Shown: positions 1 through 64,000 of the stretch, one piece after another
How positions within the stretch are numbered: the first letter of the stretch is position 1
Layout: each line of letters opens with the position of its first letter
Assembly: GCF_036507355.1 (NCBI RefSeq)
Contig: NZ_AP027877.1
Source: Escherichia coli
GTDB taxonomy: Bacteria > Pseudomonadota > Gammaproteobacteria > Enterobacterales > Enterobacteriaceae
Strand: one strand, 5' to 3'
DNA: 64,000 nucleotides
Program-made: the position numbers and the translations under genes
The notes under the pieces: model-generated
What the model saw: only the letters and a program-made list of their open reading frames with translations
Told to the model about the DNA's origin: nothing
Database searches by the model: none

Positions 1-1503
1 CCTACCAATACGTCGAACTCGCCCAGACGCAAGTCGCGGATGATTTCCATACGCTCGACGGTGTCGATATCTGAGTGAAGATAACGCACGCGCTCACCGT
101 GTTCTTCGAGATATTCGGTAAGATCTTCCGCCATTCGCTTGGTCAGTGTGGTGACCAGTACGCGTTCGTTAATTGCCGCTCGCTGACGAATCTCCGAAAG
201 AAGATCATCAACCTGTGTCGCCACTGGCCGCACTTCGATAATCGGATCAAGCAATCCGGTTGGACGCACCACCTGATCCACCACATCGCCGCCGGATTTT
301 TCCAGCTCGTAATTACCCGGCGTCGCCGAAACATAGATGGTTTGCGGCGCTAATGCTTCGAACTCTTCAAATTTCAGCGGACGGTTATCCAGCGCTGATG
401 GCAGGCGGAAGCCGTACTCCACCAGTGTCTCTTTACGCGCCCGGTCACCGCGATACATGCCGCCAATTTGTGGAATGGTGACATGAGATTCATCGACCAC
501 CAGCAGCCCATCGGCAGGCAGGTAATCAAACAGCGTCGGCGGTGGCTCACCCGGTCCACGACCGGAGAGGAAGCGCGAGTAGTTTTCAATCCCCGAACAG
601 TAGCCCAGCTCGTTCATCATCTCCAGATCAAACTGGGTACGCTGGGTCAGCCGCTGCTCTTCCAGCAGTTTGTTGTTTTCCAATAGCACTTTGCGTCTGG
701 CGGCCAGCTCTTCTTTGATCTCCTCCATCGCCTGTACGATGCGCTCGCGCGGTGTGACGTAGTGCGTTTTCGGGTAGATGGTAAAACGTGGAATGGTGGA
801 AACAATCTGCCCGGTTAGCGGGTCAAATAACGACAATCGTTCCACTTCCTCGTCAAACAGTTCCACGCGAAGTGCAATGTCATCCGATTCTGCCGGGAAG
901 ATATCAATCACCTCGCCACGAACACGGAAAGTACCACGCTGGAATGCTTGATCATTACGAGCGTATTGCAGCTCCGCCAGTCGGCGCAGAATCGCGCGCT
1001 GATCGATAATCATACCGACCGTGAGATGGAGCATCATCTTGAGATATAAATCAGGATCGCCCAGACCATAAATCGCGGAAACAGACGCGACCACAACCAC
1101 ATCACGCCGCTCCAGCATCGCTTTGGTGGCGGACAAACGCATCTGTTCGATATGTTCGTTTACCGAGGCATCTTTCTCAATGAAGGTGTCGGAACTCGGT
1201 ACATAGGCTTCTGGCTGATAGTAGTCGTAGTAGGAGACGAAATATTCCACCGCGTTTTCCGGGAAGAACTCTTTCATTTCGCCATACAGCTGGGCCGCCA
1301 GCGTTTTGTTGGGCGCAAGTACCATGGTAGGGCGCTGAAGGTCAGCAATGACATTGGCAATGGTGAAGGTTTTCCCGGAACCAGTCACACCAAGTAACGT
1401 CTGGTGCGCCAGGCCATCTTCCAGCCCCTCTTCGAGACGTCGAATCGCCTCTGGCTGATCGCCAGAAGGTTTAAAAGCGGAATTCAGTTTGAACGGTTTA
1501 CTC
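1..1503 (-). CDS. uvrB: Excinuclease ABC subunit B, 3' end truncated by window edge
   Basis: Minus-strand ATG at 1501-1503 gives [13 protein letters not shown]...; reading frame continues to position 1. Conserved position downstream of bioD. Confidence 0.93.
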
Positions 1504-1578
1504 ATGAGTCGCTACCTGAAGGAGTTGGGCGGGCAGGTATGTAATTTTACTCGTCGTACTTAATTATGCCAACAAATT

Positions 1579-1599
1579 ACACTGGATAAAAAAACAGTT
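1579..1599 (-). promoter_or_regulatory. LexA (SOS) box in uvrB promoter region
   Basis: Minus strand reads CTGT-ttttttatc-CAG, close to the CTGT-N8-ACAG SOS box consensus, about 80 bp upstream of the uvrB start. Confidence 0.55.
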
Positions 1600-2083
1600 C
1601 ATCACCATAATATTTCTGTTACAGCGTAAACTCCGCTGTCAATCATGAGCAAAATTTACTCTGTGGCGAGATAAAACTCGGGCCTTACCGGGTTATCCCC
1701 AAAGCAACGGCTTTTTTAACATTTGTCAAGATGAGTGATGACAGTTTTATGGCAAGAGATGCCTCTTCAGTGACTGCCATTGCAATTATCTAACCAGTTA
1801 AAAAATAAAAGATATTTCTTTGAGCCGTCTTTAACGCCAATTCGCGTGCAAGCCGCGTATTCTCTCGCTTGCCTCGTGTTTTCTAACTCTAATACACATG
1901 GTTATCCACAGGAATAGTGGATAACTGTCTGCAGCCCCTATCCCCTGCCGCCTGGGCAATTCCCACATTCGTCGCATGATGCGGAAGTAAAATTTTTTTC
2001 GTGATTATTTTAGAATTTAGTTGGTTAAATTGCAGTCAATCGAAGACGCGATCTCGCTCGCAATTTAACCAAATACAGAATGG

Positions 2084-2761
2084 CTACAACAAGGCAAGGT
2101 TTATGTACTTTCCGGTTGCCGCATTTTCTGGATTTTCTGCAAGCCAGGGGATCTCTCCCAGCAGCGGCGCGGGAATCATGCGGGTGAGCGTGGTCATATA
2201 TTCAGAGTGACGTTTTCCAGGAGGCGTAACATCGTTCGCCACCCAACCCGCCAGCGTCAGTCCGGCGTGTTGTATTGCCTGTGCAGTCAACATCGCGTGA
2301 TTAATACAGCCGAGTTTCACGCCAACCACCAGTATTACCGGCAGTTGTTCCTGTGTTACCCAATCCGCAAAAGTGAAAGTGTCAGAAAGGGGCGTAAACC
2401 AGCCGCCAGCGCCTTCCACTAACACCCAGTCAGCCTGTTGTTCAAGCGCGCGTAATCCGGAGCTCATTACCGATGATTCTATCGGCCTGCCCTCTTGCGC
2501 GCTGATGATGTGCGGTGAGGTGGGTTCTGCGAAGGTGTAAGGATTTACCGTTGCGTAATCCAGCTGCAGGCTGCTGTTGCGCTGTAACGCCAGCGCGTCA
2601 CTATTACGTAAACCCTCCGGGGTCTTTTCGCTGCCAGAGGCGACCGGTTTATAACCTGCCGTCCGATAGCCTGCTGCCTTTGCGGCTTGTAAAAGTGCAC
2701 AACTGGCGACAGTTTTCCCCACTTCGGTATCCGTTCCGGTGACAAAATAACGTTTACTCAC
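2084..2761 (-). CDS. bioD: Dethiobiotin synthetase
   Basis: Translation (V)[16 protein letters not shown]... with P-loop; apparent GTG start at 2759-2761 overlapping the bioC stop; the ORF-track M at 2767 is a TTG codon. Confidence 0.93.
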
Positions 2762-3509
2762 GAACAATCACTCCCAAAAAAAGATGATACGTCAGAGGAT
2801 ATCGCCCCTGTTGTTGCGGCCAGGCCAGTTGCAATCGCTGCAACTGTGAACGCGTTAATATTCGCTGGTCGCGCCCTTCATGAAGATGCGTGGCACCGAT
2901 GCCTTTCAGCGAACGCATGGCACTGAGCGCATCATCAAACCATAGTGTGATGGGCTGAATACGATGTTGATAATGCACGCCGTTCAGCGACTGTTCGATT
3001 TCATCTGGCGGTAAAAAGCGATTAGCATGCGGGCGCTCGTCCACCGCCTGCCACGCCTGATGCAGTTCGGGTAACGATCCCTGCACCAGCGTGGTAAACG
3101 CGACCACGCCTCCGGGGCGCACCACCCGATACAGCTCGCGGAGTGCCGTTGATAAATTACCGCACCACTGCACCGCGAGATTGCTCCATGCAAGATCGAA
3201 CGTCGCAGTCGCTAACGGCAGGGATTCGATATCTCCCGCCAGATAATGGTCTGCAGCATCTTTCTGGCGGGCTTGCGCAAGCATTGGCGGCGAGAGATCT
3301 AACGCCGTCACCTGCGCGTGACGCTCTCGCCAGTGGCGGCTCATCCAGCCAGGCCCACACCCCGCGTCCAGTACGTGGGTGTATTTACGCTGTGGGAGCA
3401 TTGCCAGTAAGACATCAGCACTCTGGCGCTGTAACTCTGCGTGTTGCTCATAGTGCGCGGCTGCCCGACCAAATGCCGCTGCAATGGCTTGTTTATTAAC
3501 CGTTGCCAT
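2754..3509 (-). CDS. bioC: Malonyl-ACP O-methyltransferase
   Basis: [24 protein letters not shown]... with SAM-methyltransferase motif DAGCGPG; start trimmed from the ORF-track 3548 to the internal Met. Confidence 0.92.
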
Positions 3510-4650
3510 GCAGCACCTCCAGCAGACGGTCGATATCCTGCATTTCATGCGCGGCGGTTAGCGTTAAGCGCAGTCGCGCAGTACCAGAGGGTACGGTTGG
3601 CGGGCGAATCGCCGTGACCCAGCAGCCTTGCTGGCGCAGTTTTTCTGCCAGTTGTAACGCACGGCTGTTATCACCGACGATCAATGGCTGGATGGCGCTG
3701 CATGAATCAGCAAGCGTAAACGGCAAATCCTGTACTCCGGCACGAAAACGCGTAATGAGTGCCGCCAGTTTTTCGCGCCGTGCATCACCCTCATCACTGC
3801 GAATGACCGCCAGTGACGCACGTAATGCCTGCGCCTGAGCGGGCGGCATACTGGTGCTGTAGATAAGATGGCGGGCGAATTGCAGCAGATAATCCGCCAC
3901 CGTATTGGAGCAAAGCACCGCTGCCCCGCTGACGCCAAATCCTTTGCCAAAAGTCACTACCAGCAATTCTGGTTTTACCTTTTGCAACCAGCAGGTGCCG
4001 CGCCCCTGCTCCCCGATAACGCCCGTGCCGTGGGCATCATCGACCATCAACCAGCCATTGTGCTGTTGCGTTACCTGCTGGATTTCCGCCAGTGGCGCAC
4101 AATCGCCGTCCATGCTGAACACGCCTTCTGTCACCACCAGTTGCTGCCCCGGACAGGGGGAAGCAAGCAGTCGCGCCAGATGAGCGACATCGTTATGGAT
4201 AAAACGGCGAAGCTGCGACGGGCTTAAACTGGCAGCCTCCAGCAATGAGGCATGGCTAAGCCGGTCGGCAACAATACGGTCCTCTTTCGCCATCATCGCG
4301 GCAATGACCGCCTGATTAGCGGCAAAACCAGAGATAAATAGCAGTGCCCGCGAATAGCCCAGCCACTCGGCCAGTTCTTCTTCCAGCGCCTGATGCGCAA
4401 CGCTATAACCACTGACGTGACCGGAACCGCCGCTACCGACGCCAAATTGCTCCGCCCCCTGCTTCCAGGCACGGATAATTTGCGGATGATGGCTTAAACC
4501 TAAATAATCGTTACTGGAAAAATTCAGATACTGGCGATCGTCCGCCACCAGCCAGCGTCCGGCTCCTTGCGCCACCGGATAACGGCGACGCAGGGCATCG
4601 GCAGCACGCCGCGCATCGAGCGCCGCGTTGATTTTCTCCTGCCAGCTCAT
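3496..4650 (-). CDS. bioF: 8-amino-7-oxononanoate synthase
   Basis: 384-aa PLP-dependent enzyme [25 protein letters not shown]...; in operon order between bioB and bioC. Confidence 0.95.
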
Positions 4651-5687
4651 CGTGCTGCCGCGTTGTAATATTCGTCAGTGTCCGGGGTCATCAGTGCCTG
4701 CTCCAGACGCTGCTGTTGTTCGTTATCCCCTGCCAGCACGGCAGTTTGCTGCGGATTTAACCCCAGTTTGCGAAACAGTTGCAGGTCTTTATCTTCTTCC
4801 GGATTCGGCGTAGTCAGCAGTTTGCAGCCGTAGAAAATCGAGTTTGCGCCAGCCATAAAGCACATTGCCTGTGTCTGTTCATTCATCTGCTCACGTCCGG
4901 CAGAAAGGCGTACGTAAGAGGTCGGCATCATGATCCGCGCTACGGCAATGGTGCGAATAAAATCAAAGGCATCGACATCATCGTTATCCGCCAGCGGCGT
5001 GCCTTTCACCTTCACCAGCATGTTGATTGGTACGCTTTCCGGCGGCGTCGGCAGGTTTGCCAGTTGCAGCAATAATCCGGCGCGATCTTTTACCGTTTCG
5101 CCTAAGCCAACAATGCCACCAGAACAGACTTTGATCCCGGCATCGCGCACTTTTTCCAGCGTATCGAGGCGTTCCTGATAAGTGCGGGTGGTGATGATAT
5201 TGCCGTAAAACTCCGGCGAGGTGTCGAGGTTGTGGTTGTAGTAATCCAGCCCGGCGTTCGCGAGGCGCTGCGCCTGAGATTCACTCAACGTGCCCAGCGT
5301 CATACACGCCTCCAGCCCCATCGCTTTTACCCCCTGCACCATCTGCTCCAGGTACGGCATATCGCGTTCGTGGGGATTCTTCCACGCCGCGCCCATGCAA
5401 AAACGCGTCGATCCCGCCGCTTTCGCTTTGCGCGCCGACTCCAGCACCTGTTCAACTTCCATCAACCGCTCGGCTTCCAGCCCGGTTTTATAGCGCGAGC
5501 TTTGCGGGCAATATTTGCAATCTTCCGGGCAAGCACCGGTTTTAATCGACAGTAACGTGCTGACCTGCACCTGACGAGGATCGAAATGCTGGCGATGCAC
5601 CTGCTGCGCTTCAAACAGCAGATCCAGCAACGGTTTTTCAAATAATTCTGTGACTTGCGACAATGTCCAGCGTGGGCGGTGAGCCAT
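4647..5687 (-). CDS. bioB: Biotin synthase (radical SAM)
   Basis: 346 aa with [10 protein letters not shown] radical-SAM cysteine motif; divergent from bioA. Confidence 0.96.
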
Positions 5688-5732
5688 GGGGCTTCTCCAA
5701 AACGTGTTTTTTGTTGTTAATTCGGTGTAGAC

Positions 5733-5766
5733 TTGTAAACCTAAATCTTTTCAATTTGGTTTACAA
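5733..5766. promoter_or_regulatory. bio operator (BirA-binding palindrome) in the divergent bioA/bioBFCD promoter region
   Basis: Inverted repeat ttgtaaacc...ggtttacaa lying between the divergent bioB and bioA starts. Confidence 0.8.
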
Positions 5767-5773
5767 GTCGATT

Positions 5774-7063
5774 ATGACAACGGACGATCTTGCCTTTGAC
5801 CAACGCCATATCTGGCACCCATACACATCCATGACCTCCCCGCTGCCGGTTTATCCGGTGGCGAGCGCCGAAGGTTGCGAGCTAATTTTGTCTGACGGCA
5901 GACGCCTGGTTGACGGTATGTCGTCCTGGTGGGCGGCGATCCACGGCTACAATCACCCGCAGCTTAATGCGGCGATGAAGACGCAAATTGATGCCATGTC
6001 GCATGTGATGTTTGGCGGTATCACTCATGCGCCAGCCATTGAGCTGTGCCGCAAACTGGTGGCGATGACGCCGCAACCGCTGGAGTGCGTTTTTCTCGCG
6101 GACTCCGGTTCTGTAGCGGTGGAAGTGGCGATGAAAATGGCGTTGCAGTACTGGCAAGCCAAAGGCGAAGCGCGCCAGCATTTTCTGACCTTCCGCAATG
6201 GTTATCATGGCGATACCTTTGGCGCGATGTCGGTGTGCGATCCGGACAACTCAATGCACAGCCTGTGGAAAGGCTATCTGCCAGAAAACTTGTTTGCTCC
6301 CGCCCCGCAAAGCCGCATGGATGGTGAATGGGATGAGCGCGATATGGTGGGCTTTGCCCGCCTGATGGCGGCGCATCGTCATGAAATCGCGGCGGTGATC
6401 ATTGAACCGATTGTCCAGGGCGCAGGCGGGATGCGCATGTACCATCCGGAATGGTTAAAACGAATCCGCAAAATGTGCGATCGCGAAGGTATCTTGCTGA
6501 TTGCCGACGAGATCGCCACCGGATTTGGTCGTACCGGCAAACTGTTTGCCTGTGAACATGCAGAAATCGCGCCGGACATTTTGTGCCTCGGTAAAGCCTT
6601 AACCGGCGGCACAATGACCCTTTCCGCCACACTCACCACGCGCGAGGTTGCGGAAACCATTAGTAACGGCGAAGCCGGTTGCTTTATGCATGGGCCAACT
6701 TTTATGGGTAATCCGCTGGCCTGCGCGGCAGCAAACGCCAGCCTCGCCATTATCGAAACTGGTGAATGGCAACAGCAGGTGGCGGCTATTGAAGCGCAGC
6801 TACGCGAGCAATTGGCCCCCGCCCGTGATGCCGAAATGGTTGCCGATGTGCGCGTGCTGGGAGCAATCGGCGTAGTCGAAACAACTCGTCCGGTGAATAT
6901 GGCGGCGCTGCAAAAATTCTTTGTCGAACAGGGTATCTGGATCCGGCCTTTTGGCAAACTGATTTACCTGATGCCGCCCTATATTATTCTCCCGCAACAG
7001 TTGCAGCGTCTGACCGCAGCGGTTAACCGCGCGGTACAGGATGAAACATTTTTTTGCCAATAA
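5774..7063 (+). CDS. bioA: Adenosylmethionine-8-amino-7-oxononanoate aminotransferase
   Basis: ATG at 5774 gives [19 protein letters not shown]... (429 aa); the ORF-track start at 5663 is an upstream extension. Confidence 0.95.
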
Positions 7064-7099
7064 CGGGAAGTCAGCGAGAGGGTTTCTGGCTACACTTTC

Positions 7100-8398
7100 T
7101 GCAAACTAGAAAGGAGGGTTCTTGACGGCTCCCCGCCCCGAATGACGGGGATTCCCACTTCAACGAGCCGAACCTAAGCCGCGTGCTGCGATTCAGGGTT
7201 TACAGGCTCTCCGTGGGCTAACACTGCCAACCCGGCAGCTTTAATATTACGTGCCGCGTTAATGTCGCGATCATAGTCTGCGCCGCATTCAGGGCAGTGC
7301 CATTTACGAACATTAAGAGGCATTTTTTGCATGGTGAAACCGCAGCAACTACAGCATTTTGAGGACGGTAAATACTGGTCAATGGCGACCACTGACCGCT
7401 CGGCCCATTTGCCTTTGTACTGGAGCTGGCGAACAAGTTCGCTCCAGCCTGCGTCAGCTATTGCTTTAGACAGCTTCGGGTTGCGGATCATGTTTTTCAC
7501 CTTGAGGGATTCGACGCAAACAACTTGGTTTTCGTTAATCAGTTTGCGGGACAACTTGTGCAGATTGTCCATCCGGCAATCGGCGATTTTCGCGTGGAGT
7601 CGGGCGACCTTTAAGCGGGCTTTAATACGGTTTCTTGAGCCTTTTTGCTTCCTGCTTAAACATCGCTGTAGCAGCGTTAATCGCTTCGCATATTTAGCGG
7701 TGTGGCGGGGATTGTCGGTTTTGAATCCGGTATCGGTAACGAATAAATCTTTTAAGCCCACATCAATGCCGACCGTTTTAGCGGTAACAGGCATTGATAC
7801 AGGTTCAAACTCACACAGGCAGGAAACAAAGTACCTGCCAGCGCTATCTCTGGAAATGGTAACGGTTGACGGCGCAGAGGGTAATTCTCGACTCCAGCGA
7901 ACATCCAGCGGCGACTTGCTTTTGCTATATACAACTCGCCGTCACGGTGTTTAAACGCGCTGGCAGTGAACTCAGCCACCTGTTTGTGCCGTTTGCTTTT
8001 GAAAGCCGGATATGCAGCTCGTCCGGCAAAGAAGTTAGCAAAGGCGGCTTGTTGGTGGCGCAACGACTGCTGGAGGGGACATTCAGCCATATGTATTCAG
8101 GCTCTTTTTTGAGCGCCGTAAGGCGAGCGTTGGCCTGTAGATAACCGATCTTTTCCTTTCGCTCGTAGTACGCATCGGTACGCCAACGAAGGATGGAATT
8201 GTAGACGAAGCGCACACAGCCGAACGTCTGAGCTAAAAGCTCAGCCTGCTCAGTTGTCGGGTAAAACCGGTATTTATATGCGCGTTTCATGTGTTCACAT
8301 ACTAAAGAGGAAAATGTGATTATGCAAAGTACAGTTAGTCGGAAAACCGCCTCCTTTCCTCCCCGGCCTGAAGGCCGAGGTTTCCCGGAGGCATTCTA
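7100..8398 (-). mobile_element. IS200/IS605-family tnpB-only element (IS609-like), boundaries approximate
   Basis: TnpB-like coding region flanked by hairpin-forming ends (ccccg...cgggg near 7127-7150; cggcctgaaggccg near 8350-8395); no tnpA; occupies the bioA-ybhB spacer. Confidence 0.6.
7174..8290 (-). pseudogene. tnpB: tnpB (IS605 OrfB-type RNA-guided nuclease homolog) interrupted by two frameshifts
   Basis: Three overlapping minus-strand frames (7925..8290 MKRAYKYRFYPT...; 7752..8090 ...FFAGRAAYPAFKSKRHKQ...; 7174..7794 ...CCSCCGFTMQ...CPECGADYDRDINAARNI) together span one TnpB-length protein with the C-terminal zinc finger. Confidence 0.7.
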
Positions 8399-8875
8399 AT
8401 GAAACTCATCAGTAACGATCTGCGCGATGGCGATAAGTTGCCGCATCGTCATGTCTTTAACGGCATGGGTTACGATGGCGATAATATTTCACCGCATCTG
8501 GCGTGGGATGATGTTCCTGCGGGAACGAAAAGTTTTGTTGTCACCTGCTACGACCCGGATGCGCCAACCGGCTCCGGCTGGTGGCACTGGGTAGTTGTTA
8601 ATTTACCCGCTGATACCCGCGTATTACCGCAAGGGTTTGGCTCTGGTCTGGTAGCAATGCCAGACGGCGTTTTGCAGACGCGTACCGATTTTGGTAAAAC
8701 CGGATACGATGGCGCAGCGCCGCCGAAAGGCGAAACCCATCGCTACATTTTTACCGTTCACGCGCTGGATGTAGAGCGTATTGATGTCGATGAAGGAGCC
8801 AGCGGCGCGATGGTCGGGTTTAACGTTCATTTCCACTCTCTGGCAAGCGCCTCGATTACGGCGATGTTTAGTTAA
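8399..8875 (+). CDS. ybhB: PEBP/YbhB-family protein
   Basis: 158-aa ORF MKLISNDLRDGDKLPHRHVF... in the conserved position next to bioA. Confidence 0.9.
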   Translation: MKLISNDLRDGDKLPHRHVFNGMGYDGDNISPHLAWDDVPAGTKSFVVTCYDPDAPTGSGWWHWVVVNLPADTRVLPQGFGSGLVAMPDGVLQTRTDFGKTGYDGAAPPKGETHRYIFTVHALDVERIDVDEGASGAMVGFNVHFHSLASASITAMFS

Positions 8876-9026
8876 TCACTCTGCCAGATGGCGCAATGCT
8901 ATCTGGTATCACTTAAAGGTATTAAAAACAACTTTTTGTCTTTTTACCTTCCCGTTTCGCTCAAGTTAGTATAAAAAAGCAGGCTTCAACGGATTCATTT
9001 TTCTATTTCATAGCCCGGAGCAACCT

Positions 9027-10310
9027 GTGAACACATTTTCAGTTTCCCGTCTGGCGCTGGCATTGGCTTTTGGCGTGACGCTGACCGCCTGTAGCTCAAC
9101 ACCACCCGATCAACGTCCTTCTGATCAAACTGCGCCTGGTACCTCTTCTCGCCCGATTCTGTCGGCAAAAGAAGCGCAGAATTTCGATGCTCAACACTAT
9201 TTTGCATCCCTGACACCAGGTGCTGCAGCGTGGAATCCTTCCCCGATTACCCTGCCTACACAACCTGACTTTGTTGTCGGCCCGGCGGGTACTCAAGGTG
9301 TAACGCATACCACGATTCAGGCGGCGGTAGATGCGGCAATTATCAAGCGTACCAACAAGCGCCAGTATATTGCCGTGATGCCTGGTGAGTATCAGGGAAC
9401 GGTGTATGTCCCTGCCGCTCCGGGTGGAATTACTCTGTACGGTACAGGTGAAAAACCGATTGATGTGAAGATTGGGCTTTCCCTTGATGGGGGTATGAGC
9501 CCTGCCGACTGGCGTCACGACGTCAACCCGCGCGGCAAATATATGCCAGGTAAACCAGCGTGGTATATGTACGATAGCTGCCAGAGCAAACGCAGCGACA
9601 GTATCGGTGTTCTCTGCTCTGCGGTCTTCTGGTCACAAAACAATGGCCTGCAACTGCAAAACCTGACCATCGAAAACACGCTGGGCGATAGCGTAGATGC
9701 GGGTAACCATCCGGCGGTGGCACTGCGTACTGATGGTGACCAGGTACAGATTAACAACGTTAACATTCTCGGTCGTCAGAACACCTTCTTTGTCACCAAC
9801 AGCGGTGTGCAGAACCGTCTGGAAACCAACCGTCAGCCGCGTACGCTGGTGACCAACAGCTATATTGAAGGGGATGTGGATATCGTTTCTGGTCGCGGTG
9901 CAGTGGTGTTCGATAACACCGAATTCCGCGTGGTGAACTCACGTACTCAGCAAGAAGCGTATGTGTTTGCACCGGCTACGCTGTCCAACATCTATTACGG
10001 TTTCCTCGCCGTAAACAGCCGTTTCAATGCTTCCGGTGATGGCGTGGCGCAACTGGGCCGCTCGCTGGATGTTGATGCCAATACCAACGGTCAGGTGGTG
10101 ATCCGTGATAGCGCCATCAACGAAGGTTTTAACACGGTTAAACCGTGGGGCGATGCGGTGATCTCTAATCGTCCGTTTGCGGGTAATACCGGCAGCGTTG
10201 ACGATAGCGACGAAATACAGCGCAATCTGAATGACACTAACTACAACCGCATGTGGGAATACAATAACCGCGGCGTGGGTAGCAAAGTGGTTGCAGAGGC
10301 GAAGAAGTAA
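9027..10310 (+). CDS. ybhC: Outer-membrane lipoprotein YbhC (pectinesterase-like fold)
   Basis: GTG start; lipoprotein signal ...LTACSS; 427 aa. Confidence 0.9.
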   Translation: MNTFSVSRLALALAFGVTLTACSSTPPDQRPSDQTAPGTSSRPILSAKEAQNFDAQHYFASLTPGAAAWNPSPITLPTQPDFVVGPAGTQGVTHTTIQAAVDAAIIKRTNKRQYIAVMPGEYQGTVYVPAAPGGITLYGTGEKPIDVKIGLSLDGGMSPADWRHDVNPRGKYMPGKPAWYMYDSCQSKRSDSIGVLCSAVFWSQNNGLQLQNLTIENTLGDSVDAGNHPAVALRTDGDQVQINNVNILGRQNTFFVTNSGVQNRLETNRQPRTLVTNSYIEGDVDIVSGRGAVVFDNTEFRVVNSRTQQEAYVFAPATLSNIYYGFLAVNSRFNASGDGVAQLGRSLDVDANTNGQVVIRDSAINEGFNTVKPWGDAVISNRPFAGNTGSVDDSDEIQRNLNDTNYNRMWEYNNRGVGSKVVAEAKK

Positions 10311-10319
10311 GAGCTATTA

Positions 10320-10434
<115 letters not shown>

Positions 10435-10435
10435 G

Positions 10436-11729
<1,294 letters not shown>

Positions 11730-12809
11730 TTACATCTGACGGTTTTTATTGAAGTTAATCAAACTACCTGCCTTGATAATCTCGCGCTCTTCAGCAGTCA
11801 GACTTTCCATATAGAGCGTAATTTCCGTTACCGGCGCATCTTCATGGATCACATAACCTTTAAACGTCGTACCCGGATTATCCAGCGCCGCTTTAATGCC
11901 AGGGATGTAAATGTAATCCCCCACTTCAAAGGTTGGTACTTCCGCCATTTGCAGCGGTAACATCCCCCAGTTGATGACGTTAGAACGATAGCGTTTAGTC
12001 GCGTACTCCTCGGCAATATTCGCCAGACCGCCAATCACACGCTGGCAGCTCGCCGCCTGTTCACGCGCAGAACCATCGCCTGGTTTCACCGCATAGACCA
12101 TGCTGCCAATTTCAGTTTGCAGCGGATCAATATGCTCCTGACCAGCAATCTGCTTAATGCGCGCAAACACCTCTGTCAGCTCGCTGACATTCCCCGCCAG
12201 ACGCTGATTTTCCAGCTCAGCAGTCGCTTTACTTCTGCCAACATAACCGGGATCGCGGCGAGACAGGGTAAACTCCGCCAGACCAATCGGATTTGAACGA
12301 TAAGAAGAGGTTTCACCGGAAGGGATCAGTTCGTCGGTGGTGGTCACTTCGTCGAGGATCTTCGAGCACACTTTGAGGACGATATTGTCAGTCAGCGCAC
12401 CTAATTCCGGCCAGTCTTTAATGTTCGGTCCGTAAATCAGCGGTTGCTGAGTTGCCCCTTTCACAAAGCCCTGATAAACACGGTTTTTATACGGCGTTAC
12501 ATCGAAGGCGTACTCCGGCACGTTGTCCCAGCAATAAAGTTCGCTGGCAGAAGTTAAATAGCCACCGTTTGCCGCAGTCGCAGCGATAGAACGAGCGTCC
12601 ATCAACGCCACCGCTGACATCTGCCCATTGGCTGGCTTAGAGCCTTCGCGATTCGGGAAGTTACGCGTGGTGTGGCGAATACTCAAACCGTTGTTGATTG
12701 GCGTATCGCCCGCGCCAAAGCATGGGCCGCAAAACGCGGTTCTGATAATTGCGCCTGCGCCAATCAAATCTGCTACCACACCTTTTTTGGCTAAATCCAT
12801 AAACACCGG
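11730..12809 (-). pseudogene. ybhJ: ybhJ (aconitase-family hydratase), C-terminal fragment
   Basis: Aconitase-like C-terminal domain; frame is contiguous with the N-terminal fragment once the IS600-like insertion is removed. Confidence 0.85.
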
Positions 12810-12873
12810 TGAGGTAGCCTGAGTTTAACGGACACTCCTTCCTGAAATAGAATGGCATCAGAAGGAGCTAATA

Positions 12874-13176
12874 ATGAGCAGAAAAACCCAACGTTACTCT
12901 AAAGAGTTCAAAGCCGAAGCTGTCAGAACGGTTCTTGAAAATCAACTTTCGATCAGTGAAGGCGCTTCCCGATTATCTCTTCCTGAAGGCACTTTAGGAC
13001 AATGGGTTACCGCCGCCAGAAAAGGGCTCGGTACTCCTGGTTCCCGCACGGTGGCTGAACTGGAATCTGAAATTCTGCAACTGCGTAAGGCGTTAAATGA
13101 AGCTCGCCTTGAGCGAGATATATTAAAAAAAGCAACAGCGTATTTTGCACAGGAGTCGCTGAAAAATACGCGTTAA
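12874..13176 (+). CDS. IS3-family transposase OrfA (HTH)
   Basis: 100 aa MSRKTQRYSKEFKAEAVRTV... with leucine-zipper-like C-terminus. Confidence 0.85.
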   Translation: MSRKTQRYSKEFKAEAVRTVLENQLSISEGASRLSLPEGTLGQWVTAARKGLGTPGSRTVAELESEILQLRKALNEARLERDILKKATAYFAQESLKNTR

Positions 13177-13211
13177 TCGAACAATGGCGACAACAATTTC
13201 CCATTGAAGCG

Positions 13212-14030
13212 ATGTGTCAGGTATTTGGTGTATCCAGGAGCGGTTATTACAACTGGGTACAGCATGAACCCTCAGACAGAAAACAAAGTGATGAGCGGCT
13301 AAAACTGGAGATTAAGGTGGCACATATCCGCACTCGCGAAACATATGGAACCCGGCGGCTCCAGACGGAGCTGGCAGAGAATGGCATCATCGTTGGTCGT
13401 GACCGACTGGCACGTCTTCGTAAGGAGCTAAGGCTACGCTGTAAGCAGAAACGCAAGTTCAGAGCGACTACGAACTCGAACCACAATCTGCCAGTTGCGC
13501 CAAATCTGCTGAACCAGACGTTCGCTCCTACAGCACCAAATCAGGTCTGGGTGGCGGACCTGACGTATGTTGCCACACAGGAGGGATGGTTGTACCTCGC
13601 TGGCATCAAAGATGTTTATACGTGCGAAATTGTCGGCTACGCCATGGGAGAGCGCATGACAAAAGAGCTGACAGGTAAAGCCCTGTTTATGGCGCTCAGG
13701 AGCCAGCGCCCACCTGCCGGGCTAATCCACCACTCTGATCGAGGTTCACAGTACTGCGCATACGATTACCGGGTCATACAGGAGCAGTTTGGTCTGAAAA
13801 CATCAATGTCGCGTAAAGGTAACTGTTACGACAACGCTCCGATGGAAAGCTTCTGGGGAACGCTGAAAAATGAGAGCCTGAGCCACTATCGTTTTAATAA
13901 CCGGGATGAAGCCATCTCAGTAATACGGGAATACATTGAGATTTTCTACAATCGTCAGCGTCGTCACTCTCGTCTGGGGAATATCTCCCCGGCAGCCTTC
14001 AGGGAAAAATATCATCAGATGGCTGCTTAA
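13212..14030 (+). CDS. IS3-family transposase OrfB (DDE integrase core)
   Basis: 272 aa with rve-type integrase core (...HHSDRGSQY...); would be expressed as an OrfAB fusion by -1 frameshift. Confidence 0.85.
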
Positions 14031-14073
14031 AAAAAGAACAAATGGTAGTGTCCGCTATTGCCAGTACACCTCA

Positions 14074-15259
14074 CCGGCTGTGATGACGGGTAAACCGCCA
14101 ACGAGAAGGTGTCATTGCCACAGGATTGACCGCGCAGTGCATTCGCCGCCGCGATGACGTTTTCGTAGTTACCGCCAGAACAGCCCGCGATAATCCCCTG
14201 CTGCACTTTCAGGCGACCATTTTCCACTTTATCCAGCAGCGAGAGTTTGGCTTTACCGTGCGCCACGCGTTCGGACTCAATTTCAATCTCACGCAGAATG
14301 TCGGTCAGGTTCTGGTTCAGTGTGTCGATTTCATACACGTTGCTCGGGTGGAACGGCAGCGCAATCATTGGTTTGATGGCGCTTAAATCAACGCTGATGC
14401 AGCCATCGTAGTACGCCATCGGTTGAGGGTTAAGCTGGCAGTAATCCTGGCCGCGACCGTGCAGCGCCAGCCAGTTATGGACTTCTTCATCGGTTTGCCA
14501 GACAGAACTTAAACAGGTCGTTTCAGTGGTCATAACGTCAACGCTGTTACGGAAATCGGTAGAGAGCGCAGCAACACCGGGACCTACGAATTCCATCACT
14601 TTGTTTTTGACGTAGCCGTTTTTGAACACGGCACCGATGATAGCCAGCGCCACATCCTGCGGCCCCACATACGGCGCTGGTTTTCCGGTCAGATGCACCG
14701 CAACAACTCCCGGATAGTCGATATCCCAGGTGTCATTAAGCAGCTGTTTTACCAACTCGCCACCGCCCTCACCGACTGCCATTGTCCCTAATGCACCGTA
14801 ACGGGTGTGGCTGTCTGACCCGAGGATCATTTTGCCGCCGCCTGCCATCATTTCACGCATATATTGATGGATGACCGCAATATGCGGAGGCACAAAAATA
14901 CCGCCATAACGCTGCGCTGCGGATAAGCCAAAAATATGGTCATCACCGTTAATAGTACCGCCCACCGCACACAGAGAGTTATGGCAGTTGGTCAGCACAT
15001 ACGGCAGCGGGAAACGTTCCATCCCGGAGGCTTTGGCTGTCTGAATAATGCCGACAAAGGTAATATCGTGAGAGGCTAAGGAATCAAACTTAATTTTAAG
15101 TTTATCCATATTTCCGGACGTATTATGAGAAGAGAGAATAGACCAGGCAATAGTGCCTTTTTTGGCTTCTTCTTTTTTAATTTCGCCGGTGAAATGTTCT
15201 TCAGCAATTATTTCGTTATTACTGGCGAGAAACACGCCTTTTTCAGATAACTTGATCAT
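14074..15259 (-). pseudogene. ybhJ: ybhJ (aconitase-family hydratase), N-terminal fragment
   Basis: [18 protein letters not shown]...; the reading frame runs into the IS600-like right end and terminates there. Confidence 0.85.
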
Positions 15260-15441
15260 CAAATGCTCCAGATATCTGCGCACCGTGAAGTGCGCAGAAA
15301 GATAATAAATGGATATACTCTAAATAATTCGAGTTGCAGGAAGGCGACAAGCGAGTGAATCCCCAGGAGCTTACATAAGTAAGTGACTGGGGTCAGCGAA
15401 CGCAGACGCAGCACATGCAACTTGAAGTATGACGAGTATAT

Positions 15442-16875
15442 TTACAGCATGTTCCAGCCGATCAGCATATTCCACCACCACACGCCGAGGGTGATATGCA
15501 CCAGGAAGGTTAATATCGTCAGTACCGCACCGACCAACCACCAGGATTTAATATCGTTATAACCCACGCCAAAGATGACAGGACCTGCCGCGCCGCCATA
15601 GTGAGTAACCATGCCGCCATAGGAGTTGGAGAACAACAGTGCCAGCGCGGTTAACATTAACGGTGCGCCGGAGACGTTCGCCAGCATGGCAAATACCGGT
15701 AACATAGCAACGATATAGGCACTACCGGAAGCGAAGAAATAACGCACGATGATGCTGAGGAAAATAATAACGAAGAAAGCAACGTTACCGTGACCATCAA
15801 ATGCCAGGTTATTTTTAAAGACTTCAGCTAACCATTCGAAGAATTTAACTTTCGATAATAAGGAGCTTAAGCCGATAATACCACCGTACCAGATTAAGGT
15901 ATTCCAGCCGCCTTTATTTTTAACCACGTCTTCCCAGGTAACAATACCCAGCAGCAGCATGGTTGCCATAACAACGATTGCCACGGTGGATTCATCAACC
16001 CCCAGAGACTTACTGAAAATCCAGCCCAGCAGCGCCAGCACAAAGACACCGAGCAGCATTTTTTCGCGGATTTTCATCGGTCCCAGTTCGGCAAGGCCCG
16101 CTTTAGCGATGGTTTTGTTATCCACCTTCTTAATTTCTGGCGGATACATGGTGTAAATCACCAGCGGAGTAACCAGCAGCATAATGATGCCCGGCAATCC
16201 GGCGGCCAGCGCCCATCCCCCCCAGCTAATTTGCAGGTGCAGAATGTCGTTGATCATTTTCAGCGCCAGAATGTTCCCCGCCATTGCGGTAAAGAACATA
16301 TAGCTGGTGGTTTTGGTGACCATGTAAATGGACATCATCAGGTAATGTCCGACACGACGCGGACTTTTTTCCGGTTCGGACCCCAAAGCCACCGCCACGC
16401 TGTTGATGATCGGTAACACAATGCCGCCCGCACGCGCGGTGTTAGACGGTGTTGCCGGAGCCAATACCAGATCGAGGAATACCGTAACGTAACCCAGACC
16501 CAGCGTGGTGTTACCGATTTTACCAATCAGCAGATAGGCAATACGTTTACCTAAACCGGTGGTCACAAATGCGGCGCTTAAGGTAAACGCCGAGAACACC
16601 AGCCAGGTAGTACCTGAAGAGTAACCGCTTAATACGGCGGTGGTCTTAAACGCACCGTCGGATAAGTTACCGACCACCACCATTGAGGCAGCAACGGCAA
16701 TTAACAGTACGACAGGTTCCGGGAAAGGCTTGATAACCAGACCCACAATGGCCGCCAGGTAAATACCAAAAAGCACCCACGCCAGTTCGCTTAATCCTGC
16801 CGGAGCTGGCATAAAGCCAATAATACATGGGATCGCTAATATCAGAATTAGCTTCCATAACGATTTCTTATTCAT
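15442..16875 (-). CDS. ybhI: DASS-family anion transporter
   Basis: 477-aa polytopic membrane protein MNKKSLWKLILILAIP... Confidence 0.88.
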   Translation of the reverse strand: MNKKSLWKLILILAIPCIIGFMPAPAGLSELAWVLFGIYLAAIVGLVIKPFPEPVVLLIAVAASMVVVGNLSDGAFKTTAVLSGYSSGTTWLVFSAFTLSAAFVTTGLGKRIAYLLIGKIGNTTLGLGYVTVFLDLVLAPATPSNTARAGGIVLPIINSVAVALGSEPEKSPRRVGHYLMMSIYMVTKTTSYMFFTAMAGNILALKMINDILHLQISWGGWALAAGLPGIIMLLVTPLVIYTMYPPEIKKVDNKTIAKAGLAELGPMKIREKMLLGVFVLALLGWIFSKSLGVDESTVAIVVMATMLLLGIVTWEDVVKNKGGWNTLIWYGGIIGLSSLLSKVKFFEWLAEVFKNNLAFDGHGNVAFFVIIFLSIIVRYFFASGSAYIVAMLPVFAMLANVSGAPLMLTALALLFSNSYGGMVTHYGGAAGPVIFGVGYNDIKSWWLVGAVLTILTFLVHITLGVWWWNMLIGWNML

Positions 16876-16950
16876 TTAAAATCCTGTTCTTTCTGTATGA
16901 CTCATACAGAAGTCCTTTATTGATTGTCCTTATCCTGACAACGAATTTTT

Positions 16951-18003
16951 TCAGGGAAGATAAACTTCACCGGAAAATATTTTTCTGGTCGTCCGAATAA
17001 CAGATGCGCGTAACGTCGTGGCATCCTGACCTTCATTACTTAAATGAACGTCGAGCGCACCACTGGGGTGTTCAATATTGATATTGCCGTATCCTACAGA
17101 AGGGACGATTTGTCGGGTGACGGTGCCTTCCAATGCACAACTACTGGAAATAGCAATAGCACCGGTTATCGCCAGCGCGCGATGGCAAGAATGCGGCATA
17201 AAATAACGCACATTAATTGCCCCGTCTTTCTGCGCTGGAGAAATAAGCACAGGTTTAGGGATAACCATATTACTGACATCACCTAAGCCCATTGCTTTAC
17301 CCGCTTGTAGACGGATAGATTCAATGCGGGCTAATAATGCTTTGTCGGCATCCAGTTCCGCCGGTAATTCATAACCTGTTTTTCCCAGATATTCAGCCGG
17401 AATAATGACGACTGGCATCGCCATATCGATACAGGTCACCGGGACATCGTCAAAATAATCAATCTGATTATCAGTCGGGAAAACTTTTCCGGTTTTCGTT
17501 CCAGCGGCATTCAGGAAAGTGAGCGCAACCGGTGCGGCAGTACCCGGTACGCCGTCAATTCTGGCGCTACCCTCGTACTCGACAACACCATTTGGCGTTT
17601 GCACATCAGCTTCGATGAACGTACCCGTATTGACGTTGCGGATACGTACACGGGTAACTGGCGAAGTCGCTGCAATCAAACCATTTTCAATGGCGAATGC
17701 GCCAACGCCAGACAGCATATTGCCGCAGTTAGGCGTGGTATCGACACGTTGCTCATGGACGATAACTTGAGCAAACAGATAATCAACATCAGCACGCGGA
17801 TCGCTGGAACGGCTAATAATGGCGACTTTACTGGTCAGTGGATTACCGCCGCCAATACCGTCAATTTCCAGATCATTACCGGAACCCATAATTGCCATCA
17901 ATATTTTATCGCGCTGCGTTTGATCTTCGGGTAAATGTTCCGCTAACAGGAACGCGCCCCTCGAGGTTCCACCTCGCATCATCACGCAGGGTATTTTTTT
18001 CAT
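16951..18003 (-). CDS. ybhH: PrpF-family isomerase
   Basis: 350 aa MKKIPCVMMRGGTSRGAFL... Confidence 0.88.
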   Translation of the reverse strand: MKKIPCVMMRGGTSRGAFLLAEHLPEDQTQRDKILMAIMGSGNDLEIDGIGGGNPLTSKVAIISRSSDPRADVDYLFAQVIVHEQRVDTTPNCGNMLSGVGAFAIENGLIAATSPVTRVRIRNVNTGTFIEADVQTPNGVVEYEGSARIDGVPGTAAPVALTFLNAAGTKTGKVFPTDNQIDYFDDVPVTCIDMAMPVVIIPAEYLGKTGYELPAELDADKALLARIESIRLQAGKAMGLGDVSNMVIPKPVLISPAQKDGAINVRYFMPHSCHRALAITGAIAISSSCALEGTVTRQIVPSVGYGNINIEHPSGALDVHLSNEGQDATTLRASVIRTTRKIFSGEVYLP

Positions 18004-18186
18004 AATAATGCCCTCAATTTAAAAACATAACTTATTGCGATATGGTTACATTAAGGGCAAAGCATCTCTAATGACTTTAGCTCAACGATTAATAACATTT
18101 TTTCATTAATTTAAGTTGGCTAAATGCAGTTAAAATTTTTAACGGCCAGCCACCCAAAATCAACGCTTCCATTTTCCGGAGTAATA

Positions 18187-19140
18187 ATGAAGCATGAATT
18201 ATCAAGTATGAAGGCATTTGTCATACTGGCAGAGTCCAGTTCATTTAACAATGCCGCTAAATTACTCAATATTACGCAACCTGCATTAACGCGAAGAATA
18301 AAAAAGATGGAGGAAGATTTACATATTCAACTATTTGAGCGTACAACTCGCAAGGTTACGTTAACAAAAGCAGGAAAAAGGTTGCTCCCGGAGGCGCGGG
18401 AATTAATAAAGAAATTCGATGAAACGCTTTTTAATATTCGTGATATGAATGCTTATCATCGTGGTATGGTGACGTTAGCGTGTATTCCGACCGCAGTATT
18501 TTATTTTTTACCGCTGGCAATCGGTAAATTTAATGAGCTGTATCCCAATATTAAAGTGCGGATTCTGGAACAAGGCACGAATAATTGCATGGAATCGGTG
18601 CTATGTAACGAATCAGACTTTGGCATAAACATGAACAACGTCACAAATTCATCCATTGATTTTAGCCCACTGGTCAACGAGCCGTTCGTGCTGGCCTGTC
18701 GGCGTGACCATCCATTGGCCAAAAAGCAGCTTGTAGAATGGCAGGAGTTAGTGGGTTACAAAATGATTGGCGTACGCTCCTCCAGCGGCAACCGACTGTT
18801 GATAGAACAACAGCTAGCCGACAAGCCCTGGAAGCTGGACTGGTTTTACGAAGTGCGTCATCTTTCGACGTCATTAGGACTGGTGGAGGCAGGACTGGGG
18901 ATTTCAGCGCTTCCTGGTCTGGCAATGCCCCATGCGCCCTATTCTTCGATTATTGGTATCCCACTGGTGGAACCCGTTATACGTCGGACATTGGGGATTA
19001 TTCGCCGCAAAGATGCCGTGCTTTCTCCGGCAGCTGAACGCTTTTTTGCCTTGCTGATTAATTTGTGGACTGACGATAAAGACAATTTGTGGACCAATAT
19101 CGTCGAACGCCAGAGACATGCGTTACAGGAGATAGGTTAA
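18187..19140 (+). CDS. ybhD: LysR-family transcriptional regulator
   Basis: HTH ...AAKLLNITQPALTRRIKKMEEDL...; start placed at MKHELSS (ATG 18187), divergent from ybhH. Confidence 0.85.
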   Translation: MKHELSSMKAFVILAESSSFNNAAKLLNITQPALTRRIKKMEEDLHIQLFERTTRKVTLTKAGKRLLPEARELIKKFDETLFNIRDMNAYHRGMVTLACIPTAVFYFLPLAIGKFNELYPNIKVRILEQGTNNCMESVLCNESDFGINMNNVTNSSIDFSPLVNEPFVLACRRDHPLAKKQLVEWQELVGYKMIGVRSSSGNRLLIEQQLADKPWKLDWFYEVRHLSTSLGLVEAGLGISALPGLAMPHAPYSSIIGIPLVEPVIRRTLGIIRRKDAVLSPAAERFFALLINLWTDDKDNLWTNIVERQRHALQEIG

Positions 19141-19180
19141 TACACCGGCGCAGGAGAGACTGCGCCGGGTAAATCAGCGG

Positions 19181-20212
<1,032 letters not shown>

Positions 20213-20330
20213 CTAAAATTAGTCGCTTTTGGCGGTGAATGCTGAATTAAAACGCAGAATTTTGTCCGATAGTGGTATCGGTGTACCATTCGCGCAGAAG
20301 AAAATTCTTAACCTTAATCTGGAATACGCC

Positions 20331-21149
20331 ATGACCACACGCGTGATTGCTCTCGACTTAGACGGCACCTTATTGACCCCGAAAAAGACCTTGCTTCCAT
20401 CATCGATAGAAGCCCTGGCCCGCGCTCGCGAAGCAGGCTATCAATTAATCATCGTCACAGGTCGCCATCACGTCGCTATTCATCCTTTTTATCAGGCGCT
20501 GGCGCTGGATACACCTGCTATTTGCTGTAATGGCACCTATTTGTATGATTATCATGCAAAAACCGTGCTGGAAGCGGACCCAATGCCCGTTAATAAAGCC
20601 CTGCAACTCATTGAGATGCTGAATGAACATCACATTCACGGTCTGATGTATGTGGATGATGCAATGGTCTATGAGCACCCGACCGGGCATGTCATTCGCA
20701 CGTCTAACTGGGCGCAAACCCTGCCGCCGGAACAGCGTCCGACTTTCACACAAGTCGCTTCTCTGGCTGAAACGGCGCAACAAGTTAACGCCGTATGGAA
20801 GTTCGCCCTGACGCACGATGACCTGCCGCAATTGCAGCATTTTGGTAAGCATGTCGAACATGAACTGGGACTGGAGTGTGAATGGTCCTGGCACGATCAG
20901 GTTGATATTGCACGCGGCGGCAACAGCAAAGGTAAACGTTTGACGAAATGGGTTGAGGCGCAAGGCTGGTCGATGGAAAACGTCGTGGCGTTCGGCGATA
21001 ACTTTAATGATATCAGTATGCTGGAGGCCGCTGGTACAGGCGTGGCGATGGGCAATGCCGATGACGCGGTAAAAGCGCGCGCCAACATTGTGATTGGTGA
21101 TAACACCACCGACAGCATTGCCCAGTTCATTTATAGCCACCTGATTTAA
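20331..21149 (+). CDS. ybhA: HAD-family sugar/pyridoxal phosphate phosphatase
   Basis: MTTRVIALDLDGTLL... HAD motif I; ATG at 20331. Confidence 0.9.
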   Translation: MTTRVIALDLDGTLLTPKKTLLPSSIEALARAREAGYQLIIVTGRHHVAIHPFYQALALDTPAICCNGTYLYDYHAKTVLEADPMPVNKALQLIEMLNEHHIHGLMYVDDAMVYEHPTGHVIRTSNWAQTLPPEQRPTFTQVASLAETAQQVNAVWKFALTHDDLPQLQHFGKHVEHELGLECEWSWHDQVDIARGGNSKGKRLTKWVEAQGWSMENVVAFGDNFNDISMLEAAGTGVAMGNADDAVKARANIVIGDNTTDSIAQFIYSHLI

Positions 21150-22208
21150 TCAGGCGGTTATCGACACACTTTTAATTTGCGCGTACAGCCACAGGCCAGG
21201 TTTGATCGCCAGTTCATCCCTGGCCCACGGGCTGATACGCGCCCACAGCGTTTTACCGCCGACTTCCAGCTCCACTTCCACCTGGCCGTTGTCGTCATAA
21301 CTATTAACAACTTTTGCCCGCAATACGTTACGAATGCTGGTTTGCTGCGGCGGTTGTAAAACCAGAGAAACATCAGAAGCCTGAATGCGGATACGTAGCG
21401 CAGCTTGCAGCGGTTCGTCCAGCTTATTGACCCACAAATGCTGATCGCCCAGCGCCAGCGCGGTCATCGCGTAATGCGGATGATGCTCAAGCACCGTCAC
21501 TTTCAGAATGCTACTTTGTTGCTCTTTCGGCAGCCACGGATTCATCACGCTACTACCCCAGACTTCTTCCAGCGCGCCAAAGGCTTTCACCTGACCGTTT
21601 TCCAGTACCATCACTCTGTCTGCCAGATGGAGGATCTCATCCAGCGAATGGCTGACATACAACATCGGAATGTTGATTTCCCGTGTCAGCCGTTGCAGAT
21701 AAGGCAACAGTTCGCGTTTACGCGGAATATCCAGTGACGCCAGCGGTTCATCCAGCAACAGCAATTCCGGTGCTGTCAGCAAAGCCCGACCAATCGCCAC
21801 GCGCTGTTTTTCGCCTCCGGACAGGCTGCCTGGTAAACGGTCAAGCAACGGTTCAATGCCTAAAAGCGCCACCAGCTTATCGAACTGATCGACCATACTT
21901 TTCGACATGCCGTAGCGCAGATTGCCACGCACTTTGTAATGCGGGAACAGCCGCGCATCCTGAAAAACATAGCCAACGCGACGTTTTTCTGGCGTCAGGC
22001 AGATACCTTTATCCGCGTCATTTAGTACCCGACCATTGAGGACAATCCTCCCTTTTTGCGGGCGCGTCAGTCCACTGATGGCGTTAATCAGCGAAGTTTT
22101 TCCGGCACCGGAGACGCCAAAGATAGCAGTGATGCCATTGGCGGGCAGCGTTTCATTAATGGTCAGGCAATGGTTGCCCAACGTCTGGGAAAAATTCAGT
22201 TCCAGCAT
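21150..22208 (-). CDS. modC: Molybdate ABC transporter ATP-binding protein
   Basis: Walker [10 protein letters not shown] and LSGGEKQRV signature; 352 aa. Confidence 0.95.
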
Positions 22209-22210
22209 GA

Positions 22211-22900
22211 TTAGCGCCCCGCCCGTTCACGGCTGATTCTGGCCAGCCATTCTGAAATCAACAGGGAGATCATCGCCAGTGCAATAGAAATAATGCACAG
22301 TCTCGCTGCGCCACTTTCCCCGCCGGGGGTTTGGATCAGGGTATACATGGCAGAAGGAATGGTTCGCGTTTCACCAGGAATGTTCGACACAAAGGTGATG
22401 GTTGCACCAAACTCACCGAGAGAACGAGCAAAAGCCAGTACCGTACCAACAATAATGCCCGGTAAGGTCAGCGGTAACGTGATAGTAAAGAAAACGCGCC
22501 AGCGCCCGGCACCCAGTGTTCTTGCGGCCTGTTCCAGTTTGACATCAACCCCTTCCAGCGCCAGACGAATTGCCCGCACCATCAGCGGAAACGACATGAC
22601 GGCGGCAGCGAGAACCGCGCCGCGCCAGCTAAAGGCGAAGGTAATACCAAACCAGTCATACAGACGTTCACCGATAAATCCGCGCCGTCCCATCGAAACT
22701 AATAATAAGTAACCGACGACCACGGGCGGTAACACCAGCGGTAGATGCAGTACGCTGTCGAGCAGAGCTTTGCCCGGAAACGTGCAACGCACCAGTAACC
22801 AGGCAAAAAAGATCCCAAACGGCAGGCTAAACAGCACAGCCAGGGAAGAAACTTTCAGGCTTAATAAAACTGCCTGCCATTCTGGATCGGTCAGTATCAT
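22211..22900 (-). CDS. modB: Molybdate ABC transporter permease
   Basis: 229-aa permease immediately upstream of modC. Confidence 0.95.
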
Positions 22901-23673
22901 TACTTGGTTGTAAATCCGTAACGTTTAAAGATTTCCGCAGCCTGCGGTCCCTTCAGATAATCATAAAATGCTTTCACTGTCGCATTGTTATGCCCTTCCA
23001 CAACAGCAACCGGATATTCCACTTTTTTATGTGAATCTTCCGGGAAGGTGGCAACCACTTTTACCCCTTTGCTGGCAACTGCGTCAGAACCGTAAACAAT
23101 GCCCAACGGCGCTTCATTGCGTTCGACCAACGCCAGCGCGCCACGAACATCTTCCGCCGGAGCCAGTTTCGGGGAGAGCGTATCCCATGCGCCCAGTTTT
23201 TGCAGTGCTTCTTTTGCATAAATGCCAGCAGGGACATGTTCCGGATCGCCAACCGCGAGGCGACCGCCATTCAGCAGCGAAGTCCAGTTAGTTTTGCTGT
23301 CGATGATGAAATCTTTCTGCTCGCTGGCTTTCGGTGCTACAACGACCAGGCTATTGCCGAGCAGTGTCTGACGCGTAGCTGTATCGATCGCTTTTTTATC
23401 AACCGCATAATCCATCCATTTCTGATCGGCAGAAATAAACAGATCCGCAGGCGCACCCGCTTCAATCTGACGGGCGAGAGTAGATGACGAAGCGAAAGAA
23501 GAAACCACATCCACGCCTTTCTCTTTTTTATACTGCGTAGCAATGTCCTGCATTGCGTTAGTCAGTGATGCGGCGGCGAACACCGTGATTTTCCCTTCAT
23601 CTGCCAGTGCATTGCCAGCAACAGCGAAAGAGAGTGCCGCCCCAGCAAACAAGTTCAACCATTTACGAGCCAT
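22900..23673 (-). CDS. modA: Molybdate-binding periplasmic protein
   Basis: MARKWLNLFAGAALSFAVAGNALA signal peptide; 257 aa. Confidence 0.95.
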   Translation of the reverse strand: MARKWLNLFAGAALSFAVAGNALADEGKITVFAAASLTNAMQDIATQYKKEKGVDVVSSFASSSTLARQIEAGAPADLFISADQKWMDYAVDKKAIDTATRQTLLGNSLVVVAPKASEQKDFIIDSKTNWTSLLNGGRLAVGDPEHVPAGIYAKEALQKLGAWDTLSPKLAPAEDVRGALALVERNEAPLGIVYGSDAVASKGVKVVATFPEDSHKKVEYPVAVVEGHNNATVKAFYDYLKGPQAAEIFKRYGFTTK

Positions 23674-23681
23674 TGGTAACC

Positions 23682-23716
23682 CCTTAATGTAACGTTATGT
23701 AGGCGACAATATAACG
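23682..23716. promoter_or_regulatory. Putative ModE operator in the modABC promoter region
   Basis: taatgtaacgttatgtaggcgacaatataacg, a TAYAT-type repeat region immediately upstream of modA; recalled from the modA operator, not verified. Confidence 0.45.
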
Positions 23717-23839
23717 ACTAACTCGGAATTTTCCCAGCAGTTATTGCTAACCTTTGTGAGGTAGATAAGAAAAAATATCGGCAGGAAAAGCAGGAAGTTG
23801 AGAAAAAGAAAATGCCCGACTAAGCGGGCATTCAGGGAA

Positions 23840-24007
<168 letters not shown>

Positions 24008-24117
24008 TCATGAGACTATTCTAACCGCTAAGCACAGAAAAGCACTCCCCTTTTGTGCGGTCAGCTTTGCGTGGCGTTCGTTTTCCGTCACAATAAGACT
24101 TTTGCCAGGACATTGTT

Positions 24118-24906
24118 ATGCAGGCCGAAATCCTTCTCACCCTTAAGCTCCAACAAAAATTATTCGCCGACCCGCGCCGCATTTCGCTACTAAAACACAT
24201 TGCGCTTTCCGGTTCCATTAGCCAGGGAGCGAAAGATGCCGGTATCAGCTATAAAAGCGCCTGGGATGCCATTAACGAGATGAATCAGTTAAGTGAGCAT
24301 ATTCTGGTCGAGCGCGCAACAGGCGGTAAAGGTGGCGGCGGCGCAGTACTGACCCGCTATGGTCAGCGACTGATTCAGCTCTATGACTTACTGGCGCAAA
24401 TCCAGCAAAAAGCCTTTGATGTGTTAAGTGACGATGACGCCCTGCCGCTGAACAGCCTGCTGGCCGCGATCTCACGTTTTTCACTGCAAACCAGCGCCCG
24501 TAACCAGTGGTTCGGTACCATCACCGCCCGCGATCATGATGACGTTCAACAGCATGTTGATGTCTTACTGGCTGATGGAAAAACACGCCTGAAAGTCGCA
24601 ATTACCGCACAAAGCGGCGCGCGTCTGGGGCTGGATGAAGGCAAAGAAGTGTTGATATTGCTAAAAGCGCCGTGGGTAGGCATTACTCAGGACGAAGCGG
24701 TCGCGCAAAACGCTGACAACCAATTACCGGGTATTATTAGTCATATTGAGCGCGGCGCAGAGCAGTGCGAAGTATTAATGGCGCTACCGGACGGGCAAAC
24801 ACTGTGCGCCACAGTGCCGGTAAATGAAGCGACTTCTCTTCAGCAAGGACAGAATGTCACGGCCTACTTTAATGCCGACAGCGTGATTATCGCCACGCTG
24901 TGCTAA
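24118..24906 (+). CDS. modE: Molybdate-responsive transcriptional regulator
   Basis: 262 aa MQAEILLTLKLQQKLFADPRRISLL... Confidence 0.95.
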   Translation: MQAEILLTLKLQQKLFADPRRISLLKHIALSGSISQGAKDAGISYKSAWDAINEMNQLSEHILVERATGGKGGGGAVLTRYGQRLIQLYDLLAQIQQKAFDVLSDDDALPLNSLLAAISRFSLQTSARNQWFGTITARDHDDVQQHVDVLLADGKTRLKVAITAQSGARLGLDEGKEVLILLKAPWVGITQDEAVAQNADNQLPGIISHIERGAEQCEVLMALPDGQTLCATVPVNEATSLQQGQNVTAYFNADSVIIATLC

Positions 24907-24973
24907 GCGTGTTGACAATTTGTTATGAAACACGTATCCCTGTCAGTAATCGCTGCACAAAATGGGATATAAA

Positions 24974-26446
24974 ATGTCATCGTTGCAAATTTTGCAAGGC
25001 ACGTTTCGTCTTAGCGACACAAAAACGCTGCAATTGCCTCAGCTAACGTTAAACGCGGGTGATAGTTGGGCGTTTGTCGGTTCGAATGGAAGCGGGAAAT
25101 CGGCCCTGGCCCGCGCGCTGGCGGGGGAACTTCCGCTTTTGAAAGGTGAACGGCAAAGCCAGTTTTCCCACATCACTCGTCTCTCCTTCGAGCAATTGCA
25201 AAAGCTCGTCAGCGACGAATGGCAGCGGAATAACACCGATATGCTCGGCCCTGGCGAAGATGACACCGGACGCACTACGGCTGAGATTATTCAGGATAAA
25301 GTAAAGGATGCACCGCGCTGCATGCAACTGGCACAGCAGTTCGGTATTACCCCCCTCCTCGACCGACGCTTTAAATACCTTTCCACTGGCGAGACGCGAA
25401 AAACCCTGCTGTGTCAGGCGCTGATGTCGGAGCCTGACTTGTTGATTCTTGATGAGCCGTTCGATGGCCTGGATGTTGCCTCACGTCAGCAGCTGGCTGA
25501 GCGACTCGCCTCGTTACATCAGTCCGGTATTACTCTGGTACTGGTGCTCAATCGCTTCGATGAGATCCCGGAGTTTGTCCAGTTTGCTGGCGTGCTGGCG
25601 GATTGCACTTTAGCGGAAACTGGCGCTAAAGAGGAACTGCTCCAACAAGCACTCGTCGCGCAACTGGCGCATAGTGAACAGCTTGAAGGTGTGCAACTGC
25701 CGGAGCCGGATGAACCTTCAGCACGTCACGCCTTACCCGCCAACGAACCGCGCATTGTGCTGAATAATGGCGTGGTTTCTTATAACGATCGCCCCATTCT
25801 TAATAACCTTAGCTGGCAGGTGAATCCAGGTGAACACTGGCAAATTGTCGGGCCAAATGGCGCGGGAAAATCGACGTTATTAAGCCTGATTACTGGCGAT
25901 CATCCGCAAGGTTACAGCAACGATTTGACGCTTTTCGGACGACGTCGTGGCAGCGGCGAAACCATCTGGGATATCAAAAAGCATATCGGTTACGTCAGCA
26001 GTAGTTTGCATCTGGATTACCGGGTCAGTACTACTGTGCGTAATGTGATTCTTTCTGGCTATTTCGATTCGATTGGCATTTATCAGGCCGTTTCGGATCG
26101 CCAGCAAAAACTGGTGCAGCAGTGGCTGGATATTCTCGGCATTGATAAACGCACGGCTGACGCTCCGTTCCATAGTCTTTCCTGGGGACAGCAGCGTCTG
26201 GCGCTGATAGTCCGCGCGCTGGTGAAACATCCGACGTTGCTTATTCTCGATGAACCACTACAGGGGCTTGATCCGCTGAATCGCCAGCTTATCCGCCGTT
26301 TTGTTGATGTGCTGATTAGCGAAGGTGAAACGCAATTGTTGTTTGTTTCGCACCACGCTGAAGATGCGCCTGCCTGTATTACCCATCGTCTTGAGTTCGT
26401 GCCGGACGGTGGACTCTATCGCTATGTGCTGACAAAAATATATTGA
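24974..26446 (+). CDS. modF: ABC-type ATPase with two nucleotide-binding domains
   Basis: MSSLQILQGTFRL...; two Walker A motifs (GSNGSGKS, GPNGAGKS). Confidence 0.93.
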   Translation: MSSLQILQGTFRLSDTKTLQLPQLTLNAGDSWAFVGSNGSGKSALARALAGELPLLKGERQSQFSHITRLSFEQLQKLVSDEWQRNNTDMLGPGEDDTGRTTAEIIQDKVKDAPRCMQLAQQFGITPLLDRRFKYLSTGETRKTLLCQALMSEPDLLILDEPFDGLDVASRQQLAERLASLHQSGITLVLVLNRFDEIPEFVQFAGVLADCTLAETGAKEELLQQALVAQLAHSEQLEGVQLPEPDEPSARHALPANEPRIVLNNGVVSYNDRPILNNLSWQVNPGEHWQIVGPNGAGKSTLLSLITGDHPQGYSNDLTLFGRRRGSGETIWDIKKHIGYVSSSLHLDYRVSTTVRNVILSGYFDSIGIYQAVSDRQQKLVQQWLDILGIDKRTADAPFHSLSWGQQRLALIVRALVKHPTLLILDEPLQGLDPLNRQLIRRFVDVLISEGETQLLFVSHHAEDAPACITHRLEFVPDGGLYRYVLTKIY

Positions 26447-26454
26447 GTCGGTAG

Positions 26455-26520
26455 TGCTGACCTTGCCGGAGGCGGCCTAAGCGCCCTCTCCGGCCAACGG
26501 TTCGACGCATGCAGGCATGA
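26455..26520. repeat. REP-like palindromic element
   Basis: gccggaggcggcctaagcgccctctccggcc... between modF and galE. Confidence 0.5.
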
Positions 26521-26613
26521 AACCGCGTCTTTTTTTCAGATAAAAAGCGCAATCATTCATAAACCCTCTGTTTTATAATCACTTAATCGCACATAAAAAA
26601 TGGCTAAACTCTT

Positions 26614-26629
26614 GTGTAAACGATTCCAC
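26614..26629. promoter_or_regulatory. gal operator OE (GalR/GalS site)
   Basis: Exact gtgtaaacgattccac upstream of galE. Confidence 0.85.
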
Positions 26630-26707
26630 TAATTTATTCCATGTCACACTTTTCGCATCTTTGTTATGCTATGGTTATTTCATACCATAAGCCTAATGGA
26701 GCGAATT

Positions 26708-27724
26708 ATGAGAGTTCTGGTTACCGGTGGTAGCGGTTACATTGGAAGTCATACCTGCGTGCAACTACTGCAAAACGGTCATGATGTCATCATTCTTGAT
26801 AACCTCTGTAACAGTAAGCGCAGCGTACTGCCTGTTATCGAGCGTTTAGGCGGCAAACATCCAACGTTTGTTGAAGGCGATATCCGTAACGAAGCGTTGA
26901 TGACCGAGATCCTGCACGATCACGCTATCGACACCGTGATCCACTTCGCCGGGCTGAAAGCCGTTGGCGAATCGGTACAAAAACCGCTGGAATATTACGA
27001 CAACAATGTCAACGGTACTCTGCGCCTGATTAGCGCCATGCGCGCCGCTAACGTCAAAAACTTTATTTTTAGCTCCTCCGCCACCGTTTATGGCGATCAG
27101 CCCAAAATTCCATACGTTGAAAGCTTCCCGACCGGCACACCGCAAAGCCCTTACGGCAAAAGCAAGCTGATGGTGGAACAGATCCTCACCGATCTGCAAA
27201 AAGCCCAGCCGGACTGGAGCATTGCCCTGCTGCGCTACTTCAACCCGGTTGGCGCGCATCCGTCGGGCGATATGGGCGAAGATCCGCAAGGCATTCCGAA
27301 TAACCTGATGCCATACATCGCCCAGGTTGCTGTAGGCCGTCGCGACTCGCTGGCGATTTTTGGTAACGATTATCCGACCGAAGACGGTACTGGCGTACGC
27401 GATTACATCCACGTAATGGATCTGGCGGACGGTCACGTCGTGGCGATGGAAAAACTGGCGAACAAGCCAGGCGTACACATCTACAACCTCGGTGCTGGCG
27501 TAGGCAGCAGCGTGCTGGACGTGGTTAATGCCTTCAGCAAAGCCTGCGGCAAACCGGTTAACTATCATTTTGCACCGCGTCGCGAGGGCGACCTTCCGGC
27601 CTACTGGGCGGACGCCAGCAAAGCCGACCGTGAACTGAACTGGCGCGTAACGCGCACACTCGATGAAATGGCGCAGGACACCTGGCACTGGCAGTCACGC
27701 CATCCACAGGGATATCCCGATTAA
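26708..27724 (+). CDS. galE: UDP-glucose 4-epimerase
   Basis: MRVLVTGGSGYIGSHT... Rossmann motif; 338 aa. Confidence 0.97.
   Translation: MRVLVTGGSGYIGSHTCVQLLQNGHDVIILDNLCNSKRSVLPVIERLGGKHPTFVEGDIRNEALMTEILHDHAIDTVIHFAGLKAVGESVQKPLEYYDNNVNGTLRLISAMRAANVKNFIFSSSATVYGDQPKIPYVESFPTGTPQSPYGKSKLMVEQILTDLQKAQPDWSIALLRYFNPVGAHPSGDMGEDPQGIPNNLMPYIAQVAVGRRDSLAIFGNDYPTEDGTGVRDYIHVMDLADGHVVAMEKLANKPGVHIYNLGAGVGSSVLDVVNAFSKACGKPVNYHFAPRREGDLPAYWADASKADRELNWRVTRTLDEMAQDTWHWQSRHPQGYPD
26727..26742. promoter_or_regulatory. gal operator OI (inside galE)
   Basis: Exact gtggtagcggttacat within the first codons of galE. Confidence 0.85.
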
Positions 27725-27733
27725 GGAACGACC

Positions 27734-28780
27734 ATGACGCAATTTAATCCCGTTGATCATCCACATCGCCGCTACAACCCGCTCACCGGGCAATGGATTC
27801 TGGTTTCACCGCACCGCGCTAAGCGCCCCTGGCAGGGGGCGCAGGAAACGCCAGCCAAACAGGTGTTACCTGCGCACGATCCAGATTGCTTCCTCTGCGC
27901 AGGTAATGTGCGGGTGACAGGCGATAAAAACCCCGATTACACCGGGACTTACGTTTTCACTAATGACTTTGCGGCCTTGATGTCTGACACGCCAGATGCG
28001 CCAGAAAGCAACGATCCTTTGATGCGTTGCCAGAGCGCGCGCGGTACCAGCCGGGTGATCTGCTTTTCACCGGATCACAGTAAAACGCTGCCAGAGCTCA
28101 GTGTTGCGGCATTGACGGAAATCGTCAAAACCTGGCAGGAGCAAACCGCAGAACTGGGGAAAACGTACCCATGGGTGCAGGTCTTTGAAAACAAAGGCGC
28201 GGCGATGGGCTGCTCTAACCCGCATCCGCACGGACAGGTTTGGGCAAATAGCTTCCTGCCTAACGAAGCTGAGCGCGAAGACCGCCTGCAAAAAGAATAT
28301 TTTGCCGAGCAGAAATCACCAATGCTGGTGGATTATGTTCAGCGCGAGCTGGCAGACGGTAGCCGTACCGTTGTCGAAACCGAACACTGGTTAGCCGTAG
28401 TGCCTTACTGGGCTGCCTGGCCGTTCGAAACGCTACTGCTGCCCAAAGCCCACGTTTTACGGATCACCGATTTGACCGACGCCCAGCGCAGCGATCTGGC
28501 GCTGGCGTTGAAAAAGCTGACCAGTCGTTATGACAACCTCTTCCAGTGCTCCTTCCCCTACTCTATGGGCTGGCACGGCGCGCCATTTAATGGCGAAGAG
28601 AATCAACACTGGCAGCTGCACGCGCACTTTTATCCGCCTCTGTTGCGCTCCGCCACCGTACGTAAATTTATGGTTGGTTATGAAATGCTGGCAGAGACCC
28701 AGCGAGACCTGACCGCAGAACAGGCAGCAGAGCGTTTGCGCGCAGTCAGCGATATCCATTTTCGCGAATCCGGAGTGTAA
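27734..28780 (+). CDS. galT: Galactose-1-phosphate uridylyltransferase
   Basis: 348 aa with HPHGQ active-site motif. Confidence 0.97.
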
Positions 28781-28783
28781 GAA

Positions 28784-29932
28784 ATGAGTCTGAAAGAAAA
28801 AACGCAATCTCTGTTTGCCAACGCATTTGGCTACCCTGCCACTCACACCATTCAGGCGCCTGGCCGCGTGAATTTGATTGGTGAACACACCGACTACAAC
28901 GACGGTTTCGTTCTGCCCTGCGCGATTGATTATCAAACCGTGATCAGTTGTGCGCCACGCGATGACCGTAAAGTTCGCGTAATGGCAGCCGATTATGAAA
29001 ATCAGCTCGACGAGTTTTCCCTCGATGCGCCCATTGTCGCGCATGAAAACTATCAATGGGCGAACTACGTTCGTGGCGTGGTGAAACATCTGCAACTGCG
29101 TAACAACAGCTTCGGCGGCGTGGACATGGTGATCAGCGGCAATGTGCCGCAGGGTGCCGGGTTAAGTTCTTCCGCTTCACTGGAAGTCGCGGTCGGAACC
29201 GTATTGCAGCAGCTTTATCATCTGCCGCTGGACGGCGCACAAATCGCGCTTAACGGTCAGGAAGCAGAAAACCAGTTTGTTGGCTGTAACTGCGGGATCA
29301 TGGATCAGCTAATTTCCGCACTCGGCAAGAAAGATCATGCCTTGCTGATTGACTGTCGCTCACTGGGGACCAAAGCAGTTTCCATGCCGAAAGGTGTGGC
29401 TGTCGTCATCATCAACAGTAACTTCAAACGTACCCTGGTTGGCAGCGAATACAACACCCGTCGTGAACAGTGCGAAACCGGTGCGCGTTTCTTCCAGCAG
29501 CCAGCTCTGCGCGATGTCACCATTGAAGAGTTCAACGCTGTTGCACATGAGCTGGACCCAATCGTGGCGAAACGCGTGCGTCATATCCTGACTGAAAACG
29601 CCCGCACCGTTGAAGCTGCCAGCGCGCTGGAGCAAGGCGACCTGAAACGTATGGGCGAGTTGATGGCGGAGTCTCATGCCTCTATGCGCGATGATTTCGA
29701 AATTACCGTGCCGCAAATTGACACTCTGGTAGAAATCGTCAAAGCTGTGATTGGCGACAAAGGTGGCGTACGCATGACCGGCGGCGGATTTGGCGGCTGT
29801 ATCGTCGCGCTGATCCCGGAAGAGCTGGTGCCTGCAGTACAGCAAGCTGTCGCTGAACAATATGAAGCAAAAACAGGTATTAAAGAGACTTTTTACGTTT
29901 GTAAACCATCACAAGGAGCAGGACAGTGCTGA
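28784..29932 (+). CDS. galK: Galactokinase
   Basis: 382 aa GHMP kinase (...GAGLSSSAS...). Confidence 0.97.
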
Positions 29933-30966
29933 ACGAAACTCCCGCACTGGCACCCGATGGTCAGCCGTACCGACTGTTAACTTTGCGTAACAACGCAGGG
30001 ATGGTAGTCACGCTGATGGACTGGGGTGCGACTTTACTTTCAGCCCGTATTCCGCTTTCCGATGGCAGCGTCCGCGAGGCGCTGCTCGGCTGTGCCAGTC
30101 CGGAATGCTATCAGGATCAGGCTGCGTTTCTGGGGGCCTCTATTGGTCGTTATGCCAACCGCATCGCCAATAGCCGTTATACCTTTGACGGTGAAACCGT
30201 GACGCTTTCGCCAAGTCAGGGCGTTAACCAGCTGCACGGCGGCCCGGAAGGGTTCGACAAACGTCGCTGGCAGATTGTGAACCAGAACGATCGTCAGGTG
30301 CTGTTTGCCCTGAGTTCAGATGATGGCGATCAGGGCTTCCCGGGTAATCTCGGCGCGACGGTGCAATATCGTCTGACCGACGATAACCGTATCTCTATTA
30401 CTTATCGCGCCACAGTTGATAAACCTTGCCCGGTGAATATGACTAATCACGTCTATTTCAATCTTGACGGCGAGCAGTCTGACGTGCGCAATCACAAGTT
30501 GCAGATTCTGGCGGACGAATATCTGCCGGTTGATGAAGGCGGCATTCCGCTCGACGGCCTGAAATCTGTCGCCGGAACGTCTTTTGATTTCCGCAGCGCC
30601 AAAATCATAGCCAGTGAGTTTCTTGCCGACGACGATCAGCGCAAAGTGAAAGGTTACGATCACGCATTCTTGTTACAGGCCAAAGGCGATGGCAAGAAAG
30701 TGGCGGCGCATGTCTGGTCAGCAGATGAAAAATTGCAGCTGAAGGTCTACACCACCGCTCCGGCTCTGCAATTCTACTCCGGCAACTTCCTCGGCGGCAC
30801 ACCGTCGCGGGGAACCGAACCTTACGCCGACTGGCAAGGGCTGGCTCTGGAAAGCGAGTTTCTGCCGGACAGCCCGAACCACCCTGAATGGCCGCAACCG
30901 GACTGCTTCCTGCGTCCTGGCGAAGAGTATTCCAGCCTGACGGAATATCAGTTTATTGCTGAGTAA
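29926..30966 (+). CDS. galM: Aldose 1-epimerase (galactose mutarotase)
   Basis: 346 aa; overlaps the galK stop. Confidence 0.95.
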
Positions 30967-31122
30967 TGTTAAGCCCTCGTCATGAGGGCTTTATCTTCAT
31001 ATTGTTCAAATCACCAGCAAACACCGACATATTTGCAACTCAATATTCACAACAACCTTACACTGCGACACTATTTTCGCTATGGTTATGCGTAAGCATT
31101 GCTGTTGCTTCGTCACGGCAAT

Positions 31123-31143
31123 ATAATGAGAATTATTATCATT
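31123..31143. promoter_or_regulatory. Putative Fur box upstream of gpmA
   Basis: ataatgagaattattatcatt resembles the gataatgataatcattatc Fur consensus. Confidence 0.5.
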
Positions 31144-31167
31144 AAAGATGATTTGAGGAGTAAGTAT

Positions 31168-31920
31168 ATGGCTGTAACTAAGCTGGTTCTGGTTCGTCAT
31201 GGCGAAAGTCAGTGGAACAAAGAAAATCGTTTCACCGGTTGGTACGACGTGGATCTGTCTGAGAAAGGCGTAAGCGAAGCAAAAGCGGCAGGTAAGCTGC
31301 TGAAAGAGGAAGGTTACAGCTTTGACTTTGCTTACACCTCTGTGCTGAAACGCGCTATCCATACCCTGTGGAATGTGCTGGACGAACTGGATCAGGCATG
31401 GCTGCCCGTTGAGAAATCCTGGAAACTGAACGAACGTCACTACGGTGCGTTGCAGGGTCTGAACAAAGCAGAAACTGCTGAAAAGTATGGCGACGAGCAG
31501 GTGAAACAGTGGCGTCGTGGTTTTGCAGTGACTCCGCCGGAACTGACTAAAGATGATGAGCGGTATCCGGGTCACGATCCCCGTTACGCGAAACTGAGCG
31601 AGAAAGAACTGCCGCTGACGGAAAGCCTGGCGCTGACCATTGACCGCGTGATCCCTTACTGGAATGAAACCATTCTGCCGCGTATGAAGAGCGGTGAGCG
31701 CGTAATCATCGCTGCACACGGTAACTCGTTACGTGCGCTGGTGAAATATCTCGATAACATGAGCGAAGAAGAGATTCTTGAGCTGAATATCCCGACCGGC
31801 GTGCCGCTGGTTTATGAGTTTGACGAGAACTTCAAACCGCTGAAACGCTATTATCTGGGTAATGCTGACGAGATCGCGGCGAAAGCAGCAGCCGTTGCGA
31901 ACCAGGGTAAAGCGAAGTAA
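31168..31920 (+). CDS. gpmA: 2,3-bisphosphoglycerate-dependent phosphoglycerate mutase
   Basis: [17 protein letters not shown]... RHGE motif; 250 aa. Confidence 0.97.
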
Positions 31921-31942
31921 ACGTCATTCGTTTAAAAATGAG

Positions 31943-31973
31943 AAAGCCGACTGCAAGTGAGTCGGCTTTTTTG
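31943..31973 (+). terminator. Rho-independent terminator after gpmA
   Basis: Hairpin agccgact-gcaagtg-agtcggct followed by a T-run. Confidence 0.8.
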
Positions 31974-32000
31974 TTTGTCGTTGCTAACAATGGAGCACAT

Positions 32001-32078
32001 TGCCTGATGCGACGCTGCGCGTCTTGTCAGGGCTACGGTGATTCATCGGATACGCCACTCTGACGGCGCATCCGACAA
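32001..32078. repeat. REP pair (BIME-like)
   Basis: gcctgatgcgacgctgcgcgtcttgtcagggctac and an inverted partner cggatacgcc...gcatccgaca. Confidence 0.6.
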
Positions 32079-32085
32079 TTAAACT

Positions 32086-33138
32086 TTACCCGCGACGCGC
32101 TTTTACTGCATTCGCCAGTTGACGTAACAGAGCATCGGTATCTTCCCAGCCGATGCAGGCATCGGTGATGCTCTTACCGTAGGCCAGCGGCTCCCCGCTC
32201 TCGAGGCTCTGATTGCCTTCAACCAGATGACTTTCCACCATCACGCCAATAATGGCCTTTTCGCCACCGGCAATCTGCTGGCAAACGTCAGCACAAACAT
32301 CCATCTGCTTTTTGAATTGTTTTGACGAGTTAGCATGGCTGAAATCGATCATCACCTGTGCTGGCAGGCCTGCTTTGTTCAGCCCTTCTTTCACTTCAGC
32401 AACGTGCTTCGCGCTGTAGTTAGGCTCTTTACCGCCGCGCAGAATGATATGGCAATCGCCGTTACCGCTGGTATTCACAATCGCCGAATGCCCCCATTTC
32501 GTTACGGACAGGAAGCAGTGCGGCGCACCGGCGGCATTAATAGCATCGATAGCCACTTTAATCGTACCGTCGGTGCCATTTTTGAAGCCGACCGGACAAG
32601 AAAGCCCTGATGCCAGTTCGCGGTGCACCTGCGATTCGGTGGTACGTGCGCCAATTGCGCCCCAGCTCATCAGGTCAGCGAGATACTGAGGAGTGATCAT
32701 ATCGAGAAACTCACCCGCCGCTGGCAGACCGCTGTCGTTAATATCAAGCAGCAATTTACGGGCTATACGCAGACCGTCGTTGATCTGGAAGCTGTTATCC
32801 ATATGCGGATCGTTAATCAGCCCTTTCCAGCCCACCGTGGTACGCGGCTTTTCAAAATAGACGCGCATTACGATTTCCAGCTCATCTTTCAGCTCTTCAC
32901 GCAGCGCCAGCAAGCGAGTGGCATACTCTTTAGCCGCGACAGGATCATGAATTGAGCACGGGCCAATCACCACCAACAGGCGATCATCATTACCTTTCAG
33001 GATCTTATGGATCGCTTTTCGGGCATGGGCAACCGTATTCGCGGCATTTTCAGTAGCGGGGAATTTTTCCAGCAATGCGACAGGAGGAAGTAACTCTTTG
33101 ATTTCTTTGATGCGTAAATCGTCGTTCTGATAATTCAT
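32086..33138 (-). CDS. aroG: Phe-sensitive DAHP synthase
   Basis: 350 aa MNYQNDDLRIKEIKELLPPVALLEKFP... Confidence 0.97.
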   Translation of the reverse strand: MNYQNDDLRIKEIKELLPPVALLEKFPATENAANTVAHARKAIHKILKGNDDRLLVVIGPCSIHDPVAAKEYATRLLALREELKDELEIVMRVYFEKPRTTVGWKGLINDPHMDNSFQINDGLRIARKLLLDINDSGLPAAGEFLDMITPQYLADLMSWGAIGARTTESQVHRELASGLSCPVGFKNGTDGTIKVAIDAINAAGAPHCFLSVTKWGHSAIVNTSGNGDCHIILRGGKEPNYSAKHVAEVKEGLNKAGLPAQVMIDFSHANSSKQFKKQMDVCADVCQQIAGGEKAIIGVMVESHLVEGNQSLESGEPLAYGKSITDACIGWEDTDALLRQLANAVKARRG

Positions 33139-33208
33139 GTCTGTTCCAGTGTTGCCATACTTATCTTAGTGAATGCAATACTTCCAATCTATATCTTCCG
33201 TCAGAATG

Positions 33209-33226
33209 TGTAAACGGGGTTTTACA
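33209..33226. promoter_or_regulatory. TyrR box upstream of aroG
   Basis: TGTAAA-cggggt-TTTACA matches TGTAAA-N6-TTTACA. Confidence 0.75.
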
Positions 33227-33453
33227 CTATGAACGGATTAATCCTGGAATTAGCAAGAAAAACGCCAGATTGTCGCGAAAAACGAGATCTCTCCTACAAT
33301 TTCTAACTGTAACTCCTTTGTTTGTTAATTATTTCAAGATTCTCTGCTGCGTTTCATAACCTGGCTGAAATCTTAAACCAATGCCTTATATTCACCTGCA
33401 AATGCACTGTTGGAAGAGGTTATCCGACATAACGACCATAACAGGAGCATCCT

Positions 33454-33834
33454 ATGAAAATGACAAAACTGGCCACATTATTTCTGACTGCCACTCTAAG
33501 CCTTGCCAGCGGTGCCGCACTGGCTGCCGATAGCGGAGCGCAAACTAATAACGGCCAGGCAAACGCCGCCGCTGATGCGGGCCAGGTAGCCCCTGACGCC
33601 CGTGAAAATGTCGCGCCAAATAACGTCGACAATAACGGGGTAAATACCGGTTCTGGCGGCACAATGCTGCATCCGGATGGTTCTTCAATGAACAATGACG
33701 GCATGACCAAAGATGAAGAGCACAAGAACACCATGTGCAAAGATGGTCGCTGTCCGGATATCAATAAAAAGGTACAAACCGGTGATGGCATCAATAATGA
33801 TGTCGATACCAAAACCGACGGTACCACGCAGTAA
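33454..33834 (+). CDS. ybgS: Secreted low-complexity protein YbgS
   Basis: 126 aa with signal peptide, rich in N/D/G. Confidence 0.85.
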
Positions 33835-33947
33835 CCCTGCAAAATAGCCAATAATGGGAGAGCGGAGTCTCTCCCTTTTAATTTTTCCCTTCTAAAAGCA
33901 GTATGATGTCATAAAGTTAAGTGAGAATAATTAAGGGATGACTCGTC

Positions 33948-34889
33948 ATGGCGCACTCACACTCACACACGTCCTCACACCTGCCAGAAGATAATAATGC
34001 TCGTCGCTTGTTGTATGCTTTCGGCGTGACTGCCGGGTTTATGCTGGTAGAAGTCATTGGTGGTTTTCTTTCTGGTTCTCTGGCTTTGCTGGCCGATGCG
34101 GGTCATATGTTGACCGATACTGCCGCCCTGCTTTTCGCCCTACTCGCCGTGCAATTTTCACGTCGTCCTCCCACCATTCGCCACACTTTCGGTTGGCTAA
34201 GACTGACCACGCTCGCGGCGTTTGTGAATGCCATCGCCCTCGTGGTAATTACCATTTTGATTGTCTGGGAGGCGATAGAACGCTTCCGCACGCCGCGTCC
34301 GGTCGAGGGCGGCATGATGATGGCAATTGCCGTGGCTGGGTTGCTGGCAAATATACTTTCTTTCTGGTTACTTCATCACGGCAGCGAAGAGAAAAACCTC
34401 AACGTACGAGCAGCGGCACTGCATGTGCTCGGGGACCTGCTGGGTTCGGTTGGGGCTATTATTGCCGCGTTGATTATTATCTGGACCGGCTGGACACCTG
34501 CTGACCCCATTCTCTCGATACTGGTGTCGCTTCTGGTTCTGCGTAGCGCGTGGCGACTGTTGAAAGATAGCGTGAATGAATTACTTGAGGGTGCACCGGT
34601 ATCGCTGGATATCGCTGAACTGAAGCGTCGTATGTGCCGGGAAATCCCGGAAGTCCGCAATGTGCACCATGTGCATGTATGGATGGTAGGCGAGAAGCCG
34701 GTGATGACGTTGCATGTGCAGGTGATCCCGCCACACGATCACGATGCCTTGTTGGATCAGATCCAACACTACCTGATGGATCACTATCAGATTGAGCACG
34801 CCACCATTCAGATGGAATATCAACCTTGTCATGGGCCAGACTGCCACCTGAATGAAGGGGTGTCTGGCCATTCACATCATCACCATTAA
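33948..34889 (+). CDS. zitB: Zinc efflux cation diffusion facilitator
   Basis: 313 aa; His-rich N- and C-termini ([11 protein letters not shown]...GHSHHHH); CDF membrane domain. Confidence 0.93.
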
Positions 34890-35605
34890 TGGGACAGCGC
34901 GCGTGAGCCTCTTTCACATGCGCTGTTGATCCACATCCGGCTGCCGTTGAGCGCAATAAAGGTCAGGATGATGTACTCCAGAGACATGGCGTAAACGCCC
35001 TGAAGTGCAAAAATAACGACGCTAATCACGTTAATAATCACCCACAACAGCCAGTTTTCCACATACTTACGCGTCATCAGAATCATTGCCACGATAGATA
35101 ACACCATCATGCATGAATCCCAAAACGGGAAAGCGTCCGGTTGCAGTTCAGGCATCACAACCTGTAATCCTAATGCTTGCATGATCATGACTGCCACGCG
35201 GGTCAAAAATGCAAACACCGGATTGATAAATACCGTCATCAGACCAATCGAAACAACGCAAACCGCCAACCAGCTTAGCGCCTTCGGCAATGGCAACCAG
35301 CGAATTTTCAACTCCGCCTCGTTCTGACTGGTTTGTCGCGACCACGCATACCAACCGTAAATATTCGCGGCAAAGAAAAACACCTGTAATAGCAGGCTGG
35401 CATACAGCTGAATCTGAAAGAAAATAATGCCAAACAAGGTGACGTTGATCAGGCCAAAGAAGTAGTTGCTGATCTTCTCCAGACTGGCAAGGCCAATACA
35501 CAGCAACCCGGCGATCGTGCCTACCGCTTCGATCCATGAGAGATCATAACCGCCTGCTCCTATTGGTATATGTACCAGGATATTCTGCACACTAAAAAAA
35601 TCCAT
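34886..35605 (-). CDS. pnuC: Nicotinamide riboside transporter
   Basis: 239-aa membrane protein directly downstream of nadA. Confidence 0.93.
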
Positions 35606-35642
35606 CTTTCCCCCAAAGCGTAACGTTACGCCTTATTATTCG

Positions 35643-36686
35643 TTATCCACGTAGTGTAGCCGCAAAATCCAGCATACGATTGAGCGGCACCAGCGCCCTC
35701 TCTCGCAGCCTTTCATCAACATGAACCTCGTGATTGCTTCCTTCCTGTTCTAATGCCTCTGCGATGGCCTGAAGGCCATTCATGGCCATCCACGGACAAT
35801 GCGCGCAGCTGCGGCAGGTTGCACCCTCACCTGCGGTTGGTGCTTCCAGTAACTCTTTATCTGGCACCGCCTGCTGCATTTTGTAGAAAATACCCCGATC
35901 GGTTGCCACAATAAGCCTCTGATGTGGCAATGTTTTCGCAGCAGCGATCAGTTGACTGGTGGAACCGACCGCATCCGCCATATCGACAATAGCTTGTGGT
36001 GATTCTGGATGCACCAGTATGGCAGCATCCGGGTATTCTTCTTGCAAGCGGGTTAACGCCTGAGTCTTAAATTCATCATGCACAATGCAGGCCCCCTGCC
36101 AGCATAAAATGTCTGCGCCCGTCTGTTTTTGCACGTAACGCCCCAGGTGTTTGTCGGGTGCCCAGATGATTTTTTCACCCAAACTATCCAGATGATCAAT
36201 AAGTTCGACGGCAATGCTTGAAGTTACCACCCAATCTGCCCGCGCTTTTACCGCAGCAGAAGTGTTGGCGTAGACGACGACAGTATGATCGGGATGGGCA
36301 TCGCAAAATGCGTTAAATTCTTCAACAGGGCAGCCGAGATCCAGTGAACATTCAGCCTGAAGTGTCGGCATCAGAATTGTTTTTTCCGGACTGAGAATTT
36401 TGGCGGTTTCTCCCATAAATCTCACCCCAGCGACTAACAACGTAGAAGCGGGATGCTTTGCACCGAAGCGCGCCATTTCCAGAGAATCAGAAATACAGCC
36501 ACCGGTTTCTTCTGCCAGTTGTTGAATTTCGGGATCGGTATAGTAATGGGCAACCATCACCGCATTACGTTCTTTTAGCAGACGTTTTATCTTCTCGCGG
36601 TAATACGCTTTTTCATCAATGCTTAACGGCGTCGGCTTCGGGGGGAAAGGATAAATCGCCGTGTCTGGATCAAACATCACGCTCAT
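35643..36686 (-). CDS. nadA: Quinolinate synthase A
   Basis: 347 aa [29 protein letters not shown]... Confidence 0.96.
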
Positions 36687-37087
36687 CTTACCATCTCGTT
36701 TTACAGGCTTAACGTTAAAACCGACATAAGCGTCATATTCGCTGTTATCGGTGTAATTTGTTTTATATACTAAACAAGATAGTCGAATGGTGGGGAAAAG
36801 TCACTCGAATTACGCCTAATGTGCAGGATGCGTCATTTTACGCCTAATTCCACCGACATAGAGTTGCTTGCACAGTAAGCTCTGACTATGTCATCAGGTT
36901 TACAAAGTTAAATTGAGGGATGCCTGAATAGCAAAAAAGCGTCTTTAGGGCGCTTTTTTACATTGGTGGGTCGTGCAGGATGACTCGCTTCGCTCGCCCT
37001 TCGGGCCGTCGCCGCGAGCGGCTCCGTTGTTTCGCTGCGCTCAACTCGAACCTGCTGCAGGTTCGAATCTTTGAATATCTCAGATAG

Positions 37088-37116
37088 CAAAAAAGCGCCT
37101 TTAGGGCGCTTTTTTA
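37088..37116 (-). terminator. Rho-independent terminator after the last tRNA-Lys
   Basis: aaaaaagcgcc-ttta-gggcgctttttt hairpin flanked by A/T runs; a second near-identical copy lies at about 36930-36960. Confidence 0.7.
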
Positions 37117-37119
37117 CAT

Positions 37120-37195
37120 TGGTGGGTCGTGCAGGATTCGAACCTGCGACCAATTGATTAAAAGTCAACTGCTCTACCAACTGAGCTAACGACCC
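37120..37195 (-). tRNA. lysQ: tRNA-Lys (UUU)
   Basis: Exact reverse complement of GGGTCGTTAGCTCAGTTGGTAGAGCAGTTGACTTTTAATC...CCA; 76 nt. Confidence 0.93.
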
Positions 37196-37228
37196 CTTGC
37201 GGGATTATGCTGCTTTAATCATTCAGGA

Positions 37229-37304
37229 TGGTGGGTCGTGCAGGATTCGAACCTGCGACCAATTGATTAAAAGTCAACTGCTCTACCAACTGAGCTAACG
37301 ACCC
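37229..37304 (-). tRNA. lysZ: tRNA-Lys (UUU)
   Basis: 76-nt copy identical to the other tRNA-Lys genes. Confidence 0.93.
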
Positions 37305-37450
37305 ATACGGGTGTTACCTGAAAGATTTCTACTCGGAACCAATCTTTAAAATTGGTGGGTCGTGCAGGATGACTCGCTTCGCTCGCCCTACGGGCCGTTG
37401 CTGGCGCAACGTTATCCTTCACGCTTAACATCTGAGTTTGATGTTAAAAT

Positions 37451-37526
37451 TGGTGGGTCGTGCAGGATTCGAACCTGCGACCAATTGATTAAAAGTCAAC
37501 TGCTCTACCAACTGAGCTAACGACCC
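37451..37526 (-). tRNA. lysY: tRNA-Lys (UUU)
   Basis: 76-nt copy identical to the other tRNA-Lys genes. Confidence 0.93.
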
Positions 37527-37529
37527 GAG

Positions 37530-37605
37530 TGGTGGGTGATGACGGGATCGAACCGCCGACCCCCTCCTTGTAAGGGAGGTGCTCTCCCAGCTGAGCTAAT
37601 CACCC
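37530..37605 (-). tRNA. valZ: tRNA-Val (UAC)
   Basis: Reverse complement of GGGTGATTAGCTCAGCTGGGAGAGCACCTCCCTTACAAGGAGG...CCA. Confidence 0.93.
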
Positions 37606-37656
37606 GATACTGCGCTGGATACTACAAACTACTTCCACCGAACCCACCGTAATTAG

Positions 37657-37732
37657 TGGTGGGTCGTGCAGGATTCGAACCTGCGACCAATTGATTAAAA
37701 GTCAACTGCTCTACCAACTGAGCTAACGACCC
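37657..37732 (-). tRNA. lysW: tRNA-Lys (UUU)
   Basis: 76-nt copy identical to the other tRNA-Lys genes. Confidence 0.93.
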
Positions 37733-37734
37733 GG

Positions 37735-37810
37735 TGGTGGGTGATGACGGGATCGAACCGCCGACCCCCTCCTTGTAAGGGAGGTGCTCTCCCAGCTGAG
37801 CTAATCACCC
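37735..37810 (-). tRNA. valT: tRNA-Val (UAC)
   Basis: 76-nt tRNA-Val copy. Confidence 0.93.
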
Positions 37811-37845
37811 GATACTACGCTGGATACTACAACTAACTAGGTTAG

Positions 37846-37921
37846 TGGTGGGTCGTGCAGGATTCGAACCTGCGACCAATTGATTAAAAGTCAACTGCTC
37901 TACCAACTGAGCTAACGACCC
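37846..37921 (-). tRNA. lysT: tRNA-Lys (UUU)
   Basis: 76-nt tRNA-Lys copy, first gene of the operon. Confidence 0.93.
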
Positions 37922-38085
37922 ACTTTTTCGTTGCTTTCGGTTTGTTTGATATCCCGTGGCAACGGCGGCATATATTACTGATTTCAGACTTGAGCGCAAC
38001 AAAAATTTCGATGTAGATCACTCAACTGCTTATGATTCGCACGACACGACCAGAAATAATGCGACTTCTGGTCGTGTGTTATGCA

Positions 38086-38877
38086 TTACATCGCGTTCAG
38101 ACGTTTTTGTGCCTGTTTAGCGCCATCAGTACCAGGGTATTTACTGATAACCTGCTGGTATACGGCTTTCGCTTTTGCGGTGTCACCTTTGTCCTGCATG
38201 ATGACGCCGACTTTAAACATCGCATCTGCAGCCTTTGGTGACTTCGGATAGTTTTTCACTACCGAAGCAAAATAGTACGCCGCATCATCTTTTTTACCCT
38301 TGTTGTAGTTTAACTGACCCAGCCAATAATTGGCGTTTGGCAGGTAAGTTGAATCAGGGTAATTTTTGATGAAATTCTGAAATGCCACCATTGCGTCATC
38401 CTGGCGGGATTTATCCTGCACCAGCGCAATAGCTGCATTGTAATCCGTGTTTGCATCACCGCTTTTCACCGGCGCGCCAGCATTCGCAGTACCAGCATCA
38501 GCTGTCGGCGTCGTTGATGCCGCCGCACCGCTTTGATCACCGCTGGTTGATTGCGCCGCTGCACCACCGCTGCTGAGGCTGTCGATCTGCAACAGGATCT
38601 GCTTTTGCCGCTCCACGACCTGATTCAGTTGATACTGATTTTCCTGAATCTGACCACGCAGGGAATCAATATCGGATTGATTATCAGAGAGTTGTTGCTG
38701 GAGTTGGGTTAAAAGCTGGCTGTGAGCATTAGAAATACGCTCAAGTTGAGTGACGCGGTCTTCGACCGAGCCTGAGCCGACACTACTGATTGGTGCCTGA
38801 GCAAAAGCGGCCCAGGGGGCCGCTATACCAACCAGTAACGACAGACTCAATAGTTGATGTCTGAAGTTACTGCTCAT
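38086..38877 (-). CDS. cpoB: Cell-division coordinator CpoB (YbgF), TPR protein
   Basis: 263 aa with signal peptide, coiled coil and C-terminal TPR repeats; downstream of pal. Confidence 0.93.
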   Translation of the reverse strand: MSSNFRHQLLSLSLLVGIAAPWAAFAQAPISSVGSGSVEDRVTQLERISNAHSQLLTQLQQQLSDNQSDIDSLRGQIQENQYQLNQVVERQKQILLQIDSLSSGGAAAQSTSGDQSGAAASTTPTADAGTANAGAPVKSGDANTDYNAAIALVQDKSRQDDAMVAFQNFIKNYPDSTYLPNANYWLGQLNYNKGKKDDAAYYFASVVKNYPKSPKAADAMFKVGVIMQDKGDTAKAKAVYQQVISKYPGTDGAKQAQKRLNAM

Positions 38878-38886
38878 GCAATTCTC

Positions 38887-39432
<546 letters not shown>

Positions 39433-39442
39433 TTAATTATTA

Positions 39443-40735
39443 TCACAGATACGGCGACCAGGCAGGGAATTTGACCTGTCCATCAGTTGCCGGAAGACGC
39501 GCTTTGAAACGCCCATCTGTAGAAACCAAATTCAGCACGGATCCCATCCCCTGAGAAGAGCTGTAGATTACCATAGTGCCGTTAGGTGCCAGACTTGGCG
39601 TTTCATCCAGGAACGTGGACGACAGAACTTGTACGCCTCCCGTTGCCAGATCTTGTTTGGCAATGTGCTGCTGCCCACCGTTGGAGCTGACCATTACCAT
39701 AAATTTACCGTCGCTGCTGACATCCGCATCCTGGTTCTGCGAACCTTCCCAGGTAATACGTTGTGGCGCACCGCCGTTGATATTCACTTTATAAACCTGT
39801 GGACGACCGGCCTGGTCAGAAGTAAATGCCAGGTTCTGGCTGTCCGGGAACCAGGTCGGTTCGGTATTGTTACTGCGACCATCAGTCACCTGGCGGATCT
39901 GACCAGAAGCCAAATCCATTACGTACAGGTTCAGGCTACCGGTTTTCGACAAGGCGAATGCCAGTTTGCTGCCGTCTGGCGAGAATGCAGGCGCACCGTT
40001 GTGACGCGGGAATGAAGCCACCTGACGTACAGCGCCGTTTGCCAGCGTTTGGATAACCAGCGCGGAACGACCGCTTTCGAAGGTCACATAAGCCAGTTTA
40101 GAACCGTCTGGTGACCACGCCGGGGACATCAGCGGCTGTGGTGAACGGTGAACGACAAACTGGTTGTAACCGTCATAGTCAGATACGCGCAGTTCATACG
40201 GGAACTGACCGCCGTTGGTCTGAACAACGTAGGCAATACGGGTACGGAACGCACCTTTAATACCGGTCAGTTTTTCAAACACTTCATCACTGGCGGTATG
40301 ACCAGCATAACGCAGCCACTGCTTGTTCACTTTGTACGCGTTCTGAGCAAGTACAGTACCCGGTGCGCCGCCAGTGTCAACAAGTTGATAAGCAACATTG
40401 TAAGAACCATCCGGATTCGGAGTGACCTGACCGACAACTACAGCGTCAATACCCAGCGCGGACCATGCAGCTGGTTGTACTTCCTGCGCACTACCCGGCT
40501 GCTGTGGCAGACGAGCGCGATCTAACGGATTAAATTTACCGCTGTTACGCAAGTCGGCAGCAACGATGCCGCCAATATCTTCAGGTGCCGCACCAGGGCC
40601 CGCCCACTGGAAAGGAACAACTCCAATAGGACGACCGGAATCTACACCGCTGTCGATCACAATGCGGACTTCAGCATGAAGAACTGATGCCCACAATATG
40701 AGAAAACCAAATGCTACTCGTAATGCCTGCTTCAT
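39443..40735 (-). CDS. tolB: Tol-Pal system periplasmic protein TolB
   Basis: [21 protein letters not shown] signal peptide and beta-propeller; 430 aa. Confidence 0.96.
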
Positions 40736-40867
40736 CATATCTCCCTTATCTGGACCGATGGCCCACGATAATTTAGCAGAATGTTAACAAACTAAAATAC
40801 ACAAAACTACCAGAACCCCGTGGCAACCGGTGCCTGATGTTGACCGTCGGAACAGTCAGCATCGCGA

Positions 40868-42133
40868 TTACGGTTTGAAGTCCAATGGCGCGTTTTTGAA
40901 CACTTCATATACTGCCTGGCTTGGTGGTTTCGGGATCTTCGCAAGTTTAGCTGCTGCCAACGCAGCTTGACAAAGTGCGGGATCGCCACCTTCAGGTTTG
41001 ATATCCAGTAACATACCATCGGGTGCCAGTTTTATGCGCAGCGTACAGGTTTTGCCTGCATAGGACGATGCGTCATAGAACTTACTTTCGATAGCAGATT
41101 TAATCTGCCCGGCATAGTTATTGATATCGGCCCCTGATGCGCCATTGTTTTTAGTATTACCACTCCCGGCAGGCGAAGCATTGTTCCCTTTCGCCCCTCC
41201 CCCCGTTTTCGGTGCATTCTTACCAGAGCTTAGCTCACCGAAAATATCATCTGCCTCTGCGGCAGCTTTTGCTGCAGCGGCTTTTTCAGCTGCTGCTTTT
41301 GCAGCTGCCGCTTTTTTGTCTGCGGCGGCTTTTTCTGCCGCTGCTTTCTTATCAGCTGCTGCCTTTTCTGCAGCCGCTTTTTCTGCTGCTTTTTTGTCGG
41401 CTGCAGCTTTCTCTGCTGCCGCTTTCTTATCAGCTGCAGCCTTTTCAGCAGCCGCTTTCTTCTCAGCTTCTGCCTTGGCTTTTTCAGCAGCTTCAGTTGC
41501 CGCTTTCTTTCTTGCTTCAGCTGCAGCTGCTTCTGCCGCTTCCGCTTTCTTCTTCAGCGCCGCAGCGGCTGCCTCGGCTTTTTTCTGCGCTTCGGCTGCG
41601 GCTTTGGCGGCTTCTGCTTCTGCTTTTTTCTTCGCATCTGCAGCCGCTTTCTTCGCTGCATCTTCCGCAGCTTTAGCATCCGCTTCGGCCTTCGCTTTAG
41701 CATCTGCCGCCGCTTTCGCTGCCGCCTCTTCCGCTTGCTTCTGCTTTAACTCGGCCTGTTTTGCGGCTTCTTCAGCCTGCTTTTTCTGTTCCTGAGCAGC
41801 TAACCGCTCTTTCTCAAGTTGCTTCAGGCGTTCCTGTTCAGCCGCTTGTTTCTCACGCAGTTCTTCAGCAGCCTGCTGTTCCTTCATCTTGCGCTGCTCA
41901 TCAGAACGCTTCGCGCTTGATTCCTGGCTTTGCATGCGTTTGTACTGCTCAACTACCGCACCTGAATCAACCATGACAGCGTCGATGGACGAACCACCGC
42001 CGCCTCCAGCTGAAGCTTCTATATTCTCATCGAACGAACTCCAGATCAGCGCCGCAAATAAGATGACATGCAGCACTGCTGAAATAATTATCGCCCGCTT
42101 GAGCTTGTCGTTTTGTTCGGTTGCCTTTGACAC
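40868..42133 (-). CDS. tolA: Tol-Pal system protein TolA
   Basis: 421 aa; N-terminal TM anchor, long Ala/Lys/Glu-rich helical domain, C-terminal globular domain. Confidence 0.96.
   Translation of the reverse strand: MSKATEQNDKLKRAIIISAVLHVILFAALIWSSFDENIEASAGGGGGSSIDAVMVDSGAVVEQYKRMQSQESSAKRSDEQRKMKEQQAAEELREKQAAEQERLKQLEKERLAAQEQKKQAEEAAKQAELKQKQAEEAAAKAAADAKAKAEADAKAAEDAAKKAAADAKKKAEAEAAKAAAEAQKKAEAAAAALKKKAEAAEAAAAEARKKAATEAAEKAKAEAEKKAAAEKAAADKKAAAEKAAADKKAAEKAAAEKAAADKKAAAEKAAADKKAAAAKAAAEKAAAAKAAAEADDIFGELSSGKNAPKTGGGAKGNNASPAGSGNTKNNGASGADINNYAGQIKSAIESKFYDASSYAGKTCTLRIKLAPDGMLLDIKPEGGDPALCQAALAAAKLAKIPKPPSQAVYEVFKNAPLDFKP
41220..41800. repeat. Low-complexity coding repeat inside tolA (domain II)
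   Basis: Iterated gcagc(c/t)gc(t/c)tt... units encoding AAEKAAADKKA-type repeats. Confidence 0.8.
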
Positions 42134-42197
42134 TCTCGGTTTCCAAAAACTGTTCGCCTGTTACCCGCTCTCTTTCAAGCAAGGGAAACGCAGATGT

Positions 42198-42626
42198 TTA
42201 GATAGGCTGCGTCATTAAACCAACCGATTTCACACCCGCACTATGTAACAAGTTCAGTGCTTTAATTATTTCATCGTAAGGCACATCTTTTGCGCCACCG
42301 ATCAGAAAGACCGTTTTCGGGTTGGCCTTGAAACGGCTGGACACTTCCGCCACCACCTGCTCTGGTGGTAAACGCTCAAGGCGATCTTTCTCAACCACTA
42401 CGGTGTACTGACCAATACCAGACACTTCAACAATCACTGGCGGATTATCGTTACTGCTCACCGCCTGTGATTCAGTTGCGTCTGGCAGATCGACCTCCAC
42501 GCTCTGGGTGATGATGGGCGCTGTCGCCATAAAGATCAGCAACAGCACCAGCAGTACGTCCAGCAACGGTACAATGTTGATTTCGGACTTGAGATCGCGA
42601 CGACCTCGTCCACGCGCTCTGGCCAT
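42198..42626 (-). CDS. tolR: Tol-Pal system protein TolR
   Basis: 142 aa MARARGRGRRDLKSEINIVPLLDVLLVLL... Confidence 0.96.
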   Translation of the reverse strand: MARARGRGRRDLKSEINIVPLLDVLLVLLLIFMATAPIITQSVEVDLPDATESQAVSSNDNPPVIVEVSGIGQYTVVVEKDRLERLPPEQVVAEVSSRFKANPKTVFLIGGAKDVPYDEIIKALNLLHSAGVKSVGLMTQPI

Positions 42627-42629
42627 GGC

Positions 42630-43723
<1,094 letters not shown>

Positions 43724-43872
43724 TTTACATCCCGGTAATGCAACAAAAGTTAGAGCTTTTAAACGCTGCTACTATACGCGCGCGATTGAGGTTTGGGAAT
43801 GAGGGCAAGTTAAGGGAGCGTAAAAATTTATGGGCCTGGAGCGGCCCATAATTTTTTAAAGAGAATTCTGAT

Positions 43873-44166
43873 TTAAAAGAAGAAGAAAATCAGCCCGACA
43901 ATGAGAACAATATCGGCAAGCAATGGGCAAAAAATCCCTTGCCAAAGAACCTTCTGCGGACGAAAGCCCACGCCGTGAATCACACCAGCACAGACGGCCC
44001 ACATCAGCAATAAACCATGCCAGATTTCCAGTTCACTGGTCTTCGCGGCAAAACGAGATGGGTCCCAAAACATACATCCTGCTAACAGAAGCGCCATCAC
44101 GAAGGAAAGCGCCCGCAGGGGGCGCTTGTCCATTACCGCATACAAGGTCGCGATAATCTTACTCAT
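43873..44166 (-). CDS. ybgE: cyd operon small membrane protein YbgE
   Basis: 97-aa hydrophobic protein downstream of cydX. Confidence 0.88.
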   Translation of the reverse strand: MSKIIATLYAVMDKRPLRALSFVMALLLAGCMFWDPSRFAAKTSELEIWHGLLLMWAVCAGVIHGVGFRPQKVLWQGIFCPLLADIVLIVGLIFFFF

Positions 44167-44279
44167 CAGATGTCTTCTTGACCGGCTTTGCCTGATTCGA
44201 CGTGCTCAAGCGCCAGCGCGGTGATTACCCCAAACGAACAGGCAAGAAGCGTTCCCAGAATCCATGCGAAATACCACAT
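44166..44279 (-). CDS. cydX: Cytochrome bd-I small subunit CydX
   Basis: Hand-translated 37 aa MWYFAWILGTLLACSFGVITALALEHVESGKAGQEDI; its stop overlaps the ybgE start (ATGA). Confidence 0.9.
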   Translation of the reverse strand: MWYFAWILGTLLACSFGVITALALEHVESGKAGQEDI

Positions 44280-44293
44280 TTTTAGCTCCTTAC

Positions 44294-45433
44294 TTAGTAC
44301 AGAGAGTGGGTGTTACGTTCAATATCTTCTTTGGTGATACGACCGAACATTTTCCAGTAACACCAGGCGGTGTAGAGCAGAATGATCGGTACCAGAACCA
44401 CCGCAACCCAGGTCATGACGTTAAGCGTCAGCTGGCTGGAAGTTGCATCCCACATTGTCAGACTTGCGTTCATCATGGTGCTGGACGGCATCACAAACGG
44501 GAACATTGCGATACCGGCTGTCAGGATGATGCAGGCCAGCGTCAGGGAGGAGAACACAAACGCCCACGCGGCTTTATCCATACGTGCAGTCAGGATGGTC
44601 AGCAGCGGCAGAACCACACCCAGTGCCGGAATAGCCCACAGAATTGGCGTGTTGTTGAAGTTAACCAGCCATGCGCCAGCTTCACGAACCACTTCTTTAT
44701 TCAGTGGGTTAGAGGCTGCGTAATGGTCCATTGTCGATTTCACGACATAACCATCGATACCGTACATCACCCATACGCCAGCCAGTGCGAAGCAGACCAG
44801 TGTCACCAGTGCCGCCACCTGAGCCGTTGCACGGGTACGCAGGTGCAGTTCGCCCACGGTACGCATTTGCAGATAGGTTGCGCCCTGAGTAATGATCATC
44901 CCTACGCTCACCACGCCAGCCAGCAGGCCGAACGGGTTAAGCAGCTGGAAGAAGTTACCGGTGTAGTACAGACGCAGATATTCATCAACGTTGAACGGTA
45001 CGCCCTGCAACAGGTTACCGAACGCTACACCAATCACCAGCGGCGGAACGAAGCTACCAATGAAGATGCCCCAGTCCCACATGTTACGCCAGCGGGTTTC
45101 TTCAATCTTGGAGCGGTAGTCAAAACCGACCGGACGGAAGAACAAAGACGCCAGCACGAGGATCATCGCCACATAGAAGCCGGAGAACGCAGCGGCATAG
45201 ACCATCGGCCAGGCAGCAAAGAGTGCGCCGCCCGCGGTGATCAGCCAAACCTGGTTACCGTCCCAGTGTGGAGCAATGGAGTTAATCATAATTCGACGCT
45301 CGGTGTCGTTACGACCGAGGAAACGGGTGAGCATGCCCACCCCCATGTCGAAACCGTCAGTGACTGCAAAACCAATCAGCAGAACGCCAACCAGCAGCCA
45401 CCAGATAAAACGCAATACTTCATAATCGATCAT
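44294..45433 (-). CDS. cydB: Cytochrome bd-I ubiquinol oxidase subunit II
   Basis: 379-aa membrane protein. Confidence 0.96.
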   Translation of the reverse strand: MIDYEVLRFIWWLLVGVLLIGFAVTDGFDMGVGMLTRFLGRNDTERRIMINSIAPHWDGNQVWLITAGGALFAAWPMVYAAAFSGFYVAMILVLASLFFRPVGFDYRSKIEETRWRNMWDWGIFIGSFVPPLVIGVAFGNLLQGVPFNVDEYLRLYYTGNFFQLLNPFGLLAGVVSVGMIITQGATYLQMRTVGELHLRTRATAQVAALVTLVCFALAGVWVMYGIDGYVVKSTMDHYAASNPLNKEVVREAGAWLVNFNNTPILWAIPALGVVLPLLTILTARMDKAAWAFVFSSLTLACIILTAGIAMFPFVMPSSTMMNASLTMWDATSSQLTLNVMTWVAVVLVPIILLYTAWCYWKMFGRITKEDIERNTHSLY

Positions 45434-45448
45434 TTGACGACTCCTGTC

Positions 45449-47017
45449 TTAGCGTGCCGGCTGAGTAGTCGTGGAAGACTGCTCAAAGTGATAGCGACCG
45501 GTTTTCAGGCTGCTTGGGCCGAGGCGTGCAAACTTGAACATTAAGAACAATTCTGCCACCAGGAACAGGGTATACAGGCCGCAAATCAGCACCATTGAGA
45601 AGATGAGATCGCCTGCGGTCAGTGACGAGTTCGCCACAGCTGTCGGCAGCACTTCACCGATAGCCCACGGTTGGCGGCCATATTCAGCCACGAACCAGCC
45701 CGCTTCTACAGCAATCCACGGCAGCGGAATACCGTACAGCGCGGCGCGCAGCAGCCATTTTTTCTCGCCAATGCGGTTGCGGATAACACTCCAGAAAGAG
45801 AGCGCGATGATTGCCAGCAGCAGGAAGCCACACGCCACCATGATACGGAACGCGAAGTACAGCGGCGCTACACGCGGAATGGAGTCTTTGGTTGCCTGTT
45901 GAATCTGAGCTTCAGTCGCATCAGCCACGTTTGGCGTATAGCGTTTCAGCAGCAGACCATAACCGAGGTCTTTCTTCATGCTATTGAACTGGTCACGAAC
46001 CGCCTGGTCGGTAGAACCAGAACGCAGCTGTTCGAGCAGAGAGTACGCCTTCATCCCGTTACGAATGCGTTCTTCATGCTGCACCATCAGTTCTTTCAGG
46101 CCGATAACTGGAGTATCCACGGAACGCGTTGCAATGATGCCCAGCGCGTAAGGGATCTGGATCGCAAATTTGTTCGTCTCCTCTTCCTGATCAGGAATGC
46201 CGAACAGAGTAAAGGCAGCAGGCGCAGGTTGCGTTTCCCACTCGGCTTCAATAGCAGCCAGTTTGGTTTTCTGCACGTCGCCCATTTCGTAGCCGGATTC
46301 ATCACCCAGAACAATAACAGACAGAACGGCAGCCATACCGAAGCTGGCAGCGATAGCAAAGGAGCGTTTAGCGAAGGCGAAGTCACGACCTTTCAGCATA
46401 TACCATGCGCTGATACCGAGGATGAACATCGCGCCAGTCACATAACCAGACGCTACAGTGTGAACGAATTTCACCTGAGCAACCGGGTTAAGCACCAGCT
46501 CGGAGAAGCTCACCATCTCCATACGCATAGTTTCAAAGTTGAAATCGGACGCGATTGGGTTTTGCATCCAGCCGTTCGCAACCAGAATCCACAGTGCGGA
46601 CAGGTTTGAACCGAGCGCCACCAGCCAGGTGACACACATATGCTGAACTTTACCCAGACGATCCCAACCGAAGAAGAACAGACCTACAAAGGTGGATTCG
46701 AGGAAGAAGGCCATCAGACCTTCGATTGCCAGCGGCGCACCGAAGATATCCCCTACATAGTGGGAATAGTAAGACCAGTTAGTCCCGAACTGGAACTCCA
46801 TGGTCAGACCGGTAGCCACACCCAGAGCGAAGTTGATACCAAACAACTTGCCCCAGAACTTGGTCATATCTTTATAAATCTGTTTGCCGGAAAGGACGTA
46901 GACCGTTTCCATAATGGCCAGCAGGAACGCCATACCGAGCGTCAGTGGCACAAAAAGGAAGTGGTACATCGCGGTCAAGGCAAACTGTAAGCGCGACAGT
47001 TCGACTATATCTAACAT
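45449..47017 (-). CDS. cydA: Cytochrome bd-I ubiquinol oxidase subunit I
   Basis: [24 protein letters not shown]...; 522 aa from the second ATG. Confidence 0.96.
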
Positions 47018-47355
47018 CATGACTCCTTGCTCATCGCATGAAGACTCCGAGAGTGAACCCCGTTAGAAAGGGTCACACGCATGCCCCAATACAAAATTAT
47101 TTGCTCGCCTCTATCGTTGCCATTTCATCAAAAGAGGAAAAGACAATGATAAAAAAAGTTACAAATATGTTAATGAATAAACCAAATTGATCCCGTAATT
47201 ATATTACGCCGCAAAATCCTTACAATAAACAGGTTTTTATTGAGCAAATTTGCATTTTTCGACAGTGATCAATTTATAGCGAAATTGTCACGATCTCACC
47301 AATTTGATCTACGACAATTTATCGTGTTTTGCAGAATTTTTTCAAGAATTAAAAA

Positions 47356-47369
47356 TTGATTTATATCAA
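47356..47369. promoter_or_regulatory. FNR-type site in the cydA upstream region
   Basis: TTGAT-ttat-ATCAA, a perfect match to TTGAT-N4-ATCAA, in the long AT-rich cydA control region. Confidence 0.6.
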
Positions 47370-47823
47370 AACCAATCAAATATGTTAATTATGTATAAAC
47401 CATAGATCATTGGTGATTTTATTGTTAATTTATTGTGAAATATTTATGCAACACAATTATTACAATGAAAAGGTATAGATAAAAAACCAGTATTTTATTT
47501 AACAGAACCGCCTTATCCACTTTTTATAATACCAATTGATTAGAGTAGCCAATTTGTTGCTATTTTACATAACATATTTTTATCAAAGTTAATTGATTGT
47601 TACCTTTATGAGCACCGACCGTAAGCCCGTTATGTTATTGTTTCATTAGTAATAATCACTTAAATGTATCGATGAAACAGGTATGACTTACCGGGAGTGA
47701 TTGTTTCTGAGTGAACAGAGGCCACTTTCGCCTGATAAATGAAAAATGAGCGATTTTTGCAAGTTAGTTTTTCTATAGCCGAGTACGCTCAGCGCCTCGC
47801 TTGATTACAATGAGGTTGCTGCT

Positions 47824-48768
47824 ATGAGTCCTGATAATATCGGTTCGGCTGTCAATCGCTTCTCAGGTTGGCCATCTAATGATTCTCTAAAAACAGATAA
47901 AGAATCAATGACATCACCCGTGACTGTGCAGGTAATAAAGATGATTGCCGCCATCCTTGACCCACATCGGATAGTCGTTGGAATCGATACACTTTATACA
48001 ACGCAGCGCGAAACATTTACCTCAGAGAGTCAACAGCTCATTGAATCAGCATTGCAAACACTTCATGTGATGAATTTAAATAATCTGGAAACAAATCGCG
48101 ATGAAGAAGGTCACTATCTGGCTTTTGAATATAACGTTGACACCTCTGACAGAATAACCGTTTCTGCTTATAATGAAAAAAAGCCTGGCTGCTATGGCCA
48201 ATGTCTTGTAATACAGGATGACGAAACAGACTTATTTAACCTGATAAAAATTAAAATTTTCGAAGCCAGGCATAATTATGTCGCTCAATTGATGAGCGAT
48301 CCGGAATTTATGTTCAAATTCAGTTATAGCGCTCAACAAAATAGATTAGAACCTCATCTTCTGGTTCCCGCTTATTTCCCTCTAAAAACAAACGAACCGG
48401 TTACGCAAGAGGATGTACTGTTACTTTATCGTTTCTTTAAAATGAATGATGATTTTAATAAATTAACATCAGATGAATACATGAGTATCCTGACACCTCT
48501 GATGAAGTGTGAGCGTAGCGTCCACGACAACAACAGGTATGTGACGGGCAAAGATACCCTTCTTCTGGACTATCCTCCTTCTGGTAACCAGATACATTTC
48601 CATGTTTTCCCTGACGAATCAGCAACACTAGTCCTTTATTTTTCAAACAATGACCTTGAATGTTTCGTCTTTGAAAGAGATATTCCTAGCCAGTATCGCT
48701 TTTTCAAAATGTTTACCAATCTGGCACTGGTTATAGATCAGTTAACCGAAGCCAATAAAATACTTTAA
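47824..48768 (+). CDS. Hypothetical protein, AT-rich, no recognisable domain
   Basis: 314-aa uninterrupted ORF with visibly lower GC than flanking core genes; absent from the K-12 gene order at this locus. Confidence 0.55.
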   Translation: MSPDNIGSAVNRFSGWPSNDSLKTDKESMTSPVTVQVIKMIAAILDPHRIVVGIDTLYTTQRETFTSESQQLIESALQTLHVMNLNNLETNRDEEGHYLAFEYNVDTSDRITVSAYNEKKPGCYGQCLVIQDDETDLFNLIKIKIFEARHNYVAQLMSDPEFMFKFSYSAQQNRLEPHLLVPAYFPLKTNEPVTQEDVLLLYRFFKMNDDFNKLTSDEYMSILTPLMKCERSVHDNNRYVTGKDTLLLDYPPSGNQIHFHVFPDESATLVLYFSNNDLECFVFERDIPSQYRFFKMFTNLALVIDQLTEANKIL

Positions 48769-48848
48769 TTTTCTATATATCCCTATGGCTAATATTGCTA
48801 AACAATGCCTGGGGATTAATTTTTATTACTCACGGAAAGATTTAAATA

Positions 48849-49271
48849 ATGATACCATCTCAGATCTCTTTCAATACCCTTCCAGTCAATGCAACATACG
48901 CTTCAGAGACAACAGTTGACACACAAAAATTCTCTGACATCCTCTACTCAGCGGGGTGTTCCCTAAAGGATATGGCTTATCTGAGCAGATGTCTGGCATC
49001 AATACACCCGACTATCGCCAAAAACATTTATGAAACAGAAAATCTCAGCGATCAAAAATTACTGCATATTGATTGCCGTAGTACAAATGAAATCAAGATA
49101 AATATCTTTTTTGGTCAGCAAAGAGAAGGGTTAATTGAAATTAGTTCTGACACAGTTATTTTTTCGATACTGTCTTCATTGATTGACTCCGCCATTTCTA
49201 AATTTCAACACCAAAACCCGGTTAACGGTTTAGTTAATCCTGAAATATTGTATGAGGATTATACTGATTAA
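48849..49271 (+). CDS. Hypothetical protein, AT-rich
   Basis: 140-aa ORF immediately downstream of and co-oriented with the 314-aa ORF; plausible RBS (ggaaag) upstream. Confidence 0.45.
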   Translation: MIPSQISFNTLPVNATYASETTVDTQKFSDILYSAGCSLKDMAYLSRCLASIHPTIAKNIYETENLSDQKLLHIDCRSTNEIKINIFFGQQREGLIEISSDTVIFSILSSLIDSAISKFQHQNPVNGLVNPEILYEDYTD

Positions 49272-49818
49272 ATCCACCCTGTCGCGAAAAATGGCCTGCG
49301 TTATTGCCAGACGTAATAAAACCTTTGATTAACGTTACTCATACTGGTAGCACCTTCATGTACCTCTCTTTTTTACGAAAAATCAAAAGAGCTAACTAAG
49401 GTCATAATTCGCATGAATCATTAACCATTTGTTATTTTCAACATTATTTTTACATTAAGCAGAGATGAATTGCAGTGAAATTCGACTTAAATCTTATGAA
49501 ATGCATTTACTCATGGCTAAAACCACGTCACAAAAATGCAAATTAGAAGTAGATCACAATTATCTCAATACATTAAATCAAGTTAATTTTAAAAATTTAA
49601 CATTCATGACATTAGTTGACATAACACACTGAATTAACATGGAAATTTAAAAACACACTTTAAACAATCATTTCCCGAAAGACATTTTGAAAATAGATCA
49701 ATTGCAACATTACGGTCAGATAAAGACACTCCTGTGATATTAAACCTGTGCCGTTATGAACGGCCATAAATACGACGTGTGTAACTTATTTTACTCTCTG
49801 TCTTACAAAGGATTACCC

Positions 49819-50268
49819 ATGAAGAAAGCAACACTTGTGATTGGCGTTATTGGCGCGGACTGCCATGCAGTAGGCAATAAAGTTCTGGACCGCGTTTTTA
49901 GCAACCACGACTTCAGAGTCATTAATCTGGGCGTAATGGTCAGCCAGGACGAATATATTGATGCTGCCATTGAAACTGGCGCTGACGCGATTGTCGTCTC
50001 CTCTATCTATGGGCATGGCGATATCGACTGTCTGGGCATGCGCGAACGCTGCATCGAGCGTGGACTGGGGGACATCCTGCTCTATGTGGGCGGTAACCTG
50101 GTGGTCGGAAAACATGACTTCGCTGACGTGGAAACCAAATTCAAAGAGATGGGATTTGATCGCGTCTTTGCCCCAAGTCATGACTTAGAAGATGTTTGTC
50201 AGCTGATGGCCCACGATATCAACCAACGTCATGACATTGATACTCGTATTCTTGAAGAGGCTATCTGA
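49819..50268 (+). CDS. glmS: Glutamate mutase sigma subunit (B12-binding)
   Basis: [22 protein letters not shown]... with the DxHxxG cobalamin-binding motif; about 149 aa; RBS aaagga. Confidence 0.85.
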
Positions 50269-51656
50269 TGCAAATCGTCTCTGTCGATATTGGATCGACG
50301 TGGACCAAAGCAGCCCTCTTCACCCGGGAGGGGGACGCGTTAACGTTGGTTAACCACGTACTGACCCCAACCACCACCCATCATCTGGCGAAGGGGTTTT
50401 TCTCCAGCCTGAACCAAGTGTTAAACGTAGATAATGCCCTCCCCCTGTTAAACAGCGGTGAGGTTGCATTGAAGTATTCCTCCTCTGCCAAAGGTGGGCT
50501 GGCGGTTGCCGCAATGGGATTGGTGCCTTCTATCACCCTGGAAACCGCGAAAGTAACCGCTCACTCTGCGGGTGCTAAAATTGCGCAATATTACGCCTAC
50601 AAGCTGAACCGCCGTGATATCCAGGCACTGGAAGAAACGCAGCCCGATATTCTCTTGTTCACCGGCGGCACCGACGGCGGAGAAGAAAGCTACGGACTGA
50701 ATAACGCCCGTGTGCTGGCAGAATCCAAACTCGACTGCGCCATTATTTATGCCGGAAACCGGGATATTCAGGACGAGGTGCAGGAGCTCCTCGGGCATAA
50801 AGACCTGACCATCGTCGACAATGTTCTGCCCGATCTTGACCATCCGAACCCTTTAGCCGCACGCCAGGCTATTTGCGACATATTCCTTAAACGCATCGTT
50901 AAAGGGAAAGGGCTGGATGTCATTGTTGATAAAACAGGCGAAGAACCAATGCCGACACCATGGACGGTCTTTGAACTGGTCAAGGCAATCAGTAACGTCG
51001 ATCACAGCTGGAAAGAGTTCATGCTGATCGACATGGGCGGCGCAACCACCGATGTTTATTCCGTCTGTGCCAACACGCTCTCGCCCGACACCGTTTTACA
51101 CGGCGTACCGGAACCCTTCGTAAAACGGACGGTGGAAGGCGATCTGGGAATGCGCGTCTCGGCAGTGGTGGTTGGTGAAAGTGCGAAAGAGTTAGTCAAT
51201 GTGAATTTTGCTCAGCAACCCGCACAGCTGGACGCTTTTTATCATTACCTCCGTCATCTAGTCGCTCATCCCGACTACTTACCCGCAAATGCAGAAGAGA
51301 AATATTTCGATACCGTCCTGGCCGGACTGTGTGTGGGTTATGCCACCGAAAGACATGCGGGCACCAAAAAAGAGGTCTGCACCTGCGTCGGCAATGTCGA
51401 TTTACAGATGGGACGTGACCTGACAACCGTGCGTAAAGTCGTCGGATCCGGCGGATGGCTCTCGCGTGCCAGTCAGTTCGATATGCATCACTGGTTGAAA
51501 TACCGCGAGTTAAACGACGACGGTAAACGCATTCTCTTACCGACCGAATTTGAATATTACCGCGATTCCCGGGGGCTATTACCACTGCTGGCAAACGTCG
51601 CCAGAGTCGATCCGCTGGCCGCCGCGCGCACCAGTATTCAATGCTTAACCCTATAA
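50268..51656 (+). CDS. glmL: Glutamate mutase accessory protein GlmL/MutL-like
   Basis: 462 aa between the S and E subunit genes, the size and position expected for GlmL. Confidence 0.75.
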   Translation: MQIVSVDIGSTWTKAALFTREGDALTLVNHVLTPTTTHHLAKGFFSSLNQVLNVDNALPLLNSGEVALKYSSSAKGGLAVAAMGLVPSITLETAKVTAHSAGAKIAQYYAYKLNRRDIQALEETQPDILLFTGGTDGGEESYGLNNARVLAESKLDCAIIYAGNRDIQDEVQELLGHKDLTIVDNVLPDLDHPNPLAARQAICDIFLKRIVKGKGLDVIVDKTGEEPMPTPWTVFELVKAISNVDHSWKEFMLIDMGGATTDVYSVCANTLSPDTVLHGVPEPFVKRTVEGDLGMRVSAVVVGESAKELVNVNFAQQPAQLDAFYHYLRHLVAHPDYLPANAEEKYFDTVLAGLCVGYATERHAGTKKEVCTCVGNVDLQMGRDLTTVRKVVGSGGWLSRASQFDMHHWLKYRELNDDGKRILLPTEFEYYRDSRGLLPLLANVARVDPLAAARTSIQCLTL

Positions 51657-51674
51657 CAATTAAGGCTGCAATCA

Positions 51675-53120
51675 ATGGAACTTCGAAATAAGAAATTAAC
51701 CCATGACGAATTCATGACCGAGCGGCAACAGGTACTGAAAACCTGGGAAACCGGCAAGGATGTTGAAAACTTTGAAGATGGCGTTAAATACCAACAAACC
51801 ATCCCTGAGCATAAACGCTTCTCTCTTGCGCTGCTGAAAGCAGACAAGGAAGGTAAAACCCTTAGCCAACCGCGCGCAGGTGTGGCGCTGATGGACGAAC
51901 ACATCGAACTGCTGAAAACACTACAAGAAGAGTGCGATCTGCTGCCAAGCACCATCGATGCATATACCCGTCTGAATCGGTACGAAGAAGCGGCTGTAGG
52001 GATTAAAAAATCCATCGAAGCCGGAACCTCTAAACTGAACGGTTTACCGGTAGTTAACCATGGTGTCGCAGCTTGCCGTCGCCTCACCGAAACCCTGCAA
52101 AAACCGCTACAGATCCGCCACGGCACGCCAGATGCGCGTCTGCTGGCTGAAATCTCAATGGCCAGCGGCTTTACCAGTTATGAAGGCGGTGGCATTTCCT
52201 ACAACATTCCGTATGCCAAACGCGTAACGCTGGAAAAATCGATCCGCGACTGGCAGTACTGCGACCGTTTAATGGGGATGTATGAAGAACACGGGATCCG
52301 CATCAACCGCGAACCGTTTGGCCCACTAACGGGTACGCTGATCCCGCCGTTTATCTCGCATTCTATCGCGATAATCGAAGGCTTGCTGGCACTGGAACAG
52401 GGTGTGAAATCTATCACCGTTGGTTATGGCCAGGTCGGCAGCCTGACGCAGGATGTTGCGGCGATCCAGTCTCTGCGTGAACTTGCACACGAATATTTTC
52501 AGAGCTATGGCTATACCGACTATGAATTGAGTACCGTGTTTCACCAGTGGATGGGCGGCTTTCCGGAAGACGAATCGAAAGCGTTCGCTATTATCTCCTG
52601 GGGTGCAGCCGTCGCGGGGATGTCTGGTGCCACCAAAGTCATCACCAAAAGTCCGCACGAAGCCTGGGGTATCCCGACTGCCGCTGCCAACATTCAGGGG
52701 CTGAAAGCCTCCCGCCAGATGCTCAACATGGTCAATGAGCAGAAATTCCCGCCGTGCCCTGCGGTTGAACTGGAAATTGAACTGATTAAGAGCGAGGTTC
52801 GCGCTGTACTGAATAAAGTGTTCGAACTGGGTAATGGTGATATTGCGCGCGGTACGGTGCTGGCATTTGAAGCGGGCGTACTGGATGTGCCATTTGCGCC
52901 AGCCGCCTGCAACGCGGGCAATATTCTTCCGGTCCGTGACAACACCGGCGCGATACGCGTACTGGAAGCCGGAGCCGTTCCATTGCCAAAAGATATTCTC
53001 GATCTCCACCACGATTACGTTGCGGAACGCGCACGCTTTGAAGGACGCCAACCGACATTCCAGATGGTTGTAGATGACATCAATGCTGTATCCCACAGTA
53101 AATTAATAGGAAGACCATAA
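51675..53120 (+). CDS. glmE: Glutamate mutase epsilon (catalytic) subunit
   Basis: 481 aa, the size and position expected for GlmE/MutE. Confidence 0.8.
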   Translation: MELRNKKLTHDEFMTERQQVLKTWETGKDVENFEDGVKYQQTIPEHKRFSLALLKADKEGKTLSQPRAGVALMDEHIELLKTLQEECDLLPSTIDAYTRLNRYEEAAVGIKKSIEAGTSKLNGLPVVNHGVAACRRLTETLQKPLQIRHGTPDARLLAEISMASGFTSYEGGGISYNIPYAKRVTLEKSIRDWQYCDRLMGMYEEHGIRINREPFGPLTGTLIPPFISHSIAIIEGLLALEQGVKSITVGYGQVGSLTQDVAAIQSLRELAHEYFQSYGYTDYELSTVFHQWMGGFPEDESKAFAIISWGAAVAGMSGATKVITKSPHEAWGIPTAAANIQGLKASRQMLNMVNEQKFPPCPAVELEIELIKSEVRAVLNKVFELGNGDIARGTVLAFEAGVLDVPFAPAACNAGNILPVRDNTGAIRVLEAGAVPLPKDILDLHHDYVAERARFEGRQPTFQMVVDDINAVSHSKLIGRP

Positions 53121-54361
53121 TGAAAATAAAACAGGCTCTGTTCACCGCTGGCTACTCCTCATTCTATTTCGATGACCAGCAGGCGATAAAAAACGGAGCG
53201 GGTCATGACGGCTTTTTTTATACCGGGGAGCCGGTAACACAGGGGTTTAACGCCGTTCGTCAGGCCGGGGAGTGCGTATCGGTACAGTTGATTCTGGAAA
53301 ACGGCGCGGTCGCTGTAGGTGACTGTGCTGCCGTACAGTATTCCGGGGCAGGTGGTCGCGACCCACTGTTCCTCGCAGAGCTCTTTATTCCGTTCCTCAA
53401 CGACCATATCAAGCCATTACTGGTAGGCCGCGATGTGGATGCTTTCCTGCCGAATGCCCGTTTCTTCGACAAATTGCGTATTGACGGCAACTTGCTGCAT
53501 ACCGCCGTGCGCTACGGATTATCACAGGCGCTGCTTGATGCTACCGCGCTGGCAACCGGCCGTCTGAAAACTGAAGTGGTCTGTGATGAATGGCAGTTGC
53601 CACGCGTGGCGGAATCCATTCCATTATTTGGTCAGAGCGGCGACGATCGATATATCGCCGTCGATAAGATGATCCTTAAGGGCATCGACGTGCTGCCCCA
53701 TGCGCTGATTAATAACGTCGAAGAGAAGCTGGGCTTTAAAGGTGAAAAACTGCGCGAATATGTCCGCTGGTTGTCGGATCGCATTCTAAGCAAGCGCACC
53801 AGCGCACGCTACCACCCAACCTTGCACATCGATGTATACGGCACTATCGGTCTGATCTTCGATATGGATCCGCTTCGCTGTGCGCAATACATCGCCAGCC
53901 TGGAAAAAGAAGCGCAAGGCCTGCCGCTCTACATTGAAGGGCCGGTCGATGCCGGTAACAAGCCCGATCAAATTCGCCTGCTGACCGCGATTACCAAAGA
54001 GCTGACGCGCCTCGGTTCCGGCGTGAAAATTGTGGCCGATGAATGGTGTAACACCTACCAGGATGTTGTTGATTTCACTGATGCCGCCAGTTGTCACATG
54101 GTGCAAATCAAAACCCCGGATCTGGGCAGTATTCACAACATCGTCGATGCGGTTCTTTACTGCAACAGCCACAGCATGGAAGCGTACCAGGGCGGCACCT
54201 GCAATGAAACTGATGTCAGTGCCCGCACCTGTGTCCACGTCGCCCTTGCCGCTCGCCCTATGCGTATGCTGGTAAAGCCAGGGATGGGCTTTGACGAAGG
54301 CCTCGATATCGTCTTCAACGAAATGAATCGTACTATCGCGCTGTTGCAGGCTAAGGATTAA
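53120..54361 (+). CDS. 3-methylaspartate ammonia-lyase (enolase superfamily)
   Basis: 413 aa, directly downstream of glmE. Confidence 0.82.
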   Translation: MKIKQALFTAGYSSFYFDDQQAIKNGAGHDGFFYTGEPVTQGFNAVRQAGECVSVQLILENGAVAVGDCAAVQYSGAGGRDPLFLAELFIPFLNDHIKPLLVGRDVDAFLPNARFFDKLRIDGNLLHTAVRYGLSQALLDATALATGRLKTEVVCDEWQLPRVAESIPLFGQSGDDRYIAVDKMILKGIDVLPHALINNVEEKLGFKGEKLREYVRWLSDRILSKRTSARYHPTLHIDVYGTIGLIFDMDPLRCAQYIASLEKEAQGLPLYIEGPVDAGNKPDQIRLLTAITKELTRLGSGVKIVADEWCNTYQDVVDFTDAASCHMVQIKTPDLGSIHNIVDAVLYCNSHSMEAYQGGTCNETDVSARTCVHVALAARPMRMLVKPGMGFDEGLDIVFNEMNRTIALLQAKD

Positions 54362-54364
54362 CAA

Positions 54365-55734
54365 ATGGCTCGTTCTTTTAAAGTCTTATCGCCAACAGCA
54401 ATCCTCGGGTATGGATTCCCGGAAGAGAGCTTCCGCAAAGCGATGGCAGAATCACCCGATCTGATCGCCGTTGATGCAGGCTCTTCCGATCCAGGCCCCC
54501 ACTACCTCGGGCAGGCAAACCGTTTACCGATCGCGCAGGGGTCAAGCGCGATCTGCGCTATATGATCACCGCAGGCGTGCAAAATAATATACCGGTGGTG
54601 ATCGGAACGGCCGGCGGTTCTGGTGCCGCTCCACACCTGGAGTGGTGCCGAGAAATAATTCATGAGATTGCCCAGGAAGAGCACCTCTCGTTCTCGATGG
54701 CGTTGATCCCGGCAGACGTTGACAAAGCCATCGTCCACCAGGCGCTGGATAACGGCAAAATCACGGCGCTGGATTTTGTCCCGCCGTTAACCCACGACGC
54801 GATTGACGAAAGTACGTATATCGTCGCGCAAATGGGCATCGAACCCTTCCAGCGGGCGCTAAAAGAAGGCGCGCAAGTGGTGCTGGGTGGGCGCGCTTAC
54901 GACCCGGCCTGCTTTGCTGCGCTACCGATCATGCAAGGCTTTGATGAAGGTCTGGCGCTGCATTGTGGGAAAATCCTTGAATGCGCGGCAATCGCCGCAA
55001 CGCCCGGCTCAGGCTCTGACTGTGCGATGGGCATCATTGATGACAACGGCTTTACGCTGAAGACATTTAATCCGAAGCGTAAATTTACCGAAACGTCAGC
55101 AGCTGCACACACACTGTATGAGAAATCCGATCCCTACTTCCTGCCAGGACCTGGCGGCGTGTTGAACCTGAAAGGCTGCACATTTAAAGCAGTCAATGAC
55201 GGCGAAGTCTACGTCAGCGGTTCTAAGCATGAAGAAACGCCGTATGCCCTGAAACTGGAAGGTGCACGACGGGTGGGCTTCCGCTGTCTGACCATCGCCG
55301 GAACGCGCGACCCGATTATGATCGCCGGGATCGATAAACTCATCGATGAAGTCAAAACCAGCGTTTCGCGTAACCTGTCGCTCGACGATGACAGCATTCG
55401 CATCAATTTCCACCTGTACGGCAAAAACGGGGTGATGGGAGACCATGAACCGATGCAAACTGCCGGGCATGAGCTGGGGATTGTTCTTGATGTAGTTGCA
55501 CCGACCCAGGAAATTGCCAATAGCGTTTGCTCGCTGGTGCGCTCTACCATGCTGCACTACGGCTATGAAAACCGCATCGCTACCGCAGGTAATCTGGCGT
55601 TCCCGTTCTCCCCTTCTGATATCCAGGGCGGGCCGGTATACGAATTTTCCATATATCACCTGATTGAAGCCAACGACGCTCTGCGTTTTGATTTCCATAT
55701 TGAACAGGTGACGCCAGAAGGAGTTCAGGCATGA
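54365..55734 (+). pseudogene. AtuA-like DUF1446 protein with an apparent +1 frameshift near 54515-54565
   Basis: Two consecutive ORFs (54365..54565 and 54562..55734) in different frames together make one ~455-aa DUF1446-type protein. Confidence 0.55.
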
Positions 55735-56048
55735 AACAGTCAATTGTCTCACTGGCGCAAGTCATTCGTTCGAAAAATGCCGGACCTTACGAACTGGTTT
55801 TAGATATTTTATTTAAAACGAAAGAAAACTATGAGCGAGTTAAATCATCAGGGCAATTAACCCCAGAACTGATTGCGCGCTTATATCATGTTGAACCTGA
55901 CTTTATTCATCGTATTGTCTGGTTTGATCCTTCTAACGCAGTAAAAATCGTCATGCCACGAGATATTATCTCCGGGAATGTAGGTGACAATGATGTCTAT
56001 GGTGCACAGCAACATGCACCTTTATTAAATATGAGTTTCGATTTGTAA
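55731..56048 (+). CDS. DUF4387-family small protein (partner of DUF1446)
   Basis: 105 aa, start overlaps the DUF1446 stop. Confidence 0.6.
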   Translation: MKQSIVSLAQVIRSKNAGPYELVLDILFKTKENYERVKSSGQLTPELIARLYHVEPDFIHRIVWFDPSNAVKIVMPRDIISGNVGDNDVYGAQQHAPLLNMSFDL

Positions 56049-56208
56049 AAATCCGAATACTTTTAGCCAACTGACATCCCGTCACTTATTGCAGTTCAAC
56101 ACTTCAGCTATTTGTAAGGTTGTAATAGCAGGTAGATGCCTGAATCTCTATTCAGGCATCTACTTCTCCTGATTCTGATTTATCGCCGTGCACCTGATGG
56201 AGGAAAAA

Positions 56209-57489
56209 ATGAAGAAAATAAGTTTAACCACGATGATTCTTTTGGCGCTGGTACTTGGAATGATTATCGGCGTAGTGCTCAATAACACTGCTTCACCGGA
56301 AACAGCAAAACTCTATGCGCAAGAAATATCGATATTCACGACGATTTTCTTACGACTGATAAAAATGATTATCGCTCCGTTAGTGGTCTCTACCCTGGTG
56401 GTAGGTATTGCTAAAATGGGCGATGCCAAAGCCCTTGGTCGTATTTTTTCTAAAACACTCTTTTTATTTATTTGCGCCTCATTGCTGTCAATTGCCTTAG
56501 GCTTGATAACGGTAAATTTCTTCATGCCAGGCACAGGAATTAATTTTGTTGCACACGGTGCCGAAACCACAGGAGTGGTCGCGTCAGAACCCTTTACGCT
56601 AAAAGTATTTATTTCGCATGCTTTCCCCACCAGCATTGTCGATGCCATGGCGCACAATGAAATTTTGCAAATCGTGGTGTTCTCAATTTTCCTCGGCTGT
56701 AGCCTGACGGCGATTGGCGAGAAAGGCAGCGCCATCGTTCACGCCTTAGATTCGCTGGCACATGCCATGTTAAAGCTCACTGGCTACGTCATGCTCTTCG
56801 CTCCCCTGACCGTATTCGCCGCTATTTCAGCATTGATTGCTGAACGAGGACTGGCAGTTATGGTGAGCGCCGGGATCTTTATGGGTGAATTTTATTTCAC
56901 CATGTTATTACTTTGGGTGCTGCTTATCGGTCTGGCCATCGTTTATGTCGGCCCCTGCATCAGACGCCTGACCCGCGCCCTTTCGGAACCCGCCCTGCTG
57001 GCATTTACCACATCCAGTTCTGAAGCGGCTTTTCCGGGAACGCTTGAAAAACTGGAGCAATTTGGCGTTTCCCCCAAAATTGCCAGCTTTGTCTTACCCA
57101 TTGGCTACTCATTTAATCTCGTTGGATCAATGGCCTACTGCTCCTTCGCCACAGTTTTCATCGCCCAGGCCTGCAATATCCATTTATCCATCGGTGAGCA
57201 AATCACCATGCTGTTGATCCTGATGTTGACCTCGAAAGGAATGGCTGGCGTACCACGCGCCTCAATGGTGGTTATCGCCGCCACGCTCAACCAGTTCAAT
57301 ATTCCGGAAGCGGGGCTGATCTTGCTGATGGGCGTTGATCCGTTCCTTGATATGGGGCGTTCCGCGACAAACGTCATGAGCAACGCAATGGGCGCTGCGA
57401 TGGTGAGTCGGTGGGAAGGCGAACATTTCGGCGAGGGCTGTCGGGGTAAAGCATTAAAACCCAATGAATCGAACGTTGCTCTGCCCTGA
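56209..57489 (+). CDS. Dicarboxylate/amino acid:cation symporter (DAACS/GltP-DctA family)
   Basis: About 427-aa polytopic membrane protein; ATG at 56209 preceded by RBS ggagg. Confidence 0.8.
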   Translation: MKKISLTTMILLALVLGMIIGVVLNNTASPETAKLYAQEISIFTTIFLRLIKMIIAPLVVSTLVVGIAKMGDAKALGRIFSKTLFLFICASLLSIALGLITVNFFMPGTGINFVAHGAETTGVVASEPFTLKVFISHAFPTSIVDAMAHNEILQIVVFSIFLGCSLTAIGEKGSAIVHALDSLAHAMLKLTGYVMLFAPLTVFAAISALIAERGLAVMVSAGIFMGEFYFTMLLLWVLLIGLAIVYVGPCIRRLTRALSEPALLAFTTSSSEAAFPGTLEKLEQFGVSPKIASFVLPIGYSFNLVGSMAYCSFATVFIAQACNIHLSIGEQITMLLILMLTSKGMAGVPRASMVVIAATLNQFNIPEAGLILLMGVDPFLDMGRSATNVMSNAMGAAMVSRWEGEHFGEGCRGKALKPNESNVALP

Positions 57490-57596
57490 GGGGGATCTTA
57501 AGCAATCAGAAGCCAATGACTACGCATTTTTATAAGCCGGATCATGAAGTTAGACGGCAATTAAGTAACACTAACGTTTAAGGTGAAAAGTGAAAT

Positions 57597-59249
57597 ATGT
57601 CCAAACCATTTATCTGGCAAGAACCGTTTCTACAAAATAAAGACGGTACAGAATATACATTAATTAGCGATCAACATATTACAGTAACGGAATTAGACGG
57701 CGAAGAAGTGATAAAAATCGCTCCTGAAGCATTAACGCTGCTTGCCCGGCAGGCATTTTATGAAGCCTCTTTTTTCTTACGTTCCGCTCATTTGCAACAG
57801 GTCGCCAGCATTCTTAACGATCAGCAGGCCAGCAGTAATGATAAATACGTTGCGTTGCAGTTATTACGTAATGCTGAAGTCTCAGCAAAAGGGGTATTAC
57901 CCAACTGTCAGGATACCGGCACCGCAACTATTGTTGCCAGTAAAGGGCAACAGATATGGACCGGAAGTAACGACGCCGAAGCTTTAAGTAAAGGCATTTA
58001 CAGTACTTTCCAGGAAAATAATCTGCGCTTTTCACAAAATGCGCCGCTGGATATGTATACCGAAGTCAATACGCAAACCAATCTCCCGGCGCAGATTGAT
58101 ATCAGCGCTGTCGCTGGTGATGAGTACCATTTTCTCTGTGTTAATAAAGGGGGCGGCTCCGCCAATAAAGCCGCGCTTTATCAGGAAACCAAATCCTTAT
58201 TGCAACCAGAAAAACTGACCGCATTTTTAATCGAAAAAATGAAATCGCTGGGCACCGCTGCCTGCCCGCCTTACCACATCGCCTTTGCCGTCGGAGGGCT
58301 TTCAGCCGATCAAACCTTAAAAGTTGCCAAGCTGGCCTCAACGAAATATTACGACAATTTGCCCACCAGCGGAAACGAGCAGGGACAAGCATTCCGTGAT
58401 ATTGAGCTGGAAAAAGCGTTGCTCGAGGCCAGTCAGCAATTTGGTATTGGTGCACAATTTGGGGGGAAATATTTCGCTCATGATATTCGCGTCATTCGTC
58501 TGCCGCGTCACGGTGGCTCTTGCCCGATAGCTATGGCGCTCTCCTGTTCTGCCGATCGCAATATCAAAGCAAAAATTAACAAACACGGTATCTGGCTAGA
58601 AAAACTCGAACACAATCCGGGGCAATATATTCCAGCCTCATTGCGGGAAGAAAATCACGCGCAACATGTACAACTGGATCTAAACCGTCCGTTGCGTGAC
58701 GTGATGCTGGATCTCGCCAGATTACCGGTAGGTACCCGCGTGTCGTTAAGTGGTCCCATCGTAGTGGCGCGCGATATCGCCCACGCCAAAATAAAAGCGC
58801 GGCTGGATAGCGGCGAATCGATGCCGGAGTACCTGAAGCATCATATTGTCTATTACGCTGGCCCGGCGAAAACACCGGAGAACATGGCCTGCGGTTCACT
58901 GGGTCCAACCACGGGCGGTCGAATGGATGGTTATGTCGATACCTTCCAGGCGGCCGGCGGCAGTCTGGTGATGTTATCGAAAGGTAACCGCAGCCAGCAG
59001 GTCACCGATGCCTGTCACAAACATGGCGGCTTCAATCTGGGAAGTATTGGCGGTGCAGCTGCGTTACTGGCGCAAGAATATGTCAAAAGTCTGCGTTGCC
59101 TGGAATACCCGGAGCTGGGTATGGAAGCGGTGTGGATGATGGAAGTGGAAAATCTGCCCGCATTCATCCTGGTAGATGATAAAGGCAATAATTTCTTTAG
59201 TCAGTTTGAGCAGCAACACCGCTGCGCCAGTTGCCCTGCGGGACATTAA
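57597..59249 (+). CDS. fumD: Class I (Fe-S) fumarate hydratase paralog, likely mesaconase (FumD-type)
   Basis: 550 aa with class I fumarase features; embedded in the methylaspartate cluster. Confidence 0.8.
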
Positions 59250-59258
59250 GGAAAATGA

Positions 59259-59861
59259 ATGGAAGCGCGAATTTCAACTGAACGGCATGTGCAGCGCCAA
59301 CAGAAATTGAAGGAACAGGTCGATACGCGCGTCGCGGCGGCGATAGAGAAAAAAGGGATCTTGATTGTTTTCACCGGCAACGGCAAAGGGAAATCCACTG
59401 CCGCGTTTGGTACTGTGACGCGCGCGGTGGGTCATGGCAAAACGGTGGGGGTTGCGCAGTACATCAAGGGGCAATGGGACAACGGCGAATACAACCTTCT
59501 CCAGCCGCTGGGGGTTGAGTTTCATATTATGGGAACCGGTTTTACCTGGGAGACACAGAACCGGCAAGCGGATATCGACGCGGCGAAAGAGGTCTGGTCG
59601 GAAAGCAAACGGATGCTGGCTGACAAGCGTTACGACTTAGTGGTGCTTGATGAGCTGACCTATATGCTGGCTTACCATTATTTGGATACCGAAGAAGTGA
59701 TCGCTTCTCTGCAAAACCGCCCGGCACAACAAAGTGTCATTGTCACCGGACGCGGTTGCCACAGTCAGATATTAAAAATGGCGGATACGGTAAGCGAAAT
59801 CCGCCCCGTCAAACATGCTTTTGATAACGGCATTCAGGCCCAGCCGGGTATAGACTGGTAA
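59259..59861 (+). CDS. Cob(I)alamin adenosyltransferase (CobA/BtuR-type paralog)
   Basis: 200 aa with P-loop VFTGNGKGKSTAAFG and strong similarity to BtuR. Confidence 0.85.
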   Translation: MEARISTERHVQRQQKLKEQVDTRVAAAIEKKGILIVFTGNGKGKSTAAFGTVTRAVGHGKTVGVAQYIKGQWDNGEYNLLQPLGVEFHIMGTGFTWETQNRQADIDAAKEVWSESKRMLADKRYDLVVLDELTYMLAYHYLDTEEVIASLQNRPAQQSVIVTGRGCHSQILKMADTVSEIRPVKHAFDNGIQAQPGIDW

Positions 59862-59894
59862 TAACTGCGCCTGGCATCCCGCCAGGCGCAGGTT

Positions 59895-60557
59895 TTACAT
59901 CTCCTGCGGTACGACCGATTTCGCCAGCAACCATTCACGAAATTGCTGCAAGTGCGGTGAGTCAGACTTCTCTTCCTGCCACGTCATAATAAAACGATTA
60001 CCGGTACGAATAGGCACATCACAGGGAATCACCATATCGCCACTATCCAAATCATGTTGAATAGCGAAACGTGGTAACAGCGCCACGCCGAGATTAGAGC
60101 GCACGGCGGCAATCAGCATTGAAAGCAAATCGAAACGTGGTCCGTTATTGACCAACGGACTGCTAACGCCAGATAAAGCAAACCACTCTTCCCAGCCAGT
60201 AATACGGGTGCTTTGATGCAGAAGCGGTAACTCAGTAAGCAGTTCTGCCACTGACAGCTTTTGATCGGACATTGCAAGCAAACTGCCGCTGCATACCGGC
60301 AAAATCTCCTCATCAAAGAGATATTCTACTTCCGCCCAGGGCGCGCAAAAATTTTCGCGCATAATGACAGCATCGTACTCCCGATTAAGAAAATCGCCGT
60401 TATTAGCTAAAGAATGAATATTAACAATAATATCGGGATGTAACTTTGTGAATTCATGTAAATTTGGGATCAACCAGTGGGTACTAAAAGTAGGATTAAC
60501 GGCAAGTTCAATAACCTGAACCGTAGGCTGCCAGGTCATAATGGTATTGGTATCGCG
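59895..60557 (-). pseudogene. LysR-family regulator, C-terminal part (interrupted by IS1)
   Basis: LysR substrate-binding domain; frame is continuous with the N-terminal HTH fragment once IS1 and one copy of the 9-bp duplication are removed. Confidence 0.8.
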
Positions 60558-60612
60558 GGTGATGCTGCCAACTTACTGATTTAGTGTATGATGGTGTTTT
60601 TGAGGTGCTCCA

Positions 60613-60888
60613 GTGGCTTCTGTTTCTATCAGCTGTCCCTCCTGTTCAGCTACTGACGGGGTGGTGCGTAACGGCAAAAGCACCGCCGGACATCAGCGCT
60701 ATCTCTGCTCTCACTGCCGTAAAACATGGCAACTGCAGTTCACTTACACCGCTTCTCAACCCGGTACGCACCAGAAAATCATTGATATGGCCATGAATGG
60801 CGTTGGATGCCGGGCAACAGCCCGCATTATGGGCGTTGGCCTCAACACGATTTTACGTCACTTAAAAAACTCAGGCCGCAGTCGGTAA
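60613..60888 (+). CDS. insA: IS1 InsA
   Basis: [41 protein letters not shown]...; slippery A6C site (ttaaaaaactc) near 60868 for the InsAB' fusion. Confidence 0.95.
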
Positions 60889-61310
60889 CCTCGCGCATAC
60901 AGCCGGGCAGTGACGTCATCGTCTGCGCGGAAATGGACGAACAGTGGGGCTATGTCGGGGCTAAATCGCGCCAGCGCTGGCTGTTTTACGCGTATGACAG
61001 GCTCCGGAAGACGGTTGTTGCGCACGTATTCGGTGAACGCACGATGGCGACGCTGGGGCGTCTTATGAGCCTGCTGTCACCCTTTGACGTGGTGATATGG
61101 ATGACGGATGGCTGGCCGCTGTATGAATCCCGCCTGAAGGGAAAGCTGCACGTAATCAGCAAGCGATATACGCAGCGAATTGAGCGGCATAACCTGAATC
61201 TGAGGCAGCACCTGGCACGGCTGGGACGGAAGTCGCTGTCGTTCTCAAAATCGGTGGAGCTGCATGACAAAGTCATCGGGCATTATCTGAACATAAAACA
61301 CTATCAATAA
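60807..61310 (+). CDS. insB: IS1 InsB (transposase C-terminal frame)
   Basis: 167-aa frame overlapping insA in -1 frame; ...[44 protein letters not shown]... Confidence 0.93.
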
Positions 61311-61326
61311 GTTGGAGTCATTACCG

Positions 61327-61577
61327 GTATCGCGTTCCAGCTTATTTAATGTTTCTTTTACTATCCCCAGGTAATACTTCCCAGCATCATTAAGAAAAAT
61401 GCGTTTTTTAGAGTGTGAAAATAACGGAGTACGTAAAAATTCCTCCAGCGCACTTACTTGTCTGAATACTGCACTTTGGGTTAACGCTAACTCCTCTGCC
61501 GCTCTGGTATAACTTTCATGACGTGCGACGACCTCAAAAGTCACCAGCAGTTCCGTTTTAGGTATTTTCCCTCGCAT
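61327..61577 (-). pseudogene. LysR-family regulator, N-terminal HTH part (interrupted by IS1)
   Basis: ...FEVVARHESYTRAAEELALTQSAVFRQVSALEEFL... helix-turn-helix; the frame runs into IS1. Confidence 0.8.
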
Positions 61578-62142
61578 AATGCCGTCCCTTAAAAATAGTT
61601 TAAACCATCAAAAATACATTACTTATTACGAAGTAATGGTAACCAAAGCAGCAATAAATAATTTATAAGAATCATGATTGACATTTATAAACCAGTAAGC
61701 CTGGCGTGACAAATATCTTAATCAGATAATAATAATCCGAAAAGCACAGCGCCTTTCGAATTATCCGGAATCACATTAAGTGAAAATTATTAAATTGATA
61801 TCATTTATCATATCTGTGGATATTATGATAAACAATCAACAAAGATTTTATTTTTGATTTATAGCATATCCCTCTAAGAATTTTTGCGATGCTGCAATAT
61901 CCGGGGTAAAGACCCGATCCTGGCTGACAAATGGCACGACTTGACGAAAAGCGGTGAACATCGCTTTTGTTGATTTACTTAACGCTACGGTCAAACGCTG
62001 GGAAGCCAGTGCATCAGGTAACGATTCGAAATTCGCCGTCGTTCTTATTCGTGGCTTGCGGTCGGTTGCGGCAATCCACAGTGGCTGTGGTCATGCAGTC
62101 AAGCCTGCAGTCAGATTTCGACCGTGGTTAACCGTTTAAGGC

Positions 62143-62169
62143 ATAAAAAAGGCCATCATACGATGGCCA
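62143..62169 (-). terminator. Rho-independent terminator downstream of sucD
   Basis: ggccatcgtatgatggcc hairpin followed by a T-run on the minus strand. Confidence 0.7.
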
Positions 62170-62243
62170 ACCATGTCGAAACCGACAGCCCTTCGCCATT
62201 CCTGTAGAGGGAAGCGGCGAGGGCTATTTCTTATTACAGATAT

Positions 62244-63113
62244 TTATTTCAGAACAGTTTTCAGTGCTTCACCGATATCCGCCAGGCTGCGAACGGTTTT
62301 CACGCCTGCGGCTTCCAGAGCAGCGAATTTCTCATCCGCAGTCCCTTTCCCACCGGCAATGATGGCACCCGCGTGGCCCATACGTTTGCCTTTCGGCGCA
62401 GTCACACCAGCGATGTAACCCACAACTGGCTTGGTAACGTGCTCTTTGATGTACGCAGCTGCTTCTTCTTCAGCGCTACCGCCGATCTCACCGATCATCA
62501 CGATCGCTTCGGTCTGCGGATCTTTTTCGAACATTTCGAGAATGTCGATAAAGTTAGAGCCAGGGATCGGGTCACCGCCGATACCGACACAGGTCGACTG
62601 ACCGAAACCGTAATCCGTGGTCTGTTTAACCGCTTCATAGGTCAGTGTACCGGAACGGGAAACGATACCCACTTTACCCGGTTTGTGAATGTGACCCGGT
62701 TGGATACCAATTTTGCATTCACCCGGGGTGATAACGCCTGGGCAGTTCGGGCCGATCATACGAACGCCGGCTTCATCCAGTTTCACTTTCACAGTCAGCA
62801 TATCCAGCGTCGGGATGCCTTCAGTGATGGTGATAATCAGTTTGATGCCTGCGTCGATGGCTTCCAGAATGGAGTCTTTGCAGAACGGTGCTGGTACGTA
62901 GATAACAGAAGCGGTAGCGCCAGTAGCAGCAACAGCTTCACGCACGGTGTTGAACACCGGCAGGCCGAGGTGGGTAGTACCGCCTTTACCTGGAGTTACG
63001 CCACCAACCATTTTGGTGCCGTATGCAATGGCCTGTTCAGAGTGGAAAGTCCCCTGGCTACCGGTAAAGCCCTGGCAGATAACCTTGGTGTTTTTATCAA
63101 TTAAAATGGACAT
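62244..63113 (-). CDS. sucD: Succinyl-CoA synthetase alpha subunit
   Basis: 289 aa [33 protein letters not shown]... Confidence 0.97.
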
Positions 63114-64000
63114 TATTTCCCCTCCACTGCGGCAACAACCTGCTGAGCTGCATCCGTCAGACCTTTTGCTGCAATAATATTCAGGCCGCTGTCAGCCAGT
63201 TTCTTCGCGCCGAGTTCGGCGTTGTTACCTTCCAGACGTACCACGACCGGTACGTTAACACCCACTTCCGCTACCGCGCCGATGATACCGTCAGCGATCA
63301 GATCGCAACGAACGATACCGCCGAAGATGTTAACCAGAACGGCTTTCACTTTGTCGTCAGAGAGGATGATTTTGAACGCTTCGGTTACACGTTCTTTGGT
63401 TGCGCCGCCGCCAACGTCCAGGAAGTTAGCCGGTTCTCCGCCGTGCAGTTTAACGATGTCCATCGTACCCATCGCCAGACCTGCGCCGTTAACCATACAA
63501 CCGATGTTACCGTCCAGCGCAACGTAGTTCAGTTCCCACTGTGCAGCCTGTGCTTCACGTGGATCTTCCTGCGACTGGTCACGCATTTCGCGCAGATCAG
63601 GCTGGCGGAACAGGGCGTTGCCATCAGCGCCCAGTTTGCCGTCGAGGCAAATCAGATCACCCTGTTTGGTGATGACCAGCGGGTTGATTTCGATCAACGC
63701 CAGGTCGCGCTCCAGGAAAATGGTCGCCAGGCCCATGAAGATTTTGGTGAACTGCTGAACCAGTTTACCTTCCAGACCCAGTTTGAACGCCAGCTCGCGT
63801 CCCTGATACGGCATCGGGCCAGTCAGCGGATCAAGCGCAACTTTGTGGATCAGGTGCGGAGTTTCTTCCGCCACTTTTTCGATTTCCACGCCGCCTTCGG
63901 TAGAGGCCATAAAGACCACGCGACGTGAACTACGGTCTACAACGGCACCGAGATACAGCTCTTTAGCGATATCGGTCGCCGCTTCAACCAGAATCTGGTT
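63113..64000 (-). CDS. sucC: Succinyl-CoA synthetase beta subunit, 5' end beyond window
   Basis: C-terminal ~295 aa ending ...[10 protein letters not shown]; frame open to the window edge. Confidence 0.95.

Follow-up and report, generated by a model that had tools for sequence, protein, structure and literature searches.

The DUF1446/DUF4387 gene pair described here is cmlA plus cmlB, encoding the two subunits of citramalate lyase, an already-known enzyme. Our overall reading, which we consider very probable, is that cmlAB encodes the heteromeric citramalate lyase of the last step of the methylaspartate pathway and that cmlA was recently inactivated in this lineage. The pair lies in a stretch of 64,000 nucleotides of Escherichia coli DNA, referred to as the window, in which it is laid out as follows.

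54365..54565, plus strand: 5' fragment of the AtuA/DUF1446 gene, 66 aa (ORF table)
54562..55734, plus strand: 3' fragment of the AtuA/DUF1446 gene, 390 aa, in a different frame (ORF table)
54365..55734, plus strand: cmlA pseudogene, citramalate lyase large subunit, 456 aa when intact (Pfam, PDB and ORFs)
55731..56048, plus strand: cmlB, citramalate lyase small subunit, DUF4387, 105 aa, intact

The division of the DUF1446 gene between two frames had been reported in the initial annotation, whose coordinates match the ORFs exactly. The stop of the 66-aa ORF and the start of the 390-aa ORF overlap in an ATGA at 54562-54565, and there is likewise a 4-nt overlap between the cmlB start and the cmlA stop. 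The domain assignments proposed earlier were right: the intact cmlA orthologue belongs to Pfam family AtuA (PF07287; E 6.7e-19, residues 63-394) and the small ORF of the window to DUF4387 (PF14330; E 2.9e-39). NCBIfam had no model matching either subunit and thus gave no curated family name. A PDB sequence search supplied the identity, as the chains of entries 9ERQ and 9EVF, released 2025-10-22, are named 'Citramalate lyase, subunit A (cmlA)' and 'subunit B (cmlB)', and 9ERQ is entitled 'Citramalate lyase - AMPPNP - citramalate complex'. The intact E. coli CmlA orthologue matched 9erq_A over residues 1-456 (E 1.2e-292) and the window CmlB matched 9erq_B (E 5.2e-57). Chain A is 92.3% identical to the window protein after repair of its reading frame, and 100% identical to the gene product of the syntenic cluster of Klebsiella michiganensis. 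The cleavage of (S)-citramalate by CmlAB is taken from the naming by the PDB depositors and from a preprint that used the enzyme, received as a gift. In that preprint, on R. planticola cmlAB, growth on mesaconate depended on a cmlAB plasmid and label from mesaconate reached acetyl-CoA. The description of the pair as being of unknown function is thus outdated, since the structures name CmlA and CmlB and the preprint uses cmlAB functionally.

Several database records give another name. The two window fragments are recorded as 'hypothetical protein VEE46_30000' (BED23232.1) and '3-methylaspartate ammonia-lyase' (BED23233.1), and records of the latter kind would fit a pair with a different job in the pathway, for example as a second methylaspartate ammonia-lyase or as an accessory factor of the mutase. 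That the pair does such a job is exceedingly improbable: Pfam detects AtuA only, with MAAL domains absent, the true Mal is encoded by the neighbouring gene, the crystal structure holds citramalate and is named a lyase, and the ammonia-lyase name of DUF1446 genes is without known basis (Kronen & Berg 2015, PMC4682846). The name of BED23233.1 is a long-standing misannotation of DUF1446 proteins, and the annotation of the cmlA fragments in the source genome should be corrected. In what follows we treat the pair as citramalate lyase.

Both genes belong to the glutamate-fermentation island of E. coli, an insertion between cydAB and sucABCD. The locus occurs in about one in five complete genomes of the species (1,125 of 5,426). 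Two intact syntenic E. coli loci, L001 and L002, provided the RefSeq annotation of the genes around the pair, all of which are intact in the window.

49819..50268, plus strand: glmS
50268..51656, plus strand: glmL
51675..53120, plus strand: glmE
53120..54361, plus strand: mal, methylaspartate ammonia-lyase
56209..57489 (alternative start 56188), plus strand: dicarboxylate/amino-acid:cation symporter
57597..59249, plus strand: FumD, class I fumarase/mesaconase
59259..59861, plus strand: cobO adenosyltransferase

The window copies from glmS to mal and from the symporter to cobO carry no internal stops. In the syntenic RefSeq loci the order is glmS, glmL, glmE, mal, AtuA-family gene, DUF4387, symporter, fumarase and cobO, followed by a convergent LysR regulator gene; the two genes of the pair are named there 'acyclic terpene utilization AtuA family protein' (456 aa) and 'DUF4387 domain-containing protein'. 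The placement of the pair between the ammonia-lyase and a transporter, as first described, therefore stands, with mal upstream and the dicarboxylate/amino-acid symporter downstream. At the edge of the island, between cydA and glmS, the window also holds two hypothetical genes, at 47824-48768 (314 aa) and 48849-49271 (140 aa), which have conserved counterparts in other E. coli genomes but lack an NCBIfam match.

Presence of a DUF1446 gene downstream of mal was already noted by Kronen and Berg (2015, PMC4682846), who characterised FumD as the mesaconase of the island, reported that the citrate, isocitrate and methylisocitrate lyases of E. coli O157:H7 are without citramalate lyase activity, and left open the fate of citramalate. 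CmlAB fills this step of enterobacterial glutamate fermentation. In the enterobacterial methylaspartate pathway, glutamate is converted to 3-methylaspartate by the B12-dependent GlmSE, 3-methylaspartate to mesaconate by Mal, and mesaconate to (S)-citramalate by FumD; CmlAB would then carry out the last step, cleaving (S)-citramalate to pyruvate and acetate. The suggestion that the pair has a role in methylaspartate or mesaconate metabolism thus proved sound, citramalate lyase being the enzyme that cleaves the hydration product of mesaconate. The reaction of CmlAB would need neither CoA nor acyl carrier protein, and a nucleotide probably takes some part in it, because the orthologue was crystallised with both an ATP analogue and citramalate bound.

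Linkage to this pathway extends well beyond E. coli. Among the candidates scored, 6,827 CmlA homologues were found at E <= 1e-5, and the top 120 were all at least 61% identical. A scan of species representatives gave at least 583 loci; the best 80 among them (L009-L088) were kept and scored by tblastn with the window proteins. Counting, among these best 80 of at least 583, the loci with enough flanking sequence, cmlB lay directly downstream of cmlA in 78/78, mal was upstream in 67/72, glmE was present in 62/68 and a class I fumarase was nearby in 31/49. Linked loci span Enterobacterales, Betaproteobacteria, Riflebacteria, Aminicenantes, Spirochaetes and Firmicutes, and the order GntR-glmS-mutL-glmE-mal-cmlA-cmlB-(P-loop gene)-fumarase was found in a distant genome of 5.4 Mb and in Candidatus Rifleibacterium. 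The counts for cmlB, mal and glmE across phyla strongly support a functional link of the pair to the methylaspartate pathway across several phyla. The co-occurrence analysis called for in the initial annotation thus came out in favour of the link among the best 80 loci. Five loci, of Accumulibacter, three Shewanella and Desulfospira (L037, L068, L072, L081 and L086), have no methylaspartate-pathway genes within 10 kb; the cmlA of these Accumulibacter, Shewanella and Desulfospira loci is 56-68% identical to E. coli CmlA. The neighbours in one Shewanella locus (L086) and in Desulfospira (L072), namely HrpA, M4 proteases and RND efflux genes, are unrelated and uninformative on function. Pairs without mal and glm neighbours may work in a different substrate or pathway context, or the genes of the pathway may be found at some other place in the genome.

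Most non-enterobacterial clusters carry, directly after cmlB, a gene whose conserved product, of about 315 aa, has a Walker-A motif (GxxGxGKST); in Terrisporobacter the gene precedes glmS. This gene is found at 11712-12665 of L008, at 11677-12618 of L006 and in 43 of the loci L009-L088, and is absent from the window and from the enterobacterial loci. For its product no Pfam hit is on record, NCBIfam matches were marginal and far below the cut-offs, and the PDB returned nothing meaningful; the protein might assist the lyase or the mutase as an accessory factor. The 314-aa gene upstream of glmS in the window was considered as a counterpart of the P-loop gene of other phyla and rejected, as the two proteins are unrelated.

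Alignment of the window with L001 and L002 placed the lesion in cmlA at a single missing G: the window reads GGG at 54509-54511 and the intact E. coli copies read GGGG, a position inside the 54500-54570 interval in which a lesion had been suspected. The frame is lost after codon 48 and continues for 18 out-of-frame codons to a stop, ending at 54565. Re-insertion of the G yields a stop-free frame of 456 aa, and the repaired CmlA differs from that of L001 by only two amino acids. Owing to the -1 deletion the window copy does not have an uninterrupted large-subunit reading frame, indicating that the window carries a pseudogene of the CmlA family and not a functional member.

The initial annotation had left the choice between a recent inactivation and a sequencing error. 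A sequencing or assembly error in a gene that is really intact would be in keeping with several observations: a one-base change in a homopolymer is the classic type of error, the remainder of cmlA is pristine, and every one of the 1,121 complete E. coli genomes that have the stretch reads GGGG. When 81 nt spanning the site were used as a query, 1,121 complete E. coli records matched, and as there was no match at 99% identity or more among them, the deletion is carried by none (0/1,121 at this threshold). To choose between mutation and error, contigs encoding exactly the FumD protein of the window were looked up, and two of these, L003 (the Logan assembly of run ERR3330519) and L004 (NCBI assembly GCA_044688185.1), each 99.955% identical to the window, have the same GGG. 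A cluster look-up further gave 8 contigs (NCBI, Logan and ENA) with a record of the 66-aa fragment, and 7 others with one of a 390-aa fragment. Since the same deletion occurs in independent assemblies, and a run of four bases is too short for a typical homopolymer error, we regard an error as highly improbable and conclude that the frameshift is a real, lineage-specific mutation. Of the two possibilities first offered, inactivation stands and error falls, on the strength of L003, L004 and the 8 contigs with the 66-aa fragment.

The frameshift also appears to be recent, because cmlA has no further stops or indels, cmlB is unchanged (zero nucleotide differences from L001) and the other island genes are intact. 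Over 15 kb, only three indels separate the window from L001, and the other two lie between annotated genes of L001. Loss of one G from GGGG after codon 48 would leave, at best, a 390-aa product restarting at Met67. Such a fragment would be without the invariant N-terminal motifs, so that the enzyme is almost certainly inactive in the lineage with GGG. These motifs were scored in an alignment of 20 relatives, 62-100% identical to intact CmlA of E. coli, in which 11 of the 18 residues 49-66 are invariant (G49, G51, K52, F54, T55, R57, V60, K61, R62, D63 and L64). The ATGA overlap permits translational coupling and the C-terminal 390 aa are unaltered, features that could be expected if the split gene worked, either because ribosomes shift frame at the G run or because the 66-aa and 390-aa products assemble with CmlB. 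This is very unlikely, given that residues 49-66, with their invariant positions, are wrong or missing in either fragment and that neither the more than 1,100 other E. coli genomes nor the 80 species-representative loci have the split. Programmed frameshifting at the G run in particular was rejected, as CTC-GGG-CAG is not among the known slippery motifs, nor is the split conserved. We therefore retain the reading of cmlA as an inactivated gene.

A second lesion was found in the regulator gene at the end of the island by blastn against L001 and L002.

59895..61577 (59895-60557 and 61326-61577), minus strand: LysR-family regulator gene, split by IS1
60558..61325: IS1, 768 bp, matching features annotated as IS1 family transposase

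On either side of the insertion, at 60549-60557 and 61326-61334, stands the 9-bp target duplication GGTATCGCG, and no further large repeats or IS copies were found in the window. The junction of IS1 with the LysR gene is absent from all complete E. coli genomes searched. L003 and L004, which bear the frameshift, are without IS1 and have an intact regulator gene, and must therefore derive from isolates different from the window strain. Because they have GGG and yet lack IS1, the cmlA frameshift probably came first and IS1 second, the latter presumably gained later in this particular strain. The frameshift in cmlA together with IS1 in the LysR gene suggests that the pathway is being lost under relaxed selection, and this strain very likely cannot complete it. 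The cmlA lesion having come first, while the regulator was intact in L003 and L004, the GGG lineage may run a truncated pathway ending at (S)-citramalate or mesaconate, which would be excreted or used otherwise. If so, the frameshift may represent adaptive rewiring rather than mere decay. Independently of this, the pairs of Shewanella, Desulfospira and Accumulibacter without mal and glm neighbours may act as nucleotide-binding lyases on other 2-hydroxy-2-alkyl dicarboxylates. Taken jointly, adaptive rewiring and lyases for other substrates make an improbable combination. As a whole, the findings on the window add no new biology, and the frameshift is a pseudogenisation that marks a lineage.

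Compared with known systems, the window pair is the orthologue of the CmlAB of 9ERQ and 9EVF (Raoultella/Klebsiella, Berg laboratory), with a large subunit 92% identical after repair; its cmlB is 84% identical to that of the Klebsiella locus (L009), and both occupy the same position in a glmS-glmL-glmE-mal-cmlA-cmlB-symporter-fumD-cobO island. The window differs from the crystallised system in the -1 frameshift after codon 48 of cmlA and in the LysR gene split by IS1. With the classical clostridial citramalate lyase/citrate lyase (CitDEF with CitCXG), CmlAB has in common its net reaction and its position in the methylaspartate pathway (PMC4682846), and a search for homology of the window pair to CitE, CitF or CitD found none. 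AtuA-type proteins belong to the same Pfam family as CmlA (PF07287) and are single chains of about 600 aa in which DUF1446 and DUF4387 are fused, such as the Thauera AtuA of 615 aa. A search of 1.84 billion representatives with CmlB gave 1,162 relatives, mostly of about 100 aa, and several of 600-735 aa with a C-terminal DUF4387; in one such fusion of 621 aa (P0258), with DUF4387 likewise C-terminal, 457 residues of the N-terminal part align with CmlA at 37% identity. On the basis of these fused relatives, with their CmlA-like N-terminus and C-terminal DUF4387, CmlAB is the split, two-gene form of the AtuA-type architecture. The substrate of AtuA-type proteins would be a CoA thioester of terpene catabolism, whereas CmlAB would act on free citramalate and is encoded in a glutamate-fermentation cluster. 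For AtuA, a retro-aldol cleavage releasing acetate from a tertiary-alcohol carboxylate has been proposed (PMC4847356), and by analogy we infer that CmlAB and AtuA may share this chemistry, each releasing acetate from a tertiary-alcohol carboxylate.

Follow-up and report, generated by a model that had tools for sequence, protein, structure and literature searches.

The two genes at 57597-59861, which encode a mesaconase-type class I fumarase (FumD) and a second corrinoid adenosyltransferase, CobA, very likely form the terminal part of a chromosomal island that has spread horizontally and that, when intact, encodes the whole methylaspartate (or mesaconate) route of glutamate degradation, and this route appears to be incomplete here through decay of the island, not through absence of a citramalate lyase. 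The initial annotation had recognised both genes, and had concluded that the cluster contains no citramalate lyase and that the pathway looks incomplete in the window. The candidate lyase genes, cmlA and cmlB, are located at 54365-56048, directly 3' of the methylaspartate ammonia-lyase gene mal and about 1.5 kb upstream of the fumarase gene. In this strain, the first of them carries a frameshift and the LysR-type regulator gene at the end of the island is split by an insertion sequence.

The window, i.e., the whole 64-kb stretch of DNA that was analysed, is E. coli-type chromosome that runs from uvrB/bio through mod, gal, tol-pal and cydAB to sucDC. The island sits between cydA and sucD, a slot that in K-12 holds mngR-mngA-mngB, and the same island in the same order and at the same cydA-sucD site is found in E. 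coli MEW and in O157:H7 TR01. Four IS-type insertions are the sole stretches of the window without a counterpart in the annotated strain MEW, and this IS load may point to a Shigella-like lineage or another one rich in IS elements. The island begins with two hypothetical ORFs in low-GC DNA for which no match to Pfam, NCBIfam or PADLOC was obtained. These are followed on the plus strand by glmS (49819..50268), encoding the B12-binding subunit S of glutamate (methylaspartate) mutase (149 aa; NF002612, 252 bits; TIGR01501, 246 bits), the start and length of which are as in strain MEW; glmL (50268..51656), encoding a reactivase-like accessory protein of the mutase (462 aa; TIGR01319, 894 bits; NF040745, 510 bits); glmE (51675..53120), encoding the catalytic subunit E (481 aa; TIGR01503, 864 bits); and mal (53120..54361), encoding 3-methylaspartate ammonia-lyase (413 aa; TIGR01502, 542 bits). 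These four genes are adjacent and intact, and score far over the cut-offs of the NCBIfam equivalog models. Next come cmlA (54365..55734, plus strand), the product of which belongs to the AtuA/DUF1446 family and would be subunit A of citramalate lyase, and cmlB (55731..56048, plus strand), encoding the DUF4387 protein that would be subunit B (intact, 105 aa; PF14330, 134 bits). The start of cmlB overlaps the stop of cmlA by 4 nt. Successive genes from glmS to cmlB are spaced by -4 to +18 nt, so that the six of them resemble a single unit with translational coupling.

Downstream of cmlB, the plus strand encodes a dicarboxylate/amino acid:cation symporter of the GltP/DctA family (56209..57489; intact, 426 aa; PF00375, 343 bits), for which both the GltP and the DctA model score under their cut-offs. 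From its gene context, this protein is presumed to be a glutamate importer. It is followed by fumD (57597..59249) and cobA (59259..59861), both on the plus strand, and by a G+C-rich hairpin of 11 pairs, nine of them G-C (59865..59891), likely the terminator that closes the operon, which a consensus scan alone placed between cobA and the convergent lysR gene. The regulator gene lies on the minus strand in two parts, a C-terminal part with the substrate-binding domain (59895..60557) and an N-terminal part with the HTH domain (codons 1-84; 61326..61577), separated by an IS1 element of 768 bp (60558..61325, plus strand). Comparison with MEW indicated that the island genes other than cmlA and lysR are all intact. 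An Rfam scan detected no cobalamin riboswitch in the window and no other regulatory RNA in the island. A promoter consensus scan returned fewer sites than in shuffled sequence and was set aside.

Concerning the fumarase, the initial reading held. FumD is an intact protein of 550 aa that scores 1275.6 bits in an NCBIfam profile search with NF011921 (cut-off 1060), also matches PF05681 and PF05683, and falls below the cut-offs of the FumA and FumB models (920 bits vs a cut-off of 1105 for FumA). Proteins of this kind belong to the iron-sulfur class of fumarate hydratases (class I). FumD of the window is identical to its ortholog from E. coli O157:H7 TR01 at 546/550 positions, with four residues differing. 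The O157:H7 enzyme favours mesaconate over fumarate 2- to 3-fold, with kcat/Km values of 2 x 10^6 and 7.5 x 10^5 M-1 s-1, respectively (PMC4682846). By analogy with this ortholog, FumD of the window would carry mesaconase activity.

The second gene of the interval encodes an intact ATP:co(I)rrinoid adenosyltransferase of the CobA type (200 aa), which matches NF004637 (296 bits), TIGR00708 (246.6 bits vs a cut-off of 167.75) and PF02572 (216 bits) and contains the P-loop GNGKGKS at residues 40-46. The gene is labelled 'cobO' by PGAP. The housekeeping btuR gene, likewise labelled 'cobO', is present in 5,422 of the 5,426 complete E. coli genomes and shares about 69% DNA identity with the island gene. 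At an identity of at least 95%, the island cobA itself was found in 1,122 records, and those among the matches listed have two places each. The island cobA is a second copy beside the housekeeping btuR, as had been proposed. It resembles BtuR/CobA of E. coli and Salmonella in family (PF02572, TIGR00708), length class and P-loop. It differs from E. coli btuR in being a paralog of only about 69% DNA identity that is island-borne and missing in about 79% of E. coli genomes.

The proposal that glutamate mutase activity requires uptake of a corrinoid can also be maintained. GlmS contains the B12-binding DxHxxG motif (DCHAVG, residues 14-19), and on the evidence of synteny with the annotated strain MEW the 64-kb window has no cob, cbi or btu gene besides the island cobA. 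Outside E. coli, many hosts of the island, e.g., Citrobacter, Klebsiella, Salmonella and Yersinia, are known to produce B12. Lawrence and Roth reportedly described E. coli in 1996 as having the corrinoid salvage route only. E. coli contains only salvage genes (cobU, cobS, cobT, cobC and btuR), and the de novo route would need many foreign genes (PMC6249242). The dependence of glutamate mutase on an imported corrinoid is thus supported, on the basis of established knowledge rather than of the window.

The part of the initial annotation that did not stand is the lack of a citramalate lyase. A lyase gene adjacent to the cluster had been named there as an observation that would refute this view, and such genes were found as cmlAB. 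The intact MEW ortholog of the AtuA/DUF1446-family gene matches chain A of the PDB structures 9ERQ/9EVF with an E-value of 8.8e-292, and the DUF4387 protein, which is identical to that of O157:H7 TR01 (105/105), matches chain B with an E-value of 5.2e-57 and 84.6% identity. These structures, released in 2025, were deposited under the names 'Citramalate lyase, subunit A (cmlA)' and 'subunit B (cmlB)'. In Klebsiella michiganensis DSM 25444, mal is followed by a gene whose product is 100% identical to 9ERQ_A, and the gene order of this locus is that of the window. The deposited pair and that of the window are alike in consisting of overlapping genes located directly after mal that encode a 456-aa AtuA/DUF1446 and a 105-aa DUF4387 subunit, with identities of 92% for CmlA (after repair of the frameshift) and 85% for CmlB. 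A two-subunit Cml (cmlAB) of Raoultella planticola, described as a gift of I. Berg, converts citramalate to pyruvate and acetate in vivo (bioRxiv 10.64898/2026.01.16.699985). A literature search for a primary description of CmlAB returned none, only this preprint using the enzyme. On the names of the PDB deposits and the preprint, the AtuA/DUF1446 and DUF4387 genes are identified as those of the CmlAB lyase, and E. coli CmlAB would be expected to cleave citramalate as does the Raoultella/Klebsiella ortholog.

The distribution of these genes points in the same direction. The island is present in 1,122/5,426 complete E. coli genomes, and the cluster had previously been reported in 26.5% of E. 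coli (PMC4682846). A scan for CmlA with one genome per species yielded 61 loci, and in all of them except three short or uninformative contigs (L059, L061 and L067) cmlA lies beside methylaspartate-pathway genes. Those loci of the set that have sufficient flanking sequence all share the order glmS-glmL-glmE-mal-cmlA-cmlB. The 61 loci come from enterobacteria (Escherichia, Citrobacter, Klebsiella, Salmonella arizonae/diarizonae, Enterobacter, Yersinia, Morganella, Hafnia and Budvicia) and from other taxa, i.e., Aromatoleum/Azoarcus, Telmatospirillum, Bacillota MAGs, Desulfotomaculum copahuensis and a Dictyoglomaceae MAG. Given sufficient flanking sequence, cmlAB is thus the invariant partner of glmSLE-mal across several phyla. 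FumD and CobA are the variable parts of these loci: neither occurs within 10 kb in those of Morganella, Hafnia, Budvicia and Aromatoleum. The cmlAB-mal block is closely followed by a two-gene class I fumarase in the Dictyoglomaceae locus and by an N-domain homolog in one Bacillota locus. In D. copahuensis the module is preceded by histidine-to-glutamate genes, which fits a role in glutamate breakdown.

These data also bear on the explanation favoured initially, namely that the cluster lacks a citramalate lyase by design and that citramalate is cleaved by an enzyme encoded elsewhere, e.g., the citrate lyase CitDEF. This was the published working idea until 2015 (PMC4682846). A tblastn search with six K-12 proteins (E <= 1e-3) found no CitCDEFXG-type gene in the window or in the 61 related loci, so that to this extent the initial statement stood, and citDEF occurs outside the region of the window in nearly all complete E. 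coli genomes (5,419-5,421 of 5,426; about 115 kb from sucD in K-12). However, the pair directly after mal matches a solved enzyme named citramalate lyase, and it is cmlAB, and not a nearby CitDEF, that stays constant with glmSLE-mal across phyla. Moreover, extracts of O157:H7 grown on citrate contained 0.48 U/mg of citrate lyase and zero citramalate lyase activity, and conditions for isocitrate and methylisocitrate lyase did not produce citramalate lyase activity in O157:H7 extracts either (PMC4682846). A cluster that by design lacks a lyase and relies on an enzyme encoded elsewhere is therefore scarcely credible and is already contradicted, and an intact island, which has CmlAB, would not need a citrate-lyase-type enzyme from elsewhere.

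In the strain analysed here, however, cmlA is not intact. A 1-bp deletion in cmlA (FRAMESHIFTED), which reduces GGGG to GGG at 54509-54511, shifts the frame after codon 49 and leads to a TGA stop at 54563-54565 after 66 codons, leaving a remaining ORF of 390 aa that starts at 54562. Consequently, cmlA of the window matches 9ERQ_A in two frames, with 91.8% identity over residues 1-49 and 92.4% over residues 50-456. Restoring one G yields the full ORF of 456 aa, identical to 9ERQ_A at 421/456 positions, and cmlA therefore contains no other damage. Each of the 1,122 complete E. coli genomes that possess cmlA has four G at this position, and the frameshift allele occurs in none of them. As the change is a homopolymer contraction, a common type of error on some platforms, it could in principle be a sequencing or assembly error in a gene that is intact in the organism. 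Nevertheless, a homopolymer of only four bases is not long enough to make a systematic error likely, and two further assemblies that stem from different projects (GCA_905398585.1 and GCA_044688185.1) have the same allele, although they are distinct from the window by SNPs and by the absence of the IS1. Both assemblies encode an identical FumD and share 99.96-99.98% identity with the window over 13 kb. Because these two assemblies carry the same deletion, the allele is taken to be real, and an error is highly improbable.

The second lesion of the island affects the regulator. IS1, with transposase matches at 60613-60888 and 60807-61310, is flanked by a 9-bp target duplication, GGTATCGCG, at 60549-60557 and 61326-61334, as read directly from the junctions and terminal repeats. 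The element splits the lysR gene at codon ~82-84, between the HTH and the effector-binding domains. The N- and C-terminal parts correspond to nt 1-252 and nt 244-906, respectively, of the intact 906-nt MEW gene, and the latter has GcvA-like LysR matches. Joining of the two parts without IS1 produces an open frame of 301 aa that is identical to the protein of L003, one of the near-identical assemblies L003-L005, all of which lack the IS1 and have an intact 301-aa regulator. Loss of function of the LysR regulator in this strain can thus be assumed from the split reading frame, and that of CmlA from the frameshift. L003 and L004, the two assemblies that share the cmlA frameshift, carry it in the presence of an intact regulator and the absence of IS1, and since these relatives have the one lesion without the other, the frameshift came first and IS1 later. 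The lysR gene of O157:H7 TR01 contains an internal stop, with a 40-bp IS1-end sequence in place of gene sequence. Kronen and Berg found no conditions in which even an intact O157:H7 island is expressed (PMC4682846). Inactivation of lysR in O157:H7 in general, considered as an explanation of this absent expression, was discarded, as the stop allele of TR01 occurs in only 1/5,426 genomes.

In the proposed model of the intact island, glutamate would be taken up by the GltP-type symporter and converted to (2S,3S)-3-methylaspartate by the adenosylcobalamin-dependent mutase GlmS/GlmE assisted by GlmL. Mal would then remove ammonia to produce mesaconate, which FumD would hydrate to (S)-citramalate, a reaction shown for the O157:H7 ortholog, and CmlAB would cleave citramalate to pyruvate and acetate, as shown for the Raoultella/Klebsiella ortholog. 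The island CobA would convert imported or salvaged corrinoid to the adenosyl form used by the mutase, hosts of the E. coli type being unable to build the corrin ring, and the LysR-type regulator presumably controls expression. Mesaconate and (S)-citramalate are C5-dicarboxylates related to itaconate. Decay of the island would have started with the 1-bp deletion in cmlA, followed by the IS1 insertion that separates the DNA-binding and effector domains of the regulator. Because cmlA is frameshifted and lysR is split by IS1, the pathway probably stops at or before citramalate. The statement that the pathway is incomplete thus probably applies to this genome, the cause being recent decay rather than the design of the cluster.

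A different reading of the same lesions is that the truncated pathway is functional and selected, either because glutamate is converted to mesaconate or (S)-citramalate plus ammonia with excretion of the acid, or because a re-initiated CmlA of 390 aa works with CmlB. The intactness of the other island genes and the persistence of the frameshift allele in at least three near-identical isolates would be consistent with it, as would the ATGA overlap at 54562-54565, in which the stop codon that ends the 66-codon fragment shares bases with an ATG from which re-initiation may yield the truncated protein. However, no more than 3-5 SNPs in 13 kb separate the near-identical isolates, and intact genes at this distance reflect recency and not selection. 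Furthermore, no Shine-Dalgarno sequence precedes the internal ATG at 54562, and the lost N-terminal segment of 66 residues holds about 30 invariant positions, including P10-P19, D37, G39, S40, D42-G49 and K61-L64. The later loss of the regulator to IS1 looks, moreover, like continuing decay. A functional and selected remnant is for these reasons unlikely. That the loss of CmlA with the rest intact leaves a short ammonia-releasing pathway that excretes mesaconate or (S)-citramalate in the gut, or that the split CmlA assembles with CmlB, is very unlikely. The reading by decay is preferred, according to which recent mutation has probably abolished the lyase step in this strain and left the pathway without regulation.

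These observations have consequences for how such genomes are read. The PGAP labels of the two lyase genes, 'acyclic terpene utilization AtuA family protein' and 'DUF4387', are misleading and make the enterobacterial island seem to lack its last enzyme, as it did to the initial annotation and to the 2015 paper. Since the 2025 structures identify the AtuA-family/DUF4387 pair as the lyase, about one fifth of E. coli genomes, O157:H7 included, have all the genes of a B12-dependent route that leads from glutamate to pyruvate and acetate. In the genome analysed here, the island would instead be a recent pseudogene cluster, which is better left out when metabolic capabilities are listed.

The system as such is already known, the cluster since 2015 and the lyase since 2025, and what is new, the decay in this strain, is a minor point. 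The glutamate-fermentation cluster with FumD was described in E. coli O157:H7 and other Enterobacteriaceae by Kronen and Berg (2015, PLoS One), who listed the DUF1446 gene as of 'unknown function' and considered the fate of citramalate unclear (PMC4682846). The island of the window resembles the O157:H7 island in genes, gene order and cydA-sucD site, with cobA and lysR at the distal end, and eight of its proteins share 99-100% identity with those of O157:H7 TR01. It differs in that the copy of the window has a frameshifted DUF1446 gene (cmlA) and an IS1 in lysR. With the classical methylaspartate pathway of Clostridium tetanomorphum and C. tetani, the island has in common the conversion of glutamate to pyruvate, acetate and ammonia, the homologous GlmS/L/E and Mal proteins, and a mesaconase of the class I fumarase family. 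In contrast to the clostridial system, in which citramalate is cleaved by an acyl-carrier complex of the CitDEF type, the island encodes the non-homologous lyase CmlAB and no CitC/X/G, its mesaconase is one fused polypeptide whereas the clostridial enzyme has two subunits, and it includes a dedicated CobA.

The interval between sucD and cydA is occupied by different genes in different E. coli chromosomes. In the window (47021-62243 compared) it holds the glutamate-fermentation island, whereas in the corresponding K-12 segment (L069, 763000-774000) it holds mngR-mngA-mngB, which encode a mannosylglycerate PTS and a mannosidase. The island and mngR-mngA-mngB are alternative occupants of one chromosomal slot. 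Between cydA and glmS lie two hypothetical ORFs of 314 aa (47824-48768) and 140 aa (48849-49271), carried on DNA of 37-43% GC, for which Pfam, NCBIfam and PADLOC gave no matches. Both also adjoin the island in E. coli MEW (the annotated strain used as synteny reference), in O157:H7 TR01 and in the near-identical assemblies, and neither was seen beside the island in the loci compared from other genera.

Several insertions distinguish the window from MEW. Two elements interrupt ybhJ, a gene of the aconitase family: an IS110-family element (10380-11656; transposase at 10485-11465, minus strand) and an IS600-like element of the IS3 family (12810-14071; orfA at 12874-13176 and orfB at 13212-14030). 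Together with the IS1 that splits the LysR regulator gene of the island (60558-61325), these two insertions point to an IS-rich lineage, possibly a Shigella-like one. The bioA-ybhB interval contains an extra 1.27 kb (7126-8398) not present in MEW, in which a gene for TnpB, the RNA-guided endonuclease of the IS200/IS605 family, is broken into three ORF fragments. The sole non-IS stretch of the window without colinear alignment to MEW is the RtT repeat-containing Lys/Val tRNA array at 36900-37950, which comprises seven tRNA genes as compared with the six annotated in MEW.

The LysR regulator gene is also altered in TR01, in which an IS1 terminal repeat substitutes for 40 bp at equal length (L006:14873-14932) and produces an internal stop. 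Since this allele occurs in TR01 alone (one of the 5,426 complete E. coli genomes compared), the change may reflect either an event in that strain or an artefact of assembly.

Apparent damage to the citramalate lyase subunit gene cmlA is present in two draft assemblies of other species. Its spans of 1,370 nt in Yersinia aldovae ATCC 35236 (L065:10001-11370; 11 stops in translation) and 1,369 nt in Citrobacter amalonaticus (L043) entail a broken reading frame, and these copies could be more independent pseudogenes or merely reflect draft-assembly indels. In Desulfotomaculum copahuensis (L066), a sigma-54 activator follows cmlB, and directly upstream of glmS-glmL-glmE-mal-cmlAB are genes for a formiminotransferase (FTCD_N/FTCD), an amidohydrolase and a cyclodeaminase (FTCD_C) (L066:907-4447). 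These are histidine-to-glutamate genes, so histidine may supply the module in this species.

Follow-up and report, generated by a model that had tools for sequence, protein, structure and literature searches.

Analysing a window of 64,000 nucleotides from Escherichia coli (the whole stretch examined here, from contig NZ_AP027877.1 of assembly GCF_036507355.1), we observed that a LysR-type regulator gene, located at the sucD-proximal edge of an island for B12-dependent glutamate mutase, methylaspartase and mesaconase, is split by an insertion sequence. Our explanation, to which we assign a probability of about 0.85, is that an IS1 element of the IS1A type transposed into codons 82-84 of this gene and that the regulator was thereby lost.

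The element has all parts expected of a complete IS1, as the first-pass annotation of this DNA had claimed:

60558-61325, + strand: complete IS1 (IS1A type), 768 bp, established by a script check of the termini and by sequence comparison
60558-60580: IRL, the left terminal repeat of IS1, sequence GGTGATGCTGCCAACTTACTGAT
61303-61325: IRR, the right terminal repeat of IS1, which reads GGTAATGACTCCAACTTATTGAT when reverse-complemented
60613-60888, + strand: insA, 91 aa, reading frame open
60807-61310, + strand: insB', 167 aa, reading frame open
60862-60870, + strand: A6C slip site for the -1 frameshift, TTAAAAAAC

The 23-bp terminal repeats are imperfect (18/23 positions match), and the element is identical at 766/768 nucleotides to the annotated IS1A of K-12 MG1655 (NC_000913.3, 19796-20563), which has the same 768 bp, the same 23-bp imperfect ends, insA/insB' and the A6C site. 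Substitutions are located at IS1 positions 444 and 486; in the conceptual InsAB' product of the -1 fusion (232 aa) the sole difference is an R130 here instead of the S130 in K-12, and the site of insertion is new relative to the K-12 copy. A copy designated 'IS1A family' in strain E200086 differs from the present one at 2 positions, and an 'IS1B family' copy in strain MEW at 9. In the NCBIfam model of the IS1 transposase (NF033558, cut-off 100 bits), the insB' product scores 145.6 bits, while the 91-aa insA product by itself reaches 91.3 bits and thus falls slightly below the cut-off. With every sequence feature intact, the copy is active-looking. It is the only IS1 in the 64-kb window, and its transposase genes and the regulator gene are read in opposite directions.

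The target duplication of IS1 usually comprises 9 bp in direct orientation. A perfect 9-bp direct repeat had already been noted on first reading, and both of its copies are found where they belong:

60549-60557: left copy of the 9-bp target-site duplication, GGTATCGCG
61326-61334: right copy of the 9-bp target-site duplication, GGTATCGCG, corresponding to codons R82-D83-T84 on the minus strand

Each copy directly abuts one end of IS1 and the two agree at 9/9 positions; for a single predetermined pair of positions, such agreement would arise by chance with a probability of about 4e-6.

With IS1 and one copy of the repeat removed, an uninterrupted open reading frame of 301 aa is restored, spanning 61577 to 59895 on the minus strand, so that the interval 59895-61577, originally delimited for the locus, marks the exact ends of the split gene. 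The rebuilt protein contains the Pfam domains HTH_1 (PF00126, residues 9-67, E 1e-16) and LysR_substrate (PF03466, residues 96-293, E 6e-28). Codons 82-84 are part of the linker between the helix-turn-helix and effector domains, just where the interruption had been placed, and the two domains now reside on separate fragments in the window:

61326-61577, - strand: 5' part of the regulator gene, codons 1-84, winged helix-turn-helix and start of the linker
59895-60557, - strand: 3' part of the regulator gene, codons 82-301 and stop, effector-binding domain

The reading frame of the 5' fragment continues into IS1 as far as a stop at 61245 and encodes 110 aa, 84 of them native and 26 encoded by IS1. 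The 3' fragment is severed from the promoter and the start codon of the gene; its longest ATG-started reading frame comprises 214 aa from Met88 (60539), and a consensus scan of the minus strand at the junction revealed no outward promoter at the left end of IS1 that would drive this C-terminal fragment. In annotation, the two fragments are best recorded as a single pseudogene that IS1 interrupts. The co-inducer-responsive tetramer of a LysR-type regulator assembles only if both domains are present in one chain. Here, IS1 separates the DNA-binding domain (residues 1-84 plus the 26-aa IS1 tail) from the domain for effector binding and oligomerisation, and because the former cannot form the tetramer in the absence of the latter, a functional regulator presumably can no longer be made, rendering the strain a predicted regulator null.

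Judged by its sequence, the regulator is a relative of GcvA, DsdC and AmpR. It shares the two-domain architecture of this branch, and GcvA, the choline-sulfate regulator and DsdC are its top NCBIfam matches, all with full-length alignments. The best of them, the GcvA subfamily NF008352, yields 221.5 bits against a cut-off of 288, for which reason an identification as GcvA itself was rejected; moreover, the genomic partner of the regulator is the methylaspartate cluster and not gcvTHP or dsdXA. An ortholog is ECs_0755 of O157:H7 Sakai ('transcription regulator'), which occupies the same place in the sucD-cobO interval in the same convergent orientation, but is intact, whereas the copy in the window is split by IS1; O157:H7 alleles of the gene show 99.1% nucleotide identity. 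The regulator is the 'LTTR' in Fig. 5 of Kronen and Berg (2015; PMC4682846). A literature search on it, including the locus tags ECs0755 and Z0885, returned no relevant experiment and only the label 'putative'.

The empty site is preserved in another assembly, GCA_905398585.1 (L051), which came to our attention via the product of a frameshifted AtuA-family gene that it shares with the window (see below), not via the search of complete genomes. The two sequences differ by 3 substitutions over 16,193 bp on one side of IS1 and by none (0/2,675 bp) on the other. L051 possesses a single copy of GGTATCGCG at the empty site, and on account of this single 9-mer we accept the duplication as settled. 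Its intact regulator gene is identical at 906/906 nucleotides to the rejoined halves of the window gene, and thus provides the comparison with an uninterrupted regulator that the first-pass annotation had suggested. Because a near-identical genome has the site empty and a gene identical to the two halves, the insertion is, on the evidence of this alignment, a simple transposition with target duplication and very recent, both halves of the gene having remained without further change; the earlier description of the event as simple and recent is borne out.

Among 5,426 complete E. coli genomes, none (0/5,426) has IS1 at this site. Two records covered more than 80% of the query spanning the insertion, and their IS1 copies are located elsewhere, in strain MEW (an IS1B) in the spacer between the regulator gene and sucD and in strain E200086 (an IS1A) within fumD. 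An exact look-up of the 110-aa regulator-IS1 fusion in the gene-position collection returned no record, and the best match of the island among complete genomes is only 99.2% identical. The insertion is specific to this strain and ordinary in kind: element and gene were already known, and the insertion allele alone is new.

The regulator gene is adjoined by the following features:

49819-50268, + strand: glmS
50268-51656, + strand: glmL
51675-53120, + strand: glmE
53120-54361, + strand: methylaspartate ammonia-lyase gene
54365-55734, + strand: AtuA-family/DUF1446 gene, frameshifted here
54508-54511, + strand: 1-bp deletion in a G-run of the AtuA-family gene (GGG here, GGGG in the reference)
55731-56048, + strand: DUF4387 gene
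56209-57489, + strand: dicarboxylate/amino-acid symporter gene
57597-59249, + strand: gene of the class I fumarase FumD (mesaconase)
59259-59861, + strand: cobO
59865-59891, + strand: GC-rich hairpin of 11 pairs followed by a T-run, terminator-like, between cobO and the regulator gene
61578-62243, - strand: AT-rich spacer of about 660 bp 5' of the regulator gene, with the presumed promoter inside
61618-61637: palindrome ATTACTT-N6-AAGTAAT in this upstream spacer
62151-62168: terminator-like hairpin of sucD

The cluster from glmS to cobO (49819-59861) lies entirely on the + strand and the regulator gene on the - strand, with the stop codons of regulator and cobO 34 bp apart. The two genes are thus convergent, tail-to-tail, and the first reading, which had the regulator divergent from the cluster, was mistaken on this point. 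Beyond the upstream spacer follows the 3' end of sucD in the same direction as the regulator, and the spacer itself holds no divergent gene. IS1 should have no polar effect on the cluster, since the regulator gene is convergent with cobO and a terminator-like hairpin stands between them. An Rfam search of positions 59000-63200 at gathering thresholds gave no match.

The deletion in the AtuA-family gene leaves reading frames of 66 aa and 390 aa. The exact 66-aa product occurs on 14 other contigs, L051 among them, and because L051 shares this product while having the site empty, the frameshift is, by this comparison, older than the IS1 insertion. Given this frameshift, the pathway may already have been impaired before IS1 arrived.

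That the LysR-type protein is the dedicated regulator of the island, as had been considered likely on first reading, is plausible in view of its genomic context. In complete E. coli genomes, the regulator gene is present in 1,127 and the island in 1,116. Across 32 species-representative genomes (Escherichia, Citrobacter, Salmonella enterica subsp. arizonae and diarizonae, Klebsiella oxytoca, K. grimontii, Raoultella, represented by a MAG, Enterobacter, Lelliottia, Pluralibacter and Buttiauxella), an ortholog of 79-93% identity is always situated at the cobO/fumD end of the cluster, always convergent, and is intact in 32/32; compared with E. whittamii, the dN/dS of the gene is 0.04. If the rearranged loci of Yersinia and Yokenella are included, the linkage between regulator and cluster is conserved in about 34 enterobacterial genomes. 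The Yersinia enterocolitica ortholog (63% identity) is located inside the cluster, with fumD-cobO coming after it and, in divergent orientation, an operon encoding a uroporphyrinogen methyltransferase, a GHMP-kinase, glmS-glmL-glmE, the lyase, the AtuA-family protein, DUF4387 and the symporter. In Yokenella (57% identity) the operon transcribed divergently from the ortholog comprises B12-uptake-like genes and, after them, glmS-glmL-glmE and the lyase gene. A homolog of 44% identity in Leeia has unrelated neighbours and is not linked to the cluster.

LysR-type regulators are frequently, but not obligatorily, divergent from the gene or operon under their control. Divergence from the glm-mal operon is found only in Yersinia and Yokenella, whereas the loci of Escherichia, Citrobacter, Salmonella and Klebsiella are convergent. 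In Citrobacter, a divergent gene for uroporphyrinogen-III methyltransferase adjoins the regulator, a gene which E. coli does not have at this place. Likewise, Citrobacter, Salmonella and K. oxytoca contain a PocR-like AraC regulator beside the LysR gene that is missing from E. coli, and in Citrobacter, Salmonella and Klebsiella the principal control might be exerted by this AraC protein.

We searched the island's five intergenic regions for an operator, looking at T-N11-A type dyads and inverted repeats, and among the many AT-rich dyads no motif common to the upstream region of the regulator itself and the cluster promoters could be established. The palindrome ATTACTT-N6-AAGTAAT is without counterpart in the rest of the window: with up to 3 mismatches allowed there are 4 hits, compared with 2.2 expected, and 0 of them in the cluster promoters. 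Comparing dyads over the intergenic regions of Yersinia, Yokenella, Citrobacter and E. coli, we found none convincingly conserved. One candidate in front of glmS, the dyad TTTAAAAACACACTTTAAA, is similar to a block in Citrobacter, TAAATTGTGTTTA, but was discarded, as neither E. whittamii nor Escherichia sp. E1V33 conserves it. Of sites similar to ATAGATCAAT there are 3, where 0.93 would be expected, and all are confined to the 5' part of the island; 7/100 shuffles also reach 3, and as a post hoc finding these sites amount to a weak lead only.

Most catabolic LysR-type regulators activate transcription when their co-inducer is present, and because of this dependence the likeliest effect of the insertion would be that the glm-mal genes lose their inducibility. 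Were the protein an activator, these genes would no longer be inducible in the strain; were it a repressor, they would be derepressed. The expectation of an uninduced or deregulated cluster, voiced by the first-pass annotation, is weakened by the older AtuA-family frameshift, by the lack of a shared operator motif and by the inactivity of the pathway in O157:H7 ATCC 700728, in which methylaspartase activity was undetectable in all conditions tried (Kronen and Berg 2015; PMC4682846). The same authors found no conditions for expression of the island in E. coli. The complete O157:H7 genomes that we sampled carry a full-length regulator. With the AtuA-family gene of this lineage frameshifted beforehand, the insertion probably has little practical consequence; it adds another natural knockout to those of an accessory metabolic island and matters little beyond the strain.

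Disruptions of the regulator and of other island genes are found in further strains. Null alleles of the regulator comprise stops at codons 75, 81 and 95, deletions of 1, 2 and 10 bp, a frameshift in strain MSB1_3B (flagged as pseudogene) and a 22-aa in-frame deletion in a Shigella dysenteriae allele. Mobile elements contributed an IS10-like element with its own target duplication within the regulator gene of Escherichia sp. MOD1-EC7003 and, in strain 14EC033, an IS1B-associated deletion extending from the symporter gene into the regulator gene. Two further genomes (L009 and L013) have split cobO, symporter or fumD genes. The other insertion-sequence events in the island, including those of MEW and E200086 mentioned above, concern different sites, elements and lineages, and each is independent of the IS1 in the window.

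General caution is required when counting these alleles: most of the regulator nulls were found with a truncated product as query, which can return broken genes only, and their number overstates the frequency. An intact protein identical to our reconstruction is present on at least 1,000 contigs, whereas the two fragments found most often occur on 42 and 176. We rejected the idea that the Q95* allele is common, as it is found on 176 contigs in a large collection, but its 61-mer in only 1/1,103 complete genomes. Among evenly sampled complete genomes, 1/39 has an indel in the regulator. Since the gene is intact in 32/32 species representatives, shows a dN/dS of 0.04 and is rarely broken in the less biased samples, selection seems to preserve the regulator in E. 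coli as well. Taken as a whole, the pattern fits a sporadic decay of an accessory island, driven by insertion sequences, rather than a targeted adaptive loss of the regulator.

Of the alternatives, the best one accepts the insertion as real and regards it as functionally neutral, the regulator of Escherichia being no longer, or never having been, the main controller of the cluster. Its ancestral target would have been a divergent operon starting with the uroporphyrinogen-III methyltransferase gene, whose loss in E. coli left the regulator orphaned at the edge of a decaying island. We consider this possible, yet doubtful. It would agree with the regulator being divergent from that methyltransferase gene, missing in E. 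coli, in both Yersinia and Citrobacter, with the presence of the PocR-like regulator alongside in other genera, with the decay of the island in several E. coli strains (the AtuA-family frameshift here and on 14 other contigs, E200086, 14EC033, L009 and L013), with the many independent null alleles of the regulator and with the undetected expression in O157:H7 (PMC4682846). An orphaned gene, however, is difficult to reconcile with orthologs kept intact in all 32 representatives at so low a dN/dS, with an intact protein on at least 1,000 contigs as opposed to 42 and 176 for the commonest fragments, or with the scarcity of both Q95* in complete genomes and indels in the even sample (1/1,103 and 1/39). 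Natural regulator nulls with an otherwise intact cluster do exist, Q95* being an example, and they fit either a tolerated loss or a weak role of the regulator.

Compared with the loss of a dedicated regulator by a chance transposition, explanations in which the loss is favoured seem improbable. One of them sees in the repeated knockouts (the IS1 described here, the IS10-like element, the IS1-associated deletion and at least 9 null alleles, by point mutation or indel, from other lineages of E. coli) a selection to switch a cryptic island for B12-dependent glutamate fermentation on or off in particular hosts; we give it little credence, but were it true, the IS1 strain and its twin with the empty site would form a natural isogenic pair for finding the conditions of island expression in E. 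coli. The other, slightly less probable still, assumes that the regulator represses the island or is costly, so that its knockouts are repeatedly selected. It draws on at least 12 independent disruptions (IS1, IS10-like element, stops, deletions, frameshift and in-frame deletion), most of which stem from the search with a truncated product that was able to return broken genes only; the low frequencies in unbiased sets, the breakage of other island genes, resembling a general decay, and the long-term dN/dS of 0.04 also speak against it.

An assembly artefact, in which the assembler misplaced a copy of IS1, can be dismissed almost entirely: many E. coli genomes contain several copies of the element (10,216 records matched) and assemblies commonly go wrong at repeats, but misplacement would not yield a flawless 9-bp duplication of a target that is single-copy at the empty site of L051, both junctions lie exactly at the IS1 termini, and the flanks are otherwise collinear with L051 and virtually identical to it. 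The window strain and GCA_905398585.1 differ at the locus essentially by IS1 alone, which would make them, provided that both strains can be obtained, a natural pair for studying whether the regulator controls the island.

The LysR-type regulator gene (ECs_0755 ortholog), which IS1 has split in the window, is broken in other strains as well. In Escherichia sp. MOD1-EC7003, the orthologous gene is divided between two contigs (L047, 3900-4206, and L048, 1-120) with the break near residue 155; IS10-like termini (TGAGGGATCCCC... and ...GGGGATTCCTCAG), bordered by a repeated CGCCGTGGTC, are present at the ends of these contigs. This is a separate IS insertion into the same gene, independent of the IS1 in the window. 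In E. coli 14EC033 (NZ_CP024147.1, locus L065, 4762-6100), an IS1B-family element has a truncated symporter gene on one side and the initial ~100 bp of the regulator gene on the other. The loss of fumD, cobO and the greater part of the regulator gene points to an IS1-associated deletion within the same island. A third type of allele carries the nonsense mutation Q95* (CAG to TAG; L062, 9001-9906, protein P0126), while the rest of the cluster is intact. In the large collection 176 contigs (354 index blocks) carry this allele, but among 1,103 complete genomes just one does, and it is probably the marker of a heavily sampled clone.

Further features of the island in the window, whose glutamate mutase/methylaspartase/mesaconase genes glmS to cobO lie on the plus strand, are as follows:

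47824-48768, ORF of 314 aa, ECs_0767 ortholog, annotated as hypothetical protein
48849-49271, ORF of 140 aa, ECs_0766 ortholog, annotated as hypothetical protein
49272-49818, glmS upstream region, 547 bp, very AT-rich
54365-55734, AtuA-family/DUF1446 gene of the cluster, with a 1-bp deletion in a G-run at about 54508-54511
56132-56163, perfect 14-N4-14 palindrome GTAGATGCCTGAAT-CTCT-ATTCAGGCATCTAC in the interval separating the DUF4387 and symporter genes

The deletion in the G-run splits the AtuA-family gene into ORFs of 66 and 390 aa. A sequencing error is ruled out as its source, because the same frameshift product is encoded on 14 further public contigs; the frameshift is thus a real lineage marker, and it is older than the IS1 insertion.

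Both hypothetical ORFs, situated at the island end nearer to cydA, had no match in NCBIfam. Sites resembling ATAGATCAAT occur three times in the 64 kb (47402, 48733 and 49693) against 0.93 expected, each of them in the island's 5' part, and the one at 49693 lies within a block conserved in E. whittamii; they offer a weak lead, noticed post hoc, to a candidate operator. The palindrome, for which internal terminator, attenuator and operator are possible roles, is present as an exact copy in nine of the fetched E. coli loci and was not found in exact form in other genera.

The DNA upstream of the regulator differs among E. coli strains (L006, 1-3479; L009-L011, 1753-3151; L003, 7394-8791): some carry amidohydrolase, arginase-family and aromatic-lyase genes, a set like that for histidine utilisation, and in others an RtcB-family gene is transcribed divergently from the regulator. 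The window has sucD as the direct upstream neighbour and lacks the mngRAB genes of K-12. Additional genes precede the regulator outside Escherichia (loci L017, 7850-9594; L026, 7920-9640; L025, 8758-9645; L046, 8839-9618). A gene for a PocR-like AraC regulator (275 bits against the NCBIfam PocR model, under its cut-off) is located upstream of the LysR-type regulator in Citrobacter, Salmonella and Klebsiella oxytoca, and Citrobacter additionally has a divergent uroporphyrinogen-III C-methyltransferase gene there; neither gene is present in E. coli. Yersinia enterocolitica (L066) and Yokenella regensburgei (L067) show an altered gene order, in which the regulator is internal to the cluster and divergent from the operon holding glmS-glmL-glmE-mal; in Yokenella this operon begins with B12-uptake-like genes (FecCD, ABC ATPase, TonB-dependent receptor and periplasmic binding protein).
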